IMG/VR virus record: IMGVR_UViG_3300022696_000071 | Location: 41,748 to 105,747 of that record | Strand: one strand, 5' to 3' | DNA from: a virus | Length of the DNA: 64,000 nt | Shown here: piece after piece, positions 1-64,000 of the stretch | Position numbering within the stretch: the first letter of the stretch is position 1 | Layout: each line of letters starts with the position of its first letter | Made by a program: the position numbers and the translations under genes | Notes under the pieces: generated by a model | Seen by the model: only the letters and a program-made list of their open reading frames with translations | The model's database searches: none | Told to the model about the DNA's origin: nothing

Positions 1-294
1 CAACATAGAAATAAAACCTCTACTGCTATTCGTATAAAACATCCTGAATCCGGTGCTGTTGGTGAATGTCAATCTCATAAATCTCAATTTCAGAACAAAA
101 AAGAAGCATTTAGAAGAATGGCAGATTCAAAGAAGTTTAGAACATGGTTAAATATAGAATGTTCACGAATAATGTCTGGAAAATCAATAGAACAAAAAGT
201 TGAAGAACAGATAAATGAACAATTCTTAAAATTCGAAGTGAAGGATGACAATGATAAATGGATAAACGTTAATCTAAAACATTTTGGAGAATAG
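1..294 (+). CDS. C-terminal fragment of a class-I release-factor-like peptidyl-tRNA hydrolase (RF/ArfB GGQ-domain family); 5' end lies outside the window
   Basis: Frame 1 translates to HRNKTSTAIRIKHPESGAVGECQSHKSQFQNKKEAFRRM, matching the (GGQ)HVNKT-SAVRITH-PTG-VV-CQ-ERSQ-NK-A region of RF1/RF2/ArfB. The GGQ itself would lie just upstream of position 1. Stop TAG at 292-294. Confidence 0.5.
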   Translation, partial: QHRNKTSTAIRIKHPESGAVGECQSHKSQFQNKKEAFRRMADSKKFRTWLNIECSRIMSGKSIEQKVEEQINEQFLKFEVKDDNDKWINVNLKHFGE

Positions 295-297
295 CGA

Positions 298-1839
298 ATG
301 CTTGGAGAATATTTTATTGATCGTTGTATTGAGTTATGTTGTTCTGAACAAGAAGATATAAATAGAACATTTTTTGATAATATAAATTATATAATAAAAT
401 GGTACATAAAAGAAATTAAAGAGAACGATATAGCAATAGAATTCATGACTAAGATAGAACTAACAAAATATCTATCTGAATATCGAATACTAAATAAGAA
501 ATTTAAATTCAATAAAATGATAAATAATCTCCATAATGGAAAAGCTAAGAAATTTGTAGATGTATTGAAATTACATAAAGATAAAGAATTCACAGAAGAA
601 GATTTTGAAGAACTTAATATTTTAATACTTAGTAAAAAGAAACTATGCAATAGATTAACTGGAAAATCAAAACTTCAAGTATTATTAGACGATATGGAAA
701 CCGGAAACTTTATAGATGATGATGAAGTTTCCGATAGATGGGATCATTTAATATCACGAGCATGGTCCCAATTAAATGAAATAAGACGAGTAGAATCAAT
801 TGGAAAAGTAGCAACTTTAGATTTATTAAATGATAATTATGATTCTGTAATGGAAAGTATTAGAGAATCATATAATAGAAAAAATACAATATCTACTGGA
901 TATAAGAGTGTTGATCGATTATTTCCTGCTGGTGGATTTGAACAGAGTAGATTGTATATAATTGGTGGGACATCGGGTGTTGGTAAATCAAATTTCTTGG
1001 TAAATCTTCCATGTAATGCCATAGACAATGTAGAAAATAATAGAATAATAAAATCTGGAGAAGAAGATATTTACTTATATGTAACCGGAGAAAATTTAAT
1101 ACGAGAATCACTTGAAAGATATTATTGTTGTCTTACCAAAACTCCACACGTTAAGATGGTAAAACGAGTACTTGAAGATAAAGAATTTTCTCTGAGAGAT
1201 GAAATTGTAAATCATCTTAGTCATAAAAAATCAACGATAGTAATGAAATATATAAAACCAAATTCTTCATCGACTGAAGATTTGAGAATAATGATTGATG
1301 ATTTGGCCCAAACGGGTCGATTAAAAGCTGTCTATTTTGATTACTTAGATCTGATAAGATCAAGATTAATGCTTCCAGATTTAAGACTTGATCTTGGTCA
1401 AGTATGTATTGACTTTAAAGATTTTGCAGTAGAATATAAACTCCCATTTATAACAGCAACTCAACTTAACAAATCTGGATATGATCAAGAATGTATACCA
1501 ACATTGACATCTGTTAGTGAAAGTATGAAAAAAGTTGATAATTCAGACTTTGTTTTATTCTTGCAACCAGCAAAAGATTCCCAATTCCAAATGCCATATT
1601 CTGGTGGTACAAGAGATTGTATTAAAATGAAAATGACTGTATTGAAAAATAGAAATGGTGAAACTGGAGATTCAACTTATGTAATGACTGTAAAACGATT
1701 CAATAATATGAAAGCATTTAATTATAAAATATACGAATTACCAAAACAATCTGATGATAATGGTTTAGTAATACCAGATTATAATGCTTCAACTGAATGC
1801 ACAATAACAAATGGTGATGATTGGTGTAATAGATATTAA
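298..1839 (+). CDS. DnaB-family (T4 gp41-like) replicative DNA helicase, RecA-fold ATPase
   Basis: Walker A LYIIGGTSGVGKSNFLVNL. Downstream DYLDLI (Walker B-like) and ATQLNKSG motifs typical of DnaB C-terminal domain. 513 aa. Confidence 0.55.
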   Translation: MLGEYFIDRCIELCCSEQEDINRTFFDNINYIIKWYIKEIKENDIAIEFMTKIELTKYLSEYRILNKKFKFNKMINNLHNGKAKKFVDVLKLHKDKEFTEEDFEELNILILSKKKLCNRLTGKSKLQVLLDDMETGNFIDDDEVSDRWDHLISRAWSQLNEIRRVESIGKVATLDLLNDNYDSVMESIRESYNRKNTISTGYKSVDRLFPAGGFEQSRLYIIGGTSGVGKSNFLVNLPCNAIDNVENNRIIKSGEEDIYLYVTGENLIRESLERYYCCLTKTPHVKMVKRVLEDKEFSLRDEIVNHLSHKKSTIVMKYIKPNSSSTEDLRIMIDDLAQTGRLKAVYFDYLDLIRSRLMLPDLRLDLGQVCIDFKDFAVEYKLPFITATQLNKSGYDQECIPTLTSVSESMKKVDNSDFVLFLQPAKDSQFQMPYSGGTRDCIKMKMTVLKNRNGETGDSTYVMTVKRFNNMKAFNYKIYELPKQSDDNGLVIPDYNASTECTITNGDDWCNRY

Positions 1840-1860
1840 ACTGAATCAGTTAAATATATT

Positions 1861-1878
1861 AGGACAAATTGTAAAAAT
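1861..1878 (+). promoter_or_regulatory. late-promoter-like motif aGGACAAATTGTAAAAAT
   Basis: Member of the recurring GGACAAAYTNTAAAY family, ~55 nt upstream of the ATG at 1932. Confidence 0.4.
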
Positions 1879-1931
1879 ATAACATTAATTTTTAATAGAT
1901 AATACAAACCCACAATGGGAGGATTGGGAAA

Positions 1932-2435
1932 ATGAGTAACAACGATTATATAAACTTTCTTGAAGAATCTGTATCAAGTATGCCCCGGCATAAAACACCA
2001 GCAGATGGCGTACTTAGCAGCAGAGGGAAAGATAGAGTAAATACAAAATTGGATGATCCAGAAATAGATAACATAATTAAACTCGTCACAAATCCAGATA
2101 AAAATCCAAAAATGACGGCAGAAAATGATGATGGAGAATCTACCAACGATAAATCTCCATTAAATATGCTTGAAGACGATAATTCAAATGCTTCAGATAA
2201 AGACTGCAACGTAAAAAATCTGGTCGATGAGATGACGTTGGACGAAGAAGAGAACTATATAGTAAATACTCTTCTTGATGAGATGGATTCACTTAACATG
2301 GATGACGATGTTTCTGATTCAGATTTCGAAGGCGTCGATGTAGATTCATATGAATCTTTAGATGATGACGACGATATGGATGATGATGAACTTGATGATA
2401 CAGACATTGATGACATTCTTGATTCTGATATTTAA
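1932..2435 (+). CDS. hypothetical highly acidic protein (D/E-rich C-terminus)
   Basis: ORF with SD ggagg 8 nt upstream. Acidic low-complexity tail. Confidence 0.4.
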   Translation: MSNNDYINFLEESVSSMPRHKTPADGVLSSRGKDRVNTKLDDPEIDNIIKLVTNPDKNPKMTAENDDGESTNDKSPLNMLEDDNSNASDKDCNVKNLVDEMTLDEEENYIVNTLLDEMDSLNMDDDVSDSDFEGVDVDSYESLDDDDDMDDDELDDTDIDDILDSDI

Positions 2436-2519
2436 TAAGAATCGTAATTGAAACATCTGTAATGGGGTCTTCTTTTATAGAAGATCCCATTACTTTTTAT
2501 ATGAAAGGCTATAATAGAA

Positions 2520-3023
2520 ATGTCGAAAAAGTATATGATACAAATAAAAAATGGAAGCAGGCCAATTGTAATTACAGACAAAGCATGTAAGAAAACTTTA
2601 CAAGAATTAGAAAAAATAATAACATCACATTTATCAAAAAAGAGTATATGTTCATTTAGAACTGCTTCTGATTTATTATTATCAAGATCAACCGATATTT
2701 TATCAATCCATATAAATGATGAAGATTATGATGAAAACATTGTTGTAGAAAATATGATTAGTAAAGATGATATCGAGTTTGATCTAAGTGGTGTAGATGA
2801 AAAACCTAAAAAAATAAAAGAAAATAATAAATCACAAAATGATGAAGATGAATTAATAATTGAAAAAGATGAAACATATAATTCAAAAGATGATAATTTA
2901 TTAAATAAGATAGATGAATTAGATTTTTCTGATATCAGATCAGAAGAAACAGATATATCTGAAATTATGAATGAATCTGAAGAGCTATTAGACGAAGATG
3001 ATGAGGAAGATAATGTTTCTTAA
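2520..3023 (+). CDS. hypothetical acidic protein
   Basis: ORF with typical AT-rich codon usage. Confidence 0.35.
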   Translation: MSKKYMIQIKNGSRPIVITDKACKKTLQELEKIITSHLSKKSICSFRTASDLLLSRSTDILSIHINDEDYDENIVVENMISKDDIEFDLSGVDEKPKKIKENNKSQNDEDELIIEKDETYNSKDDNLLNKIDELDFSDIRSEETDISEIMNESEELLDEDDEEDNVS

Positions 3024-3480
3024 TATATTTTTAATATCGGCAGCAACCATTTTATTTTTTTTATCAATTTATGTAATAATTGAATTATTAAATAGATGGA
3101 AAAATATAAAATTAGATCGAAGATTAAAATTATTTGATCATTATGAATATATCTATTTTATATTAGATGAGTCTGAAAAAACAGTATATGAAAAAATATT
3201 TAAAACCGATATAATTGTAAATTCATCGAGTGGATATAGATTAAACAAAGAAGACATTGAAGCTATACAAAAGAAGTATATTAGAGAAATAATGCAATGT
3301 TGTGGTGATAGCATAATAAATGACTTAATTGAAGTACACGGTGATTTAGAATCTATATCAATTATGCTCTTAAATAAGTTTATCAATAGAATCCAAGAAG
3401 ATGAACTTTCCATACTTAATAAAGTAATGGATGATGACACTGATAAACTTACCTCTAAAGAGGAGAACTTAAATGGCTAA
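2998..3480 (+). CDS. hypothetical protein with N-terminal transmembrane helix
   Basis: N-terminal hydrophobic segment FLNIFLISAATILFFLSIYVII. Confidence 0.3.
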   Translation: MMRKIMFLNIFLISAATILFFLSIYVIIELLNRWKNIKLDRRLKLFDHYEYIYFILDESEKTVYEKIFKTDIIVNSSSGYRLNKEDIEAIQKKYIREIMQCCGDSIINDLIEVHGDLESISIMLLNKFINRIQEDELSILNKVMDDDTDKLTSKEENLNG

Positions 3481-6400
3481 GAAGAAGAAAACTAATACAA
3501 ATCCAAAATCGCCTTCAATGAAGCCTTTAAAAGATAAACTTTTAAAGACTAAAAATATAGATAAAATAGATGGAATATTAGATACTATATCAAGCGCTAT
3601 AATTGATAAAGATTCAATGAATTACGCTGAATTAGTAAGACGAACATTCTCATCTGCAATTGATAATGATATGTTTTCTAATACAAGTGCAAATATATTA
3701 TTATCTTCCGATAATGTTGATAGATTTGTACGATATGCAAATTCAGATGAAATATGTGATGCTATACCATATTGTGCAAGAGCATTAAAAGTATTATCTG
3801 ATGAAATTGTATCACCAGACCATATAACAAAAGAAGTAGTTCAATTTTTAGAAGTAGATAAATTAGCAGATGAAGACAAATCTAAAAAAACTAAATTAAG
3901 AGCATTAAATAATATTCTAAGAATAGAAGATAACTTACATGACTTAGTAAATGGTACTTTAAAATATGGCGATCAGATGTTAGAAATATGTGATTATACA
4001 TCTGAAGAAGTACCAATAACACAATCTTTATTGAGCGAACAAAATGGAGGGGAAATACCATACTATGATACATTAAAAGAAGAATATGAAATAAGCGTCA
4101 TAGTAGAAAATGTTAAAGATCCAATCAATATAAAAATAAAACCAATATTGGTTGAAGATAAATCATCTAAACCACCAACATCATCAAAAAATAAAAATGA
4201 TAAATATTTAGATGATGAAAAAATGGAAATAAATAATGTAAGACTCATATTACATGATCCAAGACATGTAATAAAATTACAATCTGAACGATTCAAAATG
4301 AATCTTGGATATTTAATACTTCCAAAAACAACATCAACATCAGCAGAATATGGTGGTCATTCATCAGCCATACGCAAAGCACCAATATCAAGTTCATTAT
4401 TTCAAGGGTATAATGATTACTTGGGAATCGATAAAATATATAAAGATGTAATGAGTACAGTTAAAAGAAGAGTTAACAATGATAAAATATCAGTAGATAA
4501 AAAAGAAGCTCTAAATATGATATCAAGAGCTATAAAAGAATTCGAACAAGATACTGTAAACAATTTTAAAATAAGATTTGTTCCACCTCAAAGAATGCAA
4601 CATTTTACCATAAATGATAAACGATTCTTTCCATATGGTGAAAGTATATTCTTTAAATCAACATTTGCCGGTAAATTATTAGTAGCATTTCAAGTTGCTC
4701 TTGCTATAAAACGTATATCTGATTCATCTGATAAACGAATAATATCAGTTGAGAGTACATTACCAAGAACTGTAAGAAATCTGTTTTCAGATATCAAAAC
4801 TAAGATGAAGAAAAAACAGTTCAGTCTTGACACAATGGGTAATATATCCTCAATTCCATGTTTACATCTTGATACAAAAATACCATTAACAAATGGTTTA
4901 ATATTATCTATATCTGATATAATTGAAAATGTAAAAATGGGCAAAGAAATTGAAGTATTTGCTTATGATCATAAATCTGGACATATTGTTCCAGATAAAA
5001 TTGTTGGTGCTAAAATAACTGGTCGTAATGCAAAAGTTATGAAAATTACTCTTGATAATAACGAATCAATAATTTGTACACCAGAACATTTATGGATGCT
5101 TAGAGATGGATCTTATGTACATGCGAGTGATCTTAAAATTAATGATTCATTAATGCCTCATTATATGAGAAATACAAAATATTGTAATAATAAATGGTTA
5201 ACGTATAAAGAAGTATATCATCCAGGTATAAATAAATGGGAACTTGTACATAGAACATTTGGTAAATATCTTGGATTAGTTAAAGATGGTGATGGCAAAG
5301 TTATACATCATATAAATAAAAATCCTCAAGATAATTCAACAAGTAATTTAGATGGTCTTACTCATTCTGAACATATGTCGATTCATGCAAATGATAAAGA
5401 AAATCCAGCGTTACAATCTAATAAAACTAAAGTTTTAAAGATTGAACGTTGTGAAATGTGTGGAAAGACATATGGTAAAGATCATAGAATTCATTCATTT
5501 TCATGTTCAAAACGATGTTCTTTATTATTAATGTCTGAAAATAATAACGCATGGGAACATAGAAAGAATGAAAATCAATATAAAGAAGTAGATTACTATT
5601 GTGATATATGTGGTAAATTAATAAAAATCACAAAAGCTACATTAAAAAGACAAATTAATAAATTCATAGCATGTGATGATAAAGAATGTAGAAAACATAT
5701 GTCATTTGCTAATAGAGCAATGGGTAGATCTGGAAGATATATAGAAATAGAATTTAATAAATGTCCAATATGTAATAAATTAATAACAAATAGAAAAGAT
5801 GGCGTTAATAAAAAGTTTTACTGTAATATCCAATGTGCAAATACTGCAATGGGAAGACGCAGATGGGCTGGAAAGTCTGAAAAAATAAAAGAAAAATGCT
5901 TTAATTGTGGGGATATTTTTGAAACAACTAAAACAATTAAGAATAGCAGAACATATCAATCATGTAATAAACTTGAATGTATAAGAAATATAAAAAAATA
6001 TAATTCAACTGTAGTATTTAATAATTATCAAGATGTATGCTATATCGAACACGGAAGATGTATTGTATGTAATAAACCAACAGTATTCAATATAAGAAAA
6101 ACTGGTTATACATATTATACATGTGGAAATAAATCATGTAGTCAAGCGGCAATGCAAAATAATATTTCAAGATTTAAAAATGTTATAAATCATAAAATTA
6201 AATCAATTGAATATCTTGATGAAAGAATAACTGTTGGAGATATAGAAACTGAAAAGTTTCATAATTTTGCAACAGATGCTGGTGTAATTATACATAATTC
6301 TATGGTCACATCATTTGAAAATTTTTTTCTCCCTATGAATAAAGGCCAGAAATATATCGAATTTGATAATCTTCCTGCTGCCATTAATCTTCGTGATTTA

Positions 6401-8218
6401 TCAGATGAATTGAAGTTGTATCGTGATATGCTGGTTGCTTCGCTTGAGGTACCGCCAGCATATATCAGTCTCGAAGAGAATTTATGCTTGACTTTACAAG
6501 AGATATTACCACTTGTTGATAATAGAAATATAACGCTTAAACAATTAATAAAAGAACATGAATCTGGAATTGAACACGAAGTATATTCTTATGATCATAA
6601 TACTGGAGAAGTATTTCCAAATAAAGTTGTTTGGGCAGGCATTACCAAACAGAATACTCAATGTGTAAAAGTATGGTTAGATAATAATAAATCTATAATT
6701 TGTACTCCTGATCACCCATTCATGTTACGCAATGGAAAATATATAGAAGCACAATATTTAAATGATGGTGACTCATTAATGCCTCTTTATCAAAGAGATA
6801 GAAAAAATAGCAATGGTCGAATTTATAATGAGATTTATCATCCAGGTAAAGACAAATGGCAATTAGAACATCAAACATTTGCCAGATATACAGGAATATT
6901 GAAACAAATAACCACTGATGAACCACTCCACCATATTAACGGAAACACTAAAGATAATCGTTCATGTAATATTATACAAATTACACTAAATGAACATTTA
7001 GCAATTCATTCACGTACAAAAAAATTCACTAAGGAACAATTAGATGAATTAATGTATGATAGAGAAAAATTAAAAGAATTAATGAAACCTGGACATACTT
7101 ACGTTAATAAAAAATGTAAAATTTGTGAAAAAATATTTACCAGACTTAAAACAGATAATACAGTTACATGTTCACCAGAATGTAAATCAGAATACCATAA
7201 ACGCACTGGTTATTTATCTTGGAAATCGAGAGAGAAGAAACTAAGAAAACGATGCCCAATTATAACCAAAGAATGTGGATGGTGTGGTAAACAGTTTGAG
7301 ATGACAAAGACTGCTAAATATAATCCTGATAAACTCTACTCTTGTGGTGATAAAGAATGTAGTAAGAGATTGAAAGCGTTGAATATCTCCATTGGAAAGT
7401 TTAAAGGCGTAACTCAATATGAGATAGAATTTAAAGTATGTGAAGTGTGTGGTGAACCATTCTGTTGTAGCAAACAAGATAAATCTAAGAAATTAGATTA
7501 TGTGTGTAGAAAGATTAAATGTATAAATGAAGCGACTGCAAAAAGTAAAGGTAAAAAAAGAAGAGAGAATAAACAAACAAGAGTTGACTTGACATGTAAA
7601 ATTTGCGGTAAGAAATTCTGGCGATATAAATGGTATCTTGATGCTGTTAAAAATGAACCATCTTGTGGATCACCAGATTGTTATTCTAAACATTTTAAAG
7701 AAATTAGAAAGAAGAAAGCTGTTGGATTGAATCATAAAGTTAAGAAAGTAGAATGGTTAAAAGAACGATACGATACTGGTGATATCACAGTTGAGAAGCA
7801 TAGTAACTTCGCAGTCGATGGTTATATTTTTGTACATAATTCAAACAAATCCGCACTATCTTTCGAGAATAATTTGTTTGCAAGAACGGTAGTATCTTAT
7901 CAAAAAATGCTTGGTAAACATCTGTATGGACTTTTTAATAAACTTTATAGATTAATATACGGAGAAAATATACCTATCGGTATAAACATTATTCTTCCTC
8001 CACCACGTATGCTTCAAATAGAACGTGAAACGGAACATATTGAAACAGTTACAAGAATGATTCAATCATTGAAAGAAGTTGGTATAAATCAGGATTATCT
8101 TAAGCGTAAATATCTATCAATAGATTGGGATGAACACGATAAATTTTCTGTTAATAAGGATCTGGATGAACGAGCAGGAAAGAAGAATGAAGAGGAAGAA
8201 CAATATGGTCAATTTTAA
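3473..8218 (+). CDS. portal protein (T4 gp20-like) interrupted by two inteins; extein ~649 aa
   Basis: Extein segment LKLYRDMLVASLEVPPAYISLEEN resembles T4 gp20 [23 protein letters not shown]. It sits upstream of the prohead protease and major capsid protein genes. Two Hint-type insertions begin with C-L-x-L and end with HN followed by S. Confidence 0.65.
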   Translation: MAKKKKTNTNPKSPSMKPLKDKLLKTKNIDKIDGILDTISSAIIDKDSMNYAELVRRTFSSAIDNDMFSNTSANILLSSDNVDRFVRYANSDEICDAIPYCARALKVLSDEIVSPDHITKEVVQFLEVDKLADEDKSKKTKLRALNNILRIEDNLHDLVNGTLKYGDQMLEICDYTSEEVPITQSLLSEQNGGEIPYYDTLKEEYEISVIVENVKDPINIKIKPILVEDKSSKPPTSSKNKNDKYLDDEKMEINNVRLILHDPRHVIKLQSERFKMNLGYLILPKTTSTSAEYGGHSSAIRKAPISSSLFQGYNDYLGIDKIYKDVMSTVKRRVNNDKISVDKKEALNMISRAIKEFEQDTVNNFKIRFVPPQRMQHFTINDKRFFPYGESIFFKSTFAGKLLVAFQVALAIKRISDSSDKRIISVESTLPRTVRNLFSDIKTKMKKKQFSLDTMGNISSIPCLHLDTKIPLTNGLILSISDIIENVKMGKEIEVFAYDHKSGHIVPDKIVGAKITGRNAKVMKITLDNNESIICTPEHLWMLRDGSYVHASDLKINDSLMPHYMRNTKYCNNKWLTYKEVYHPGINKWELVHRTFGKYLGLVKDGDGKVIHHINKNPQDNSTSNLDGLTHSEHMSIHANDKENPALQSNKTKVLKIERCEMCGKTYGKDHRIHSFSCSKRCSLLLMSENNNAWEHRKNENQYKEVDYYCDICGKLIKITKATLKRQINKFIACDDKECRKHMSFANRAMGRSGRYIEIEFNKCPICNKLITNRKDGVNKKFYCNIQCANTAMGRRRWAGKSEKIKEKCFNCGDIFETTKTIKNSRTYQSCNKLECIRNIKKYNSTVVFNNYQDVCYIEHGRCIVCNKPTVFNIRKTGYTYYTCGNKSCSQAAMQNNISRFKNVINHKIKSIEYLDERITVGDIETEKFHNFATDAGVIIHNSMVTSFENFFLPMNKGQKYIEFDNLPAAINLRDLSDELKLYRDMLVASLEVPPAYISLEENLCLTLQEILPLVDNRNITLKQLIKEHESGIEHEVYSYDHNTGEVFPNKVVWAGITKQNTQCVKVWLDNNKSIICTPDHPFMLRNGKYIEAQYLNDGDSLMPLYQRDRKNSNGRIYNEIYHPGKDKWQLEHQTFARYTGILKQITTDEPLHHINGNTKDNRSCNIIQITLNEHLAIHSRTKKFTKEQLDELMYDREKLKELMKPGHTYVNKKCKICEKIFTRLKTDNTVTCSPECKSEYHKRTGYLSWKSREKKLRKRCPIITKECGWCGKQFEMTKTAKYNPDKLYSCGDKECSKRLKALNISIGKFKGVTQYEIEFKVCEVCGEPFCCSKQDKSKKLDYVCRKIKCINEATAKSKGKKRRENKQTRVDLTCKICGKKFWRYKWYLDAVKNEPSCGSPDCYSKHFKEIRKKKAVGLNHKVKKVEWLKERYDTGDITVEKHSNFAVDGYIFVHNSNKSALSFENNLFARTVVSYQKMLGKHLYGLFNKLYRLIYGENIPIGINIILPPPRMLQIERETEHIETVTRMIQSLKEVGINQDYLKRKYLSIDWDEHDKFSVNKDLDERAGKKNEEEEQYGQF
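4859..6298 (+). mobile_element. intein 1 (480 aa) with embedded HNH endonuclease and five tandem Cys4 zinc-ribbon repeats
   Basis: Starts with the C of ...SSIP|CLHLDTKIPL and ends ...GVIIHN|S. HNH motif HHINKNPQDNSTSNLDGLTHSEHMSIH. Five repeats of the form CxxCGK...YxCxxxC...AMG. Confidence 0.65.
6485..7840 (+). mobile_element. intein 2 (452 aa) with embedded HNH endonuclease and four Cys4 zinc-ribbon repeats
   Basis: Starts with the C of ...EENL|CLTLQEILPL and ends ...GYIFVHN|S. HNH motif LHHINGNTKDNRSCNIIQITLNEHLAIH. Its N-terminal splicing block parallels intein 1. Confidence 0.65.
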
Positions 8219-8232
8219 GTAGTCATATTTTA

Positions 8233-8277
8233 AATTCCAATGCATCTTTTTACATATCATGCATTGGAATTTTTTTT
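8233..8277 (+). terminator. Rho-independent terminator after the portal gene
   Basis: 13-bp inverted repeat AATTCCAATGCAT/ATGCATTGGAATT followed by T7. Confidence 0.6.
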
Positions 8278-8297
8278 CGTGTAATTTTAATATATAA

Positions 8298-8313
8298 AGG
8301 ACAAACTGTAAAT
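8298..8313 (+). promoter_or_regulatory. late-promoter-like motif AGGACAAACTGTAAAT
   Basis: Conserved motif ~27 nt upstream of the ATG at 8340. Confidence 0.5.
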
Positions 8314-8339
8314 CTAAAAAATATAGGGGATTTACAGAT

Positions 8340-8786
8340 ATGAAATATAATTCATTATTTAAAGATGTATTATATGTACTTGAGCAAGAGGAAGAAGAAG
8401 CTCAAGATACTGAAGAGACTCCACCTGCTACCGCAGATGAACAGCAGCAAGGTGGTGAGGGTGAAGAAGAAACTCCGCCCGATGAAGAATATAGTGAAGG
8501 GGAAGAAGAGACACCTGCTGAACAACTTGAAAATATAGGGAAAGTATATCAATTAAAGAAAATATATTCAAGATTATTAGCAATATCTAAATTCTTGGAT
8601 TATTACAGTGATGAAAAATATGATGAAATAAAAAATAATGTTTATGATTCTATAGATACTTTTCATATAATAGTAAATAATTATGATTCATTTGAAGATA
8701 AAATGGATGAGATAATAAAACAATATAATAATTTTTTAAGTAAACTTGCTAATATATTAGATAAACTTGTAAAAAAGGATAAATAA
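8340..8786 (+). CDS. acidic prohead core/scaffold-like protein
   Basis: E/D-rich N-terminal half. Lies between portal and protease genes, as the gp67/gp68 prohead-core genes do in T4. Confidence 0.35.
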   Translation: MKYNSLFKDVLYVLEQEEEEAQDTEETPPATADEQQQGGEGEEETPPDEEYSEGEEETPAEQLENIGKVYQLKKIYSRLLAISKFLDYYSDEKYDEIKNNVYDSIDTFHIIVNNYDSFEDKMDEIIKQYNNFLSKLANILDKLVKKDK

Positions 8787-8788
8787 AA

Positions 8789-9502
8789 ATGTATTTATTT
8801 GTTGAAGGAAGTGGATTAAGATCTCAAGCAAAAGTTGTTAAAAATACAAACAATAGAATGTATTGTGAAGTTTGTATTCAGACAGTTGGTGACTTTAATA
8901 AAAATAAAAGAAAATATAATAAATCATTAATGGAGAGTGGTATACAGAGTATATCTCATCGGTTAATGGAAGGATCATTATTGGGTGAATTAGATCATCC
9001 GGTTGATAAAAATCCAATTCGTCAGCTTACAGTTCTATATAAAGAATCTTCACATAAGTTTAGAGAAATTGGAATTGATGGTAATAAAGTAATGAGCACT
9101 ATTGAAATACTGAATGTTCCGAATGGGAATATAATGAAAGGATTGATCGAAAGTAAAGTTCCGATTGGATTTTCATTTCGTGGTGCTTCAGATGGTCTTG
9201 AGAATATAACAGAAAATGGAAGACTTGTTGGATATGAAGTTAAACCACCTCTCCATGTTGTTACATGGGATTCTGTTTCTGATCCATCTCATACACAAGC
9301 AAGAATGATAAAAGTTACAGAACAAGTTAATCGACAGTTAATGGAATCTGTTAATTTTTCATCTTATAGAGAATTAGATAATGGATTAATTGAAACAAAT
9401 ACTGGTTTGATGTATTTTCCAAATGACTTCGATAGAGTATTACAGAAACGAATTGAGCTTCTCAAGAATAAGTTTTCTGTTGGGAATTCTTGTTTAAAAT
9501 AA
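8789..9502 (+). CDS. prohead core scaffold protease (T4 gp21-like)
   Basis: NKRKYNKSLMES...LLGELDHPVDKNP aligns with T4 gp21 NKRLYPKRILEK...ALGELNHPPRANV. Directly follows the portal/core genes. Confidence 0.6.
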   Translation: MYLFVEGSGLRSQAKVVKNTNNRMYCEVCIQTVGDFNKNKRKYNKSLMESGIQSISHRLMEGSLLGELDHPVDKNPIRQLTVLYKESSHKFREIGIDGNKVMSTIEILNVPNGNIMKGLIESKVPIGFSFRGASDGLENITENGRLVGYEVKPPLHVVTWDSVSDPSHTQARMIKVTEQVNRQLMESVNFSSYRELDNGLIETNTGLMYFPNDFDRVLQKRIELLKNKFSVGNSCLK

Positions 9503-9531
9503 GAAAGTTATGTAAGGGGGTTTAATATATT

Positions 9532-10089
9532 ATGGCTATCAGTGCACCTACACAAGAAAGATCTGTTGATCCATATAGTGATAATAGATTCTCTTCGGTT
9601 ATAAATAGATTAAGTAGATTGATGACAGGGGGTGTTGATTGCATAATATATCCCGAAGTAAGTTTCCCCCTAACAAAAAATGATTACCATACTGTTAAAA
9701 TTGGTTCTGGTTTAGCATCAAAAGATGATGTTTTAATTCATACTACTGCTGATTTTTATTTAGATTTTAGTGATTCTGATTATTATGTAGATCCAATTGG
9801 TGGAATGGATACAACTGGTACATATTATATTGTATTCTCATATACTTACACTAGATCGTTTCCAGCGCCGAAGGGATATTTTAAAATAATAAAAGATGTA
9901 GCTTCATACTATACGCCATTCACAAGTGATTATATTTATATCGGATATGCTGATATTACATTTAATTCTGGAGAATTGAGATATGAAGTTAATTCTGTCG
10001 GACTAGATGATCCAGGTGGTTCAAGTAGAGAATTACCAACACTAAATCAATATGTGCCACTGGTGATAGATGGAGGGGAGGTTACGTAA
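9532..10089 (+). CDS. hypothetical virion-associated protein
   Basis: ORF in the head module. No recognisable motif. Confidence 0.3.
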   Translation: MAISAPTQERSVDPYSDNRFSSVINRLSRLMTGGVDCIIYPEVSFPLTKNDYHTVKIGSGLASKDDVLIHTTADFYLDFSDSDYYVDPIGGMDTTGTYYIVFSYTYTRSFPAPKGYFKIIKDVASYYTPFTSDYIYIGYADITFNSGELRYEVNSVGLDDPGGSSRELPTLNQYVPLVIDGGEVT

Positions 10090-10092
10090 AAA

Positions 10093-10812
10093 ATGTTAAG
10101 ATTCCCTGATCAAACACAACATCTCGATACATTTTCAGATAATAATTATGAGAATATAAATAAAGTTACTTTGAATTTTTTATGTAGTCATGAAGCATTA
10201 CGAAAAAAAGCAGTATTTATTCAAGATTCTGCTGGTACTGATAGTACTGGTGGAGACACTACGGGGGGAGATAGTACTGCGAGTATAACAACATCATCAA
10301 CATTATCAGCATTAGATTATAGAAATGCAGTTGTTCCAGGATTAAATAATTTTGAATTAATTGAAGTTGAAGTAGCACCAAATTATACTGTAAGTGTAAA
10401 TACTGGATATTGTATTATACAAGGTGTATTAATAAAATTCTCATCAAGTATTAATTTAAATTATAATTCAAATGATTCATATATATTTGGAACAACTACA
10501 AGTTGGTTGGGAATAACTGAAGATGATGTTATTCCAGATGTTGACTCATTAACAACATGTACTGTTTATGTATGCATATTTTATGATAAAGATCTTGCAG
10601 ATGATGCTTATATCGGCCTTATAGCTAATAATCAATTTATAACAGATCATATCGATAATATTATAATATTGGGTTTAGCAAATCTTGTGAGAACAAATTA
10701 TCTTGGAACTAATTACTGGAATAGTAGTTCAATAACTTATAGATGTGATGATTTTATTATAAGACCAAATGTATATGCATATATTGATGGTAATCATAGT
10801 TTATACGATTAG
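10093..10812 (+). CDS. hypothetical protein with a T/G/S low-complexity tract
   Basis: TDSTGGDTTGGDSTASITTSSTLS tract. Confidence 0.3.
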   Translation: MLRFPDQTQHLDTFSDNNYENINKVTLNFLCSHEALRKKAVFIQDSAGTDSTGGDTTGGDSTASITTSSTLSALDYRNAVVPGLNNFELIEVEVAPNYTVSVNTGYCIIQGVLIKFSSSINLNYNSNDSYIFGTTTSWLGITEDDVIPDVDSLTTCTVYVCIFYDKDLADDAYIGLIANNQFITDHIDNIIILGLANLVRTNYLGTNYWNSSSITYRCDDFIIRPNVYAYIDGNHSLYD

Positions 10813-10845
10813 AAATTATTATTTATATATAGGGGGTAAATATAA

Positions 10846-13800
10846 ATGTCTCAAGATGGAACAATAATAAAATTAATGCGTAGAACTGCACCTGCTATCG
10901 GCACACTTGTATTATCATCTGGTGAACCAGCATTTACAACTGATACTCATCAGTTGTATATTGGTGATGGTACTAAATATGGTGGTCATTTGATCGGTGG
11001 ATTTCAAAAATTCTTTAGACGATTTATAAGTTCTGATGATAATATATATCCGGAGCATCTTATTTGCTGTGATACTTCAAGTAATACTGTTACTCTGTCA
11101 CTCCCTGATGATCCAGCTATTGGAAATCAGATACGTCTTGTTGATTGTCAGAAAACATTTGATGTAAATAATTGTATTCTTGAACGTGGCGATTCATCTC
11201 ATAGAATAAATGGAACACAAGCAGATCTTACATTATCTACAGTTGGTCAATATGTTCTGTATTATGGAACTGATGGAACAAATGATACTTGGTTTGTATT
11301 TTCTGTTAGTGGTGAAAAATGGTTTGATGATTCTGTGGAAGGTGTATATTCTGTGGTGTATAAAGATGATTCATACACAGCAGTGAAGAATCAATTAATT
11401 CTTGCCGATGTATCTTCTGGACCAGTAACAATAACATGCCCAGATGGTCCAACTCTTGGAGATAAATTTAAGATTGAAGATTATTCAAATTCATTTGATT
11501 CAACTGCTTTAGTTATTACATCAGTAAGTGAAACTATAAATGGATTAAGTGAAAATTTAGAATCAGCTACAGAGGGGGAAGTAATAACATTAATATATGA
11601 TATTATATCTGATGGTACTTTTTCATGGGTTCCAAAATATGGACGAGATGACGAATTCAGTGTCGAAGAAGTTGGAAGTATGGTCTATAATGGGGCAAGT
11701 GATCCAACTGGATCTGCTCAAGTTGGATCATATTATATAAATACTACTTCATTTACAATATTTCAATACCAATTAAGTGGTGGTACTGGAAGTTGGGTCG
11801 AGTTATGTGGAGGCATTGTTGTCTCAGAAGATCTTGATTTATATGTTTCAACATCTGGAAATGATACAACTGGAACTGGAGCATCTGGATATCCTTGGGC
11901 AACACCAAATAAAGCAATGGAATATTTAGCTGGAAAAACTATTGCTTCTGATGCAACTGTAACAATTCATATTGCAGATGGTGATTATGAATTACCATCA
12001 ACTCTCAATTTAAGTAGTCCAAGTGGAAAAAATATTCAGATTATTGGAAATGAAGATACACAAACATCATTAACATATGTAACTAATGGTATAGATTCTG
12101 GAGATCATTACATTGATGTATCTGGAGATCATGCATCTAAATTTCCAGATAATAGTCTTATTGAACTTGTTGGTGGTATAAATGCTGGTTATTATGTTGT
12201 AGATAGTGCAACATATTCTGCACCAAATACAAGAATAAAATTAACAACTAATTTTCCAGATTATACTGTTACAACTGGAACAAGCGTAAAAGATGTACCT
12301 TGGTCACATAAAGTAAGATTTTATTTTGATTTCAATACTGATAATGGGATAGATTTAGATAATGCAGATATTGGGTTAATAAAAGGAATAACTATAGACA
12401 AAAAGACATCTGGAAATAGTGGTGGTCGTTCATTTAACATAATAAATAATAGTTATGCATATTTACAAAATGTATATTTTGGTAATAAGAATAGTGGTGC
12501 ATGGACTACCGGATTAAGAATAGATAATAATAGTTATGTTAGAGGATCATCTATTTGTTCAGCATATAGTGGTGGAATATCTATACTCGCAGAAAGTGTA
12601 TTACGATCTATAGATATGAATTGTATAGTTGGAAATATTAGTATAAGTGGATCATCTGAATTAACAGGTAGCGGTCAATATGGTAATATAACATTATATA
12701 ATTCAAATGCGGACATTGGTAGTAGTGTATTTGTAATGGGTAGGATTACAGTATCTGGAAATTGTAGCGTAGAAGTCGGATATAGTAAATTCTACAATTC
12801 AGAATCTTCTGGCGCACATACATTAGATTGTGATGGTATAAATGCAAGAATTAATGCTGTTAGTTCAGAATTTATCGGAAATTCTTCTGATTATTGCATT
12901 GATGTTTCTAATGGTGGTATGGTATCGGCAATTGATGCTGAAATAAGCGGATATAGTATAGGTGCGCATATAAGAGAAAATGATGGCTGGATTAATATCG
13001 TTGGTGGAACTATTGATGAGTGTTCCACTGCTATTGAAGCAAACTCAGGAAGAATATATGCAAAAAATGCAACCATAAACGATTGTACTACAACTGGTGT
13101 TAATGTAGCAGAAGGTGGATATGTCGATGTTACTGGAATATCATTTACTGGAACAACACCATCAACCAGATATAACATATTACCAGATACAGAAGGTTCT
13201 GTAGAATTTGTTTCTTCATTTATGGTTAAAGGCGCAACTTTATCAAGCGATTTAACTCTTACAGTTGATGGATCATCGGGTAGTGATACTGAAGGTGATG
13301 GATCTGTTGGATCACCTTTTGCAACTATACAGTATGCATTATCATATGCTAAAAAATACAGAATTAAAAGTGATAAATGGCTAACCATAAGTATTAAAGA
13401 TGGAACATATAATGGTCCAATAAATATTGATCATTCTGATGCCGATAGAATAAAATTAATAGGCGAATCTGAAGCTGGAGTTATAATTAATTGTACTGCT
13501 AATGGAATAGATATTAGTCCAGGGAAAAGATTATATGAAATAAATAGAATGACACTTAATCATACTGGTGGTAGTTCAAATTCAAGAGCTATAAATCTTG
13601 AAGGAAGATGTGTTGTTGATTATATTCACTATGTTATAATGAATGATTTCGGTTTTGGTTTATATGTAAGACAAGATAGTCGTATTGTTCATGTAGATAA
13701 TATACATATAAATGATACTTTAAATGATGCAATTGCTCTTGATTATGGTTCTTATTTATATGGATTTAATGTAGAAATAAGTGGAACTGGTGCATCTGGA

Positions 13801-14124
13801 TGTAAAGGTATTGCTGTAGAACATGGAAGTGGTCTTGATCTAACTACGGGTGTAGATATAGATACAACAAGTACTGATTTTGCTTATGGTATATGGTGTA
13901 TTGGTGGATCATATGCATTTGTTGGAGGATCAAATAGTGGCGTTGCGAATTGCACGGTTGGAGCATATGGTCATACTGGTGCTACACTAATATTAAATGA
14001 TTTAGATTTTGCTAATAATGGTACACATTGTGATCCAGCAGCCACTACAACTGAAGATGCTTCTCCAACATATGGGAATTGGGGAGGTACAATATTTGCA
14101 TACAATGGATGTACATTTGATTAA
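10846..14124 (+). CDS. large beta-helix-like (pectate-lyase-fold-like) structural protein, possibly a fibre/spike or capsid decoration
   Basis: 1092 aa rich in G/N/S/T/V with many short GxxxG/N-containing beta-strand-like repeats (e.g. NNSYAYLQNVYFGNKNSGAWTTGLRIDNNSYVRGSSIC) typical of right-handed parallel beta-helices. Confidence 0.4.
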   Translation: MSQDGTIIKLMRRTAPAIGTLVLSSGEPAFTTDTHQLYIGDGTKYGGHLIGGFQKFFRRFISSDDNIYPEHLICCDTSSNTVTLSLPDDPAIGNQIRLVDCQKTFDVNNCILERGDSSHRINGTQADLTLSTVGQYVLYYGTDGTNDTWFVFSVSGEKWFDDSVEGVYSVVYKDDSYTAVKNQLILADVSSGPVTITCPDGPTLGDKFKIEDYSNSFDSTALVITSVSETINGLSENLESATEGEVITLIYDIISDGTFSWVPKYGRDDEFSVEEVGSMVYNGASDPTGSAQVGSYYINTTSFTIFQYQLSGGTGSWVELCGGIVVSEDLDLYVSTSGNDTTGTGASGYPWATPNKAMEYLAGKTIASDATVTIHIADGDYELPSTLNLSSPSGKNIQIIGNEDTQTSLTYVTNGIDSGDHYIDVSGDHASKFPDNSLIELVGGINAGYYVVDSATYSAPNTRIKLTTNFPDYTVTTGTSVKDVPWSHKVRFYFDFNTDNGIDLDNADIGLIKGITIDKKTSGNSGGRSFNIINNSYAYLQNVYFGNKNSGAWTTGLRIDNNSYVRGSSICSAYSGGISILAESVLRSIDMNCIVGNISISGSSELTGSGQYGNITLYNSNADIGSSVFVMGRITVSGNCSVEVGYSKFYNSESSGAHTLDCDGINARINAVSSEFIGNSSDYCIDVSNGGMVSAIDAEISGYSIGAHIRENDGWINIVGGTIDECSTAIEANSGRIYAKNATINDCTTTGVNVAEGGYVDVTGISFTGTTPSTRYNILPDTEGSVEFVSSFMVKGATLSSDLTLTVDGSSGSDTEGDGSVGSPFATIQYALSYAKKYRIKSDKWLTISIKDGTYNGPINIDHSDADRIKLIGESEAGVIINCTANGIDISPGKRLYEINRMTLNHTGGSSNSRAINLEGRCVVDYIHYVIMNDFGFGLYVRQDSRIVHVDNIHINDTLNDAIALDYGSYLYGFNVEISGTGASGCKGIAVEHGSGLDLTTGVDIDTTSTDFAYGIWCIGGSYAFVGGSNSGVANCTVGAYGHTGATLILNDLDFANNGTHCDPAATTTEDASPTYGNWGGTIFAYNGCTFD

Positions 14125-14156
14125 TTAATTAAACAATTTATTATGAGAATAAACTA

Positions 14157-14780
14157 ATGAAAGATGAAAAAACAGTGAATATATTAATAGTTGATGATAA
14201 AGAAGATATATGTAAAACATATAAGGAGATATTAGAAGATTCATTGAAATCTTCTAATATCTTCACTGCAAACACATATGAAGAAGCTGTAAATATAGTG
14301 GAAAAAAATAGCATAGATTTGATAATCGCAGATATATTTTTGAAAGATGACATTAAATCATTAAAAGATTCTGGTATAGATGTATCATATGAAGCTAAAA
14401 AGAAAGATTTAAATACTCAGATAATTATATTTACAGGGATTCCTGCCGTCAATACTGCAACTGAAGCAATTCATCTTGAAGCGTTTGATTATTTAACAAA
14501 GCCAGTTAAACCAGAAGCATTAATAAGATCAACAATTAATGCATTGGATAAAAAAAGGTTATTAGATGACAGGAATACAATCGAACAAGAAAAAAATATA
14601 TTACAATCTAAATTAGAAGATGTGTTAAGTGAGAAATATATAACAGATAAACAATTTCAAAAACTTATGAGCAACTTCAAGAACAAACGAAAGAAACTAG
14701 AATCTCATTCTGATACAGTCCAGAAAAAACTGATCGATGCGATTTCAAGAGTTAAACTTGGAGATACAAAATATGAATAA
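14157..14780 (+). CDS. stand-alone response-regulator receiver (CheY-like) domain protein with a coiled-coil C-terminus
   Basis: NILIVDDKED (acidic pocket), DLIIADIFL (phospho-accepting Asp), IIIFTG (conserved T), DYLTKP (conserved K). Confidence 0.6.
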   Translation: MKDEKTVNILIVDDKEDICKTYKEILEDSLKSSNIFTANTYEEAVNIVEKNSIDLIIADIFLKDDIKSLKDSGIDVSYEAKKKDLNTQIIIFTGIPAVNTATEAIHLEAFDYLTKPVKPEALIRSTINALDKKRLLDDRNTIEQEKNILQSKLEDVLSEKYITDKQFQKLMSNFKNKRKKLESHSDTVQKKLIDAISRVKLGDTKYE

Positions 14781-15435
14781 TGGTAATAAAGATATTCAAG
14801 ATAGCAATTTTGTTTCAGAAAAAATGGTGGCAATGATTTTTGATCAAGTTAATGCTGTTATTGATAAAATGGCTGGAAGTGTTTCAACTAACACATCTGT
14901 AATAACTGATTTGATTAATACAATTGGTAATGCTCCGAAAGAAACTCTTGAGTTATTAAAATCACAAGAAGGGTTAGCAAAAGATATCTTACATGATCTG
15001 GACAATATAAAAAATGTACTAAAAACAATTGATTCATGCAGTCATACTTTGGAATCAAAACTTGATCCATTAGACAGTATAAAATCTCAAATAGATAAAT
15101 TATATGATAAAATAGAAAAATTAAGAGATATAGAAACATCAATAAATAATATAGTAGATTCTAAAATAGCACCAATCATGCCGATAAAAGATTTACCAAA
15201 AGATATTAAATCTTTAAATGAGAATATGATAAAGAATACTACTAATATAGAAAATCTGGACAAAAAAGCATTTAAATTATCTGTTATATTAGGGGTAGTA
15301 TGTAGTGCTGCTGTCGTAATAGGCGGAATGATGTGGAAGATATTATCAATATTACAATCTCCAGAATTTGCTAAATTATTAGATACGCTACACCAAATAC
15401 ATCACACATTGCCACCTGGAGGTCCTGGTCCATAA
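14737..15435 (+). CDS. coiled-coil protein with a C-terminal transmembrane helix
   Basis: Heptad-like repeats. C-terminal LSVILGVVCSAAVVIGGMMW. Confidence 0.3.
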   Translation: MRFQELNLEIQNMNNGNKDIQDSNFVSEKMVAMIFDQVNAVIDKMAGSVSTNTSVITDLINTIGNAPKETLELLKSQEGLAKDILHDLDNIKNVLKTIDSCSHTLESKLDPLDSIKSQIDKLYDKIEKLRDIETSINNIVDSKIAPIMPIKDLPKDIKSLNENMIKNTTNIENLDKKAFKLSVILGVVCSAAVVIGGMMWKILSILQSPEFAKLLDTLHQIHHTLPPGGPGP

Positions 15436-15464
15436 TTTATTTTTTTATAAAGGAAATCTATAAA

Positions 15465-15743
15465 ATGAAACTAACATCATATCCAGAACAAGAATTTAAC
15501 ACGAAAATTGATACAGAATTTTTAAATCAAGCGATATCAAAATATGTAGAAACAGCAAAGATACCAAAATCAGTACCTTTGTCTCAACTTACAAAAAACA
15601 TTAAAAGATATACAGAAGAATCATCTAAGATATTGCAACTTATAGAAAAATCTGAGAAACTTACAAATGAAATAATGTCTAAAAATACACAAATGAATTA
15701 TGAATGTGAAAGAATGATAAATAAAATAAGATCAACTATTTAA
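15465..15743 (+). CDS. hypothetical protein
   Basis: ORF only. Confidence 0.25.
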   Translation: MKLTSYPEQEFNTKIDTEFLNQAISKYVETAKIPKSVPLSQLTKNIKRYTEESSKILQLIEKSEKLTNEIMSKNTQMNYECERMINKIRSTI

Positions 15744-15779
15744 TTATAGCGTTATAAGTTAAAGTGAGGTATTCTCTAA

Positions 15780-15795
15780 AGGACAAACTGTAAAT
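15780..15795 (+). promoter_or_regulatory. late-promoter-like motif AGGACAAACTGTAAAT
   Basis: Identical 16-mer to the site at 8298, upstream of the gene at 15829. Confidence 0.5.
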
Positions 15796-15828
15796 TAATA
15801 TATAGATAGATTATATATGAATATTTAA

Positions 15829-16245
15829 ATGGAGATTAAATTGGAAATATCATCTACTGAAAAAATTAATGGAGAATATTTAAATACTGAAGAACTTTTA
15901 TCTTACTTATCTCAAATAGTTATGGTAAAAAAAGATGAAGATTTAAGAAAGAAATCTGAACAAATAAAAACCATAAAATCGAAGATAAGAAATGATAAAG
16001 ATAAATTAAACCAATTAAAAATTCGTCTGAAACATGTTCATAATGAAAATAATAGATTATCCAAACTTCATGATGTCTTATCCAATATACAATCCTTAAT
16101 GAGAGAAGGTTTGATGGGAAATAATCGACTGAAAGTTATTAATCTATTAGATAATATAAAAGATGATGATATCAAAACTCTTGATAGAATCAATTTAAAA
16201 TTATCTCAATTTAATAGACAATCATTTGGTATGATTTCCACATAA
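15829..16245 (+). CDS. small coiled-coil protein, candidate scaffolding protein
   Basis: Highly charged helical sequence immediately upstream of the major capsid gene (the gp22 position in T4). Confidence 0.3.
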   Translation: MEIKLEISSTEKINGEYLNTEELLSYLSQIVMVKKDEDLRKKSEQIKTIKSKIRNDKDKLNQLKIRLKHVHNENNRLSKLHDVLSNIQSLMREGLMGNNRLKVINLLDNIKDDDIKTLDRINLKLSQFNRQSFGMIST

Positions 16246-16282
16246 AACCCAATATTACTAATACATTAAGGAGATATGAAAA

Positions 16283-17737
16283 ATGATGAAACATCTGTTG
16301 AATGAAGCATATGCTACAACCAAGCGTATGACTGGCATCAATCCGCAATCACCCAATGGCTTCAAGCAAATGCTGGCTGACCAACATGCTTGGGGCATTT
16401 ATATGAGGGGTCTGAATGAGGGACTGGATAATCCGGAAGATATCGAGTTCATGAATATGATGGGTGAAAATACTCGTGTGGCACTAATGGAAAATTCCAT
16501 GTTCCAACTGAATCCATACGAAACTCTCACCATGCCTATTCTTCGTGTATTCGTTCCCAAATTTATCGCCAAAGAACTTGTAAATGTTATGCCGATTGAT
16601 AAACCCGATGTTATTAAGGGCTTTATTCGTGCATCATTTAAGAAACACGGCGAATCAACATTTGGTCATTCATTCCCATCAACAACTGACATCTCTCGCG
16701 GTCCAGATGTCGGTATTACGGTTACTAAGAGTGCGAATGAAGGAACGACTGATGTTCTGGCTGAAGCATCACTGACTTCAACGAATTCCCATATCGAGAA
16801 AGATGTTGTCATTACGACAGTTGTTGATTCAACGGGTAATACTGCCACCGTATCAATTACTCCGAGTGTTGATGGTAACTTCTCTGAAGCTGTCACTGTT
16901 GCAGGACAATCAGATGTTATCTCTGGTCATTGGGATTTCTTGAATGGTACGCTTACTTGGTCATCCGCTGCAAGCGTGGTTACATCTGTTCGTTATCAAG
17001 CTATCTGTTCTCTCGAAGAAAATACGATTAATCCGACTGCTAAATTCGAAATCGACAAGATTCGATTTACAGTGATTGATCGTAGGATCTCTGCTGAATG
17101 GACGATTAATATGGAGCAAGACATCAAAGCTCTGTATGATATCCAGATTCAGAGTGAATTCGTAAATCTGATTGGTGAGCAGATTGCACTCGATATCGAC
17201 AACGAAATTATCACCGCTCTATTTGCAACCAACGCTGCTTTGAATCCAGCTACTCATACCAAGACTTTCGATCTGAATCCACCTACGGATTTCCATTTTG
17301 GTCGGAAACAATGGTATGAAAACATTCTGGTTACATTGGGTCAACTGTCAGCACAGATTTATAATAGCTGTCTGATGGGTGCCGCCAATACTCTGGCTTG
17401 TAACCCGCTGGATGCAAGTATCTTCGAAGCACTGAATGGCTTCGCTTATACTGGTGATTCTGTTGCTGGTGGAGATGTTGGTTATCGAACTGCAACCGTG
17501 GCTGGTGGAAAATGGAAGATTCTGGTAAGCTCAATTGTTCCTTCAGGTTCGATTCTTGCTAAGTATAGAAGTGATGATCTTGCCCGTGCTGCATACGTTT
17601 ATGCCCCATACGTTCCAGCGCTTTTGTCGCCCTACCCTCTTGGTTCGATTCCATCATTGACAGTAATGAGTCGCTATGCCACCAAAGTCATTCGTAACGA
17701 AGCTATTGGTAAACTGACCATTACTGACACTGCTTAA
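16283..17737 (+). CDS. major capsid protein (T4 gp23-like, HK97 fold)
   Basis: VMPIDKPDVIKGFIRASF resembles T4 gp23 VQPMNSPTGQVFALRAVY. C-terminal AYVYAPYVPALLSPYPLGS resembles T4 gp23 GIYYAPYVALTPLRGS. SD aaggag. GC-richer codon usage than neighbouring genes. Confidence 0.7.
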   Translation: MMKHLLNEAYATTKRMTGINPQSPNGFKQMLADQHAWGIYMRGLNEGLDNPEDIEFMNMMGENTRVALMENSMFQLNPYETLTMPILRVFVPKFIAKELVNVMPIDKPDVIKGFIRASFKKHGESTFGHSFPSTTDISRGPDVGITVTKSANEGTTDVLAEASLTSTNSHIEKDVVITTVVDSTGNTATVSITPSVDGNFSEAVTVAGQSDVISGHWDFLNGTLTWSSAASVVTSVRYQAICSLEENTINPTAKFEIDKIRFTVIDRRISAEWTINMEQDIKALYDIQIQSEFVNLIGEQIALDIDNEIITALFATNAALNPATHTKTFDLNPPTDFHFGRKQWYENILVTLGQLSAQIYNSCLMGAANTLACNPLDASIFEALNGFAYTGDSVAGGDVGYRTATVAGGKWKILVSSIVPSGSILAKYRSDDLARAAYVYAPYVPALLSPYPLGSIPSLTVMSRYATKVIRNEAIGKLTITDTA

Positions 17738-17986
17738 TACCATTTTTACACTTTGATAGTGATCCAACCGCCATTATCGCTGTCATGCTCCATGCTCCAT
17801 TCGTTCCACACCATTGGTTCTAATAGATGCCCGATCCAGGTTCTTGCCATTGTCTCCTGGTGAGGGCATCTATTAGCGTGTCTATAAATAATTATATATA
17901 TTAAATAGTAGAAGCAATTGTTGTATCATTTTTTCATAAATGATATTTTATATTTTTAATTATTTTTTATTTGAAAGGGTATAATT

Positions 17987-19864
17987 ATGTCTGGAGAATG
18001 GAAATGTGAAATGTGTGGCAAGAGTTATAAGAAGTATGGTGGATTATCAAAACATTTAAAATATTGTAAAAGCAATATTGAACATTTATTACATACTGAT
18101 TATTATAAAAAATATATTAATCCAGATGCAAGATCAACTTGTCCAGTTTGTGAAGAAGAAGGAGTAACTACTGAACTTCATTTTAAAAACTTAAAAGATG
18201 GATACACAAATTATTGTAGAAAACATCTTGGACATGATAAAGAAAGAATGAAGAATATTAAGAAAACTTACGAAGAAAGATTTGAAGGTGGTCATCCATC
18301 AAAAGATCCAAACGTAAAAAATTTTAAATTTGGTGGTATTCAGAATCCTGCTAAAAATCCAGAATCAATAAAAAAACGCACTATTACAAGAGCAAAAAAT
18401 ATGGGTAAAATATCAACAAATATTTCAACATCATTAAAAAATAGTGATAAATTAAAAGAAGCACATAAACGAATGAAGAAAATATTATTAGAAAAATATG
18501 GTGTTGAAAATATAGGTCAACTACCACATGTAAAAGAAAAAATAAAAAAGACATTTGAAGAGAAATATGGGTGTCATGCATTTAGTCACTCAGATATAAT
18601 AGAAAAAAGAAAACAAACTAATATAGAACGTTATGGTGTTGAACATCCGATGCAAAATGAGAAAATAAAACAGAAAGTTGAAGATATAAATATAAAACGC
18701 TATGGTGTCAAATCAACATTAATGGTTCCAGAAATTCAAGAAAAATGTAAAGAAACAATGATTGAAAGATATGGAGTAGATCATTATTCAAAAACAGATG
18801 AATTTAAAGATTGGTTTTCACAACATTATATCGATTTATTCAAAGATAAAACAATATCAACATTAGATGAACTTGGATTTGAAGTCGTTGATTATACTAA
18901 GACAACAGGATTATGTAAATTAAAATGCAAAAAGTGTGGAAATGAATTGGAAGAAAAACCAACTGAAATTATATATGGTGGTCGTATACATATATGCAAA
19001 ATTTGTTATCCTAATCGTTTTGGACATATGCAATCAGAATTAACTGATTTTTGTAAAGAATATTTTGATGACGTAATTGAAAATGATAGATCGATACTTC
19101 CTGGTCGATATGAACTCGACATAGTAATTCCATCTATTAAATTAGCAATAGAATTTAATGGTTTATATTGGCATAGTGAATCAATGGGAAAAGATAAGAA
19201 TTATCATGTTAATAAAACAAAAGAAGCAGAAGAAGTTGGATATCAACTGATTCATGTTTTTGAAGATGAGTGGACAAATAATAAAAATATTATTAAATCT
19301 ATATTACTTAATAAGTTTGGTAAAACACCAAATAGATATTTCGCTCGTAAATTAGATATTAAAAATATTGATAAAAATAATGCTAAACGATTTTTGAATG
19401 GAAATCATTTACAACGGTATCATTATGGTGAACATTATGCATTATGTAATGATGATAAAATATTATGCATGTTAACAATGAGTAAACCAAGATTTAATAA
19501 AAAATATGAATGGGAAATTATAAGATTTTGTAATAAAATAAATTGTACTGTTGTCGGTGGTTTATCAAGATTATTAAAACATTTTAGTAAGTTAAATACT
19601 GGTTCTATTATAACATATGTAGATGCTCGATTTGGGAATGGTAGTGGTTACTTGAATGCTGGTTTTAAATTAAAAGGGAAAAGCGATCCAAATTATTTTT
19701 ATATTAATAATTTTCAACGTGAATCAAGAATAAAATATCAAAAACATAAATTAAAAAATAAACTATTATTTTTTGATGAATCATTTACAGAATGGGAAAA
19801 TATGCAGATTAATGGGTTTGATAGAGTATGGGATTGTGGAAACTTTATTTATTCAAGAACTTAA
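17987..19864 (+). CDS. free-standing homing-endonuclease-like protein: N-terminal C2H2/zinc-ribbon module, repeated YGV helical motifs and a C-terminal Vsr/PD-(D/E)xK-like nuclease domain
   Basis: CEMCGKSYKKYGGLSKHLKYC and CPVCEEEG...YCRKHLGHD. Five ERYGV/EKYGV repeats. RYELDIVIPSIKLAIEFNGLYWHS resembles the Vsr-like endonuclease core. Confidence 0.5.
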   Translation: MSGEWKCEMCGKSYKKYGGLSKHLKYCKSNIEHLLHTDYYKKYINPDARSTCPVCEEEGVTTELHFKNLKDGYTNYCRKHLGHDKERMKNIKKTYEERFEGGHPSKDPNVKNFKFGGIQNPAKNPESIKKRTITRAKNMGKISTNISTSLKNSDKLKEAHKRMKKILLEKYGVENIGQLPHVKEKIKKTFEEKYGCHAFSHSDIIEKRKQTNIERYGVEHPMQNEKIKQKVEDINIKRYGVKSTLMVPEIQEKCKETMIERYGVDHYSKTDEFKDWFSQHYIDLFKDKTISTLDELGFEVVDYTKTTGLCKLKCKKCGNELEEKPTEIIYGGRIHICKICYPNRFGHMQSELTDFCKEYFDDVIENDRSILPGRYELDIVIPSIKLAIEFNGLYWHSESMGKDKNYHVNKTKEAEEVGYQLIHVFEDEWTNNKNIIKSILLNKFGKTPNRYFARKLDIKNIDKNNAKRFLNGNHLQRYHYGEHYALCNDDKILCMLTMSKPRFNKKYEWEIIRFCNKINCTVVGGLSRLLKHFSKLNTGSIITYVDARFGNGSGYLNAGFKLKGKSDPNYFYINNFQRESRIKYQKHKLKNKLLFFDESFTEWENMQINGFDRVWDCGNFIYSRT

Positions 19865-19884
19865 TATAAAAAAGGAGGTACTCA

Positions 19885-20343
19885 GTGAAAACATTAATTT
19901 TTGCATTCATTATCTTTTTAATGTCATCTGTTCCACCAGTAGCTCAAACTGTTACATCGGTAACTCTCGAATGGGATAAAGTTGATGCTCCCGATTTAGA
20001 AGGTTATAAGATATATTATAATACAAGAGGTTCGGGTGAACCATATAATGGTAGTAATCTATTTGGAATGGTTTCACCAACTGGTTTAAAACAAGCTATA
20101 AATACTCAGTCACCATTAGATATAAAATTAACCAATCTTCAAAATCCAAATTTACCACAAATAAAACTTGGTGGACTTGAATCTGGAAAAACATATTGGT
20201 TTGTTGCAACAGCTTATGATGAACTTAATCTTGAAAGTAATTATTCAAATGAAGTTGATTTTCTTGCAAGTGTTACAATAACATCACCAGATAATATACA
20301 AATCGAAATTAACCCTATTACTGCTCCACAAGGAAATAATTAA
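19885..20343 (+). CDS. secreted fibronectin-type-III-like domain protein
   Basis: Signal-peptide-like N-terminus MKTLIFAFIIFLMSSVPPVAQT. GTG start with SD aaggagg. FN3-like strands (TSVTLEWDKV...YKIYY...TYWFVATAYDE). Confidence 0.4.
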   Translation: MKTLIFAFIIFLMSSVPPVAQTVTSVTLEWDKVDAPDLEGYKIYYNTRGSGEPYNGSNLFGMVSPTGLKQAINTQSPLDIKLTNLQNPNLPQIKLGGLESGKTYWFVATAYDELNLESNYSNEVDFLASVTITSPDNIQIEINPITAPQGNN

Positions 20344-20538
20344 AAATGGCAGACATTATATCTATTAAACCAGACTACGATATATCTATAATTATTCACA
20401 AAGATAGTGGTGGACAAAGAGTTAAAGGTCCATTAAGTAGAATATCAATTGGAAAATTGGTAAGAGATACATTGGCAGAAGAACAAGATATGGAGATAAC
20501 AATAATTAAAAAATATAAAGAAAAAAATAAGGAGTAGT

Positions 20539-21099
20539 ATGAGTGGAATTAAAATAATTAATAAGATTAGAATTATGAAGAAGTTTGGAACGATTGATGC
20601 TTCATTATCTGAAAGATATAAAATAATAGATGTAACATCAAATACACATCATCCATTTATAAAATTTTCTCCATTTTATCCGGATGATGGCCCAATTCCT
20701 GTTCCATTCTGGCCTGGAAAATTCTCAAAAACAGTAGAGGGAGTATGGCAGGGATTAAAAGTATTCAAAGACGATGGTGTAGATGAAAGCAAATTCAAAA
20801 TATCTAATATGAAAAATTTAAAGAGGAAGGGTATACCTCTTGGTCATTTTCGAAATGATACACAATCGTTACTCAATTTATATTTAGCAAGAAAACTTAT
20901 ATATCTTCCATCATATAGATATAAGCTTGAACATTATTTATCTGAAGAAATAAAAATGTTAAAAGATATTGTATTTAATACACCAGTGATACTTCTCGAT
21001 TTTTCAGTTAATGCAAGTCTAACTAATCACAAAGAACCATTATCTCATGCTCAATTAATAAAACATTATTTAGAAAACGAGTGGGAGAGTTTAAGATGA
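20539..21099 (+). CDS. hypothetical protein
   Basis: ORF with SD aaggag. No motif confidently assignable. Confidence 0.3.
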   Translation: MSGIKIINKIRIMKKFGTIDASLSERYKIIDVTSNTHHPFIKFSPFYPDDGPIPVPFWPGKFSKTVEGVWQGLKVFKDDGVDESKFKISNMKNLKRKGIPLGHFRNDTQSLLNLYLARKLIYLPSYRYKLEHYLSEEIKMLKDIVFNTPVILLDFSVNASLTNHKEPLSHAQLIKHYLENEWESLR

Positions 21100-21310
21100 C
21101 TGAACCAAGAATTATAAAAACAATGGGTCATTGTTACAATGGTACTGGTTGGGAAAAATGTTCATTTTATAAATTCAGTGAAGTTAAAAAAGTAGGAATG
21201 TGTAAACTATTTGGTGGAGTAAATGGTGTTGAAAAAAATTCTTCCGAATCATTAGTTTTATGCAATAAATTGTATGGCGAGCATTATGAAGGTAAACCTT
21301 AATAATCAAA

Positions 21311-21700
21311 ATGGAGAAATGCATTATGAATGATGATTTTAATCGTCAAATGTGTGCCGCAAAAATGTGTGTATCATTATTAATTTTTATCACTATAATG
21401 CTTATGTGCAAATTTGCATTTGGTGGTACATACGCAATTGTTTGGAATAAAGAATCACGATCTATAAGCGATACTGTATTTCAGACAATTGATGGTAAAC
21501 ACACAATCGCTATTATTGGTAAAAAAACAACACAAAAAATGTTATTCGAATCATTGGGAACAGAAGAAGTCACCTTCATTCATAAAACAGATGATCAAGC
21601 AACTGTTCCCATAAAAAATCAAGAGTTTCATATTGTAGTATATAGTGATAGAATTGACATATTGAAAGGGTCATTTATATTAATTCTATCACTTGAATAA
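21311..21700 (+). CDS. hypothetical membrane/secreted protein
   Basis: Hydrophobic N-terminal segment. Confidence 0.3.
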   Translation: MEKCIMNDDFNRQMCAAKMCVSLLIFITIMLMCKFAFGGTYAIVWNKESRSISDTVFQTIDGKHTIAIIGKKTTQKMLFESLGTEEVTFIHKTDDQATVPIKNQEFHIVVYSDRIDILKGSFILILSLE

Positions 21701-21715
21701 AGTCGATTTAAAACC

Positions 21716-21749
21716 GGGGGATATACGGATAATATCCCCCAGTTTTTTT
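21716..21749. terminator. bidirectional Rho-independent terminator
   Basis: GGGGGATAT-7nt-ATATCCCCC followed by T7. It lies between convergent genes at 21311-21700 (+) and 21751-22095 (-). Confidence 0.65.
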
Positions 21750-21750
21750 G

Positions 21751-22095
21751 TTAGAATCGATATGATTTACCGTTAAGTATTCTTTTATAATGCTTAATTT
21801 GTTCTTCATCTATATCATATCGTCTATCAATTATAAACATAGCAATTAATTCATTAAATAATATAACTCCAACACATACAGCTATAGTTATAAACATTGG
21901 TCTGACAAGCATAAGAGATATGATATACAAGAACAAATGAGTATGAAATCTATTTGAAATATCTATGAATTTATCAATAGATATTTTAAATACTTTTTTC
22001 AACCGAATTCCCCATTTTAACGATCTGAAGACCGTAATCGCTTGAAAAATTGAAATGATAAATAACGCTTTAAGTATTTCCATAGCGATAACCAT
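21751..22095 (-). CDS. hypothetical membrane protein
   Basis: Multiple hydrophobic helices. Confidence 0.3.
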   Translation of the reverse strand: MVIAMEILKALFIISIFQAITVFRSLKWGIRLKKVFKISIDKFIDISNRFHTHLFLYIISLMLVRPMFITIAVCVGVILFNELIAMFIIDRRYDIDEEQIKHYKRILNGKSYRF

Positions 22096-22201
22096 ATTGA
22101 TAATTTCTCCTTATATTTTTCTATTGGTATGGTTAATGCAATATCTCCAGTTTTTGAATTAATATACATTCTCACTTTTGGCAATACTATTTTATGATAT
22201 A

Positions 22202-22693
22202 TCACCCCTTTACTATCAATATATGATTCGTATACATATATATGCTTACAATGTTGACATTTATATATATATTCTCATCATTATTTCCTTTATACTTATA
22301 TTTATAAGTTTTTCCATCAAAATACGTAATAGTCATATCTGCACTAAATAGACAATATAATAGTTTATTATCTTTGTCAAATAAACTATTGCAGCTAACA
22401 CATCTTCTCATATTTTTTATAATATTTGCTTTTCTACGATCTATTAGAGAAAACAATATCACAAACAAAGGCATCATAAATATACCACAAGTAACATAGA
22501 TTGAAGGAACATCAAGAAATCTCAGAAAATTTGGAATAATTATTGATGAAATTATCAATAAGCACAATATAATCATCTTGAATTCTTTACGATATAGATA
22601 TTGCATAGCAAGCATTGCCATTATCATTCCATAAATAATCATATAAACACTATTTATAATCATCTGACTTATCATATCTTGTCTTCTCCTCAT
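22202..22693 (-). CDS. hypothetical membrane protein with a zinc-ribbon
   Basis: TM helices plus CVSCNS...C motif. Confidence 0.3.
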   Translation of the reverse strand: MRRRQDMISQMIINSVYMIIYGMIMAMLAMQYLYRKEFKMIILCLLIISSIIIPNFLRFLDVPSIYVTCGIFMMPLFVILFSLIDRRKANIIKNMRRCVSCNSLFDKDNKLLYCLFSADMTITYFDGKTYKYKYKGNNDENIYINVNIVSIYMYTNHILIVKG

Positions 22694-23267
22694 ATCTCAA
22701 TTCAAGATTACTGCTTATATCGCTACTAATCACAAATTCAGTCTTTGAAGATCTTGTAGACAATTGAACAGTATATCTATCAAATCGACGATTATAATCA
22801 TATGGTATATCTTTTCCACATACATTACATGAAAATGACATATCAGAAGATTCTAAGAAATGCAATCTATTTACTTTTCCAGATCTTAAATTAATAATTC
22901 TGACAACATTCAATTTATATGAGTTTATTATTTCATGTAATGGTTTTCCGCATTTATTGCATACAGCATGAACTCTATCTTTACTTTTATGCTTTATACT
23001 AACATAAACTAAAAATACCATAACTATACAAAATCCAATAGATCCAATTAAATAATTGAAAAATAGTTTATAATTATTAGAACCAAACAGAAATATAATT
23101 ATAAATATCCCAATTGTAAATAATACACATACATATGTTAACATTATATATTTTCTTGATCTAATATTATCGTATATATAATACACCATTAAGGAGGCAT
23201 TATAAACCGATGCAATTATTCCGATCATCAATAATAATCCAATGACATTATACATAATATGATTCAT
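22650..23267 (-). CDS. hypothetical membrane protein with C-terminal Cys4 zinc ribbon
   Basis: CNKCGKP...CNVCGK. Several TM helices. Confidence 0.3.
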   Translation of the reverse strand: MNHIMYNVIGLLLMIGIIASVYNASLMVYYIYDNIRSRKYIMLTYVCVLFTIGIFIIIFLFGSNNYKLFFNYLIGSIGFCIVMVFLVYVSIKHKSKDRVHAVCNKCGKPLHEIINSYKLNVVRIINLRSGKVNRLHFLESSDMSFSCNVCGKDIPYDYNRRFDRYTVQLSTRSSKTEFVISSDISSNLELRYEEKTRYDKSDDYK

Positions 23268-23273
23268 AATTAT

Positions 23274-23591
23274 CTACTCCTTATTAAGTTTTCTCCATCC
23301 AATACTGCAACATATAAAATATTCATCCATATTTTGGTCATAAATTACATCACCACATGATGTAGATCTCGATTCTTTATACCATTTAATTGATCTGTTC
23401 TTCCACCATTCTTGTTCAATATGATTAGTATCTGCAAATATTTTAGTAAATGTATATGGTGAAGATAATTTATCAGAGAGTTCTAATGTGGCAACATGTT
23501 CGTAATCATCTGGATTAAATTTTTTTATATCTTCAAATTCTCCAATCATTATCCGACTATCTGTAGCATGATATACTTTAAATTCTCTCAT
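23274..23591 (-). CDS. hypothetical protein
   Basis: ORF only. Confidence 0.25.
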   Translation of the reverse strand: MREFKVYHATDSRIMIGEFEDIKKFNPDDYEHVATLELSDKLSSPYTFTKIFADTNHIEQEWWKNRSIKWYKESRSTSCGDVIYDQNMDEYFICCSIGWRKLNKE

Positions 23592-24076
23592 TATAATTCT
23601 TCCTCCTCATTATCATCATTCTCTTCAATTTCTTCGATATAATTTTTAATGGCTTCACCAAGACTACGATTAGAATCGGGTTCCATTTCTTCTTCATCAT
23701 CTTCCATAAATTCATTACTCTCATCTATAGCCATTTCTATTTCCATACTTTTATCTTCACGATTTTCAATAATATCATCGAGACAATCAACCAACTCTTC
23801 TACAGTTTCTACAAACACATCATCATTATCATCATGATCATACATCTCAGATTCTTCAAGATTATCTGTATCTGATTCTACACTCATACGCTCATTTGCA
23901 GCACGAGCAAGAGAATCGTTAATTGGTACAAATTGATTGTCATAAGTTGGCTCAATATCAAATTCAGTTTCATATTCATTTGATTCTTTCATTTTTTTGT
24001 TAATAATATAACAAAAAATAAATGAACACACCAATAAAGAAATAAAAATCACACCAATAAACATATCAATTTCCAT
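23591..24076 (-). CDS. hypothetical membrane-anchored acidic protein
   Basis: N-terminal TM helix followed by a D/E-rich tail. Confidence 0.3.
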   Translation of the reverse strand: MEIDMFIGVIFISLLVCSFIFCYIINKKMKESNEYETEFDIEPTYDNQFVPINDSLARAANERMSVESDTDNLEESEMYDHDDNDDVFVETVEELVDCLDDIIENREDKSMEIEMAIDESNEFMEDDEEEMEPDSNRSLGEAIKNYIEEIEENDDNEEEEL

Positions 24077-24106
24077 GATTCATCTCCTTTTCAAATAATT
24101 AATTTT

Positions 24107-24376
24107 TTATTTTTTTCTATCCCGATTAGTTATTATTTTAAATAATTCTACTGAACTGCCATACTCTTTATATCTAATAGATAATTCTAATAAATCATCA
24201 TATGGATTATTTCCATCTATTATTATTCTTTTCTCACTTATATCTCCTTCTTCTTTTATTCTTATCTCCATATGAAATCCACCATCATGACTAACTGGTC
24301 CAAAACCAACATCTGTTTTACGACCATCTACAATAGCATCTACCCAAAAATTTCTTACACCACGACTCCATCCCAT
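24107..24376 (-). CDS. hypothetical protein
   Basis: ORF only. Confidence 0.25.
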   Translation of the reverse strand: MGWSRGVRNFWVDAIVDGRKTDVGFGPVSHDGGFHMEIRIKEEGDISEKRIIIDGNNPYDDLLELSIRYKEYGSSVELFKIITNRDRKK

Positions 24377-24390
24377 AATACTCTCCTATT

Positions 24391-24954
24391 TTAAATCATT
24401 GATAATATATCTTCTTCTGAAGCTGGATAGTAATCCCATACATCAACACCGACATTTAAAAAGTTTTTATTTGCTACAAATTGATCATGAATATGACCAC
24501 ATAAAAATTGTGTTTTTATATTTTTTACTGGATATTTGTATATATAAGCTGGATCATGTATTAATGTAACATTTAAACCATTCATTAATTTAAGATCTAA
24601 TGATGTATGTACTGATTCGAATCCAAGATCAAGATAAAATTGTGGGTCTTTTACATCATGATTTCCAAGTATTAAATGAAATCGTCCATTCAGTTTATTG
24701 ATTATTCTTTCATAAAATGGTCTATGTGATTTTGGTTTTAAAGAAAAATCACCAAGCATATAAACTTCAGTATCATTATTCATTATTCTTTTATTATGAC
24801 AAGTTATAATATGCTTATCCATCTTATCAGTTGTTGGAAAATCTCTTAATCCTATATTTACTAAATGCTGATGACCAAAATGTTGATCTGCTGTAAAAAA
24901 ACGCATTTGATTCTCCTTTCGTGTGGATGGATATTTAATTATACCCATCCACAC
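24391..24954 (-). CDS. calcineurin-like metallophosphoesterase (Ser/Thr phosphatase-like)
   Basis: DQHFGH, GDFS, LGNHD and CGHIHD metal-ligand motifs in canonical order. Confidence 0.55.
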   Translation of the reverse strand: MWMGIIKYPSTRKENQMRFFTADQHFGHQHLVNIGLRDFPTTDKMDKHIITCHNKRIMNNDTEVYMLGDFSLKPKSHRPFYERIINKLNGRFHLILGNHDVKDPQFYLDLGFESVHTSLDLKLMNGLNVTLIHDPAYIYKYPVKNIKTQFLCGHIHDQFVANKNFLNVGVDVWDYYPASEEDILSMI

Positions 24955-24960
24955 ATTGTG

Positions 24961-26016
24961 TTAAAATTTGAAGTTTATTTTAACTTCCCCGTGCTCGTCG
25001 ATTGTAACACCTTTTTCTTCGAGAGCACGGAATGATGCCACCATGTCGATTGTATTTTGCTCGAATGGCTTCAGCCGCTCAATTTCCTCATTGAGCATAT
25101 CGATTTCAGCATCTTTATTCTCAAGCTCTTCTATTTTCGGCTTAAGTTTTTCAAACGCTTCGAGTTTAGATTCGAGACTACGAACTTGATCTCTATACTT
25201 TGTGATGACTGTATTTAACTGAGCAAGTTCATCGATATATTCAGCATTCTTTTTACGAATGCTTTTTAAACTATTCAACTCTTGCCGAACTTTGATCAGT
25301 TCGCTTTCCATCTTTTCGGCATGGGCCACTTTTCCAAGAAGTCCAATCCCTATAAGTTCAGCAAGCTTGAGATTTTCATTCGATATAAATTTCCCATCTT
25401 CTTCCGATGATTCTTTGACATCATCTTCAGAAATGATGTCAATTTGCTCTTTTGGAATAGATGGTTCGGGTTTAAATTTTTCAAACCCATTATTTTCAAG
25501 CTTCCCAACCATTTTCTCATTATAGAATTTAATCGCTTCTTCGGTTAACACATAGTTGAAAGCTCTACCACTTTGAGTGGTGTCTCCAACTTCAATCATC
25601 CCTTTCTTTCGATAGGTATAAATGACGTTACCGACATGTTTTGAGTTATTAAACCCATCAATATTATGTAACACGTCGATCACGTCGAATTTATCTTCGA
25701 TATCATACGTCTTACATATACGAAAAAACAACTCTTCGTATGTAAGATTCGGTTGAGATTCAGAATCAGAAGAAATTGATTCTTCATCAGTTTCTGAGCT
25801 AATGAAGACGCTTGGATTAGGGCCTTTACCTTGTTTAATCATTTTAATTTTCCCCGACATTTCTGCTTGTCGAAGAAAACCAAAAATGTTATCCGATTTC
25901 TTAAACCCCCTATTCATACCGATTTCATTTATCACAGGCTTTGTTATTTTTTTGTTTGATTGAATTAGTTCAGCCAAAATTTCTTCGAACTGTTTCTTGT
26001 TCATGCTTCTCTCCAT
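24961..26016 (-). CDS. coiled-coil protein with N-terminal HTH-like region
   Basis: Long heptad-repeat C-terminus. Basic helical N-terminus. Confidence 0.3.
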   Translation of the reverse strand: MERSMNKKQFEEILAELIQSNKKITKPVINEIGMNRGFKKSDNIFGFLRQAEMSGKIKMIKQGKGPNPSVFISSETDEESISSDSESQPNLTYEELFFRICKTYDIEDKFDVIDVLHNIDGFNNSKHVGNVIYTYRKKGMIEVGDTTQSGRAFNYVLTEEAIKFYNEKMVGKLENNGFEKFKPEPSIPKEQIDIISEDDVKESSEEDGKFISNENLKLAELIGIGLLGKVAHAEKMESELIKVRQELNSLKSIRKKNAEYIDELAQLNTVITKYRDQVRSLESKLEAFEKLKPKIEELENKDAEIDMLNEEIERLKPFEQNTIDMVASFRALEEKGVTIDEHGEVKINFKF

Positions 26017-26102
26017 TTTAACTCCTTTTTTGTTGGTGTGGTTGGTGGTGTAAAAATATAATAAACAATACTACTTAGAATTTAATATATATAATAAATA
26101 AA

Positions 26103-26639
26103 TTATGTAACAATTGTCATAGTATTAAGATCTAAATAATTTATTTCTTTTTTACATACTAATATATATTTAATACAATTAAATGTTCCACCATTCCGCT
26201 TACCATTCCAAACAGCAAGAGCGATATCTGAATTATTAACGATCCATCTATTTCGTTTGTCCATCTTATAATGTTCATATCCTGGAGAAGAGACATATAC
26301 AATTTTATCACATTGTTTTAATATAGAAAAATATTCTAACTGATGTCTATGTGACCATTTTATTTCTTGACCTTTAAATGGAACAGCAGCTATTAGTTCA
26401 CAATTATATCCATTTTGTTTTAATTTTATAACAGCATTAGCAAACAATTGATCTGCTCCAATTGCCATTCCTGTTATAAAAGATACATCATTATATTTAT
26501 CACACTTATCTTTACACCACTCAATCATCAATTCAAGAATCTTATATTCTATAGAAATATCTTTTTTATTTGTTAAGGACAAACTAAATGGATATAGTTC
26601 TCTATGTCCAGTAACCATACAATTCATATCAACCTCCAT
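26103..26639 (-). CDS. SLOG-fold (DUF1273/YpsA-like) Rossmann-type protein
   Basis: TGHR...GMAIGADQ...AVWNGKRNGGT pattern typical of YpsA/DprA-LOG superfamily members. Confidence 0.35.
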   Translation of the reverse strand: MEVDMNCMVTGHRELYPFSLSLTNKKDISIEYKILELMIEWCKDKCDKYNDVSFITGMAIGADQLFANAVIKLKQNGYNCELIAAVPFKGQEIKWSHRHQLEYFSILKQCDKIVYVSSPGYEHYKMDKRNRWIVNNSDIALAVWNGKRNGGTFNCIKYILVCKKEINYLDLNTMTIVT

Positions 26640-26671
26640 TAACGTCTTTAATTATATTAAGCACTTAGACG

Positions 26672-27574
26672 TTGTGCTTTAAAAGGAGAAACATTATGGT
26701 ACACTCAATTCAATTTGTTGCATCAGTAAAATGTGGTAATCGATTTTTACAAGAAATGAAAAATGAAGATGGTCTTCATAATGTCTTCTTACCATTTGGT
26801 TCAGAATATCAGATATTTCTGAAAAATTTAAATACAAAAAAGGCAAATGTAAGAATTAATATTGATGGAGAAGATGTTCTTGATGGTAACTCTTTATTGG
26901 TTTATCCTAATGATCACTTTATCTTAGATGGATTCTTAAAAAGAAACATTGTAAAGAATAGATTTAAATTTATAGAAAAGACTGAAAAGATAAGTGATTA
27001 TCGTGGAGACAAAATCGATGATGGGATAATTAGAATTGAATTTGCATATGAAGCTGAAGAGAAGAAAGAAATAGTACAAAAAGATCCCAATATTAAGATC
27101 AGTGTAGAACCACAGAAAATTGTAGAAGAGCATCATCATTATCATTATGATAATATACAGTTCTATCATGACCCTATATCATCCACAAATGCATCTGTTG
27201 GATTCGATTCAGTTCAAGCTACATACTCGGCAGATCAAACTAAAAGTGGAACGCTACAAGGAAATATTGTACTTGATTCTCTTCCAGAAAGTACTGTTGT
27301 AGCTGATTCACTTGATCAAAATCAGAATGGTATAACTACATATGGTTCATTGGTGAATAAAGAATTACAATATGGATATATTGGGAAATTAGAAGAACCA
27401 CAAGTTATATTGATTAAATTAAAAGGAGATCTTGGTGTAAATACTGATGATAAAGAAATATTGGTTGAAGAACCAATTACCAAGAAAACAAAACTTAATT
27501 GTAATACTTGTGGTACGATATATAAACTTGGTGCAAAATATTGCTCTGAATGTGGAACTTATTTGCAAACTTGA
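26672..27574 (+). CDS. hypothetical protein with C-terminal zinc ribbon
   Basis: CNTCGTIYKLGAKYCSECGTY at the C-terminus. Confidence 0.3.
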   Translation: MCFKRRNIMVHSIQFVASVKCGNRFLQEMKNEDGLHNVFLPFGSEYQIFLKNLNTKKANVRINIDGEDVLDGNSLLVYPNDHFILDGFLKRNIVKNRFKFIEKTEKISDYRGDKIDDGIIRIEFAYEAEEKKEIVQKDPNIKISVEPQKIVEEHHHYHYDNIQFYHDPISSTNASVGFDSVQATYSADQTKSGTLQGNIVLDSLPESTVVADSLDQNQNGITTYGSLVNKELQYGYIGKLEEPQVILIKLKGDLGVNTDDKEILVEEPITKKTKLNCNTCGTIYKLGAKYCSECGTYLQT

Positions 27575-27741
27575 TTATATATATGAAATTATGAATCTGT
27601 TCGAAGAACAGTAGACTCAACTTGAGATAGTAAAAATATTTACAAGCTCAGAGTAGAGAGGACTGTCCTTTATAAATCAACAAAAAAATAATCGGGTCAT
27701 TATCTCGTAATTGAGACATATGACCCGATTATTTTTACCCT

Positions 27742-28785
27742 CTATATGGAAAACGATTTGGAAGCATGAAACTTCCCATCTTTCTGCCAATCTTTCGTTG
27801 TGAATATCGAAGTATAGAGAATACGGGATCTGATGAATACTGCTTGACCCCGAAACTGCTTATTTTCGATTGTTCTTACTTCGAATTCTTCTCCATCATG
27901 AGTAACAGAATCATCTTTGCTCATGGTGAAATTGTCTTTGATGAATTCACGAACAACCCCTTTCGTTTGATCATCTTCAAACTTGGATGCAGAAATGTAT
28001 TCTCGTTTTAGATCATTAAGAGAATTGATCTTTCGAATATTCAGAGATTTCCGATTGGCGGGTGCTTTCGGAGTTTCACCAAACTTCTTTCTATACTCCA
28101 ACACCAATGATCCATATGCTTCACGTATCAACGGTTTCCAAATTGCTTTGAAATATGCAAAATTTGGTGAACGCTCTATGCCGACAACTGAACCATCCAC
28201 GAGAATAATAGCACCGATTTGATTGTGAACCAATTCGAACTCTGCAACGAATTTATCCAATTCTTCTTCAAATTGGTCCATGTAATCTTCAAGATGCCCT
28301 CTTGCTCTTAACCCAAGTTTGGAATTGAACTTTTCGATTGGTTCCCATAATCGATTATATCCTCGTATATCACGGGTATTTAATGCTGGTTCAAACAGAG
28401 ATTGTGGGAGTATCGAAAGCTTATGTTGTTCGCTTTTAAGATATCCCCCCGTAGATGACTGAATGCAACAAGCAGTCATAACATCTTTCGTTTCTTTTTT
28501 GTTCACCAAAGTAACGTGGGGAATTGCATGATCTTGACCCTGCCTCTTTTCCATATATGCAGAACCAAACGGGACGATTTGGACTTTATCTGATTTGTTC
28601 GTGAATTGAACAAATCCATAGTCCCTCGTTCCTACATATACATCAGTTGGAATAGCGAGATCTCCAAATTGAAGACTTGGATCATCAAGAATTAATGGGA
28701 TAATTTGCATATATCCTACCGATTGAATGCGTCCAGGTCTTAATCCTTTCAGAATGTCTTTTATATTCACATTAACTGTCGTCAT
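27742..28785 (-). CDS. hypothetical protein, likely co-transcribed downstream of the Ro60-like gene
   Basis: 3-nt gap to the upstream gene on the same strand. No recognisable motif. Confidence 0.3.
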   Translation of the reverse strand: MTTVNVNIKDILKGLRPGRIQSVGYMQIIPLILDDPSLQFGDLAIPTDVYVGTRDYGFVQFTNKSDKVQIVPFGSAYMEKRQGQDHAIPHVTLVNKKETKDVMTACCIQSSTGGYLKSEQHKLSILPQSLFEPALNTRDIRGYNRLWEPIEKFNSKLGLRARGHLEDYMDQFEEELDKFVAEFELVHNQIGAIILVDGSVVGIERSPNFAYFKAIWKPLIREAYGSLVLEYRKKFGETPKAPANRKSLNIRKINSLNDLKREYISASKFEDDQTKGVVREFIKDNFTMSKDDSVTHDGEEFEVRTIENKQFRGQAVFIRSRILYTSIFTTKDWQKDGKFHASKSFSI

Positions 28786-28787
28786 AT

Positions 28788-30413
28788 CTATTCACCTCCT
28801 TCAATCATCCCTGAAATATATTTATCATAGATACCAATCAATCCAGCGCATACATCATGTTTCAAAACATCAATAAGTTGACGTTTCACCACATTGGCTG
28901 GATCAAATACGGGTACAGGTACGAGATCATCCGACATTTGACGTACCGATGTCGAGTCATTTGAAGCAACCGGATTCATATGTGAAATCGGAGTTTTATA
29001 TCCGATCTTCTTCAATGCGCGTATGACTTCATTAACTCTTCCAGCGGGAGCATTTTCATATCCATCAGAAATGATGAATATTCCATCATATTCTTCATCT
29101 GATGTAACAATATTCACCAGTGGAGTTGCTATATCCGTATAACCTGTCGGTTTGTTATCGAATCGATACATGTTTCGACCAGATGTCAGAGCAATTGACT
29201 GCTTATTTGATGCTCTCCGTAATACTTCAATCATCGATTGACCAATACAATATGGTTTGAGTGCATTGGTGTCATCACCATATGATGATCGACTATCATC
29301 GAAAACAATTGCGATATTTTCATATGGAACAGATATAGATTCAGCGATTTTTTTCGCTTTTGTTCCAATCGCATTTTTGAGTTCATGGTCAAATCCCATT
29401 TCATGACCATATATGAATAAATCGACAATACCTTGAGCATATGGGTTGAATGAAACAGTCGTACCTGCTTTTGCAGCCGATTTCTGAGTTAACCGTCTCT
29501 CAGTATTTGTCATTGACCGTTTATCTGACGCAACGAGATTCAAGAAATCTTTTCGATTCACTGATTCATGATGATATGTTGCCCATATACCTTCAAGAGT
29601 GGTTTTAGGTAAACCTTTTCCGGCAGCGATATCGTCTTTCGCATCATGGAATTTTTTATGAATCGGTAACTTTCTCCGATCATTACCCAATGAGAAAGAA
29701 ATCGATTCATATAATTTCGGTCTATCTATACCATTAGCAACATGCCTGCCAATAGCAGATTTCAGAATTTCTTTTTCTTTTTGCTCAAGTGTTCTGAAAT
29801 CATCTTTATTGAGTATACCACGAAGCGCATTTGCCATCGATGATCCAACACCATGAGTTATTACTTCACTCATTTTTTTTCGATATTTCACAGATAGAAA
29901 ATCAATACCTTTTTGATTCAGTAACCATCTCAACATATACGAATGCGTTCTTGCGTTATTGATTCTTCTTCCTTTTAAATCATTGACCATGAATCGAAAA
30001 ATTCTTGCCGTATTCTGAATAGACATGGTTGCACGATCAATAATTTTAGTTTCTGTCTTTTGATCCAGAATTGATTCGGGGAATGCTGTCCAATTATTAG
30101 ACAAACATACAAAGATCATTTTCTGAATTGCAAAATCAGTGCATCCACCCATCAAATGAAGCATAGCATAAACACCTCGATCCATGGCGAATACGTCTTT
30201 ATGCACTCTCATAATTTGAGCTTCCATATCTTCTTTATCAAGATAATGGGTTGCTCTCCCGGTAGACACGGCGATAAGATTCATCAAAGAGTTAACCTTG
30301 ATCTGTAGATCAGCCATATCAGTTCTCTCTTTCAACTGATCAAGTCTGCGTTGGAATGCAATTCGTTGTGGTGTTGCCGGAACTGTTTGTTCACGCAGTA
30401 CAATCTCATTCAT
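28788..30413 (-). CDS. Ro60-like protein: alpha-helical TROVE-like N-terminal module plus C-terminal vWA domain with MIDAS
   Basis: 541 aa, the Ro60 size. C-terminal vWA with DxSxS MIDAS (IAIVFDDSRSSYGDDT) and IFIISDGYEN. A tRNA-like RNA lies immediately upstream, the architecture of bacterial rsr/Y-RNA loci. Confidence 0.4.
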   Translation of the reverse strand: MNEIVLREQTVPATPQRIAFQRRLDQLKERTDMADLQIKVNSLMNLIAVSTGRATHYLDKEDMEAQIMRVHKDVFAMDRGVYAMLHLMGGCTDFAIQKMIFVCLSNNWTAFPESILDQKTETKIIDRATMSIQNTARIFRFMVNDLKGRRINNARTHSYMLRWLLNQKGIDFLSVKYRKKMSEVITHGVGSSMANALRGILNKDDFRTLEQKEKEILKSAIGRHVANGIDRPKLYESISFSLGNDRRKLPIHKKFHDAKDDIAAGKGLPKTTLEGIWATYHHESVNRKDFLNLVASDKRSMTNTERRLTQKSAAKAGTTVSFNPYAQGIVDLFIYGHEMGFDHELKNAIGTKAKKIAESISVPYENIAIVFDDSRSSYGDDTNALKPYCIGQSMIEVLRRASNKQSIALTSGRNMYRFDNKPTGYTDIATPLVNIVTSDEEYDGIFIISDGYENAPAGRVNEVIRALKKIGYKTPISHMNPVASNDSTSVRQMSDDLVPVPVFDPANVVKRQLIDVLKHDVCAGLIGIYDKYISGMIEGGE

Positions 30414-30446
30414 AATAACACTCCTATAAGTATAATGTGGTTAAAT

Positions 30447-30585
30447 TGGTGGCAGGGGAAGGATTTGAACCTTCAATCTCCAGAATATGAATCTGACGAG
30501 TTACCTTTAACTGTAATGATTTAAAAGTCTCAAATTAAATCTGAGTAAATACTAAATCATAGTTGTTATTTTTTTCAACCCTGCC
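30447..30585 (-). ncRNA. tRNA-like/Y-RNA-like RNA: 7-bp terminal stem GGCAGGG/CCCUGCC-A-CCA, T-arm GAAGG-UUCAAAU-CCUUC, anticodon-like loop UUCAUAU (CAU), and a ~66-nt internal insertion ending in the conserved element
   Basis: Read directly on the minus strand. The 5' strand GGCAGGG lies ~130 nt upstream of the perfectly complementary 3' strand, which is followed by ACCA. Confidence 0.45.
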
Positions 30586-30605
30586 ACAAAATATGTAAAA
30601 TAAAT

Positions 30606-39330: not shown

Positions 39331-40713
39331 ATGATAATTTGTCAAATCTGCAACAAAAAATTTGAACGTTTAATTTCTTTAAGTTATCACCTAATTACCC
39401 ATAAAGATATATCTGTAAAAGAGTATTATGATAAATATCTAAAAGAAGATGGTGGTGATTTATGTAAATATTGTAAAAAAGAAAAAACACGATTTAAAAG
39501 TATTATTGTAGGTTATACACCATATTGTAGTAGTGAATGTTGGAGTATGGATAATCATGGTGTGGAATATTATGGATTAACAAAATCTAAAAAGATGTTT
39601 GCAGAAGCATATAAAGGTAAAATTGAATTAAGAGTATTTACTAAAGATGAAAAAACTTGTCAATTATGTGGTAAGCACTTCAATAAAATAATTGGTATAT
39701 CCAAACATTTAAGGGCGTGTGTAAAAAATATTGATCATATAAATACACAACAATATTATGATAAATATTTAAGAAAATCTAAAGATGAAGGTATATGTTT
39801 AAATTGTAAAATAAATAAGACTAAGTTTAGAGGATTACAAATAGGATATGCATCTTTTTGTGGGAAAAAATGTGGAACTGAAGGGAGATTAAAAGGATTT
39901 AAATCAAAAAACACACAACATTGTACAACAAAGATTGATCCAATTAATTGTAAACTATGCGAAAAAGAACTTAGAAATTTAAAATCAATAATAGCACACT
40001 TACGATTCTGCAAACAAAATAATGAAAATTTAAATGCAATAAAATATTATGAAAGATATTTAAGAAAACAAGATGAAGGATATTGTATTATTTGTAATAG
40101 ACCAACAAAACTTAAAAGTATAACAGATGGATACAATAGATACTGTTCACCAAGATGTGGTAATGTAAAAACAGTTGATTATTATAAAGAAAAATATCCA
40201 TTATTTTGTAAAGTAGAAAAAATAAGAAATAATAATAAATATAAAGGACATTGTGGAATACAAGTAAGATGTAAACAATGTAAAAAATGGTTTGTTCCAA
40301 ATAAACACGCTTTAAGTGAACGAATTGGAACCATAGAAGGGTTATCAGAAAAAACTGGATTAATGTCAGAAAATAATTTTTATTGTTCAGATGAATGTAA
40401 ACAATCTTGCTCAGTATTTGGATTAAGATCAGATTCAATGATTTTATCTGATATTCCATATACAGATAACGAACTTTATATATGGCGAAAAGAAGTATTT
40501 AAAAGACAAATAGAAGAAGATAGATATAATAGTTGTGAAATATGTGGAGAAACAACTGATCTACATTGTCATCACGAAAAACCAATTAAAACACACCCCC
40601 ATCTATCATTAGATCCAGATAATGGAATTATTTTATGTAAAGATTGTCATTATAAAAATGGTCATACTGGAAAATGTTCTACTAAACATATAGCACATAA
40701 AATATGCTATTAA
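39331..40713 (+). CDS. free-standing HNH homing endonuclease with N-terminal array of C2H2-like fingers and Cys4 zinc ribbons
   Basis: C-terminal HNH CEICGETTDLHCHHEKPIKTHPHLSLDPDNGIILCKDCH. Four repeats of C2H2-like finger + YYDKYL + CxxCxK...YCSxxC, the same ribbon type as in the portal inteins. Confidence 0.55.
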   Translation: MIICQICNKKFERLISLSYHLITHKDISVKEYYDKYLKEDGGDLCKYCKKEKTRFKSIIVGYTPYCSSECWSMDNHGVEYYGLTKSKKMFAEAYKGKIELRVFTKDEKTCQLCGKHFNKIIGISKHLRACVKNIDHINTQQYYDKYLRKSKDEGICLNCKINKTKFRGLQIGYASFCGKKCGTEGRLKGFKSKNTQHCTTKIDPINCKLCEKELRNLKSIIAHLRFCKQNNENLNAIKYYERYLRKQDEGYCIICNRPTKLKSITDGYNRYCSPRCGNVKTVDYYKEKYPLFCKVEKIRNNNKYKGHCGIQVRCKQCKKWFVPNKHALSERIGTIEGLSEKTGLMSENNFYCSDECKQSCSVFGLRSDSMILSDIPYTDNELYIWRKEVFKRQIEEDRYNSCEICGETTDLHCHHEKPIKTHPHLSLDPDNGIILCKDCHYKNGHTGKCSTKHIAHKICY

Positions 40714-40725
40714 TAAGGAGAATTT

Positions 40726-41418
40726 ATGAAGTCAAGTCAATTTGGATCAACTGGAGAAGAAGTAACTATGCTCCAATTAAATCTTAAGAGATTAGGATAT
40801 GATATAGTTATTGATGGTATATTTGGACCTCGTACCGAAGAAACAGTTAAATTATTTCAAAAAGAAAATCATTTAACTATAGATGGTATAGTTGGAGATA
40901 TAACTAATAATCTCTTATTGCATAAAGTAAATCAAATAAACATTAAGAAAAATATAACTGAAATATGGGATAAAATGACAGAAGAAAAAATAAATAAATT
41001 GCATCCAAAAATAAAAAATGATGTAAAGTTATTTATAGTAAATATGGATAGAGAGCACGATATAAAATTAAGAATAACTTCTGGATTCAGATCTATTCAA
41101 GAACAAGATATTCTATACAGTTATGGTCGAACACGACCTGGAGATATAATCACCTATTTATCCGGTGGAAACAGTTATCATAATTATGGTCTTGCATTTG
41201 ATGTTGTAGAAATAAAAGACAATGATGCACTTTGGGAAAATGAAAATTGGGATAAAATAGGTAGAATTGGTAAACTTTTTGATTTTAAATGGGGAGGTGA
41301 TTTCGCACAATTTAAAGATAGACCACATTTCCATAAATCTTACAATTATAATACTAAATCATTAAAAGGATTAGTTGATAATGGTAAAATAGACGATGAT
41401 GGGTATGTAATAATTTAA
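40726..41418 (+). CDS. endolysin: N-terminal peptidoglycan-binding domain + C-terminal M15-family (VanY/L-Ala-D-Glu) peptidase
   Basis: PG_binding_1-like LQLNLKRLGYDIVIDGIFGPRTEETVKLFQKENHLTIDGIVG. M15 core SGFRSIQEQ...SYHNYGLAFDVV (H-x6-D, metal ligands). Confidence 0.6.
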   Translation: MKSSQFGSTGEEVTMLQLNLKRLGYDIVIDGIFGPRTEETVKLFQKENHLTIDGIVGDITNNLLLHKVNQINIKKNITEIWDKMTEEKINKLHPKIKNDVKLFIVNMDREHDIKLRITSGFRSIQEQDILYSYGRTRPGDIITYLSGGNSYHNYGLAFDVVEIKDNDALWENENWDKIGRIGKLFDFKWGGDFAQFKDRPHFHKSYNYNTKSLKGLVDNGKIDDDGYVII

Positions 41419-41439
41419 ACAAAAAAAGAAAGAGAGAAA

Positions 41440-41850
41440 ATGAAAAGAGTATTATTATTTTCAACATTAGCATTAATTTTATTATTAACATACAACGTTT
41501 GTATAGCATTAACGGGCGGTGAATATATCAGAATTGAAAAAGGTTTCTTCTTTGAAATGGATGGTAGATATTACTATTTTCCACAAGAAATAGAAATTGA
41601 TCAAACTGCATTTTGGGAAACTGGTGGGTATGAAGGCGAAGATCCTAATGGAGATGATACAGATCCACCCCCTCCGCCACCTCCGCCTCCACAACCAACA
41701 CCATCTAAAGATAATGCATTTAATTCATGTATGACGTGTCATAGCGATAAAGACGAAGCTAAATTCAAATTCGAAAATTGGAAAACTACACTTCATACAA
41801 AACATCGTGAGAAAAAAATAGAATGCATTAAATGTCATAAGCTTGATTAA
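41440..41850 (+). CDS. small secreted Pro-rich protein with two CxxCH haem-c-type motifs (dihaem cytochrome c-like)
   Basis: Signal peptide MKRVLLFSTLALILLLTYNVCIA. PPPPPPPPPQP linker. CMTCH and CIKCH 33 residues apart. Confidence 0.35.
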   Translation: MKRVLLFSTLALILLLTYNVCIALTGGEYIRIEKGFFFEMDGRYYYFPQEIEIDQTAFWETGGYEGEDPNGDDTDPPPPPPPPPQPTPSKDNAFNSCMTCHSDKDEAKFKFENWKTTLHTKHREKKIECIKCHKLD

Positions 41851-41948
41851 TTTATTTTAATTTGGCTGTAAGCTATTATGGATTTTTCAAACAAAAAAGT
41901 CCCATCCAGCTTACAGCCAATTATTTAATAATTAATATATATAGTCAA

Positions 41949-42692
41949 TTACAAAATTGTATTGGAACCATGAACTACTCTCAACATATTATTTTGCTTT
42001 AAAAATTCACTACAATCATTATTTTCAATATCTAAAACCAAACCATAAATATCATATATATATTTAAATGTTGTATCTATATAATTGAATGGATCAATTA
42101 TAAAAACTTTACAATCTTTTAATGCATATAATGCAGTTTCAATATCTGGATAAATTCTATCCAAACCCATACTACTGAATAAAGATACTATTTCGATTTC
42201 ATCATTAAACATATTTATATATTTTTCATATATAACTTCTATTATATCTTTATCGGTAAGTATATGTATACACTTATCATTAACCCCATTGACATGTTGT
42301 ATTAAATCAACTGGATCAAGATATATATCATAATCATGTAATCCATACAATATTTGTATTATTCTTTCAAACTGTTCACTTATAATATTATTTATAAACT
42401 TTAATGATTTATTATCTTTTGGAGACAATACAAGTAATTCAATTGTATGATCATCATCTTTAACAATAATAGTTATACCTTTAATTAATTTAACTCCTAA
42501 TCTTTTTGCATAATTTATTATATTTATTTTTAGATAACTTTTATCATATATAATCATGTTATCATGATTTGATATACATAATATAGATTCACAGTTTTGA
42601 GTCTTAGAAAATGAACTTATATATTTTATATAAGAAGTTAATTTCGAATGATCATAACCATGTACATGATAATCTCTATACTCTTTATCCAT
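41949..42692 (-). CDS. hypothetical protein
   Basis: ORF only. Convergent with the upstream gene across an inverted repeat at 41862-41920. Confidence 0.25.
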   Translation of the reverse strand: MDKEYRDYHVHGYDHSKLTSYIKYISSFSKTQNCESILCISNHDNMIIYDKSYLKINIINYAKRLGVKLIKGITIIVKDDDHTIELLVLSPKDNKSLKFINNIISEQFERIIQILYGLHDYDIYLDPVDLIQHVNGVNDKCIHILTDKDIIEVIYEKYINMFNDEIEIVSLFSSMGLDRIYPDIETALYALKDCKVFIIDPFNYIDTTFKYIYDIYGLVLDIENNDCSEFLKQNNMLRVVHGSNTIL

Positions 42693-42789
42693 AATAATTT
42701 CCTTTCTAAATTTTAAAAAATTGAAAATAAATCTTCTAAGTTATTGTAAATACTTGATATAATAGTATATTATATAATTCTATAAGTTT

Positions 42790-42805
42790 AGGACAAACTA
42801 TAAAT
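42790..42805 (+). promoter_or_regulatory. late-promoter-like motif AGGACAAACTATAAAT
   Basis: Upstream of the tail sheath gene. Contains TATAAAT. Confidence 0.5.
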
Positions 42806-42877
42806 TATTTTACTAATAAATTTATCCATCATATTTTAATAATATTACACATGATAAACTTTATGGAGGTTTGACAA

Positions 42878-44590
42878 ATGGCCCAACATCCGTCACCTGG
42901 AGTATATTCTAAAATAATTGATTTGAGCGACTATGTTCAAACGTACCCTTCTACAGTCGGGTTTATTCCGATCATATGCGAACAAGGAGAAGATAATAAA
43001 TTAATAGACACAAACAGCAGAGATTTTTATATCGATTTTGGTGAACCGAATATCAACTATGCAACTAAGGTGTTTGGACAAGGACCATATGTGGCAAGTG
43101 CATTTTTCAGAGAAAGTGATTCTCTGAAAATTATACGATGTCTTCCTTCTGACGCTGCATTTTCCAATCTTGTAATAACAGCAGAACCAACTGCAAGTGT
43201 TGGTGCAGATACAACATCGGATATTGCAACTACATCACTATCTGCACAAAATACTACAAATGAAATGGACACTTCTTTAGAAACAAATGAGAATGTTGTT
43301 ATATTCTATGGCGTAGGAAGAGGGGAATATTACAATAATTTCAAAATTTCAATTACAAAACATGCTAACCCTCAACTATCTGATGCCCAATATGTTGGAT
43401 CTAATGATTTCGTATATGTTCTGGATATATATAAGAAACAAACTGAGAAAGATGAATCTGGAGCAGATCAATATGAAATAATTTCATCTTTCGATGTATC
43501 ATTTAATCTTAATGCCGTTGACACATCTGGTGAATCTTTATGGATCGAAGATGTATTAAATAGATACAGTAGATATATCAAATGTATCGCTGATTCTACT
43601 AAATGTCTCACTGCAATTGAAAATGATGCTGATTTTTCACAACCATTTACATCAGCAGTTGCTTTAACAAATGGAACAAGTGGAACACTATTTGATACCG
43701 ACAATGTTATCAATTCCACAGTAGCGACTCAAATACTTACTAAAGCATATAATGGTACTCTCGAAAAGAAATCGGTGGATGATCAGAGTAGCACATTATA
43801 TGTTGATGAAGTATTAGATACAGATAATCAGCATTTTACAGTTGTGTTTGATGGTGGTTATCCAACAAGTGTTAAGACAAGTGGAATTTATACACTCGTT
43901 CAATCACGAAAAGATTGTATCGCATTTATTGATAATGGCGATACTGTCTCTACTGATAGAGCAGTAAATAATCGTGATAATAATCATACATTTAATACCA
44001 AGTATATGGCATTGTATGAACCATATTCAAAAGTGTATGATGCATTTACTGGAAAAGACTTATGGTTAACTCCAGTTTATCATATGGCTGCTATTGTTCC
44101 ATTTACCGATAATATTGGTCAAATTTGGGATGCTCCTGCTGGATTTAACAGAGCAACAATTGCTAATATCAAAGAACTCCGGTATAGTCCGAATCAAACC
44201 CAACGCGATACACTCTATCTCAAACAGATCAATCCAATTGTAAAATTCAATGTTGGATTAACTGTATTCTCACAACTTACAACCCAAAAACGACCAACAG
44301 CACTTCAAGATATTAATGTTGTTCGTCTCTTACTTTATATTCAAAAAGCACTTTCTCAGTATTGTAAATTCTACATTTTTGAACTCAATGACTCTGTAAC
44401 ATGGGATGCTATTTCAGAAGACGTTACTAAATTTCTGAAAGTCATTCAGAATAAACGAGGACTATATAGTTTCTCTGTAGATGTCGGTGCTAATGAATAT
44501 GAAATCAAAGCAAAACGAATTCATGTAAATATAACTCTTGAACCTACGAAAGTTGTTGAGCAAATTCATCTCAACTACTTCATTAAGTAA
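42878..44590 (+). CDS. contractile tail sheath protein
   Basis: N-terminal SPGVYSKIIDLS (sheath proteins characteristically begin ...SPGVY...). 570 aa. Followed by a tube-sized gene. SD ggagg. Confidence 0.55.
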   Translation: MAQHPSPGVYSKIIDLSDYVQTYPSTVGFIPIICEQGEDNKLIDTNSRDFYIDFGEPNINYATKVFGQGPYVASAFFRESDSLKIIRCLPSDAAFSNLVITAEPTASVGADTTSDIATTSLSAQNTTNEMDTSLETNENVVIFYGVGRGEYYNNFKISITKHANPQLSDAQYVGSNDFVYVLDIYKKQTEKDESGADQYEIISSFDVSFNLNAVDTSGESLWIEDVLNRYSRYIKCIADSTKCLTAIENDADFSQPFTSAVALTNGTSGTLFDTDNVINSTVATQILTKAYNGTLEKKSVDDQSSTLYVDEVLDTDNQHFTVVFDGGYPTSVKTSGIYTLVQSRKDCIAFIDNGDTVSTDRAVNNRDNNHTFNTKYMALYEPYSKVYDAFTGKDLWLTPVYHMAAIVPFTDNIGQIWDAPAGFNRATIANIKELRYSPNQTQRDTLYLKQINPIVKFNVGLTVFSQLTTQKRPTALQDINVVRLLLYIQKALSQYCKFYIFELNDSVTWDAISEDVTKFLKVIQNKRGLYSFSVDVGANEYEIKAKRIHVNITLEPTKVVEQIHLNYFIK

Positions 44591-44641
44591 AGCATCTTTG
44601 AGATCATAATAATTGCCCCTCATTTTTTGATCTCTCTCCAT

Positions 44642-44675
44642 AGGCTGGATCTTTTCATAGGTCCAGCCTTTAATT
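44642..44675 (+). terminator. hairpin terminator after the sheath gene
   Basis: AGGCTGGAT-loop-TCCAGCCT followed by TTAATT. Confidence 0.45.
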
Positions 44676-44746
44676 AGTCATTATAGCCCAATCTATTTCA
44701 AATTAGATATAAACTATTTTAATTTTTCCATTTTATTAGGTATGAA

Positions 44747-44762
44747 AGGACATACTGTAAAT
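44747..44762 (+). promoter_or_regulatory. late-promoter-like motif AGGACATACTGTAAAT
   Basis: Motif variant directly upstream of the gene at 44768. Confidence 0.45.
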
Positions 44763-44767
44763 CAGAA

Positions 44768-45544
44768 ATGGAAACCATATATATTACAAGGAGAAAACTT
44801 ATGTCTGCAAATAGTTTTGCACCCATTAACAATAACCGATTTTCACGAAGATGGGGTGCATCCGGTGGTGATGCAGTTGATCCATATGTAAACGGTTATA
44901 TGTTTGTTCACTTTGCTGGTCTTCCGTCAAAGTTATCTGAAAATATAACTTTGGCTGGTGGAAATCATCAATTAAGTCAAAGTGAAATCACGCAAGCTCT
45001 TCATGCAACATGTCTTGCCGTAACAATGCCGGGTGGCACAATGAATCGGGCAGAATTTCAAGGACTTGGTGGTGTCAAGTGGGCAGTTCCGACAAATGCT
45101 GATTATGACAACACAGTTACTTTGAAATTCTTAGAATTTTCTACACTCCCACTATATGCAATTATTCATGGGTGGTTCAGAATGATTCGTGATTATCGGG
45201 CTGGTGTTTCGAACTTAGTTGGTGGAGAAGGCGAATATACAAGAAGTAATTATTCTGCTACCATGTATTACTGGACAACCAAACCAGATGGTAAGCTTGT
45301 CGAATATTACGCTTGTTTAACAGGTCTTTATCCACTCAAAGATCCCGCTGATCTCTATGGAGCAGATCTCACCACATATGATAAACTCGAAATGGATATT
45401 GATTTCAATGTTGACTATGTGTGGCATGAAGATTGGGTAAGAACAAAATGTCAAGACTTGTCTGATCAACAAGTTCATAGTGATCTTGCAACTGTGGAGG
45501 CTTATAGAGATGAATCTGGTTCCGGTCAAGGTGGGGGTCAGTAA
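44768..45544 (+). CDS. putative tail tube protein
   Basis: Position immediately after the sheath gene. Beta-rich composition. No diagnostic motif, so synteny-based only. Confidence 0.35.
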   Translation: METIYITRRKLMSANSFAPINNNRFSRRWGASGGDAVDPYVNGYMFVHFAGLPSKLSENITLAGGNHQLSQSEITQALHATCLAVTMPGGTMNRAEFQGLGGVKWAVPTNADYDNTVTLKFLEFSTLPLYAIIHGWFRMIRDYRAGVSNLVGGEGEYTRSNYSATMYYWTTKPDGKLVEYYACLTGLYPLKDPADLYGADLTTYDKLEMDIDFNVDYVWHEDWVRTKCQDLSDQQVHSDLATVEAYRDESGSGQGGGQ

Positions 45545-45634
45545 TTAATCTCTATTTTTTAAATAAAAACAAAATTTAATCCAACTTGTCGTATGTCGTT
45601 TATTCTAAGCCTCAGTATCCTTCCCTATCTCTAT

Positions 45635-45669
45635 CGCAGTCACATTTATTAATGTGACTGCGATTTTCT
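45635..45669. terminator. bidirectional hairpin terminator
   Basis: CGCAGTCACAT-6nt-ATGTGACTGCG followed by ATTTTCT. Lies between convergent genes. Confidence 0.5.
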
Positions 45670-45676
45670 GGTTTAA

Positions 45677-46045
45677 TTAATACTCTGTACATAATCGACA
45701 AATTGTTTCCAATTTGTCGATATCTTTTTCTTCGTTTTTAAACTGTAAAAACGTTATAGACGAATATGCATCAAAACATCTTATTCCATCTACAACAATT
45801 GTCATATTAAGATGAATCAAATCATCATATGAATAATTTAATATTTTAACTCGATCATTCATATCTATGATTTCATCTTTTATTGTTATTTCATTCTTAT
45901 TATAATCATTAAAAATAATATCAATATCATTACATTCATCTAATAATCGGATCATCACAAGCGCACCTGAGCCAAACAGGATAAATTCGTTTCCATACAG
46001 ATTCTTAATTTCATTAAGTACTTCAACCAATTTCTCTCTATCCAT
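45677..46045 (-). CDS. small minimal-nucleotidyltransferase (MNT)-fold protein
   Basis: LFGSGAL...DIDIIF matches the GS-x(9-13)-DxD Pol-beta-type nucleotidyltransferase core. Confidence 0.35.
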   Translation of the reverse strand: MDREKLVEVLNEIKNLYGNEFILFGSGALVMIRLLDECNDIDIIFNDYNKNEITIKDEIIDMNDRVKILNYSYDDLIHLNMTIVVDGIRCFDAYSSITFLQFKNEEKDIDKLETICRLCTEY

Positions 46046-46128
46046 AATAAATCTCCTATATAAATAATTAATGGTTTATACAATTTAATATATATGATGA
46101 ATTTGATTTTTATATTGATATTGTAATT

Positions 46129-46145
46129 CGGACAAACTCTAAAAT
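46129..46145 (+). promoter_or_regulatory. late-promoter-like motif CGGACAAACTCTAAAAT
   Basis: Motif family member upstream of the gene at 46190. Confidence 0.4.
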
Positions 46146-46189
46146 GATTTTTGGGGCAATTTTAATAATATAGAATAATAGGAGAGAGT

Positions 46190-47314
46190 ATGTCTGTATT
46201 TAAAGGTTTTAATATTAAGTATCCAGAGTACACCGTTATATGTCCTCACACTGGAAACCAATTCAATGTTCGTTCTATGACTGTAAGCGAAACAGGAAAA
46301 TTAAGAACAAGTTTATCAACTGAAGTTGCTTCTGCAAAATTGATAAACAAAATGATTTGGGAAGCAACCAGTGAAAAACCAGATCATATTAAAACATATG
46401 ATGATTTTAAAAAGAATGTAACATTAAAAGATAGAGAAGCGCTTATATACGGTATCTATCAATCATCATTCGGAGACAAAGTAGATTATAATGTAACATG
46501 TGTTAAATGTGGGAATGTAGATTCAATAAAATTAATTCTTTCAAATGCATTTAAAATGAATGCATATCCATTATCAGATGCAGTAATTGAATCATATAAA
46601 CTTGCAAAAGTAGCTAATGATGCAGAACCAGATGCAGAAATAGAAGAAGAAATAAAAAGAAGAATTAAAAAAGTAGCTAATGATGCAGAACCAGATGCAG
46701 AAATAGAGGAAGAAATAAAAAGAAGAATTAAAAAAGAAGCTATGGCAAGTATCGATAAACAAAAAGACATATCTCAGCCAGATGATGATATGTTTGAACA
46801 ACAAATGAAAAAGAAGAAACGTCTTGATGAAATTGATAAAAATATCAAGGAAGATCAAGAACAAAAAGATGCATCTGACGAAGTGGAAGAAGAAAATAAG
46901 GAAGAAACAATATTAACAAAAGTTGTAGAAATTAAACTTCCAATATCCAAAATACATGCATTCATTAAACAACCAACTATTTTTGATGAAGAAGATGCAA
47001 TTGATAATGTTCCATATGCAAAAGGGAGTCAACTTGAATTACTAAATGATGCTATATTTATTGATAGATTTGAAGTATATAGCCCAAAACAAAATAAACC
47101 AATTCAAGTGGTTGATCGTATAGATGATATTCTGTATGGTTATCAATCTCTACCACCTATGGATAAAATAGAATTAAATAAAGCAATTTATGAAAATTTT
47201 ACTAAATATGGTATTGAATTATCATTTAATAAAAACTGTTCAGCTTGTGGAAAGGAAAATTCATTCGGGTTAGATCTCTTTTACCAATTTCTTCGTATGG
47301 TTAACCAAATATAA
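46190..47314 (+). CDS. hypothetical virion-module protein with zinc-ribbon motifs and an internal tandem duplication
   Basis: CPHTGNQ...CVKCGN and C-terminal CSACGKEN. Contains a 2x63-nt tandem repeat. Confidence 0.3.
   Translation: MSVFKGFNIKYPEYTVICPHTGNQFNVRSMTVSETGKLRTSLSTEVASAKLINKMIWEATSEKPDHIKTYDDFKKNVTLKDREALIYGIYQSSFGDKVDYNVTCVKCGNVDSIKLILSNAFKMNAYPLSDAVIESYKLAKVANDAEPDAEIEEEIKRRIKKVANDAEPDAEIEEEIKRRIKKEAMASIDKQKDISQPDDDMFEQQMKKKKRLDEIDKNIKEDQEQKDASDEVEEENKEETILTKVVEIKLPISKIHAFIKQPTIFDEEDAIDNVPYAKGSQLELLNDAIFIDRFEVYSPKQNKPIQVVDRIDDILYGYQSLPPMDKIELNKAIYENFTKYGIELSFNKNCSACGKENSFGLDLFYQFLRMVNQI
46608..46733 (+). repeat. perfect-to-near-perfect 2 x 63-nt in-frame tandem repeat (KVANDAEPDAEIEEEIKRRIK x2)
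   Basis: 46608-46670 and 46671-46733 differ at one base (gaa/gag). Confidence 0.8.
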
Positions 47315-47532
47315 AATAGTTGAATCGTTTAAGAAATCATACGAAGAAAATATAAATTCAATGATGGAACTAACGGGTCAACCGTGGGAATCCATCATGA
47401 TGATGCCATATAATTTTTTCATTAGTTCATTAAAGTGGAAGATAAAACTTGAAGATGAGAAAAGGAAAAAATTAGAAGAAAAAAGTACAAAATCTTCACA
47501 TAAAAATAAAAAGCTAAGATTTAAATAAGATG

Positions 47533-47568
47533 CTACACAATAGTTGATATACTATTGTGTAGTATTTT
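47533..47568 (+). terminator. Rho-independent terminator
   Basis: CTACACAATAGT-6nt-ACTATTGTGTAG followed by TATTTT. Confidence 0.55.
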
Positions 47569-47583
47569 ATGTATATATTTAAG

Positions 47584-47599
47584 CGGACAAACTTTAAAC
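47584..47599 (+). promoter_or_regulatory. late-promoter-like motif CGGACAAACTTTAAAC
   Basis: Motif family member upstream of the gene at 47622. Confidence 0.4.
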
Positions 47600-47621
47600 G
47601 AAAAAATGGAGACTTAATATT

Positions 47622-48053
47622 ATGGCAATAGCATCGGGCGTAGAAGAATTTATAAGAACAATACCAGGACAAAGAACAACAATTAAAGATGTAGATTCTA
47701 TAATTGATTTCTCTGGTGATTTTAGAAAGCTATATGATATTGATGTAATAATAAAAAGTATAACCAATCTATTTCTTATATCAAAAGAAACTTACTTCAT
47801 GGACCCGAATGTCGGAACTAATTTATATAGATATATTTTTGAACCAGCAGATATTGCCACTAAATCTCAATTAGAACAGGAGATATCTGTTGCATTATCT
47901 GCATATATGTATAACGATGTTGATATAGAATATGATATTGTATTCTTTAATAACAAGAAGGGATTCAAGATAAATTTTGAGATATCATATAAAGGAAAGA
48001 AAAAAACAAGATCAGTAACTATAAACGAACAGTTACTTACTACTATACAATAA
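47622..48053 (+). CDS. baseplate wedge protein, gp25/gpW-like
   Basis: 143 aa. FMDPNVGTNLYRYIFEP resembles the (R/N)P-FG-L-lf-E signature of the gp25/GPW family. Confidence 0.45.
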   Translation: MAIASGVEEFIRTIPGQRTTIKDVDSIIDFSGDFRKLYDIDVIIKSITNLFLISKETYFMDPNVGTNLYRYIFEPADIATKSQLEQEISVALSAYMYNDVDIEYDIVFFNNKKGFKINFEISYKGKKKTRSVTINEQLLTTIQ

Positions 48054-48063
48054 TTTACAAAAA

Positions 48064-48161
48064 ATATTAATCGGCACGTTTCGTGATCGATTATGGCGGG
48101 ATGCCGATTAATATTTTTTTGTGTGGAGACTGTTAGTTACTCATCGTAACAGTCTCCACAC
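48064..48161. terminator. two adjacent long perfect hairpins (14-bp and 15-bp stems) between convergent genes
   Basis: AATATTAATCGGCA-24nt-TGCCGATTAATATT-T7, then GTGTGGAGACTGTTA-11nt-TAACAGTCTCCACAC. The second arm pair includes the last codons of the minus-strand gene. Confidence 0.55.
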
Positions 48162-48601
48162 ACTCCATCGAAGATATTATTGCGGGCTGCCCCGCAATTG
48201 GGGCAGGGGAATCTTGTTTTCCCCCACCTTTTCTCCCATGGAGTCCCTTCATTCTCGACGATCTCTCTACCATCGAGAATGAGATCTCTAATCTTATTTA
48301 GAGTCTCAGTTGATGCGATAGGACCAAGCGGCCCTTCGCACCACGGAGAGTTAGCTATAATCACTAACATCTCCGAATCCGTATATCTCTGGAATATACG
48401 GATGTATGTTTCGTTGCCGACATCGCCGTTTTCACTTACGGCGACAACCGGCCCTACGGTTACAAACATGCGCCCTGCGGCATCATGTCCGTATCCGACG
48501 ACCGGATTTAAAAAATCGTCTAAATATTCAGTTGGCCCAATAACTTCGGGCCGGATTTCAGACAGTCCCAGCGACTTAACAAATTTCAAAATAGCTTGCA
48601 T
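48137..48601 (-). CDS. hypothetical protein with C-terminal CxxC...CxxC zinc ribbon; strongly GC-enriched relative to the genome
   Basis: Coding region visibly ~50% GC in a ~28% GC background. CPNCGAARNNIFDGVCGDCYDE at the C-terminus. Confidence 0.4.
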   Translation of the reverse strand: MQAILKFVKSLGLSEIRPEVIGPTEYLDDFLNPVVGYGHDAAGRMFVTVGPVVAVSENGDVGNETYIRIFQRYTDSEMLVIIANSPWCEGPLGPIASTETLNKIRDLILDGREIVENEGTPWEKRWGKTRFPCPNCGAARNNIFDGVCGDCYDE

Positions 48602-48965
48602 GATTCATCTCCTTTGTTAAATGGTTAATGGTTATCTATTAATATATATATATAATCAACTATCACGATTATTAACCATATTTTTATATTTATAATGACA
48701 TAAATAAAAGAATATGATTTGAAAAATAATATAGTAAACGATACAATGATCAGTATATATTGTAACCGCTTCCAATGGATTAGAAGATATCAAATATATA
48801 TGATTATATTTTAATTTTAATGTTATATTACCATTAACGAATGATATTATAATTATAACAAAACCAAATTGTGAAATCCAAAGTAGATTCTTTCATAATA
48901 ATAAAAACCCCCAAAAGAAGAAAATTAAAAAAGGAATATTATATAATTTAATATATATAAATATC

Positions 48966-51353
48966 ATGGATATAATCGAAGATATAGAATCAAAAAATTA
49001 TTGTAGATATTTACATAAAAAAGATTTTGAGTGTAAAAAAGATTGTGATGTAAGAAATTGTGAAGCTATAACATATGTAACAAACAGATTAAAAGAAATA
49101 TTAGATAATTCAATTGATGTTATATTAAGAATAAATATTGATAATAATAAATTTAATTATATTAACTCAACATGTTTAAAATTATTTGGTTATACAAAAG
49201 ATGAATTTATCGATAATGGTTTTAGTTGGGCGTTTTCGTTAATACATGAAGATGATAGAGCAGATTTTATAACAACTATAAATTATATGAAAAAAAATAC
49301 ATGCGTCCAGTTTAGATTTAAACATAAAACTCTTGGATACAGATGGATTGCTGGTAATATAACAATTGTGGAAAAAAATAAAAAAGGAGATACTATAGTA
49401 ACATGTTATTGTAGAGATATAACAAATGAAATAACTTATAATGATATAATGAGAGAAAGCAGAAGAAAATTTAGATCACTATATGATAACTTACCAGATA
49501 TGTCTACTTCTTCAAATAATGATGGTATTATTATAATGTGTAATGATACATTGTTATCTAAAACTGGATATAGTAGAAAAGAAATAGTTGGAATGCATAT
49601 ATATAAATTGTATCATTCATGTTGTATAGAAAAGGTTAAAAAAATATTTACTCATTATTTAGAAACTGGATCTATAAAAAATGAACGGTTAGTAATAAAA
49701 ACAAAAACAAATGATAAAATATATGTAGGAGTAAATATAAATGCAGTTAGAGATGATAATAATAATATACTACACTCTATAGCAACATATATAGATATAA
49801 CAAAACAAATAGAGAATGAAAGAGCTTTATCTGAAATGGAGCATAAATTTAAAGCTATATTGGAACAATCGCCAATATCTCACGAATTATATGATCGAAA
49901 CGGATTACAAGTTAAAGTAAATGCTGCATATGAGAGATTATGGGGGATAGATAAAAAATATACTTTAAATAAACTTAATATAAAAACAGATAGACAAGTA
50001 AAAGAAATAGGTCATGATAAATATGTAAATAAAGCATATATAGACAAAGTACCAATTGATATTCCAGACTATAAATGGGATCCTAGTAAATCTGGATTCC
50101 CAGGCCGAATAAGATGGTTGCATACACGTATATTTCCAATAACAAATGAATTCGATGAAGTTATACATGTTGTAGTAACACATGAAGATATAACCAATAG
50201 AAAAAACGCAGAAAGAACAATTATTGAAAATCATAGATTGGGAGCAATTGGAGAAATGGCTTCATCAGTTGCCCATGATTTTAATAATTCTCTACAAATA
50301 ATATTAGGAAATATAGAATTAGCAAAAAGAAAATCTGAAGAATGTTCATATAAACATCGTCCAATATGTTTAAAATATTTAGAAAGATCAAGAATAGCAG
50401 CAGAGAATACATCAAATAGAATAAAAATATTGCAAAAATTTGGAAGAGTAGATGATAAATATAATATAAGTGAAATAATAGATATTAATTCTCTAATAGA
50501 TGATGTTATAGATGAATCAAAACCATTATTTAAAAACATGCCTCACAGATCTGGAAACGAAATAATAATAAAAAAACAATATACAAATAAAAATGTAAAT
50601 GTATCTGGAAACAGTGGTGAATTAAAAGCGGTATTATTTAATGTATTAAAAAATAGTATGGAAGCAATGCCATCTGGTGGATATATTGTAATATCTACAG
50701 AGAATAAAAAAGATCATGTATATATTTACATAACTGATACTGGAACTGGAATAACTGAAGATTTAATATTAAAGATATTTCAACCATTCTTTTCTACTAA
50801 AAGTTTGGGTATGAATAGAGGGTTAGGGTTAAGTGGGTCATATAATATAATAAACGAACATGGTGGTTACATAAGAGTAAAAGATAGTTCAACCGGAGAA
50901 GGTACAACTATGGAGATAAAACTACCAGAATCGGAAAATGGAATAGTTAAAAAAAAGAGAATAAAAAAAATGGGTAATGAAAAAATATTAAAAATGTTAT
51001 GGGTAGATGACGATGAGATGATAACAGATTTTGCTATAGAATTTATGGAAATATATGGATATGAAGGAGATGTTGTAAATGATAGCGAATACGCTATAGA
51101 ATATATTCAAAGTAAAAATTATGATATCGTAATGACTGATATGGGTATGCCTAACATGAATGGGGTAGAGTTATCAAAAGAGATAAGAAAAAAAGTTGGA
51201 GACAAAGTTAAAATAATAATGTTTACTGGATGGGGAATGACATACGATGAATATGAAAAAAATAAACATATAATAGATCATATAGTTCAAAAACCAGCAG
51301 AAATAAATCATCTAAATGAAATTATAAATAAAGTTATGCAAATTAAAAATTAA
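48966..51353 (+). CDS. cytoplasmic hybrid sensor histidine kinase: Cys-rich N-terminus, PAS-like repeats, HisKA, HATPase_c and C-terminal receiver domain
   Basis: H-box RLGAIGEMASSVAHDFNNSLQ. N-box LFNVLKNSMEAM. G1 ITDTGTGI. F IFQPFFST. G2 GLGLSGS. Receiver MLWVDDD...DIVMTDMGMPNMNG...MFTGWG...VQKP. No TM segments. Confidence 0.65.
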   Translation: MDIIEDIESKNYCRYLHKKDFECKKDCDVRNCEAITYVTNRLKEILDNSIDVILRINIDNNKFNYINSTCLKLFGYTKDEFIDNGFSWAFSLIHEDDRADFITTINYMKKNTCVQFRFKHKTLGYRWIAGNITIVEKNKKGDTIVTCYCRDITNEITYNDIMRESRRKFRSLYDNLPDMSTSSNNDGIIIMCNDTLLSKTGYSRKEIVGMHIYKLYHSCCIEKVKKIFTHYLETGSIKNERLVIKTKTNDKIYVGVNINAVRDDNNNILHSIATYIDITKQIENERALSEMEHKFKAILEQSPISHELYDRNGLQVKVNAAYERLWGIDKKYTLNKLNIKTDRQVKEIGHDKYVNKAYIDKVPIDIPDYKWDPSKSGFPGRIRWLHTRIFPITNEFDEVIHVVVTHEDITNRKNAERTIIENHRLGAIGEMASSVAHDFNNSLQIILGNIELAKRKSEECSYKHRPICLKYLERSRIAAENTSNRIKILQKFGRVDDKYNISEIIDINSLIDDVIDESKPLFKNMPHRSGNEIIIKKQYTNKNVNVSGNSGELKAVLFNVLKNSMEAMPSGGYIVISTENKKDHVYIYITDTGTGITEDLILKIFQPFFSTKSLGMNRGLGLSGSYNIINEHGGYIRVKDSSTGEGTTMEIKLPESENGIVKKKRIKKMGNEKILKMLWVDDDEMITDFAIEFMEIYGYEGDVVNDSEYAIEYIQSKNYDIVMTDMGMPNMNGVELSKEIRKKVGDKVKIIMFTGWGMTYDEYEKNKHIIDHIVQKPAEINHLNEIINKVMQIKN

Positions 51354-51362
51354 CATATATTA

Positions 51363-51378
51363 AGGACAAATTTTAAAC
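51363..51378 (+). promoter_or_regulatory. late-promoter-like motif AGGACAAATTTTAAAC
   Basis: Motif family member upstream of the gene at 51409. Confidence 0.4.
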
Positions 51379-51408
51379 ACTAATACTTAACTAAAAGGAG
51401 ATATTATT

Positions 51409-51993
51409 ATGTACATCAGTGAGACTTACACCAATGATACGTTAAATGAAGATTTTTTTAGAGGAGCTTCTGGTGAAATCTTAAGAAGTCCAAAGCAAAT
51501 GGGAAATGTATTTAAATCTATAGGTGACTTATTTTCTAATGCTCAATCTCTAATGAAAAGAGTTGATAGTATGACAAGTCAAATAAAACATGATATTGAA
51601 CGTAAAATATTTCATGGTTCGACTATAGGTGGGTATATTAAGTGGAGACAGACTACAATATATTGGAGAATGTATTACTTATTAGATGATAAGGCATATA
51701 ATAAAATTCTAAATGATGCAAAATCAGGATCTCTTGATAAGAAATTTTTCGATTTTAAACTTACATCCAGAAATGTACCGATGATTACACAGGCAAGATC
51801 GAAAGAAGAACTTATTAGAGCTGTAGATCTATACAGAGATCGTGCATATAATTTGTATTCAATACTTTTAAAATGGAGAAGAGAAAATAATGAAGAGATG
51901 GTAAACATATTAACCCATTATTTAAGAATAATAAACGCAGGTCTTTATGATATGTCAGAAGTTATTAATATTATAATTGACTATAGTAGATAA
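51409..51993 (+). CDS. hypothetical protein
   Basis: ORF with SD aaggag. Confidence 0.3.
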   Translation: MYISETYTNDTLNEDFFRGASGEILRSPKQMGNVFKSIGDLFSNAQSLMKRVDSMTSQIKHDIERKIFHGSTIGGYIKWRQTTIYWRMYYLLDDKAYNKILNDAKSGSLDKKFFDFKLTSRNVPMITQARSKEELIRAVDLYRDRAYNLYSILLKWRRENNEEMVNILTHYLRIINAGLYDMSEVINIIIDYSR

Positions 51994-52041
51994 TAATTAA
52001 TAAAAATTTTTATACAATATAAGATATTTAAATATCTTATA

Positions 52042-52629
52042 TTGTATAAAATAATAAATTATAATTTTATTTTAATACAGGAAATAATGAATATGTTTAT
52101 ATCTGAAGACTTTATTGATGATAAAGCAAATGATGCAGCAACTTCACCAAAAAATGATTTGTCTGAACCATCTGAAAAACAAAAGAAATATGGTAATTAT
52201 AAAAAGGGCCATATATCATTTAAAGGAATAAACATAGCTATAGAGAATCCAAAAGGATCAAAGAGAAAGGGAGTAGATCCCGATGGTAATGCTTGGGAAT
52301 CTACACTTCATTCACATTATGGTTATGTAAAAGGTGGAGTTGAAGGAAAAGACGGTGATCCTGTTGACGTTTATGTTGGACCAAATCATGATAGTGATAT
52401 TGTATGCATAATAAATCAAGCAAATATAAAAGATGGTTCGTTTGATGAACATAAAGTAGCTCTTGGATACTCTACATTTCCAGATGCAATAAATGGTTAT
52501 TTAAAAAATTATGATAAAGATTGGGAAAGAAAAGGTGGAATAAGATCAGCATATAGAATTACCATAGATCAATTCAAAAATTGGTTAAGAAATGGTAATA
52601 CTAAAAGAGAATTTAAAGGTGTGTTATAA
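52042..52629 (+). CDS. hypothetical protein
   Basis: ORF only. Confidence 0.25.
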   Translation: MYKIINYNFILIQEIMNMFISEDFIDDKANDAATSPKNDLSEPSEKQKKYGNYKKGHISFKGINIAIENPKGSKRKGVDPDGNAWESTLHSHYGYVKGGVEGKDGDPVDVYVGPNHDSDIVCIINQANIKDGSFDEHKVALGYSTFPDAINGYLKNYDKDWERKGGIRSAYRITIDQFKNWLRNGNTKREFKGVL

Positions 52630-53292
52630 ATGGAAAATATCCCTATATCATATGCATATATAAGAGATTATTATCATACACTATATAGTATATATGGAGA
52701 CTACTATGTAGGTTATCCATTAACCTACTATAGTATTGATTGGGAAAATAGTATATATGATGAAAAATTAACTGCTGGAACTTATGAGAAAATAGGAGTA
52801 GGTGATTTATCTGGAATGAAATGGAAAAAGATATTACATTTTCCAGTTTATGCGGTTGAACAAATACAACCTGAATATAATGCATCTGAAAAAGGATTAG
52901 TGTTAGAAACTTCTGAAATATCAAGTATTTCATTTTCAAGTAACTTTGGGTTAAAACCATTTGAGTGGGATATAATAGAATTTCAACAAGATTTCATGTT
53001 TAAAGATCGAGATGTAAATGATCAACCGTTATTTCATATATCTAATATAACATTATCAATGTATGGGAGTTTAAAACATTGGAAATGTAAAATTAATGTA
53101 TCTCCGGTTAGTAAAGTCCAATTAGATCAGCAAGTAACATCATATTGGGTATTTCTACAACATACTAAAAAAATACATAATAATGATACAGCATCTCTGT
53201 TAATAAAATTACACAAAAAACTTGGTCTATTAAAAACAAATACAAATAACCTATTTCATAATTCTGGATTCTATCTAACCAATGTCGCCTAA
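52630..53292 (+). CDS. hypothetical protein
   Basis: ORF abutting the upstream stop. Confidence 0.25.
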   Translation: MENIPISYAYIRDYYHTLYSIYGDYYVGYPLTYYSIDWENSIYDEKLTAGTYEKIGVGDLSGMKWKKILHFPVYAVEQIQPEYNASEKGLVLETSEISSISFSSNFGLKPFEWDIIEFQQDFMFKDRDVNDQPLFHISNITLSMYGSLKHWKCKINVSPVSKVQLDQQVTSYWVFLQHTKKIHNNDTASLLIKLHKKLGLLKTNTNNLFHNSGFYLTNVA

Positions 53293-53306
53293 CAGGAGAA
53301 TATAAA

Positions 53307-55922
53307 GTGTTTGAAGAAAATACTATAACAATATATAGCTCAAGAGATAAGATTAGAAATGAGTTAATTACATTAGCAAAAGAATATTTAGAATTAGATG
53401 GTATTGATTTCAATAAGTTATCTTATATGAGTTATCTGATAAATGTTTTAAGTGGATTAACTGCAAATTTATTATATTATTCTACATCTACATATAAAGA
53501 ATTCTTTTTAACAAGAGCTATACAAAAAGAAAGTGTATTAAATCTTGCAGCTATGATTGGCTATTCTCCACCATATGCAACACCTGCTCAAGTATCATTA
53601 TTAATTGGAATACCAATAACTTTTGAAACTTTGGAATCACAAGGGAATTCATTAGTAATTGAATTTCCACAATATCACCAATATAGAGCTGGAGATACTA
53701 TATTCTCACAAGATAACAAAGTAACAGTTACAATAACTAATAATTCTGGAATATTAGCTTATTCAGTTATTGAAGAAATAACATCTAATACTGGAACGAA
53801 TTATAGAGTTTTACCAAAAACAACTTCAGTCGTAAATAACACAAATACTTTATATTTCACAATAAATGCAACTCAAATAGAAAAACAAGAACTTGAATAT
53901 CAAATCCAAAAACAACAACCGTATGAGTTTTATGTAATAAATTTAGAATTTGTCGGGCAGTTATCGAACATTGAGACAATAACTACTGAAGATGAGGGCG
54001 GAACTGAACAAGAATGGACACTATATGATTCACTTTTCTTAATACCATCTGGCGAATATGGTTATGCATTTAGACGAACTAGTACTGGTGGACAATTAAT
54101 GTTTGGAAATGGAATTATTGGTCAAAAAGCACCAGAAGATGAAAAGTGCATTATAACAATTGATTCCACTATTGGTGCCAGTGGCAATGTCATAGCTGGT
54201 TCTATAAATAAAGGGGCAACAATATATATAATAGATGATGAAATACCAAGACAATTAAATTATTCTGTTCTTAATGTTGAGCCAGCATATAACGGTGCTG
54301 ACTCACAAACTATAAGTGAGATAAAAGCATCTGCAATAGCAAATTTATCATCACTGAATAGACTCGTATCACAATACGATTATGACAATATATCAGATGT
54401 AATAGATGATTTACCATTAACAAATCCATCACATATAATGAAAAGAAGTGATATAAAAAGAAATGAAATAGTATTATTTTCAAATATATTATATAGTGAT
54501 TCTATAGTTCCAACCAGAAATACAGTTTGGACGCTCAGTGAAGCAACTACGCCATCATTAAGTATATATATGAGTGATACTATAACAATAAATAGTGTTG
54601 ATTATTATAGTATGTTTAATATAGATATAGATGCAGATGAAGAAACTGCAACTTATTATTATTTAGCATTATCATCTGAAAATTCTGTCGTTATAAATAA
54701 AACATATAGTATTGAACAAGGCAGTCCTCCAGAAACACTTGTTCTCCCAACAACATGTAATATGGATTTAACAATTCATGATGGTGGGGGCAATGTATTG
54801 GATAAAGCTGATCAAAAACTAACTGTTCAATTAAATTATGATATTGTTGATGCATCTTGTGATGAAGCCGATTTAAATTGTTATATAGAAACTGAATGGA
54901 ATGGATCAGTAAGTCAGATGACAAAAGAAACTGGATATCTCGAATATGATTTTGATCTTCAAGATATTCCCGATGGTGAGCAATCTTTCTATTTTAAAAT
55001 GTATAGATTGATAGATAATCCAGATTATGGTCAACCAGGAGAACCAACGCATATACCTCAATATTTTAATGAATCACAATTAGACATAATAATCAAACAA
55101 GATATAAGTGATTACATGTACAGTAATATTGTAGTAACTGGATCATCCCCTAATAGAACAATTACTATATATGATGTTCCTGTAATAAAGAAAGCATATT
55201 ATGATTCTGTCGATGCAGATAATTTTAAATTATTAGTTTATAATAAAATAATAAGTGTCAATATGGCATCATATAGGATGGCTACTGACTTTATAAATAT
55301 AAAATTTACAAATACTACTGGTCAATTAACTAATATGAGATTAAATAAAGTAACAAAAAATAATGTTATTGATATTAACCCATCTGCAATACCATCATCT
55401 CCAAATGCAGAAGATAGATATATAATAACAAATGATGAAAATCCATTTTCTGTTGATCCAGGCATTATAGTCGAATATGACGAACAGGGAGATACTTGGG
55501 TAGAATATAGTATGAGTATAAATGATATTATATATGTAGAAAATCTTAGCAAAAAAGTTATATATAATGGTGAAGTCGTAATTGACCCCGTAAAATCTAT
55601 ACCCCTCGTCGTATCAGCAACTGTATGGAAAGATCCATCTTATACAAATGCTACAGAAGAAGGTTTAATATCAAATATAAAAGAAGCTATAATTGATGGA
55701 TTATATAGTTATTTTGGAGCAGATAAGCCATTATATATTTCTCAAATAACTGAAATAATACAGGGAGTAACGGGTATACAACATTGTAAAGTAGTTAATC
55801 CAAAACATGATATTTTCTTCAATTATGATATACATGAAGATCTTACACAACAGGAATTAATCGAATATACACCAGATTTAGTCTGGTTTGACACAACAAT
55901 GATAAGTATAACTCTACGTTAA
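53307..55922 (+). CDS. baseplate wedge protein, gp6/baseplate-J-like
   Basis: 871 aa. N-terminal region SYMSYLINVLSGLTANLLYYSTSTYKEFFLTRA...AAMIGYSPPYATPAQ resembles the Baseplate_J family core. Confidence 0.45.
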   Translation: MFEENTITIYSSRDKIRNELITLAKEYLELDGIDFNKLSYMSYLINVLSGLTANLLYYSTSTYKEFFLTRAIQKESVLNLAAMIGYSPPYATPAQVSLLIGIPITFETLESQGNSLVIEFPQYHQYRAGDTIFSQDNKVTVTITNNSGILAYSVIEEITSNTGTNYRVLPKTTSVVNNTNTLYFTINATQIEKQELEYQIQKQQPYEFYVINLEFVGQLSNIETITTEDEGGTEQEWTLYDSLFLIPSGEYGYAFRRTSTGGQLMFGNGIIGQKAPEDEKCIITIDSTIGASGNVIAGSINKGATIYIIDDEIPRQLNYSVLNVEPAYNGADSQTISEIKASAIANLSSLNRLVSQYDYDNISDVIDDLPLTNPSHIMKRSDIKRNEIVLFSNILYSDSIVPTRNTVWTLSEATTPSLSIYMSDTITINSVDYYSMFNIDIDADEETATYYYLALSSENSVVINKTYSIEQGSPPETLVLPTTCNMDLTIHDGGGNVLDKADQKLTVQLNYDIVDASCDEADLNCYIETEWNGSVSQMTKETGYLEYDFDLQDIPDGEQSFYFKMYRLIDNPDYGQPGEPTHIPQYFNESQLDIIIKQDISDYMYSNIVVTGSSPNRTITIYDVPVIKKAYYDSVDADNFKLLVYNKIISVNMASYRMATDFINIKFTNTTGQLTNMRLNKVTKNNVIDINPSAIPSSPNAEDRYIITNDENPFSVDPGIIVEYDEQGDTWVEYSMSINDIIYVENLSKKVIYNGEVVIDPVKSIPLVVSATVWKDPSYTNATEEGLISNIKEAIIDGLYSYFGADKPLYISQITEIIQGVTGIQHCKVVNPKHDIFFNYDIHEDLTQQELIEYTPDLVWFDTTMISITLR

Positions 55923-55926
55923 AAAT

Positions 55927-57024
55927 ATGGAGAACATGATGGGTAAAAATCTGCTAGAATTCTATTTTCCAAAAAATATATCACCACAACCAGATATAAA
56001 AGTATTTAGATATATGTCCAAAATATATGGATTAGAATTAACCAATATATCTAAACCATGTTCTCTATTAAAACTTGTAAAATATTATAAAGATATACAA
56101 AAACTGATTGGTATAAATGATAGAGATGTGAGTGAATTTATCAGAGGAATAAAGTTGGATTATAATGTTCAAGTATATAAAGATAAATATACAGTAATAT
56201 TATTAATAGGCTGTTTGCATTATTTAAGAAAAGGGAATGAAGATTTAGCAAATATGTTTTTTAAATTTATGAATTTAAAATTCTATAGCAGTATTGCTCA
56301 TAAACATTTCCCAAAATTTTGCAATAACGACATATGGTCTTTATCTATCGACGCATTATCTATAAAACATTTGTTCAAAGTACATAAAGGTATAGGAAAC
56401 GCTATAGTATATATTGCAGATGATGTATTTAAAAATAAAAAAAGAATATTAGAAAAAGAAAATTTATCTGATAAAGAATTATCAGATACAATTTATTATT
56501 GTAGAACCCGCATAGCTCAATCATTTAAATCGTTCGCAAATATGTACTATAAAATAAGTGAAGATAAGGGTATATCAAGAGATGATGATATTTCAAGGGA
56601 AGAAGTTCAGGGAGTCCGACTTACAGCAGAAAAAATATCTATGCTCATATGTGTTTATAATCAAATAGATAAAAAAGCATTAAATAAAGCTATATCAAAT
56701 AGTGGAATAAGAAAAGATACTGGAGTCAGTATAGTAAATGAATTATCAACAAGCAAATATAAAGAAGATTTAAATTTTATAATAATATTGACAAGTAGAG
56801 TTGGTGAACTGAATCAAGTATGTATAGAGCGCAATAGAAACTTACTATTAAGAAAAATGTATTCAAATAATAAAATAGCAAATAAATATATATTAAAGAA
56901 TGTGATATCTAAAATGCTTTATTCATTTAAAATCGGTCATCAATTAAGATCTATATATAAAGATCAACTCATAGTATTCTTTTCTCAATATTTAACTTTA
57001 TATTTACGAAACAGAATATGTTAA
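55927..57024 (+). CDS. hypothetical protein, likely baseplate-associated
   Basis: Synteny only. Confidence 0.25.
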   Translation: MENMMGKNLLEFYFPKNISPQPDIKVFRYMSKIYGLELTNISKPCSLLKLVKYYKDIQKLIGINDRDVSEFIRGIKLDYNVQVYKDKYTVILLIGCLHYLRKGNEDLANMFFKFMNLKFYSSIAHKHFPKFCNNDIWSLSIDALSIKHLFKVHKGIGNAIVYIADDVFKNKKRILEKENLSDKELSDTIYYCRTRIAQSFKSFANMYYKISEDKGISRDDDISREEVQGVRLTAEKISMLICVYNQIDKKALNKAISNSGIRKDTGVSIVNELSTSKYKEDLNFIIILTSRVGELNQVCIERNRNLLLRKMYSNNKIANKYILKNVISKMLYSFKIGHQLRSIYKDQLIVFFSQYLTLYLRNRIC

Positions 57025-57025
57025 C

Positions 57026-58219
57026 TTATAAGACATTATATATATTACTTAAATCTTCTGGAACTCTTGATGATGGATCGGTACTACCTTCAGTATCACC
57101 AAATCCAGGTGTACCTTCAAACTCCAATAAATCTGGTGGTTCACCTGGAGCATTAAATGATGTAAAGTTCAAATCTGGAACATGTGCTTCAGACATCATT
57201 TGATTTATATAATCGGAATACATTGGTCGATGTTTATCTTTAGACCTTATTATATTCCCTTCTTCATCTTGTCCAGCAGCAATTAATGTATTATATAATT
57301 CACCGATTGTTATACGAACATCAACCATACCAGGTCTTTGATTGAATGCTATATCATTCGATTCTCCACCCTTTATTATTTCCATTGATGATATGTATCC
57401 CGCTTTAACTTTAAATAAGCCAGGACATGAAACTGAACAAACAACTGGATAATAAAAAGTAGATTCTGAACTCGATATTGGAATAACAAGAGCAATTAAT
57501 TTAGCAAGTGGATAAACTATAAAATTTCTATAATCATCCATATTTTTTGGATTTGGATTATACAATCTAATTGTCATACTATAAGATGGAGAAAAATTAG
57601 CACCCTTCCATATCATCGGAAAATCAATCTGATGACCCGCCATTATCTTTCCCATCCCGGGTGCCATATTATCTATAAATTTTTGAAGTGCACCACCAGT
57701 AGAACCCATTAAATCAACACCAGCACCAAATATACTCCCTAATGTACCACTCTTACCCATTTGTTCAGATATTTTATTTGTTATTTCTTTAATATTTCCA
57801 GATGAACCAGTAATATATGCAAGTTCAGATACAGTCGATGATGCTACATTACCAATTTGTTCAAACTTAGATTCACCATATTCTACAGATAATGACTCAG
57901 TTATTGATGTGTTATTTAAAAATGTAGCATATATACAATTTCCAGCCATCAATGGAACACCAGCAGATTCAAGAATTCTATTATATTGTTTTTTACCATC
58001 AGCGTAATTTGGCTCATATAGATGTATACCTTTTTTTCCTTTAGTACCATATTTTGGATATGCTGGATATATAGCCATTATTGGTATAGAAGCAAGTGCC
58101 ATCTTTTGAGTTGGATCTGGATCATAAACATATGATGGTGGAATACCAATTATTTCAGTTGGATCTCCTGGAAATGCTTTCTTATATATATCATTTGATA
58201 CAACCCCCTCGTCTATCAT
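57026..58219 (-). CDS. hypothetical virion protein
   Basis: Minus-strand ORF downstream of the giant lysozyme-domain protein. Confidence 0.3.
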   Translation of the reverse strand: MIDEGVVSNDIYKKAFPGDPTEIIGIPPSYVYDPDPTQKMALASIPIMAIYPAYPKYGTKGKKGIHLYEPNYADGKKQYNRILESAGVPLMAGNCIYATFLNNTSITESLSVEYGESKFEQIGNVASSTVSELAYITGSSGNIKEITNKISEQMGKSGTLGSIFGAGVDLMGSTGGALQKFIDNMAPGMGKIMAGHQIDFPMIWKGANFSPSYSMTIRLYNPNPKNMDDYRNFIVYPLAKLIALVIPISSSESTFYYPVVCSVSCPGLFKVKAGYISSMEIIKGGESNDIAFNQRPGMVDVRITIGELYNTLIAAGQDEEGNIIRSKDKHRPMYSDYINQMMSEAHVPDLNFTSFNAPGEPPDLLEFEGTPGFGDTEGSTDPSSRVPEDLSNIYNVL

Positions 58220-58233
58220 ATCATCACTCTCCC

Positions 58234-61200
58234 TTAATTTAATCTTCCTTGTATTATATCACTTAATGCTGGATCATATTCTGCCATTGGTTTATCAATA
58301 GTATTATTAACAACATTAGAAGATACATTATTTGCAAATGATTGAACTGAATTTACCATACCACTTGTTGATTCTTTCATTGTATTAGCAAGCATTGTAT
58401 TTGATTCTAATAAATCAGATGTAGCTAATCTTTGTTTTATCATATCTGATTCAACAGAATGTGATGTTAATCTTTCCATATTTGTTAATGCTTCACTACC
58501 ACCTTCTATAATATTATCTATACCAGTTTTAAATATATCCATTATAGTATCGGTGAATAATGCTGCTCCTTTTGGAGTATCGGTTAATACAACTTCACCA
58601 CCCTTCAACATCGTATTAACTTCCCCACCAACAACTGTACCACCAATATGAGCCTTGAAATATGGTTCAGACATATTTAAATATTCACCACTTCCAGTTT
58701 TCATAAGATTAGCATTTAATAATGCTCTTCTTCCAACCTGTGAAGAATATTTACTATCTAATATTTCTTCTCCAGCAACATCATAATCACCAGCTTCTAT
58801 TGCAGATAATGTATTCTTAAATCCTTTTAATCCAGCTTCTCCCAAATTAAATGCCATATCTGTAAGCGCTGCTTGTTGTGCTGGATTAAGTAAGTTCCAA
58901 CCAGGTATTGCTTTAGCGATATTTTTAGCTATATTATAATCTTTGTCGAATATAGATAATGCTTTTTCTTTTGTTATCTTATTACCAATTTTCTCTTTTC
59001 CGGTAATACGATGACCAATACCAATTGTCGGAAAACCAAGAGAATCAACATATCTACTTAATACGATACCTTCATTTGCAATAGTATGTTTCTTAGCCAT
59101 ATCTTCAGATACATCACCCGCAGTTGGTATTTTAGCTTTACTCATTGGACCAATCATAAGAGCAGATTCATCTATGACTCCAGATCCAGTTTTAGTTCCA
59201 GAATCATAAGTTGCTTTATTTTTAGATTTTTTCTTTTCTTCTTCTTTCTTTAATAAATGCTCTGGAATCGGTTTTCCCTGCGCTTTTCTTGCTTTTATCC
59301 ATGCCGCAGTACCCTCTTCCTCTGCAATCTTATTATAGTCTCTATCTTTACCAAATGTGCCTTTCGATGTCTCAAAATTAGATTTAGATTTTTCATCACT
59401 TGATAATTCACTTATAGATATCCATAATCCAGCTTTTTTATCAAACACAATGCTCTTACTTCTACGAAGTTTCATAAATAAATCTGGATTATCATCAAGA
59501 AGTTCAAACGCTTCTTTTGACATCTTCTTACTATACATAGACATCATTTTATTTTTATGGCGTCTATTAACATCTTCTTGATCACCACGTATAGCTTCAT
59601 CTCCTATATCCGCTAACCAATCTGCACCTCTCCCGGTTATCTTACCAGCAATCATATTTATAAGTTTACCAACCATAAATCCAGCAGCACCAGCAGCTAT
59701 AAGATTACCCATTGCTAATAATGCACCACCTGCAACTCCACCTCCCGCAGCACCACTACCAGCAGCAGCACCACCCTTCAACATAGCAGTTAAACCACTT
59801 CCACCAAGAGCACCACCAATAAGACCTGTAAAACCAGTAGCTATATTCTTAATACTCTCAATTGCATATTTACCAGCACCAATGAGTTTTTGAAGAATCA
59901 TCTCTTTCCAGAATTTACTGAGCCAACTCTTCATAAAATTCAATCTATCAACCATTCTTCGAGATATACCAAGTTGGTCTTCACTTGTTGTATTTCCAGA
60001 TGCTTGAAGGTTTACAAGTTCACTTGTATTGTCTCTAATTTGTTTAGAGATAGATATCATTTTCGTAGGCCATTTGGCGTATACTGGTTCACCAGCATTA
60101 TCAACTGCAACAACAGCTTGGCCTGTTACTTTTCTCCATAGCTTTTTTGCACCCGCTTTTAATCTATCTCGCCATGCAGCAATTGTTTCAGCAATAGCCG
60201 CAAATGGTTTAACTATTAAATTTTTTATAACTCTAAATGGTTTAGTTATAACTCTCCAACTCTGTTTTATTGCAAATATAGTTCCACGATATCCAGTTTT
60301 TATAGCGTCAACTGTAAGATTAAAACCAGCCTTAACTCCATCCGATAATAAACTAAACCCGCTACTCGCTACTTTAGTTAACCCTGCAAATGCATCTGAT
60401 ACAATAGTGGTAAATCCAGCAAGCATTCTATCGACTGTAAATTTAAACGACCTATAAAGATTACCAACTGTAGAATCTATAGCAGATCCAATACGTTTAG
60501 CTATTCTAAATGGTAAACTTGCAAGAGTTTTGGTCATCGACCATGCTTTACCGGCTACTCCTTTTGTAAGAAAATCTGCAATATTTTGAACTTTACTCAA
60601 TATATTTGCATTTATATTAGCAATATCTGATAATTTACTTATAACCTTTTTATGATACACTATAGCAGATTCTTCTTCTGTCTTTTTGAATCCCATCTTT
60701 TTTAAAGCACCAGTTAACCAACCAACCATTCTCTTTTGAGTTTTTTCATCATCGAGTGGGATCACTGCTTCATCTGAATCACCTTCTCCAACTACAACTG
60801 GTTTTTTTCTTCTAAATATTCCACCAAATGCCATTGTAACTGGTTCTGGTTCTTCATCTTTAAATAACTTATCCATATATTTTGTAAATAACGTAAGTTT
60901 TTCAATTATATAATCAACAGTACTTTTTAATTTATCTTCCACATATTCAGAAAATGATTTAAATGTATCTGTGAATGTACCAAATATTCCACCAATTTTG
61001 GTAGGAAGATATTTATCTATACCAATAAACCCAAGAACTTGTCTAACGTTATCACTTATTTCTTTAGATGTATTTATTAAGTTTATTTTAAATATTTTTA
61101 AATCTTTATAAAATGATTCGAAAAAAGCACGTAATCTACCAAAAATACCCGTTCCTTTTTCAGTATATTTATTTAACTCTTCACGTATTCTTTTAAAATC

Positions 61201-63999
61201 TTCTAATAAATGTTTCGGAACATCAAGATATGGCTGAAATGATTCTTTTATAATAAACTTAGCAACTCCAAGAGTTGCTTTTGATTTATTAATAAATGTT
61301 TCTTCACCAAGTTCTTCTATTTTCTTTCTATATATATCACCAGTTTTTTTGAACGAAGCTATCATCTTTAATTGGGATTCTTCATTCAGAGTAACTACTT
61401 CGAGCATTCTATCTTCATATGATTTATATATTCCACCCCAAAATTCTGGTAATACTTTCGTAACTGTTTCAACACGAACATCTCTCCAATGCTCTTTCAA
61501 TTGAACCATAGCTTCAAGTTCTATTTGACCTTTAGATTCTTGAATCTCCATAAGTGACATTGGTATTGGTTTTAATGCTTTATATATATCAATTGCAAGA
61601 TTTTTTATTCCGGTAACTGATCTCAGAAGTGACTTTGGTAAAGATTTTACAGTTTCAACTAACTTGGATAATATACCCTCATTTTCAGTCCAAGCCTTTT
61701 TCATTGGATCTTGAACAAATTTTCTATAATTATTTATTGCTTCAATTACTGATACTCCACCTTTTATTAAAATTTCAGCCGATGATATTATCGTATCTAC
61801 ACTCGACTTAAATAAATCATACGTACCAACAATCGCATTTTTAACAGAATCTGGAAATAATCTTTGATATATTACTGATAAAACATCTGGAATAGTTTTC
61901 TTTTCAATGTCTCGTGGTAAATTTGTCAATGGATCAATTACATCTCTATTAAAAACACTGGCAATTTGAGTACCAGTTTCATTAAGAAAATCTCTTATTA
62001 TTTGTGGTAAATTTTTGACAACTTCAATTAATCCACCTTTATTTCCAGCAATTCCACCATAATACATTTTCATTACTCTAAATGTATCAAATAATGGTTG
62101 AAATACACCAGATCTCGCGTATAATGATTCCCATATGGATTCAAGTTTTTCACCAATTATCTCCATAACATCTTTCATTCTACCGATTAATCCAGTCTTT
62201 TCTTTACCATCTCCAACAACTAATGTTTTTATATTCTTGCTTATACCTATTATGCTATCCCATATTCCTTTTATACCATCACCCAATTTTTTAAATATAC
62301 CACCACTAAAGAAATTAAGAATACCACCAAACATTGTACTGAAAAAACCACCAGTTTTTGGTTGGGTTTCTCCATCTTCATCCTTTTTATCTGCTTTTGC
62401 TGTAGTTCCAGCTTTAGTGACTTCTTCTCCACTATGCATAAAACCAAGACCGGCTTTAATAATTCTTTTTGGACTAAATTTTCCAGATGCCATAGAAGGT
62501 AAAACTGAGCCGTCTGAATAATCTTTAACTTCAGCAGGTATCAATCTATCTCGTAATATATCTCTTATATCTGTTAATAATTGAACTCGTAATTCAATAG
62601 ATGGTGATTTTTTAAAATCATCTTGAATTGATCTATTACTTACTGAAGAATCAAATGGTAATATTTTTCCCATTAGAGATCTAAAGAATCCCTTATTTTT
62701 AGTCTCTTCTTCATCCATTCCAAACATCTTTTTAAATATACTTGATGTTCCCTTTTGAAGATAATCACCAATCATTCCACCTATCCATGCAGATAATGAT
62801 CTTGGTTTTGGGGAATATATCGTTCCTGGTAATTCAAATCCAAGTTGCAACATTCGAGATTGCTGGAGTAATATGGCATTAACTTCTTCTGATGCAAATC
62901 TGGCATGAACATATGTCATACCAAGAGTCTTTAATATAGCTTCTTGATATCCACCTTTTCCTAATGTTGGTAAATCTGCTCTATATCCTGTACCAAATAT
63001 AGGCAACGCATAACCAATAGTTGCTTTTAATCCAAAAACAGAACCAAACATAGAAGATAATGATCCAAATATACCACCTCTTGCGCCACTCGATTCAGAA
63101 ATGGCTCTAGAAACAATATTAGCCATTCTCTGTTCTTGCTTAGTTGCTTTAACATCATCTGCTGGATCTAAAGCTTCTGCTATTCTATGAGTATCTTCTT
63201 TCATAGATTGATCTGGTGCAATATTAAGTGGCATTTTATCATCTGTTACTATATTCATAACACCAGATTTTTTAGAAGATTCTGGCATATTACCATACCA
63301 CTGCTTAAATGATTCCATACCAGAACCCATATTTGTCATAGCAGTATTAAATGCACCAGCACCCATTTGTTTAGCACCACCAATTATGCTGGAGAACATA
63401 CCTCCTTCTCCACCCCCACTCCCACCTTTATCTCCACCAAAAAACATTGATTCTACCGCTAAACCAACTGGTCCACCAAATGCACCCAATAATGGTGCTA
63501 AACCAAGACCTTTCTTAAACGGATCAGTAAACTCTTCCCTTCCACCCACTATTTCCCTTGCTTGTGCAGTTTGATTTCCAGCATATGATCCATATATGCT
63601 GGCAGGAACTGTTAATGGGGCGGCTGCCATTTTAGCAGCACCAGATCCCATCATACCTATACCTTTTGCATACATCTTTCCAGCACCAGCAGCAGCACTA
63701 GCAGCAGCACCACCAGCAGCAGAAGCCAATGATATAGCAGATAATTTAGTTACTTCACTAAGACCAGATGCAATATAACCCATCTTAGTTTGCGACTCTT
63801 CTGTAGCAATTTTTAATTCTTCTGTTGCATCAGATAAATTCATCATAGTATCATTCAATGATGTTGACATCTCCACAGAAGAATCCATTGCTTTTACAAC
63901 TTTATCATTTGACGCAGATACATCTTTTGAATATTTATTTAATTCAGATTGTATTGATATGGTTCCAGCTTTTATGTTAGCACCAGCATCTTCAAGCAT
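58234..63999 (-). CDS. giant (>1921 aa; 5' end beyond the window) virion protein with Gly/Ala-rich hydrophobic segments and a T4-lysozyme-like (GH24) domain; tape-measure or ejection-protein-like
   Basis: YVDSLGFPTIGIGHRITGKEKIG...AQQAALTDMAFNLGEAGLKGF matches the T4 lysozyme Y-x-D-x-G-x-x-TIGIGH core. Multiple GAAGGGVAGGALLAMG-type glycine-zipper tracts. Long helical regions. Confidence 0.5.
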   Translation of the reverse strand: MLEDAGANIKAGTISIQSELNKYSKDVSASNDKVVKAMDSSVEMSTSLNDTMMNLSDATEELKIATEESQTKMGYIASGLSEVTKLSAISLASAAGGAAASAAAGAGKMYAKGIGMMGSGAAKMAAAPLTVPASIYGSYAGNQTAQAREIVGGREEFTDPFKKGLGLAPLLGAFGGPVGLAVESMFFGGDKGGSGGGEGGMFSSIIGGAKQMGAGAFNTAMTNMGSGMESFKQWYGNMPESSKKSGVMNIVTDDKMPLNIAPDQSMKEDTHRIAEALDPADDVKATKQEQRMANIVSRAISESSGARGGIFGSLSSMFGSVFGLKATIGYALPIFGTGYRADLPTLGKGGYQEAILKTLGMTYVHARFASEEVNAILLQQSRMLQLGFELPGTIYSPKPRSLSAWIGGMIGDYLQKGTSSIFKKMFGMDEEETKNKGFFRSLMGKILPFDSSVSNRSIQDDFKKSPSIELRVQLLTDIRDILRDRLIPAEVKDYSDGSVLPSMASGKFSPKRIIKAGLGFMHSGEEVTKAGTTAKADKKDEDGETQPKTGGFFSTMFGGILNFFSGGIFKKLGDGIKGIWDSIIGISKNIKTLVVGDGKEKTGLIGRMKDVMEIIGEKLESIWESLYARSGVFQPLFDTFRVMKMYYGGIAGNKGGLIEVVKNLPQIIRDFLNETGTQIASVFNRDVIDPLTNLPRDIEKKTIPDVLSVIYQRLFPDSVKNAIVGTYDLFKSSVDTIISSAEILIKGGVSVIEAINNYRKFVQDPMKKAWTENEGILSKLVETVKSLPKSLLRSVTGIKNLAIDIYKALKPIPMSLMEIQESKGQIELEAMVQLKEHWRDVRVETVTKVLPEFWGGIYKSYEDRMLEVVTLNEESQLKMIASFKKTGDIYRKKIEELGEETFINKSKATLGVAKFIIKESFQPYLDVPKHLLEDFKRIREELNKYTEKGTGIFGRLRAFFESFYKDLKIFKINLINTSKEISDNVRQVLGFIGIDKYLPTKIGGIFGTFTDTFKSFSEYVEDKLKSTVDYIIEKLTLFTKYMDKLFKDEEPEPVTMAFGGIFRRKKPVVVGEGDSDEAVIPLDDEKTQKRMVGWLTGALKKMGFKKTEEESAIVYHKKVISKLSDIANINANILSKVQNIADFLTKGVAGKAWSMTKTLASLPFRIAKRIGSAIDSTVGNLYRSFKFTVDRMLAGFTTIVSDAFAGLTKVASSGFSLLSDGVKAGFNLTVDAIKTGYRGTIFAIKQSWRVITKPFRVIKNLIVKPFAAIAETIAAWRDRLKAGAKKLWRKVTGQAVVAVDNAGEPVYAKWPTKMISISKQIRDNTSELVNLQASGNTTSEDQLGISRRMVDRLNFMKSWLSKFWKEMILQKLIGAGKYAIESIKNIATGFTGLIGGALGGSGLTAMLKGGAAAGSGAAGGGVAGGALLAMGNLIAAGAAGFMVGKLINMIAGKITGRGADWLADIGDEAIRGDQEDVNRRHKNKMMSMYSKKMSKEAFELLDDNPDLFMKLRRSKSIVFDKKAGLWISISELSSDEKSKSNFETSKGTFGKDRDYNKIAEEEGTAAWIKARKAQGKPIPEHLLKKEEEKKKSKNKATYDSGTKTGSGVIDESALMIGPMSKAKIPTAGDVSEDMAKKHTIANEGIVLSRYVDSLGFPTIGIGHRITGKEKIGNKITKEKALSIFDKDYNIAKNIAKAIPGWNLLNPAQQAALTDMAFNLGEAGLKGFKNTLSAIEAGDYDVAGEEILDSKYSSQVGRRALLNANLMKTGSGEYLNMSEPYFKAHIGGTVVGGEVNTMLKGGEVVLTDTPKGAALFTDTIMDIFKTGIDNIIEGGSEALTNMERLTSHSVESDMIKQRLATSDLLESNTMLANTMKESTSGMVNSVQSFANNVSSNVVNNTIDKPMAEYDPALSDIIQGRLN

Positions 64000-64000
64000 T

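Follow-up and report, generated by a model that had tools for sequence, protein, structure and literature searches.

The window analysed here, a stretch of 64,000 nucleotides from IMG/VR record IMGVR_UViG_3300022696_000071, contains an open reading frame in which the gene for a T4 gp20-type portal protein is interrupted by two inteins, each with an HNH nuclease domain followed by a tandem array of Cys4 fingers (Table 1). In-silico removal of both inteins joins the exteins into a protein of exactly 649 amino acids, in agreement with the original prediction of a gp20-like portal of about that length. The spliced extein matches the Pfam family Portal_T4 (PF07230; E = 9.4e-15, 54.7 bits versus a cut-off of 22.9) over a region spanning both junctions, whereas the unspliced precursor is not matched by this family at E <= 1. 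A profile built from the spliced extein and 11 intein-free homologues matches the solved gp20 portals 6uzc, 3ja7 and 9lu6 at about 1e-13. The gene order DnaB, portal, S77 protease, gp23 major capsid protein (MCP) is the same in an intein-free relative (L001), and the portal gene is followed by those for the S77 protease, gp23 MCP and tail sheath. The profile match, the match to solved gp20 structures and the synteny of the head module all agree on a T4 gp20-type portal. The gene belongs to an uncultivated, AT-rich, T4-like myovirus, probably a jumbo phage. A megablast search of window positions 1-20000 against GenBank phages found no close relatives, and a tblastn search of the precursor against GenBank phages recovered distant HNH inteins only (26-33% identity). 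An exact look-up of the precursor in the assembly index had no match, and cluster records of related proteins are all unnamed metagenomic sequences. No further inteins were found within the window by tblastn with both inteins.

Table 1. Features of the intein-containing portal gene; coordinates are window positions, and a slash marks an extein-intein or extein-extein junction
Feature	Coordinates	Strand	Position or length	Description and basis
Portal (T4 gp20-type) precursor ORF with two inteins	3473..8218	+	1581 aa	ORF listing
N-extein	3473..4858	+	aa 1-462	last residues ...GNISSIP; end-to-end alignment with nine intein-free homologues
Intein 1, class 1, site 1 (SIP/SMV)	4859..6298	+	480 aa; aa 463-942	CLHLDTKIPL...GVIIHN/S; PF14890, AF2 model
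HNH (His-Me finger, HNH_3) domain, intein 1	5204..5392	+	intein aa ~116-178	PF13392, PHROG HNH families
Five Cys4 units, intein 1	5438..6178	+	first Cys at intein aa 198, 248, 302, 347, 401	regular expression, shuffle test
C-terminal Hint segment, intein 1	6188..6298	+		NHK...VIIHN; residue conservation, pLDDT 96-98
Middle extein	6299..6484	+	62 aa	SMVTSF...SLEENL; alignment with intein-free homologues
Intein 2, class 1, site 2 (EENL/SNK)	6485..7840	+	452 aa; aa 1005-1456	CLTLQEILPL...YIFVHN/S
HNH domain, intein 2	6821..7018	+	intein aa ~113-178	second HNH_3 stretch, aligns with intein 1 HNH; motif LHHINGNTKDNRSCNIIQITLNEHLAIH
Four Cys4 units, intein 2	7103..7720	+	first Cys at intein aa 211, 264, 319, 371	regular expression, shuffle test
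C-terminal Hint segment, intein 2	7730..7840	+		NHK...IFVHN; intein 1 alignment, NCBIfam, orthologue conservation
C-extein	7841..8218	+	125 aa + stop	first residues SNKSALSFEN; homologue alignment

Precise absence from orthologues, splicing residues, profile matches and a modelled Hint fold together identify both insertions as inteins, as had been proposed from the sequence at the outset; they are of class 1 and are predicted to splice. In the alignment with nine intein-free homologues (34-54% identical, 641-668 aa), the intein columns are empty (0 residues) in 9 of 9 and the junctions are exact, while the flanks at both sites are kept among the homologues as SIP/SM(I/V) and EENL/SNK. The nucleophilic Cys is present at position 1 of both inteins (C463 and C1005 of the precursor), the block B motif TxxH occupies intein positions 74-77 (TPEH in intein 1, TPDH in intein 2), and the termini IIHN/S and FVHN/S provide the His-Asn pair and the +1 Ser. 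Across 27 inteins, T74, H77, H479 and N480 (intein 1 numbering) are kept, and the conserved C-terminal residues of intein 1 comprise N444, H445, K446, N469-A471, H479 and N480. The Pfam profile Intein_splicing (PF14890) matches the precursor in two stretches with 126.7 bits versus a cut-off of 35.8; the NCBIfam models intein_Nterm and intein_Cterm (TIGR01445, TIGR01443) also match, both being found for intein 2. The two inteins are 30% identical and align over their full length (BLASTP, 1e-67). The AF2 model of intein 1 has a mean pLDDT of 81.9, with block means of 92-98 for most of the Hint and HNH segments, and its best Foldseek matches are PI-PfuI, the TliVMA intein and mini-inteins, with solved inteins reaching E = 6e-9. 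There is next to no chance that the segments are native portal domains, a reading that is refuted by the homologues that lack both of them at exact boundaries and that is further opposed by the Hint fold and by the homology of both segments to inteins of GyrB, RtcB, peptidases and other proteins.

By profile and fold, the domain inserted between the Hint halves is an HNH (His-Me finger) nuclease domain with predicted nuclease activity. Like the intein profile, Pfam HNH_3 (PF13392) matches the precursor twice (37.6 bits versus a cut-off of 24.8), several PHROG HNH families match as well, and no LAGLIDADG family was found in the Pfam, PHROG and NCBIfam scans, which bears out the assignment to HNH instead of LAGLIDADG. 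Residues H150, H151, N159, N163 and H172 show little or no variation among the 27 inteins. The intein 1 model contains a beta-beta-alpha element (strands 147-151 and 164-168, helix 169-177), across which the block-mean pLDDT drops from 94-96 to 83.

The HNH domain is followed in both inteins by Cys4 units with a period of approximately 50 aa, and the predicted number of four to five tandem repeats per intein was recovered. In 20,000 residue shuffles of each intein the observed count never arose (shuffle mean 0.08, maximum 2). Inteins 1 and 2 contain 24 and 23 cysteines, respectively, versus 3 across all exteins. Unit-by-unit inspection upheld the Cys4 repeat itself and revised the consensus first given for it, since GK, a spacer of 10-14 residues, CxxxC and AMG are not general features. 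CxxC, the first pair, precedes (G/N/E)(K/D/E), 14-20 residues separate the two pairs of one unit, the second pair is CxxxC in 3 units and CxxxxC in 6, and AMG occurs in 2 units only, both in intein 1, where one further unit has AAMQ. The arrays have net charges of +27 (intein 1) and +35 (intein 2). The PHROG family phrog_1271, annotated as HNH endonuclease, matches the intein 2 array (3.3e-07), and NCBIfam contains no family for the fingers.

In the AlphaFold models, each unit consists of a beta-hairpin knuckle and a helix starting at the second Cys pair; the single-unit model (pLDDT 91.6) places this pair at C31 and C36 and the helix at 34-49, while the finger-to-finger orientation in the intein 1 model is not reliable (pTM 0.53). 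The modelled fold is probably treble-clef/FCS-like, and the units weakly resemble FCS, TRASH and YacG-type fingers; a structural search of the models returned no match confirming any fold class. The structure prediction thus retains the Cys4 units as hairpin plus helix; the name zinc ribbon given to them is probably wrong, because a classical zinc ribbon has two beta-hairpin knuckles, whereas in both models an alpha-helix begins at the second pair. A C2H2 finger was likewise rejected, as the ligand set consists of four Cys and the units recur every 50 aa or so instead of about every 28 aa. C2H2 proteins were the top PDB matches of the single-unit profile, but these matches in PDB and Pfam cover only the CxxCGKxF knuckle and were rejected as spurious; for the same reason the unit profile was not used for exhaustive searching.

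The arrays are constrained in orthologues. All 20 finger cysteines of intein 1 are invariant in five site-1 orthologues, in which its two other cysteines vary, and the 16 finger cysteines of intein 2 are kept in nearly all of ten site-2 orthologues, the exceptions being the second pairs of units 2 and 4. Mean identity among the site-2 orthologues is 0.34 for the array, 0.38 for the HNH domain and 0.20 for the linker, so that the array is approximately as conserved as the HNH domain. Units of the same index are 0.38 alike versus 0.28 for units of different index, and the helices after the cysteines of site-2 inteins have position-specific conserved motifs, such as NISxGK after unit 2 and CINT in unit 3.

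About 20 metagenomic portal clusters share this architecture, at three sites close to one another, with five fingers at site 1, four to seven at site 2 and two at site 3; the intein boundaries in these relatives were set by HMMs of the Hint termini, as boundaries based on regular expressions were too noisy. Two inteins in one portal gene had been singled out as notable, a view that does not survive this comparison, given that metagenomic T4-type portals carry two, three or, at most, four. All 25 retrieved inteins with at least two fingers lie in T4-type portal genes. In a neighbour-joining tree, the inteins group by site, and the three portal site groups stand together, apart from non-portal HNH inteins. 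Degenerate relatives include mini-inteins of 138-161 aa and a 323-aa remnant without HNH (P0146); in the tree, mini-inteins and one HNH-less remnant fall inside two of the three site clades, those of site 1 and site 2. Such site-wise clades with nested mini-inteins and a remnant are the pattern expected of a homing cycle. The GC and GC3 content of the inteins is at the same low level as that of the host gene, which suggests that they are old residents.

The two inteins are separated by 62 codons, the portal motifs that they interrupt are among the most conserved, and the DNA of the insertion sites is strongly conserved in intein-free alleles. The fused extein junctions read ...TCCTCAATTCCA/TCTATGGTCACA... 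at site 1 and ...GAAGAGAATTTA/TCAAACAAATCC... at site 2, and the corresponding junction targets are GACACAATGGGTAATATATCCTCAATTCCA/TCTATGGTCACATCATTTGAAAATTTTTTT and CCAGCATATATCAGTCTCGAAGAGAATTTA/TCAAACAAATCCGCACTATCTTTCGAGAAT.

In-frame HNH inteins have been known since Dalgaard et al. 1997, as cited in a preprint (bioRxiv 10.1101/2025.01.02.630785), and HNH_3-type inteins constitute group 22 of the His-Me finger classification (PMC5714182). The HNH_3-type inteins of GyrB, RtcB and dCTP deaminase differ from the portal inteins in their host genes and in that tandem Cys4 units are absent, or a unit is single, after the HNH domain. Most other HNH inteins have no Cys4 units between HNH and the C-terminal Hint segment, and those without fingers that were inspected are rich in Lys, Arg and Glu there; judging from these sequences, this position is a swappable slot. 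Portal genes of actinobacteriophages are also interrupted by inteins (Kelley et al. 2016, PMC5050341; Gosselin et al. 2025, bioRxiv), but these sit in a different portal family, IPR009279; the Gosselin survey places portal inteins in the canonical LAGLIDADG class and does not list the portal among hosts of non-canonical endonucleases. The full-text literature searched describes HNH inteins, portal inteins and also zinc ribbon HNH enzymes that have one or two zinc sites, but no tandem finger arrays in inteins; as only open-access papers were covered, this negative result carries little weight.

Outside inteins, the module has clear counterparts. In free-standing phage HNH endonucleases, HNH_3 is likewise followed directly by 2-10 Cys4 fingers of the form CxxCG..F..(Y/F/T)CSxxC, for example in PHROG 1271, in Orf3 of Pseudomonas phage PAE1, which has two fingers and lies between the TerL and portal genes, and in the metagenomic proteins P0211, P0216, P0234 and P0297. 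An hhalign comparison of the intein module with P0216 gave a probability of 99.4% over 206 columns across HNH and fingers. Unlike the portal inteins, these enzymes are encoded by stand-alone genes, often in the packaging module, have no Hint domain, and show a finger period of about 37-41 aa instead of about 50 aa; they are annotated only as HNH endonuclease, and none appears characterised. The architecture that had been called unusual is unusual inside inteins, where every multi-finger case retrieved belongs to a T4-type portal, but the module itself is common. The intron-encoded I-HmuI (PF05551/PF13392 group 2, PDB 1u3e; PMC5714182) similarly has an N-terminal His-Me finger nuclease and an extended, modular C-terminal DNA-binding region, which differs in consisting of helices and a helix-turn-helix without zinc fingers; by analogy, we take it as a working model for a module that may lie along a long target. 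A search of the HNH-plus-array profile against PDB sequences gave nothing significant, I-HmuI included, and I-HmuI had no sequence match to the HNH-finger module at E <= 1. Engineered zinc-finger nucleases and nickases such as the Zif268-N.phiGamma HNH fusion also combine an HNH cleavage domain with a tandem zinc-finger array, but are artificial and have C2H2 fingers; natural zinc ribbon HNH enzymes carry a single zinc site or two and not arrays of four or five (PMC3592412).

Taken as a whole, the locus encodes two class 1 portal inteins with what are probably HNH-finger homing modules; their predicted activities would comprise splicing, zinc binding, recognition of the intein-less allele by the finger array, and mobility. 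Homing with fingers that read the intein-less portal allele is the most likely function, finger-mediated DNA recognition being a plausible component of it. The module lies in frame between the N- and C-terminal halves of the Hint domain. After translation, both inteins would excise themselves and the exteins would be ligated into the 649-aa portal, and the intein protein would then serve as a site-specific endonuclease whose targets are portal alleles that lack the intein in co-infecting relatives. The finger array may lie along the conserved DNA at the insertion site and place the HNH domain to nick or cut it, and recombinational repair from the intein-bearing allele would copy the intein in. 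Free-standing phage HNH-finger endonucleases are the most likely source of the module, and an ancestral portal intein of this type may have diversified to the three neighbouring sites. A more far-reaching idea, put forward tentatively, is that the fingers are a natural DNA-reading array, modular and position-specific, in which each finger contacts a few base pairs; the three site-specific lineages would then have been re-targeted by finger gain, loss and divergence.

It is possible, if unlikely, that the fingers do not read sequence. They would then clamp DNA non-specifically, set the cleavage distance in the manner of a ruler or linker, or mediate dimerisation or protein-protein contacts, with specificity provided by the HNH region or the Hint surface. 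The high positive charge of the arrays fits non-specific binding equally well, and the FCS, TRASH and YacG-type families include protein-binding proteins and non-specific nucleic-acid binders. In I-TevI and I-TevIII, the zinc-finger homing endonucleases that have been studied, the single zinc finger is a linker or dimerisation element and is not known as a base-reading module. Against such roles, finger number is fixed per insertion site across divergent orthologues, each array position retains its own identity, and the position-specific motifs of the post-Cys helices would be needless in a generic clamp.

Two further readings concern the present activity of the inteins. Rather improbably, they may now be splicing-only elements whose endonuclease modules are inactive relics, kept because removal would disturb folding or splicing; the long residence suggested by their base composition and the existence of degenerate relatives agree with this. 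However, the HNH His and Asn residues and 36 of 36 finger cysteines are intact in both window inteins, the ORF is uninterrupted, and array and HNH are clearly constrained relative to the linker in site-2 orthologues. Metal- or redox-sensitive conditional splicing is known in other inteins, and with 16-20 metal-ligand cysteines per intein the arrays could be imagined as sensors that place splicing, and hence portal maturation, under the control of zinc or redox state. We regard this as very improbable, since the HNH-finger module also occurs in free-standing nucleases without a splicing domain, the arrays are basic as expected for nucleic-acid binders, and mini-inteins at the same sites do without them.

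HNH inteins are known, uncommon and poorly characterised. In the portal inteins, the variable region after HNH is replaced by four to five conserved, basic Cys4 fingers whose number tracks the insertion site. If the modular reading is true, these inteins would be natural zinc-finger nucleases whose homing site is determined by the number and identity of their fingers; the widespread free-standing HNH-finger endonucleases would share this code, which could be reprogrammed, and the fingers would offer a new scaffold for programmable nickases. If the fingers are not modular, the locus is still a well-documented case of how inteins diversify and decay in the portal genes of jumbo phages. The portal inteins thus provide a compact natural system for the study of modular DNA reading by a non-C2H2 finger array, and connect the endonucleases of inteins with a very large family of HNH-finger nucleases that phages encode as free-standing proteins.

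The product of the portal ORF carries two inteins, and in a Pfam scan the unspliced precursor matched Intein_splicing (126.7 bits) and HNH_3 (37.6 bits), each in two stretches, and no portal family. Removal of both inteins in silico left exactly 649 aa, in agreement with the approximate size in the original prediction of a two-intein portal gene, and this product matched Portal_T4 (PF07230) at 9.4e-15 across both junctions. A profile built from the spliced extein and 11 intein-free homologues matched the solved T4-type portals 6uzc, 3ja7 and 9lu6 at ~1e-13. In total, 68 relatives were retrieved with the spliced extein, mostly intein-free proteins of 640-690 aa, at identities of up to 54%. When nine of them were aligned with the precursor, all nine had zero residues in both inserted stretches, and the flanks matched exactly at site 1 (G(N/S)I(G/S)SIP^SM(I/V)T, where ^ marks the junction) and site 2 ((L/I)EENL^SNK(S/N/A)AL). 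Both inteins possess the class-1 splicing residues, namely Cys1, a TPEH or TPDH block, the terminal His-Asn and a +1 Ser. The best Foldseek matches of the AlphaFold2 model of intein 1 (mean pLDDT 81.9; block means of 92-98 for the bulk of the Hint and HNH segments) are solved inteins, among them PI-PfuI, TliVMA and several mini-inteins. The homologues without inserts, the class-1 residues and the intein-like model refute the reading of the inserted segments as native portal domains. The two inteins share 30% identity from end to end (E = 1e-67).

The portal gene is part of a T4-like module, whose gene order is shared by L001, a metagenomic relative in which the portal is free of inteins. Contigs of the IMG/VR relatives reach 277 kb, about half of them exceeding 200 kb. 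The capsid protein is at most ~28% identical to those of GenBank phages, with jumbo and huge phages as the best matches, and no close DNA-level relative was found among GenBank phages. Other genes of this phage-like region are included in the table; the hybrid sensor histidine kinase is an unusual phage gene.

Features of the window around the portal gene
Feature	Position (nt)	Strand	Description
DnaB-like helicase	298-1839		T4-like module
Two adjoining 167-aa ORFs	1932-3023	+	upstream of portal; extremely Asp/Glu-rich, long acidic tails; no family assigned
Portal precursor ORF	3473-8218	+	unbroken, 1581 aa
Intein 1	4859-6298	+	aa 463-942 (480 aa), CLHLDTKIPL to GVIIHN, then Ser
Intein 2	6485-7840	+	aa 1005-1456 (452 aa), CLTLQEILPL to YIFVHN, then Ser
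S77 prohead protease	8789-9502		T4-like module
gp23-type capsid protein	16283-17737		T4-like module
625-aa ORF	17987-19864	+	directly downstream of capsid gene; N-terminal CxxCGK-type cysteine motifs, DUF7487 repeats, MTES_1575 restriction-endonuclease-like domain; head-module gene, probably for a free-standing homing endonuclease
tRNA genes Phe-GAA and Lys-TTT	32065-32381	-	between divergently oriented gene blocks
Tail sheath	42878-44590		T4-like module
Hybrid sensor histidine kinase	48966-51353	+	795 aa; PAS domains, weak HisKA, HATPase_c, receiver domain
1921-aa ORF	58234-63999	-	comes within one base of window end; phage lysozyme domain near residues 1642-1750; may encode a virion-associated or ejection protein

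In each intein, an HNH_3 domain is located between the Hint halves and is followed by the finger array. The predicted nuclease domain was borne out by the two HNH_3 matches and by a beta-beta-alpha element in the model of intein 1 (E147-151, E164-168, H169-177); in a set of 27 inteins, residues H150, H151, N159, N163 and H172 are conserved. Intein 1 has five copies of the Cys4 pattern and intein 2 has four, in line with the expected 4-5 repeats per intein, and none of 20,000 shuffles reached these counts. The proposed repeat consensus needs small adjustments: 14-20 residues separate the two pairs, the second of which reads CxxxC or CxxxxC, and "AMG" is confined to some units. The inteins contain 24 and 23 cysteines, respectively, versus 3 in all exteins together.

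With intein 1 as the query, HNH inteins were abundant among the matches and lay in GyrB, RtcB, peptidases and portals, but at least two Cys4 units were present in just 2 of the 120 top-ranking proteins. When 1.84 billion representative proteins were searched exhaustively with a profile of the HNH-plus-array module, ~20 clusters scored E <= 1e-30. Portal precursors of 1000-1600 aa make up nearly all of these; one of them, P0189 (1595 aa), is a metagenomic protein that shares the two-intein, 5 + 4 finger layout of the window precursor. Intein boundaries in the relatives, mapped by HMMs of the Hint termini, fall at three insertion sites inside 66 codons of the portal gene. At site 1 ((S/T)IP^S(M/Q)), full-length inteins have 480-488 aa and five fingers, and degenerate minis have 138-144 aa. 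At site 2 (EENL^SNK), full-length inteins are mostly 438-465 aa with four fingers, some reaching 600 aa, with up to 5-7 fingers in the larger ones; its degenerate forms are a 323-aa HNH-less remnant and minis of 143-161 aa. At site 3 (SNK^S(V/A/S)L), full-length inteins have 359-396 aa and two fingers, and no degenerate forms were seen. In an NJ tree, inteins cluster by site, the three site groups lie together and apart from non-portal HNH inteins, with mini-inteins branching inside the site-1 and site-2 clades; such a pattern would be expected for a cycle of homing, fixation and decay with occasional site switching. The presence of two inteins in one portal gene, originally regarded as notable, proved not to be very much so: in the clade of the window precursor, the metagenomic proteins P0189, P0190, P0191 and P0197 have two and P0001 has three, and more distant metagenomic T4-type portals show four (P0204, 2296 aa), three (P0208, 1789 aa) or two (P0241, 1308 aa) Intein_splicing stretches. 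Portal genes of the T4 type look like a hotspot for HNH inteins.

Also among the matches of the module search were numerous proteins of 200-510 aa, in which an HNH around residue 90 precedes 2-10 CxxCG..F..(Y/F/T)CSxxC fingers, as well as finger-only proteins. Among the latter, metagenomic P0203 (1662 aa) combines an N-terminal TFIIB-type zinc-binding motif with 29 tandem CxxCG..F..(K)TCSxxC units of the intein-finger type, the longest such array seen. In a profile comparison, the intein module matched P0216, a metagenomic protein, with 99.4% probability over 206 columns spanning HNH and fingers, and in Pseudomonas phage PAE1 (GenBank) the gene for Orf3, a free-standing HNH with two fingers, lies between TerL and portal. 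In view of these many free-standing proteins, the HNH-finger module itself is common, and the unusual feature is its location inside inteins; all 25 retrieved inteins with at least two fingers reside in T4-type portal genes. Pfam and NCBIfam hold no model of the finger, and PHROG 1271 labels the free-standing family just "HNH endonuclease". In Clostridium phage phiCDHM19 (L032, NC_028996.1), the annotated terminase large subunit (443-2842) contains an intein (NKHDDA^CFEEGT to GFLVSN^CDATTG) whose middle is junk when read in frame. An overlapping out-of-frame ORF (2056-2721, 221 aa), with an HNH and two FCS-like Cys4 fingers, is homologous to the free-standing proteins and looks like a homing endonuclease gene nested within the intein; this arrangement might represent a step on the way to the in-frame fusion in the window inteins.

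The precursor would splice twice to give the 649-aa portal, and because only 12 portal copies are needed per virion, the portal may be a tolerant intein host. Once excised, the inteins would serve as homing endonucleases against intein-less portal alleles in co-infecting relatives: the basic finger array would lie along conserved target DNA and place the HNH domain, and the intein would be copied in through recombinational repair. In intein-free alleles, the DNA flanking either site shows strong conservation. The arrays carry net charges of +27 (intein 1) and +35 (intein 2). All 20 finger cysteines of intein 1 are invariant among five site-1 orthologues, in which two non-finger cysteines vary, and the 16 finger cysteines of intein 2 are kept in almost every one of ten site-2 orthologues. 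Mean identity among the latter is about equal in the array (0.34) and the HNH (0.38) and much lower in the linker (0.20); fingers of the same index are more alike (0.38) than those of different index (0.28). We infer DNA recognition by the arrays indirectly, from their charge, purifying selection, site-fixed finger number and position-specific conserved helices, and from most other HNH inteins having no Cys4 units at this position. The main rival, which we consider unlikely, is that the fingers form a non-specific clamp, ruler or dimerisation element; it likens them to the single fingers of I-TevI and I-TevIII, which serve as a linker or dimerisation element.

In-frame HNH inteins, portal inteins and multi-intein genes have been described already, and natural "zinc ribbon HNH" nickases are known with one or two zinc sites (PMC3592412). 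Full-text searches of open-access papers turned up no account of inteins with tandem finger arrays. The interest of these arrays would rise sharply if the fingers constitute a modular DNA code.

What the first reader, a model, noticed from the sequence alone, without database searches (positions are those of the whole stretch)
28788..30590. Ro60-like (TROVE + vWA/MIDAS) gene with a tRNA-like RNA immediately upstream: candidate phage Ro/Y-RNA module
The 541-aa protein has Ro60 dimensions and a C-terminal vWA domain with a DxSxS MIDAS. Directly 5' of it on the same strand lies a ~139-nt RNA whose ends form a perfect 7-bp stem (GGCAGGG/CCCUGCC-ACCA) and which contains a canonical T-arm. Bacterial Y RNAs (YrlA type) are known to be tRNA mimics encoded beside rsr. 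If real, this is a Ro60/Y-RNA RNA-surveillance module carried by a T4-like phage, next to its tRNA array.
Basis: partly seen in the sequence, partly recalled or inferred. Interest (0 to 1): 0.8.

Follow-up and report, generated by a model that had tools for sequence, protein, structure and literature searches.

The report
Ro60-like protein with tRNA-shaped partner RNAs
A large phage carries a very divergent Ro60-type ring protein, an always-coupled enzyme-like partner (ARPP) and six small tRNA-shaped RNAs that share one conserved stem, a module also found in more than 140 other viral and bacterial loci and not described as such in the papers I could search.

Summary
There is a 541-aa gene (30413..28788, minus strand) with an invariant MIDAS motif. 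Just upstream lies a 139-nt RNA (30585..30447) with a perfect 7-bp acceptor stem, ACCA and a T arm.

The flagged RNA is not YrlA or Y_RNA by Rfam. A covariance model built only from 48 RNAs of other loci hits it end to end (96 bits, E about 6e-20).

It is one of six same-strand RNAs (32407..31734 and 30585..30447). All share a covarying two-helix stem with a 5' (A)ACU bulge and a UACAG junction. The stem is joined to tRNA-like bodies in three topologies, or to a short hairpin body.

An ARPP gene follows the Ro60-like gene in 82 of 84 viral or metagenomic loci and 56 of 62 cellular loci. The stem motif predicts the gene downstream in 22 of 22 testable contigs.

Best reading: a Ro60/Y-RNA-type ribonucleoprotein module, as a new variant with a new protein partner and new RNA architectures. 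Physical binding and function are inferred, not shown.

The parts
28788..30413 (-). Ro60-like protein gene, 541 aa: helical TROVE-like ring (about residues 1-358) plus a C-terminal vWA domain with a complete MIDAS motif
27742..28785 (-). ARPP-family gene, 347 aa. It starts 2 nt after the Ro60-like stop codon and is the constant protein partner
30447..30585 (-). It is tRNA-like, with an open 7-bp acceptor stem plus ACCA, a T arm and an anticodon-like arm with loop UUCAUAU. The conserved two-helix stem is carried as a capped hairpin inserted in the D-loop region
   Evidence: Sequence. Rfam tRNA 28.4 bits for the body only. R2 model, built without window sequences: 96.3 bits, E 6e-20, positions 1-139 of 139.
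31734..31879 (-). U5, the second class B RNA (GGGGGAG...CUCCCCC-GCCA), with the same inserted stem
   Evidence: R2 67.6 bits, E 2e-13.
31890..32028 (-). U4 (class C), a permuted tRNA-like, YrlA-like RNA. The order is T arm, acceptor hairpin whose loop holds CCCA, D arm, anticodon-like arm, all flanked by the conserved stem
   Evidence: Rfam YrlA 26.6 bits, E 0.007, against a gathering score of 69. Fold. The same layout recurs in many loci.
32040..32159 (-). U3 (class A), a tRNA-Phe(GAA)-like cloverleaf with a 5-bp acceptor stem, embedded in the conserved stem
   Evidence: ARAGORN and Rfam tRNA 53.6 bits, model positions 3-68 only. R1 94.7 bits. Fold.
32170..32272 (-). U2 (class D), the conserved stem around a short non-tRNA body of two hairpins
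   Evidence: Similar units of about 100 nt occur in other loci.
32284..32407 (-). U1 (class A), a tRNA-Lys(UUU)-like cloverleaf with a 4-bp acceptor stem, embedded in the conserved stem
   Evidence: ARAGORN and Rfam tRNA 56.4 bits, model positions 4-67 only. R1 103.6 bits. Fold.

Best explanation
The locus encodes a Ro60/Y-RNA-type ribonucleoprotein module of a divergent, so far unnamed clade. It has three kinds of component: the ring-shaped Ro60-like protein, the ARPP protein, and six small RNAs.

Every RNA carries the same bipartite stem. From the far end this is an outer helix, an asymmetric internal loop with (A)ACU on the 5' strand, an inner helix of about 10 bp, and then UACAG. By analogy with the stem-bulge-stem Ro60 site of Y RNAs, this stem is the protein's binding site.

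The variable part of each RNA is a tRNA-shaped body, or in U2 a small hairpin body. It would act as the effector module that mimics tRNA or recruits a factor that recognises tRNA. The invariant MIDAS site of the vWA domain is the likely docking point for ARPP, whose gene appears translationally coupled. ARPP is a predicted enzyme with conserved Cys and Gln.

Shown here: the genes, the fold, the conserved gene order, covariation in the RNAs, and reciprocal co-occurrence of RNA and protein. Inferred: RNA-protein binding, the ARPP-MIDAS contact, and a role in surveillance, repair or protection of tRNA-like RNAs during infection.

For: RNA: six copies of the stem motif lie on the gene's strand within 2 kb upstream and nowhere else in the window. 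In 35 class A units the outer helix (4 of 4 pairs) and inner helix (7 of 7 pairs) show compensatory changes. Pairing is 92.6%, against 70% in shuffles and 41-48% when partners are slid. In 50 class B units the inner, outer and anticodon-like helices are 86-94% paired with compensatory changes. The independent model R2 hits U6 at 96 bits and U5 at 68 bits.

Linkage: ARPP follows the gene in 82 of 84 and 56 of 62 loci. Full-length R1 hits lie on the same strand next to the gene pair in most viral and cellular loci. The RNA 5' motif alone retrieves 33 viral contigs. All 22 with enough downstream DNA carry the Ro60-like gene downstream on the same strand.

The class A bodies are mimics rather than decoders. 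Their acceptor stems are 4-5 bp. Thirty-five units carry more than 20 different anticodons, including UUA and UCA, and some loops have 6 nt.

Precedent: Ro60 with several adjacent Y RNAs, some mimicking tRNA, is known in bacteria and phages (PMC4201824, PMC12135203).
Against: No sequence profile links the protein to TROVE, so homology rests on a predicted structure. Rfam Y_RNA and YrlA do not reach their thresholds on any unit. The 5' strand motif (A)ACU is not the published GNCGAAN0-1G or CGAA motif (PMC4201824, PMC12135203). There are no expression, binding or processing data. ARPP has no known activity and no structural relative. Class B RNAs are absent from most planctomycete loci, so not every RNA class is essential to the module.
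Confidence: 0.62

Rival explanations
1. The RNAs are substrates rather than cofactors. They would be precursors of phage tRNAs or tRNA-like RNAs, and the flanking or inserted stem would be a processing signal, for example for RNase III, RNase E or RNase P. The Ro60-like protein and ARPP would then act as a dedicated maturation or quality-control factor for them.
For: U1-U5 are packed head to tail with U-rich spacers of 10-12 nt, like a polycistronic precursor. Class C loops encode NCCA directly after the acceptor 3' strand and class B ends in NCCA or NCAA. Mycobacterium smegmatis YrlA is cleaved by RNase P and receives CCA (PMC4201824). Stems with an asymmetric internal loop resemble phage RNase III sites (my own knowledge, not tested).
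Against: Class A acceptor stems are only 4-5 bp. Anticodons at equivalent positions are highly variable and include stop-reading and 6-nt loops, so mature decoding tRNAs are unlikely. Ordinary tRNAs in the same loci lack the stem (R1 matches only positions 36-110). The stem sequence motifs (A)ACU and CAG are conserved from phages to Planctomycetes, which fits a dedicated protein site better than a generic RNase site.
Confidence: 0.17
2. U6 is a cis-acting 5' leader of the Ro60-like mRNA, for example an autoregulatory site bound by the protein or a tRNA-sensing leader, rather than a free small RNA.
For: U6 ends 33 nt before the start codon on the same strand. In close relatives a stem-flanked unit lies 130-450 nt upstream of the gene. 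No terminator-like site lies between U6 and the gene.
Against: Units of the same classes lie up to 3.5 kb upstream or downstream of ARPP in other loci. In the window five more copies lie beyond an intervening gene. Co-transcription with later processing is also the rule for rsr-yrlBA (PMC7790460).
Confidence: 0.1
3. The protein is a generic helical-repeat plus vWA protein unrelated to RNA. The neighbouring elements would be decayed tRNA genes or repeats that merely share a phage promoter or processing motif.
For: No TROVE sequence signal. vWA domains are widespread. Promoter and terminator scans are uninformative.
Confidence: 0.05

Closest known systems
Bacterial Rsr (Ro60) with YrlA/YrlB Y RNAs (Salmonella, Mycobacterium smegmatis, mycobacteriophages; PMC4201824, bioRxiv 10.1101/312249)
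   Same: The protein is a ring of helical repeats closed by a vWA/MIDAS domain. Several small RNAs are encoded beside it on the same strand. Each RNA has a stem-bulge-stem module plus a tRNA-like module. U4 has the YrlA order: T arm, closed acceptor hairpin, D arm.
   Different: There is no TROVE sequence signal and YrlA scores are far below threshold. The stem motif is (A)ACU...UACAG rather than GNCGAAN0-1G. U4 keeps its own anticodon-like arm and encodes CCA in the acceptor loop. Classes A and B have no YrlA counterpart. The constant neighbour is ARPP, not RtcB/RtcA.
Thermus phage phiLo Ro60 with Yrl1/Yrl2 (PMC12135203; PDB 9KOP, 9L5Y)
   Different: The phiLo RNAs were found through the CGAA motif and are not described as tRNA cloverleaves. 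No ARPP partner is reported. Sequence identity to the model is about 8-11%.
Deinococcus radiodurans Rsr with Yrn1 (RYPER complex with PNPase)
   Same: In Yrn1 the Ro60-binding stem takes the place of the tRNA acceptor stem, which is the class A arrangement here (PMC4201824).
   Different: Yrn1 has only partial tRNA features. Class A units are full cloverleaves scoring 50-60 bits with the tRNA model. No link to PNPase was tested here.
tRNA-like RNAs with a free CCA end (tmRNA tRNA-like domain, TYMV tRNA-like structure)
   Same: Class B (U5, U6) has a 7-bp acceptor stem with a free NCCA end, a T arm and a reduced D region. This is the feature set that allows charging in tmRNA and the TYMV structure.
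   Different: There is no mRNA-like part or pseudoknots, and no SmpB. Class B carries a protein-handle hairpin in the D-loop region. Charging is untested.
ARG-centred ARPP systems (Iyer et al. 2022, PMC9503650)
   Same: They share the ARPP family with its conserved Cys and Gln. ARPP was seen there alongside vWA 'chaperone' genes in predicted conflict systems.
   Different: Here there is no ADP-ribosylglycohydrolase or rhodanese-phosphatase. ARPP is paired with a Ro60-fold protein and tRNA-like RNAs, a context not listed in that paper.

Membership tests
Ro60 / TROVE (Pfam PF05731) | Significant match to the TROVE sequence profile | tested here: not met
   No Pfam family at E <= 1 for the window protein. 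None of 56 family members hits TROVE at E <= 0.1. A profile search of PDB sequences finds no Ro60.
Ro60 / TROVE (Pfam PF05731) | Ring of helical (HEAT-like) repeats closed by a C-terminal vWA domain | tested here: met
Ro60 / TROVE (Pfam PF05731) | MIDAS motif (DxSxS, T, D) in the vWA domain | tested here: met
   D372, S374, S376 and D450 are invariant and T426 is T or S in 56 of 56 sequences.
Ro60 / TROVE (Pfam PF05731) | Binds Y RNA on its outer surface and RNA ends in its central cavity | not testable with these tools
   Only co-occurrence and covariation are available.
Rfam YrlA (RF02553) | Score at or above the gathering threshold of 69 bits | tested here: not met
   U4 scores 26.6 bits and U6 has no hit. 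Class C units of L022 score 27-37 bits.
Rfam YrlA (RF02553) | Permuted tRNA-like order (T arm, closed acceptor hairpin, D arm) enclosed by a 5'/3' stem | tested here: met
   Met for U4 only. Not met for the flagged RNA U6, whose acceptor end is open.
Rfam YrlA (RF02553) | GNCGAAN0-1G motif on the 5' strand of the Ro60-binding stem | tested here: not met
   Window units read AGACU or GAACU. Relatives read GAGAACUG or GGAAACUG.
tRNA (RF00005) | Score at or above 29 bits over the whole model, with a 7-bp acceptor stem joined directly to U8 | tested here: not met
   U1 and U3 score 56.4 and 53.6 bits but only over model positions 4-67 and 3-68, with acceptor stems of 4-5 bp. The U6 body scores 28.4 bits, and its acceptor 5' strand is separated from the rest by about 75 nt.
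ARPP (Pfam PF20208 / PF22549) | Match above the curated cut-off of 27 bits | tested here: met
   ARPP-1 at 77.2 bits and ARPP-2 at 52.5 bits. The conserved C107 and Q112 are present.
Permuted tRNA genes processed through a bulge-helix-bulge motif (algal or archaeal type) | Bulge-helix-bulge motif at the junction of the flanking stem | not tested
   The flanking stem has a 2-3 nt by 5-10 nt asymmetric loop between helices of 4-8 and about 10 bp. That is not the 3-4-3 geometry. No formal search was done.

The most novel reading that the evidence does not exclude
A widespread, unrecognised RNP system in which a Ro60-fold ring and the ARPP enzyme use a repertoire of tRNA-shaped RNAs as decoys, sensors or adaptors for factors that attack or repair tRNA. 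The RNAs have rapidly varying anticodon loops and come in three topologies. One topology has a free NCCA end that might be charged. Huge phages would use the system to protect translation against host anticodon nucleases or RNA-modifying toxins. Bacteria with very large genomes would use it for their own RNA surveillance.
Probability: 0.25. Interest if true: 0.88.

Novelty: new variant of a known kind. Interest (0 to 1): 0.74.

Why it matters
What the tRNA-like part of bacterial Y RNAs is for, and what the Ro60 MIDAS site binds, are both open questions (PMC12135203; bioRxiv 10.1101/312249). This clade offers a fixed protein partner (ARPP) as a candidate for the MIDAS ligand. It also offers natural variants in which the same protein handle is attached to three different faces of a tRNA, which amounts to a ready-made structure-function series.

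The module occurs in cultured bacteria: Novipirellula sp. SH528, Stieleria magnilauensis TBK1r, Rhodopirellula sp. SWK7, Thalassoglobus neptunius and Minicystis rosea DSM 24000. It can therefore be tested directly.

There are practical consequences too. 'tRNA genes' called next to such loci in phage genomes may not be tRNAs. A whole Ro60 clade is invisible to current Pfam, NCBIfam and Rfam models.

Tried and rejected
- **Sequence searches of the 541-aa protein:** Pfam, NCBIfam, PHROGs, PADLOC and PDB sequences, as a single sequence and as a profile, all gave nothing.
- **Rfam at gathering threshold:** only the two tRNA-like bodies were found. At relaxed threshold, YrlA and tRNA hits were sub-threshold. 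One YrlA hit in L001 lies across two adjacent ordinary tRNAs, a known false-positive type, and was discarded.
- **GenBank phage collection:** only one unannotated uncultured 462-kb phage matched, so no annotated relative exists there.
- **Flank duplex energies around all ARAGORN tRNAs:** G+C-rich tRNA arrays such as L007 made these too noisy to use, so covariance models replaced them.
- **The inserted hairpin of U5/U6 as an intron or mobile insertion:** rejected, because the insertion is conserved and covaries in about 50 distinct RNAs.
- **The GSU2086-family gene as part of the module:** rejected, because it is absent from all 146 other loci.
- **Exact look-up of the source contig:** failed.
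- **Literature searches:** no paper was found linking Ro60/TROVE with ARPP.
Full report
**1. What is at the coordinates**

The minus strand carries a 541-aa ORF (30413..28788) with a GGAG ribosome-binding site 8 nt before the ATG. It is followed after 2 nt by a 347-aa ORF (28785..27742). A 330-aa ORF (31598..30606) lies upstream.

- GGCAGGG, then 104 nt
- GAAGG-UUCAAAU-CCUUC, a T arm
- CCCUGCC-ACCA

It is 139 nt long and folds at -34.2 kcal/mol, z = -3.7 against shuffles.

**2. The protein**

No sequence method recognises it:

- Pfam, NCBIfam, PHROGs and PADLOC give nothing.
- phmmer and a 56-sequence profile find no Ro60 among PDB sequences.
- None of the 56 aligned homologues hits TROVE. A few give weak vWA hits.

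It does have 93 homologue clusters at about 30-37% identity, all unnamed. In their alignment D372, S374, S376 and D450-G-Y-E-N are invariant, and T426 is T or S in all sequences. That is a complete MIDAS motif. Many Arg, Lys, Tyr and His residues of the N-terminal part are 85% or more conserved.

An AlphaFold2 model built on that alignment is confident (pLDDT 91.1, pTM 0.88). It is all-helical to about residue 358, followed by an alpha/beta domain.

- Foldseek against the PDB returns Ro60/TROVE entries as the ten best hits, aligned over the full length (best E 1.6e-7).

So the protein has the Ro60 architecture. By sequence it lies outside the TROVE family as currently modelled.

**3. The neighbours**

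The upstream ORF is a GSU2086-family, deoxyhypusine-synthase-like Rossmann protein (NCBIfam E 1.7e-104).

**4. The RNA is one of six**

The string AATCATTACAG occurs with at most 1 mismatch six times on the minus strand between 30511 and 32394, and hardly anywhere else in the window. Lining up the copies shows a common element:

- an outer helix of 4-7 bp
- an asymmetric internal loop, with AC or AAC on the 5' strand and 4-7 nt ending in UUA on the 3' strand
- an inner helix of about 10 bp
- then UACAG

Both helices differ between copies while keeping their pairing.

In U1 (32407..32284), U2 (32272..32170), U3 (32159..32040) and U4 (32028..31890) the two strands of this stem flank the body. 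In U5 (31879..31734) and U6 (30585..30447) the stem is capped into a hairpin and sits inside the RNA. U1-U5 are separated by only 10-12 U-rich nucleotides.

The bodies differ:

- **U1 and U3** are the two 'tRNAs' found by ARAGORN and Rfam (Lys-UUU and Phe-GAA, 56.4 and 53.6 bits). The tRNA model matches only positions 4-67 and 3-68, because their acceptor stems have just 4 and 5 bp before running into the conserved stem.
- **U2** has two small hairpins.
- **U4** is a permuted tRNA: T arm, then acceptor 3' strand, CCCA and a short linker, acceptor 5' strand, D arm, and an anticodon-like arm. It is the only element that touches Rfam YrlA, at 26.6 bits against a gathering score of 69.
- **U5 and U6** have a closed 7-bp acceptor stem with GCCA or ACCA at the 3' end.

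**5. Comparative evidence**

*ARPP linkage.* Searching viral contigs with the protein alignment gave 116 relatives, of which 80 loci were kept. Exact look-ups gave four more loci. A scan of one genome per species gave 62 cellular loci, mainly Pirellulaceae, Myxococcota and Bacteroidota, including cultured strains with complete genomes. ARPP lies directly downstream in 82 of 84 and 56 of 62 loci. Most of those lacking it are cut at that point; two (L168, L173) have downstream DNA but no ARPP match. The GSU2086 gene is in none of them.

*tRNA-like genes nearby.* ARAGORN finds same-strand tRNA-like genes beside nearly every locus. Many have odd anticodons (ACA, AUC, UUA, UCA) or 6-nt loops. In the loci inspected they are embedded in the same two-helix stem. 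Relatives read GAGAACUG or GGAAACUG on the 5' strand and have (U/A)CAG before the body.

*Class A.* A MAFFT alignment of 35 such units lets RNAalifold recover the outer and inner helices together with the D, anticodon and T arms.

| Measure | Value |
|---|---|
| Cells forming a standard pair | 92.6% |
| Same, in column shuffles | 70% |
| Same, with 3' partners slid by 1-3 columns | 41-48% |
| Outer-helix pairs with compensatory changes | 4 of 4 |
| Inner-helix pairs with compensatory changes | 7 of 7 |

A covariance model of this class (R1) finds full-length matches on the gene's strand next to the gene pair in most viral and cellular loci. Ordinary tRNAs in the same loci match only the body (positions 36-110). 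In the window it hits only U1, U3 and, weakly, U6.

*Class B.* A script looked for a T arm followed by a 7-nt strand whose perfect complement lies more than 60 nt upstream. It uncovered a recurrent RNA with this layout:

1. GGGGAGA (the acceptor 5' strand), then UAGCAAA and a linker
2. the conserved stem as a capped hairpin
3. UUNCAGUAAAGGUAAAGC
4. an anticodon-like arm
5. a T arm
6. UCUCCCC (the acceptor 3' strand)
7. ACAA, ACCA or GCAA

The acceptor and T helices were selection criteria, so they do not count as evidence. The inner stem, outer stem and anticodon-like helices were not, and they are 86%, 94.5% and 93% paired with compensatory changes.

The model R2 was built from 48 such RNAs and no window sequence. 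Nothing else in the 64 kb scores strongly. Class B is found in a subset of loci, mostly viral, and not in the planctomycete loci.

*Classes C and D.* The U4 layout, with NCCA in the acceptor loop, recurs widely. So does class D, a short body often containing GGUAAA.

*Reciprocal test.* The 5' stem motif AAGGAAACTGNNNGTTRTTWCAGTA has 33 exact matches in 2.9 million viral contigs. All 22 with about 2 kb or more of downstream DNA have the Ro60-like gene downstream on the same strand. The other 11 are cut within 1.6 kb.

**6. Interpretation**

The pattern matches what is known of Ro60. The protein is encoded beside several small RNAs, each built from a stem-bulge-stem protein-binding module and a variable effector module that often mimics tRNA (PMC4201824; bioRxiv 10.1101/312249; PMC12135203).

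I therefore read the conserved stem as the binding site of the Ro60-like protein, and the bodies as effector modules. The tight coupling with ARPP and the invariant MIDAS site suggest that ARPP is the protein partner. These last steps are inference. Nothing here shows transcription, binding or activity.

The class A bodies are unlikely to be decoding tRNAs. Their acceptor stems are short, their anticodons vary greatly at equivalent positions, and some read stop codons. That variability would fit decoys or sensors for factors that target anticodon loops. I rate this reading at about 0.25.

The alternatives are set out with their tests in the Rival explanations section:

- the RNAs are processing substrates
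- U6 is a cis-acting leader
- the association is coincidental

**7. Comparison and novelty**

Phage Ro60/Y-RNA modules are already known in mycobacteriophages, CcrColossus, Bacillus phage G and Thermus phage phiLo (PMC4201824, PMC12135203, PMC7824862). The kind is therefore not new. What differs:

- The protein clade is invisible to TROVE, NCBIfam and PHROG models.
- It has an obligatory ARPP partner. That context is not among those listed for ARPP (PMC9503650), and my literature searches did not find it.
- The stem motif differs from the published CGAA-type motif.
- There are RNA architectures with no described counterpart. Class A is a whole cloverleaf stacked on the stem. Class B, which includes the flagged RNA, has a free NCCA acceptor end and the protein handle inserted in the D-loop region. 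YrlA, by contrast, is defined as lacking a free CCA end.

I rate it a new variant of a known kind.

**8. Caveats**

- The fold assignment rests on a predicted model.
- E-values from the custom models are rough, because calibration was shortened.
- The MAFFT alignments misplace a few rows. For example, the inner-helix strand of U6 is shifted by 3 columns in A5.
- Counts of loci include near-duplicate contigs.
- Some 'cellular' loci come from metagenome bins and may be viral contigs.
- 'T4-like' was not verified. Nearby ORFs only indicate a phage: homing and HNH endonucleases and a virion protein. The source contig is reported as 201 kb.

Noticed in passing
window 32477..32583 (-): A 107-nt element just 5' of U1, with an 18-bp closing stem and three internal hairpins. 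Its MFE is -50.7 kcal/mol, z = -7.2 against shuffles. No Rfam hit at E <= 10. It may be a further non-coding RNA of the array or a leader structure.
   Followed up: partly
window 30606..31598 (-): A GSU2086-family gene (deoxyhypusine-synthase / ArgZ-C-like Rossmann fold, NCBIfam E 1.7e-104) sits inside the RNA array between U5 and U6. It is absent from all 146 other loci examined, so it looks like a lineage-specific insertion.
   Followed up: partly
L037 1806-1891, L045 3152-3226, L064 2897-2971 and many others: In the more distant viral loci an ordinary-looking tRNA(CAU) without the conserved stem sits inside the RNA array. It starts UGCGGG and ends CCCGCUAC, which gives a U1-U72 mismatch. 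Some copies are 83-89 nt long.
   Followed up: no
L007 (IMGVR_UViG_3300002052_000001, 191 kb): The Ro60-like/ARPP gene pair sits in the middle of an array of 34 tRNA genes covering most amino acids. The tRNA-Val just upstream of the gene has a very strong flanking duplex.
   Followed up: no
window 31599..31733 (-): Two hairpins lie between U5 and the GSU2086 gene, one containing a degenerate copy of the motif (GATTCATTAAAG). The fold is only weakly better than shuffles (z = -2.1).
   Followed up: partly
window 17987..19864 (+) and 39331..40713 (+): A large homing / HNH endonuclease gene (PHROG E 3e-114) and a second ORF with a C-terminal HNH domain. These are the only recognisable phage functions near the module, apart from a virion protein at 38494..39234.
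   Followed up: no
window 26672..27574 (+): A 300-aa ORF convergent with ARPP. It has a C-terminal zinc-ribbon (weak Pfam hits) and a His-rich stretch (EEHHHYHYD). Function unknown.
   Followed up: no
L003 5528-5541 and 5962-5975: In a bacterial locus the 3' loop-plus-helix string GTCATCCTCACCGG of the conserved stem occurs twice upstream of the Ro60-like gene. This suggests a second unit that neither ARAGORN nor model R1 called.
   Followed up: no

Follow-up and report, generated by a model that had tools for sequence, protein, structure and literature searches.

A predicted PAS-domain hybrid histidine kinase encoded among the baseplate genes of an uncultured jumbo myophage

The kinase locus and its phage context

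The DNA analysed here is a 64-kb stretch (hereafter, the window) of a viral contig of at least 201 kb carrying, on the forward strand at 48966-51353, a gene for a predicted soluble hybrid sensor histidine kinase of 795 aa. The ORF, its Pfam matches and an alignment with homologues delineate a Cys-rich N-terminus followed by three PAS domains, the DHp domain, the catalytic ATP-binding (CA) domain and a receiver. Other genes of the window encode a DnaB-like helicase, an intein-bearing portal, a prohead protease, the major capsid protein and the sheath, tube, hub and wedge proteins, in an order syntenic with that of IMG/VR phages on contigs up to 223-275 kb. This structural gene set and the synteny bear out the phage nature of the contig assumed in a preliminary description of the sequence, and the carrier of the kinase gene is an uncultured jumbo myophage. 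A near-identical sibling contig of 83 kb harbors the kinase with one substitution (H527N). A Bacteroidota host was considered in view of the Por_Secre_tail context of one kinase homologue (P0003) and was not retained, the hint being weakened by the strong AGGAG Shine-Dalgarno sites of most phage genes.

The kinase gene lies in a lineage-specific insertion of about 4 kb (48054-52041) between a gp25-like baseplate wedge gene on the left (47622-48053, forward strand; phrog_261, phrog_43; GPW_gp25, E 1.2e-4) and an InPase-domain gene on the right (52042-52629, forward strand; PF18823, E 3.2e-47), the real start of which is probably near codon 17, since its homologues align from residues 17-19. The placement of the kinase between gp25-like and gp6-like genes, as originally described, is confirmed by PHROGs and Pfam, with three more ORFs (51409-51993, 52042-52629 and 52630-53292) preceding the gp6-like baseplate wedge gene (53307-55922, forward strand; phrog_219, E 1.2e-15; 41-43% identical in relatives). 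The three inserted ORFs, i.e., a GC-rich ORF, the kinase gene and an ORFan, are absent from five syntenic relatives (L002-L005 and L007). Four of these (L002-L005) have the gp25-like homologue followed by that of the InPase-domain gene, with a gap of 9-12 nt in L002-L004 and of 472 nt in L005; in L007, which lacks the InPase-domain homologue, the counterpart of ORF 52630-53292 comes directly after the gp25-like one. Thus, the earlier notion of a moron insertion in the tail module holds as far as the absence of the block from the relatives at this junction is concerned; as to the deviating composition also expected of a moron, it is limited within the block to ORF 48137-48601 and does not extend to the kinase.

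Perfect hairpins flank the insertion: the window contains seven with arms of at least 14 nt, and three of them bound the block. Two adjacent ones occupy its left edge (48059-48162), with 18-nt arms at 48059-48076/48102-48119 and 16-nt arms at 48120-48135/48147-48162; they lie where the gp25-like gene and ORF 48137-48601 converge and probably are bidirectional terminators. The right edge is marked by a 44-nt perfect AT-rich palindrome (52008-52051). ORF 48137-48601 (reverse strand, 154 aa), preceded by a strong Shine-Dalgarno site and ending in a C-terminal CxxC...CxxC zinc ribbon, stands apart from the rest of the window in composition (GC 47.5%, GC3 47%) and has no match in Pfam, PHROG, PDB, PADLOC or NCBIfam. 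The 364-bp AT-rich divergent intergenic region between this ORF and the kinase (48602-48965) is the presumed promoter region of the kinase transcription unit; a scan for sigma-70 promoter-like matches, uninformative in such AT-rich DNA, returned 43 of them vs. 46.1 expected after shuffling. The kinase ATG lacks an upstream Shine-Dalgarno site while 32 of the 55 window genes have one, so the kinase start or its level of translation is uncertain. The ORFan (51409-51993, forward strand, 194 aa), which starts 55 nt downstream of the kinase, possesses a strong Shine-Dalgarno site and is probably co-transcribed with it, judging from this arrangement; among 5.8 billion proteins, no homologue was found beyond the ORFan itself.

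A defence-system reading was rejected on the PADLOC-DB result: neither the kinase nor either of its flanking ORFs (48137-48601, 51409-51993) matched a model, and two further proteins discussed below (14157-14780 and 14737-15435) gave only weak receiver-type or coiled-coil-type matches.

Architecture and ancestry of the kinase

The N-terminal cysteine cluster (C13, C23, C27 and C32; 49002-49061) is lineage-specific: the kinase has 13 cysteines in total vs. 3-7 in its homologues, and those of the N-terminus are conserved in none of them. It is followed by PAS-A (about residues 40-142, 49083-49391), covered by Pfam PAS_8 at 40-98 and PAS_3 at 65-142, and by PAS-B (residues 168-281, 49467-49808), recognized by PAS_9 (E 6.8e-24) and PAS (E 2.4e-23) and containing the best TIGR00229 stretch (163-288). 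PAS-C, with approximate boundaries (about residues 292-412, 49839-50201), is supported by the three stretches found with each of Pfam PAS (PF00989) and TIGR00229. Overall, the PAS families of Pfam matched with E-values of 1e-21 to 7e-24.

The H-box region of the DHp domain (50250-50342) harbors the predicted phospho-acceptor His437 in the motif SVAHDFNNSLQ (codon 50274-50276), and the stretch from I428 to N441 is nearly all invariant. Pfam HisKA matches residues 429-459 with E 5e-4 and 20.4 bits, i.e., below its gathering score of 26.9 bits; for many homologues of the kinase, too, the precomputed Pfam lists show this family weakly or not at all. The CA domain (HATPase_c, residues 550-656, E 6.5e-21; 50613-50933) scores 75.3 bits vs. 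a cut-off of 26.4 and displays the N, G1, F and G2 boxes in order. The fused receiver (Response_reg, residues 678-787, E 2e-18; 50997-51326) scores 67 bits vs. a cut-off of 30.2, possesses D681, D682, the phospho-acceptor D725 and K776, and matches the TrrA chain 3a0r_B. In an alignment of the kinase with 11 homologues (12 sequences), the invariant residues include H437 of the AHDFNN H-box, N559 and N563 of the N box, D591, G593 and G595 of G1, F609 of the F box, G619 and L620 of G2, as well as D681, D682, D725 and K776 of the receiver. The protein is hence a predicted class I hybrid histidine kinase with every catalytic residue intact. The closest solved chains are those of ThkA (3a0r), with a PAS-DHp-CA match spanning kinase residues 297-651, YF1/FixL, KinB and CckA.

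Accordingly, most of the original description of this protein stands, and both its ORF and the receiver ORF treated below have precisely the coordinates stated there. The Pfam families it had named for checking were all detected, HisKA at a sub-gathering score along with HATPase_c, Response_reg and PAS, and these matches together with the invariant residues corroborate the complete core (H, N, G1, F and G2 boxes in order) joined to a receiver. The predicted absence of transmembrane segments (maximum 19-residue hydropathy 0.72) agrees with a cytoplasmic location, and the Cys-rich character of the N-terminus is borne out by its four cysteines at residues 13-32. Redox or ligand sensing, proposed on the sole basis of the PAS domains and these non-conserved cysteines, is in contrast not supported.

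In terms of ancestry, sequence comparison places the kinase with the orphan 'PAS S-box' hybrid kinases of bacteria. Its nearest homologues (P0002-P0004) are 30-35% identical over 91-95% of the length; among the contexts of such homologues that were read, two (L001 and L163) are clearly bacterial and one (L164) is mixed, and the nearest bacterial homologues are orphans without an adjacent partner. The bacterial AHDFNN orphan hybrid kinases, annotated as 'PAS domain S-box protein' or CckA-like, share with the phage protein the PAS(n)-DHp-CA-REC order, all the boxes and the D-D-D-K residues of the receiver, with Thermotoga ThkA-TrrA (PDB 3A0R) and CckA (5IDJ) as solved relatives; the phage kinase differs from them in being phage-encoded, in its phage codon usage and in its unique Cys-rich N-terminus. 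The kinase falls far below the cut-off of every named NCBIfam equivalog (e.g., PRK13557, 193 vs. 631; AtoS, 178 vs. 646; CckA, 161 vs. 1000) and, therefore, has no named orthologue; the only NCBIfam model it passed is the TIGR00229 PAS S-box domain (140 vs. 22.9). Close relatives were found neither in IMG/VR, searched with peptide patterns, nor in JGI metagenome contigs, where the kinases were all distant. So far, the gene is known only from the window phage and its sibling contig, and no closely related phage carries it.

The composition of the gene (GC 25.5%, GC3 12.6%, codon index 0.79) is typical of the phage. This phage-like codon usage, the 30-35% identity to bacterial proteins and the occurrence on a second contig speak for an old, maintained acquisition and not for a chimera. 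The misjoining of bacterial and phage DNA during assembly, named in the preliminary description as a finding that would overturn its reading, is contradicted by the baseplate genes on both sides in the same order as in the five relatives, by the composition of the kinase and by its presence on two distinct contigs, of 201 kb and 83 kb; no support for it was found, the only compositional anomaly being the neighbouring ORF 48137-48601, and its probability is next to negligible. It is also very improbable that the kinase is a functionless passenger, i.e., a gene taken from bacteria that is now neutral or in decay. Its confinement to the window phage and the near-identical sibling, its absence from the relatives and the missing Shine-Dalgarno site would suit such a gene, but no stop interrupts its 795 codons, and the catalytic residues have all been retained at an identity of 30-35% with the nearest homologue. 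Moreover, the codon usage is completely phage-adapted, suggesting long residence without decay.

A second receiver gene and the question of a common pathway

The head module contains a gene for an orphan response regulator of 207 aa (14157-14780, forward strand), located downstream of the genes for the portal and the prohead protease, with a tail-fibre-like gene (10846-14124) before it and the major capsid gene (16283-17737) farther on. Its receiver domain (Response_reg, residues 9-124) matches with E 2.5e-19 and 69.9 bits vs. a cut-off of 30.2, and D14, D59, T93 and K115 are conserved. The AF2 model built from a 40-sequence alignment (pLDDT 91.9), which was used instead of the single-sequence model with its pLDDT of 40, features a receiver of five strands and five helices and a helical hairpin (helices 119-159 and 164-200), so the receiver with a helical output noted originally is supported by both the Pfam match and the model. 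No DNA-binding, ANTAR or enzymatic output domain was detected, Response_reg being the sole Pfam match at E up to 0.01. Fold neighbours found with Foldseek include PorX, NtrC1, RssB and EutV (E about 1e-9 to 1e-11), all of which display a (beta-alpha)5 receiver whose alpha-5 extends into a long helix, as in the phage protein; these neighbours carry PglZ, PP2C, AAA+ or ANTAR output domains, whereas the phage receiver ends after the two-helix hairpin. The EutV and PorX matches stop short of any output domain, and an ANTAR-type regulator, hinted at by the former, was rejected for want of an ANTAR domain, as just two C-terminal helices are present. The cyclic-phosphate-processing receiver of jumbo phages, cREC_REC (PF20274), did not match the protein, either. 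Two small homologues, P0126 and P0204, have cREC matches (31.6 and 24.5 bits vs. a cut-off of 27) well below their own Response_reg scores. Close relatives of the receiver protein were found neither in IMG/VR nor by a word-indexed search; its best relatives in species-representative genomes are receiver domains, 31-38% identical.

The 3' end of the receiver gene is overlapped by 44 nt by the start of an ORF for a coiled-coil protein of 232 aa (14737-15435, forward strand), which has a transmembrane helix towards its C-terminus (peak hydropathy of 2.35, at residue 181) and only weak matches of the coiled-coil type; from this arrangement, it is a possible partner of the receiver protein.

According to the preliminary description, the kinase and this receiver could form a phage-borne phosphorelay. 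In a closed pathway of this kind, the phosphoryl group would pass from the kinase to the receiver protein, either straight from His437 or by way of an Hpt encoded in another part of the genome, and the phosphorylated receiver would time development or lysis via its hairpin, e.g., by acting on the coiled-coil protein. Taken as a whole, this pathway appears rather unlikely. It is favoured by the status of both genes as lineage-specific additions and the sole receiver-containing ORFs of the window, by the coiled-coil transmembrane ORF overlapping the receiver gene, and by the presence of both on both contigs, where the receiver gene and ORFan 51409-51993 of the sibling are identical to the window copies; these two contigs being the only carriers found, such co-occurrence says little about pairing. 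Likewise, in the sample of viral contigs compared here, hybrid kinases often have a small stand-alone receiver less than about 10 kb away (about 13 of 80 loci). Against it, the two genes are 34 kb apart and belong to different modules, and no Hpt or HPTransfase was found within the window. The Pfam scan behind this result covered most of the ORFs with 100 aa or more and, in addition, 15465-15743, with seven further genes compared with PHROGs only and shorter ORFs mostly outside, in 64 of at least 201 kb; it revealed no two-component domain beyond the kinase and the receiver protein. The ORFan 51409-51993, considered as a possible Hpt, has no Pfam, PHROG or PDB match. The receiver protein is, furthermore, only 27% identical to the receiver of the kinase and falls into another receiver subfamily, its alpha-1 recognition helix (KEDICKTYKEILE) corresponding to the consensus of N-terminal receivers of REC-PAS-kinase and REC-PAS-sigma54 proteins, unlike the xMIRDxAxExLE consensus of receivers on the subfamily of the phage kinase. 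The orphan status of the nearest bacterial kinase homologues tells against a closed pathway as well. Together, the distance, the lack of an Hpt in the window, the low identity and the divergent subfamily leave the relay unsupported as it was first proposed; it would gain from an Hpt or a cognate regulator in the part of the genome beyond the window.

A stand-alone receiver of one related phage (L009) is 40% identical to the receiver of the kinase over 83 residues. A specific kinship between them was rejected, since, ordered by domain score, the kinase comes only 6th among 214, and the set is biased.

The most far-reaching version of the closed pathway, which we regard as distinctly unlikely, is a virus-owned circuit in which the PAS/Cys-rich kinase would read the redox or energy state of the infected cell and signal, directly or via an Hpt encoded elsewhere, to the receiver-hairpin protein and further to 14737-15435, timing late development or lysis. 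As a variant, the kinase might be packaged and injected, given its location in the baseplate cluster and by analogy with a report on an EsV-1 hybrid kinase (see below). If true, this would be a virus-owned two-component pathway controlling the programme of a lytic jumbo phage.

Proposed role and counterparts in other viruses

On balance, we lean towards the kinase being an auxiliary regulatory gene, captured long ago from bacteria and kept as an autonomous, hairpin-insulated unit in the baseplate cluster, with its signal probably directed to the host network and with the receiver protein as an independent module. What is observed in this reading is the order of the domains, the completeness of the catalytic residues, the setting among phage genes, the insertion itself, a composition typical of the phage and the occurrence on two separate contigs. 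The kinase would be made in the infected cell, where its PAS domains and, possibly, its Cys-rich N-terminus would sense or bind an intracellular cue; the DHp/CA core would then autophosphorylate His437 and pass the phosphoryl group to its own Asp725. Since the window encodes no Hpt, the signal would most probably leave Asp725 for the two-component network of the host via a host Hpt or response regulator. The receiver protein would represent another signalling module, acquired independently of the first, and could receive its input from host kinases or, with lower probability, from the phage kinase; because the helical hairpin is its only output, it would act by protein-protein contact.

The same genes could serve interference with host signalling: the kinase would be a phosphatase or phosphate sink, or a mimic mis-phosphorylating host Hpt proteins or regulators, and the receiver-hairpin protein a decoy titrating host kinases or forming dead-end coiled coils with host REC-PAS proteins, so that the effect would be host takeover and not sensing for the programme of the phage itself. 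A kinase of a bacterial subfamily would be expected to recognize bacterial partners, and the receiver protein resembles the detached N-terminal receiver and linker helix of multidomain bacterial sensors. Phage proteins directed against host two-component systems are documented, e.g., PIT4 of Pseudomonas phage LSL4 (PMC10714779). Yet all the ATP-binding and autophosphorylation motifs are kept, which a pure sink or phosphatase would not need, the retention of three PAS domains argues for regulated activity, and no target can be named; interference is, on this evidence, an unlikely explanation.

The reading as an auxiliary regulator gains support from the recurrence of such kinases in viral sequences (see below). 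Phage-borne two-component genes are already on record, so the kinase locus does not define a new class. Metagenomic surveys, including those of soil phages, reported phage phoR/phoB and other two-component 'auxiliary' genes (PMC10987575; PMC9636769). In the phoR/phoB case, the virus-borne kinase and regulator have conserved ATP-binding motifs and a proposed action on host regulators (PMC10987575; PMC9636769); that kinase is, however, of the membrane PhoR type with a defined regulon, whereas the window encodes a soluble triple-PAS hybrid kinase and a regulator without a DNA-binding domain. The Clostridioides difficile myophage phiCDHM1 encodes an AgrC-like histidine kinase of bacterial origin with no cognate regulator identified in the phage (PMC3901668), and it was proposed to signal through host components (PMC3901668), as proposed here for the window kinase. 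In contrast to the latter, with its PAS sensors, fused receiver and phage-like composition, the phiCDHM1 protein is a HATPase_c-only membrane quorum-sensing kinase from an agr cassette in a temperate phage, with a GC content unlike that of the rest of the phage. The phaeoviruses EsV-1 and FirrV-1 possess several hybrid kinases, thought to sense host or environmental cues, one of those of EsV-1 being reported in the virion (cited in PMC12993054). Phaeoviruses and giant viruses have eukaryotic hosts and represent unrelated lineages.

An active kinase would provide a lytic-type jumbo phage with an intracellular sensor of its own, by which it could tune the infection or host signalling to the conditions in the cell; the examples of such viral decision-making known so far are mainly quorum-sensing receptors and arbitrium peptides. 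The locus would make a clean test case: the kinase is one soluble protein whose motifs are intact, the insertion is well delimited between undisturbed flanks, and the candidate partner has been modelled with confidence. It could also represent a class of hybrid kinases, often near a small stand-alone receiver, that large viral contigs carry repeatedly and that no study has dealt with.

The initial statement that two-component proteins are very uncommon in tailed phages is fair for cultured phages; the class is nonetheless already documented in PHROGs, IMG/VR, BFVD and publications. A search of 50,697 records gave 11 weak matches, several of them bacterial contigs and most others unannotated gut-metagenome contigs. 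In PHROGs, the kinase matches phrog_5982 (E 2e-64), phrog_10912, phrog_20458 and phrog_857, and kinases with the same H-box type are found on at least 88 IMG/VR contigs. The kinases from these two sources combine a kinase core and a receiver on viral contigs as the phage kinase does, and all the families lack an assigned function and dedicated studies. The best viral relative of the phage kinase (L019/L020) is only 28% identical, more distant than the bacterial homologues, so its capture was an independent one. BFVD entries also include hybrid kinases, among them those of giant eukaryotic viruses. Eighty of the 88 IMG/VR loci were fetched: 74 encode hybrid kinases and 16 lie on contigs larger than 150 kb, and one kinase locus (L051) adjoins portal and capsid genes.

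Domain Architecture and Genomic Setting of the Kinase

The ORF at 48966-51353 (+), located as reported in the preliminary description, codes for a protein of 795 aa, and its designation there as a hybrid histidine kinase with the H, N, G1, F, and G2 boxes and a fused receiver was confirmed by Pfam and by alignment. The Pfam search, run on both signalling proteins, detected in the kinase three PAS stretches, two of them PAS_3 (residues 65-142) and PAS/PAS_9 (168-281), along with HATPase_c (550-656, E 6.5e-21) and Response_reg (678-787, E 2e-18). HisKA was matched weakly (429-459, E 5e-4, under the gathering score). In the alignment with 11 homologues, H437 of the AHDFNN H-box, the N (N559/N563), G1 (D591/G593/G595), F (F609), and G2 (G619/L620) boxes in this order, and D681, D682, D725, and K776 of the fused receiver are all invariant. 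The nearest solved chains include ThkA (PAS-DHp-CA) with its regulator TrrA (3A0R), YF1/FixL, KinB, and CckA. Judged by its sequence, the protein belongs to the class I hybrid kinases. The scores for named equivalogs (CckA, AtoS, and the rest) were far under the cut-offs, and assignment to a known defence protein was rejected.

The kinase lacks a hydrophobic segment (maximum 19-residue hydropathy 0.72); therefore, it is predicted to be cytoplasmic, as had been proposed. The cysteine-rich N-terminus noticed earlier is also real: 11 of the 13 cysteines reside within the first 220 residues, four of them at positions 13-32. The homologues contain 3-7 cysteines each, and the N-terminal cluster is found in none of them. 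Redox sensing by the kinase, as suggested in the preliminary description, is a hypothetical function.

The related phage loci L002-L005 share the order gp25-like gene, InPase-domain gene, homologue of the 52630-53292 gene, and gp6-like gene; 9-12 nt separate the first two in L002-L004, as against 472 nt in L005. The locus L007 is devoid of the InPase-domain gene, the remaining order being unchanged. In the window, about 4 kb (48054-52041) part the gp25-like gene (47622-48053) from the InPase-domain gene (52042-52629). This block, missing at the gp25-like junction in all five syntenic relatives, harbors three ORFs found in none of them: a 154-aa ORF at 48137-48601 (-), the kinase, and a 194-aa ORFan at 51409-51993 (+), located 55 nt 3' of the kinase and lacking detectable relatives. 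The earlier suggestion of a moron insertion in the tail module is thus supported.

The left edge of the insertion is marked by the perfect hairpins 48059-48119 and 48120-48162, and the right edge by a perfect palindrome of 44 nt (52008-52051). The 64-kb window contains only seven perfect hairpins whose arms reach 14 nt or more; three of them sit at the two edges of the insertion, the other intergenic ones being at 8232, 27684, and 45633, and the seventh, the only one that is not intergenic, lies inside the gene of the receiver protein (14227-14262). Directly 5' of the kinase, there is an AT-rich divergent intergenic region of 364 bp. Together, the edge hairpins and this upstream region would fit an autonomous transcription unit; a sigma-70 pattern scan was uninformative in such AT-rich DNA. 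The Shine-Dalgarno motif, present in 32 of 55 genes including both other ORFs of the insertion, was found neither before the kinase ATG (48941-48965) nor before that of the receiver gene (14132-14156), which may reflect low translation or another mode of initiation.

The Phage Genome and the Origin of the Inserted Genes

The window encodes a DnaB-like helicase, an intein-split portal, a prohead protease, a major capsid protein, the tail sheath and tube, a baseplate hub, and gp25-like and gp6-like wedge proteins (the latter at 53307-55922), along with a tail-fibre-like protein with an Mtd_N domain, an endolysin, a 1921-aa lysozyme-domain protein, and two tRNAs, at a GC content of ~28% throughout. 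In IMG/VR, relatives of its sheath and capsid share 46-71% identity with them, several residing on contigs of 223-275 kb, and proteins of the window are recorded on a 201,166-bp contig. The nearest cultured capsids, those of the jumbo phages AR9/PBS1 and vB_StaM_SA1, are only 22-24% identical. The source is assigned to an uncultured jumbo myophage lineage.

On an 83-kb sibling contig, the kinase differs by one substitution (H527N), and the receiver gene and ORFan are identical to those of the window. Since the kinase recurs there, its flanks are syntenic with those of related phages, and its composition is phage-like, an assembly chimera with bacterial DNA, one of the concerns raised at the outset, can be practically excluded.

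The GC (25.5%), GC3 (12.6%), and codon index (0.79) of the kinase are all mid-distribution for the phage's own genes. Its best homologues are only 30-35% identical; their genomic contexts are bacterial for L001 (nitrite reductase, radical SAM, and a T9SS-tailed protease) and L163 (cytochrome bd, GlyRS, and ABC transporters) and mixed for L164, and in these three contexts no adjacent cognate regulator or Hpt was found. The best viral relative (L019/L020) is, at 28%, more distant. Because of the phage-typical composition, the remote homologues with their bacterial contexts, and the still more remote viral relative, the kinase appears to have entered the phage long ago from a family of orphan hybrid kinases found in bacteria and to have stayed intact since. 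That it is a neutral passenger gene is very unlikely, since its motifs are intact and its codon usage is adapted.

A different history is suggested for the minus-strand ORF 48137-48601. In composition, it deviates more than any other gene of the window (GC 47.5% and GC3 47% vs. about 28% and 15%), and it was probably acquired separately or more recently. It encodes a C-terminal CxxC...CxxC zinc ribbon behind a strong Shine-Dalgarno site and matched nothing in any library searched. Elevated GC3 (26-36% vs. 10-20% elsewhere) is also characteristic of the capsid (16283-17737), the tube (44768-45544), and three minus-strand genes (24961-26016, 27742-30413); hence, high GC3 in this phage may be a mark of high expression instead of foreign origin.

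Other accessory elements were encountered in the window. The portal-like protein (3473-8218 (+), 1581 aa), homologous to the portal genes of related phages, is split by inteins, recognized from two stretches of Intein_splicing (E 8.7e-37) within residues 472-942, a PT-HINT domain at 1036-1103, and an HNH_3 endonuclease. Two free-standing HNH homing endonuclease genes lie at 17987-19864 and 39331-40713, one of them directly 3' of the capsid gene. A minus-strand accessory block codes for YpsA-type SLOG (26103-26639), ARPP-1/ARPP-2 (27742-28785), and DUF6939 (20539-21099) proteins. Adjoining the endolysin gene, the ORF 41440-41850 (+) encodes 136 aa with a signal peptide, a nine-proline run, and two CxxCH haem-binding motifs; its matches to multihaem cytochromes c are weak and under the cut-off; the product could be a spanin-like protein or, alternatively, a small dihaem cytochrome that is secreted.

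The Receiver Protein and Its Relation to the Kinase

The free receiver with a helical output described earlier at 14157-14780 (+) was recovered as a 207-aa ORF and agrees with Pfam (Response_reg 9-124, E 2.5e-19) and AlphaFold2. Residues D14, D59, T93, and K115 are conserved. The confident model (pLDDT 91.9, 40-sequence alignment) displays a canonical receiver whose alpha-5 helix runs on to residue 159 and, with a further helix (164-200), forms a helical hairpin as the modelled output; Pfam revealed no DNA-binding, RNA-binding, or enzymatic domain. By sequence, the protein is most similar (32-38% identity) to receivers located internally in bacterial REC-REC-PAS-sigma54 and REC-REC-PAS-kinase proteins, and a handful of ~190-aa receiver-plus-helical-tail proteins of no assigned origin are likewise close; the fold neighbours are receiver-linker regions of PorX, NtrC1, RssB, and EutV. 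In composition (GC, GC3, and codon index), the gene is, like the kinase, mid-range for this phage. No copy of it was found in any related phage or in IMG/VR. The 3' end of the receiver gene shares 44 nt with the start of a gene (14737-15435 (+)) whose coiled-coil product carries a transmembrane helix in its C-terminal part (around residue 181); this gene is likewise missing from the related phages.

The kinase and the receiver gene are the sole receiver-containing ORFs of the window, and the preliminary description envisaged a phage-borne phosphorelay between them. No evidence of such a relay was found in the window, i.e., in one third of the genome; the search, with seven genes judged by PHROGs alone and small ORFs partly scanned, revealed no Hpt or other two-component domain among most ORFs of at least 100 aa (Pfam). 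This negative result is qualified by the ORFan beside the kinase, for which no relatives at all were detected. The two genes are 34 kb apart, and identity between the receiver protein and the receiver domain of the kinase is 27%. The alpha-1 helix of the receiver protein conforms to its own subfamily and departs from the consensus seen in receivers fused to the kinase subfamily, a mismatch which is weak evidence against its direct recognition by the kinase DHp. Given the distance, the lack of an Hpt among the scanned ORFs, and the different receiver subfamilies, a phage-owned relay is considered unlikely; only its demonstration would make the system one of strong interest.

The best-supported reading, which we consider probable, is that the kinase serves as an auxiliary regulatory gene feeding host pathways. 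During infection, the cell would express a predicted-active, PAS-regulated hybrid kinase whose phosphoryl output would most likely enter host pathways, and the receiver-hairpin protein would represent a second, independent signalling add-on working by protein contacts. Interference with host signalling, by a sink or decoy effect, appears rather improbable.

Two-Component Genes in Other Viruses

A comparison of the kinase with 50,697 GenBank phage records returned only 11 weak matches, several to bacterial contigs and the remainder mostly to unannotated gut-metagenome contigs; hence, cultured phages are essentially devoid of such kinase genes. Several of the GenBank 'phage' matches to the kinase or the receiver (H1, H2, H36, H39, H42) proved to be contigs of Salmonella enterica whole genomes, up to 501 kb long, and matches in this collection cannot be taken as phage genes until checked. 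Thus, the notion that two-component proteins are very uncommon in tailed phages holds for cultured ones, but the class has already been recorded in PHROGs, IMG/VR, BFVD, and the literature. The kinase is a well-defined addition to a class recorded yet unstudied.

The matching families of PHROGs v4 are of unknown function (phrog_5982, E 2e-64). A pattern scan of IMG/VR for the AHDFNN H-box yielded 88 contigs with related kinases. Among the 80 fetched (L019-L098), the kinase is hybrid in 74, resides on a contig >150 kb (up to 500 kb) in 16, and is accompanied within 10 kb by a stand-alone receiver (120-165 aa) in about 13. Whether the kinase is a true phage gene or part of a prophage flank was checked for two of these loci: the L019 kinase lies between genes of NAD-dependent DNA ligase and RNA ligase, and that of L051 adjoins portal and capsid genes. 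One 250-kb contig carries two AHDFNN kinases (L027, L064). In BFVD, receivers and kinases are listed for phages as well as for many giant viruses.

In the literature, phoR and phoB with conserved ATP-binding motifs have been documented on soil phage contigs (PMC10987575), and viral auxiliary genes include a two-component category (PMC9636769). The AgrC-like kinase of phage phiCDHM1 is unaccompanied by a phage-encoded regulator (PMC3901668), and hybrid kinases have been reported in phaeoviruses, a virion-associated one among them (PMC12993054). In a comparative review covering 224 jumbo phages, the sole mention is of the divergent cREC receiver (PMC7824862); two-component proteins go unmentioned in a huge-phage survey.

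Within the lineage itself, receiver genes seem to come and go, since a related jumbo phage (capsid 64% identical to that of the window; contigs of 275 and 152 kb) carries in an auxiliary gene block a 130-aa stand-alone receiver (L009:15265-15657, identical in L016). No kinase of the AHDFNN type was found on the L009 contig. This receiver is 40% identical over 83 residues to that of the kinase, and in its alpha-1 helix it follows the consensus of the kinase's subfamily.
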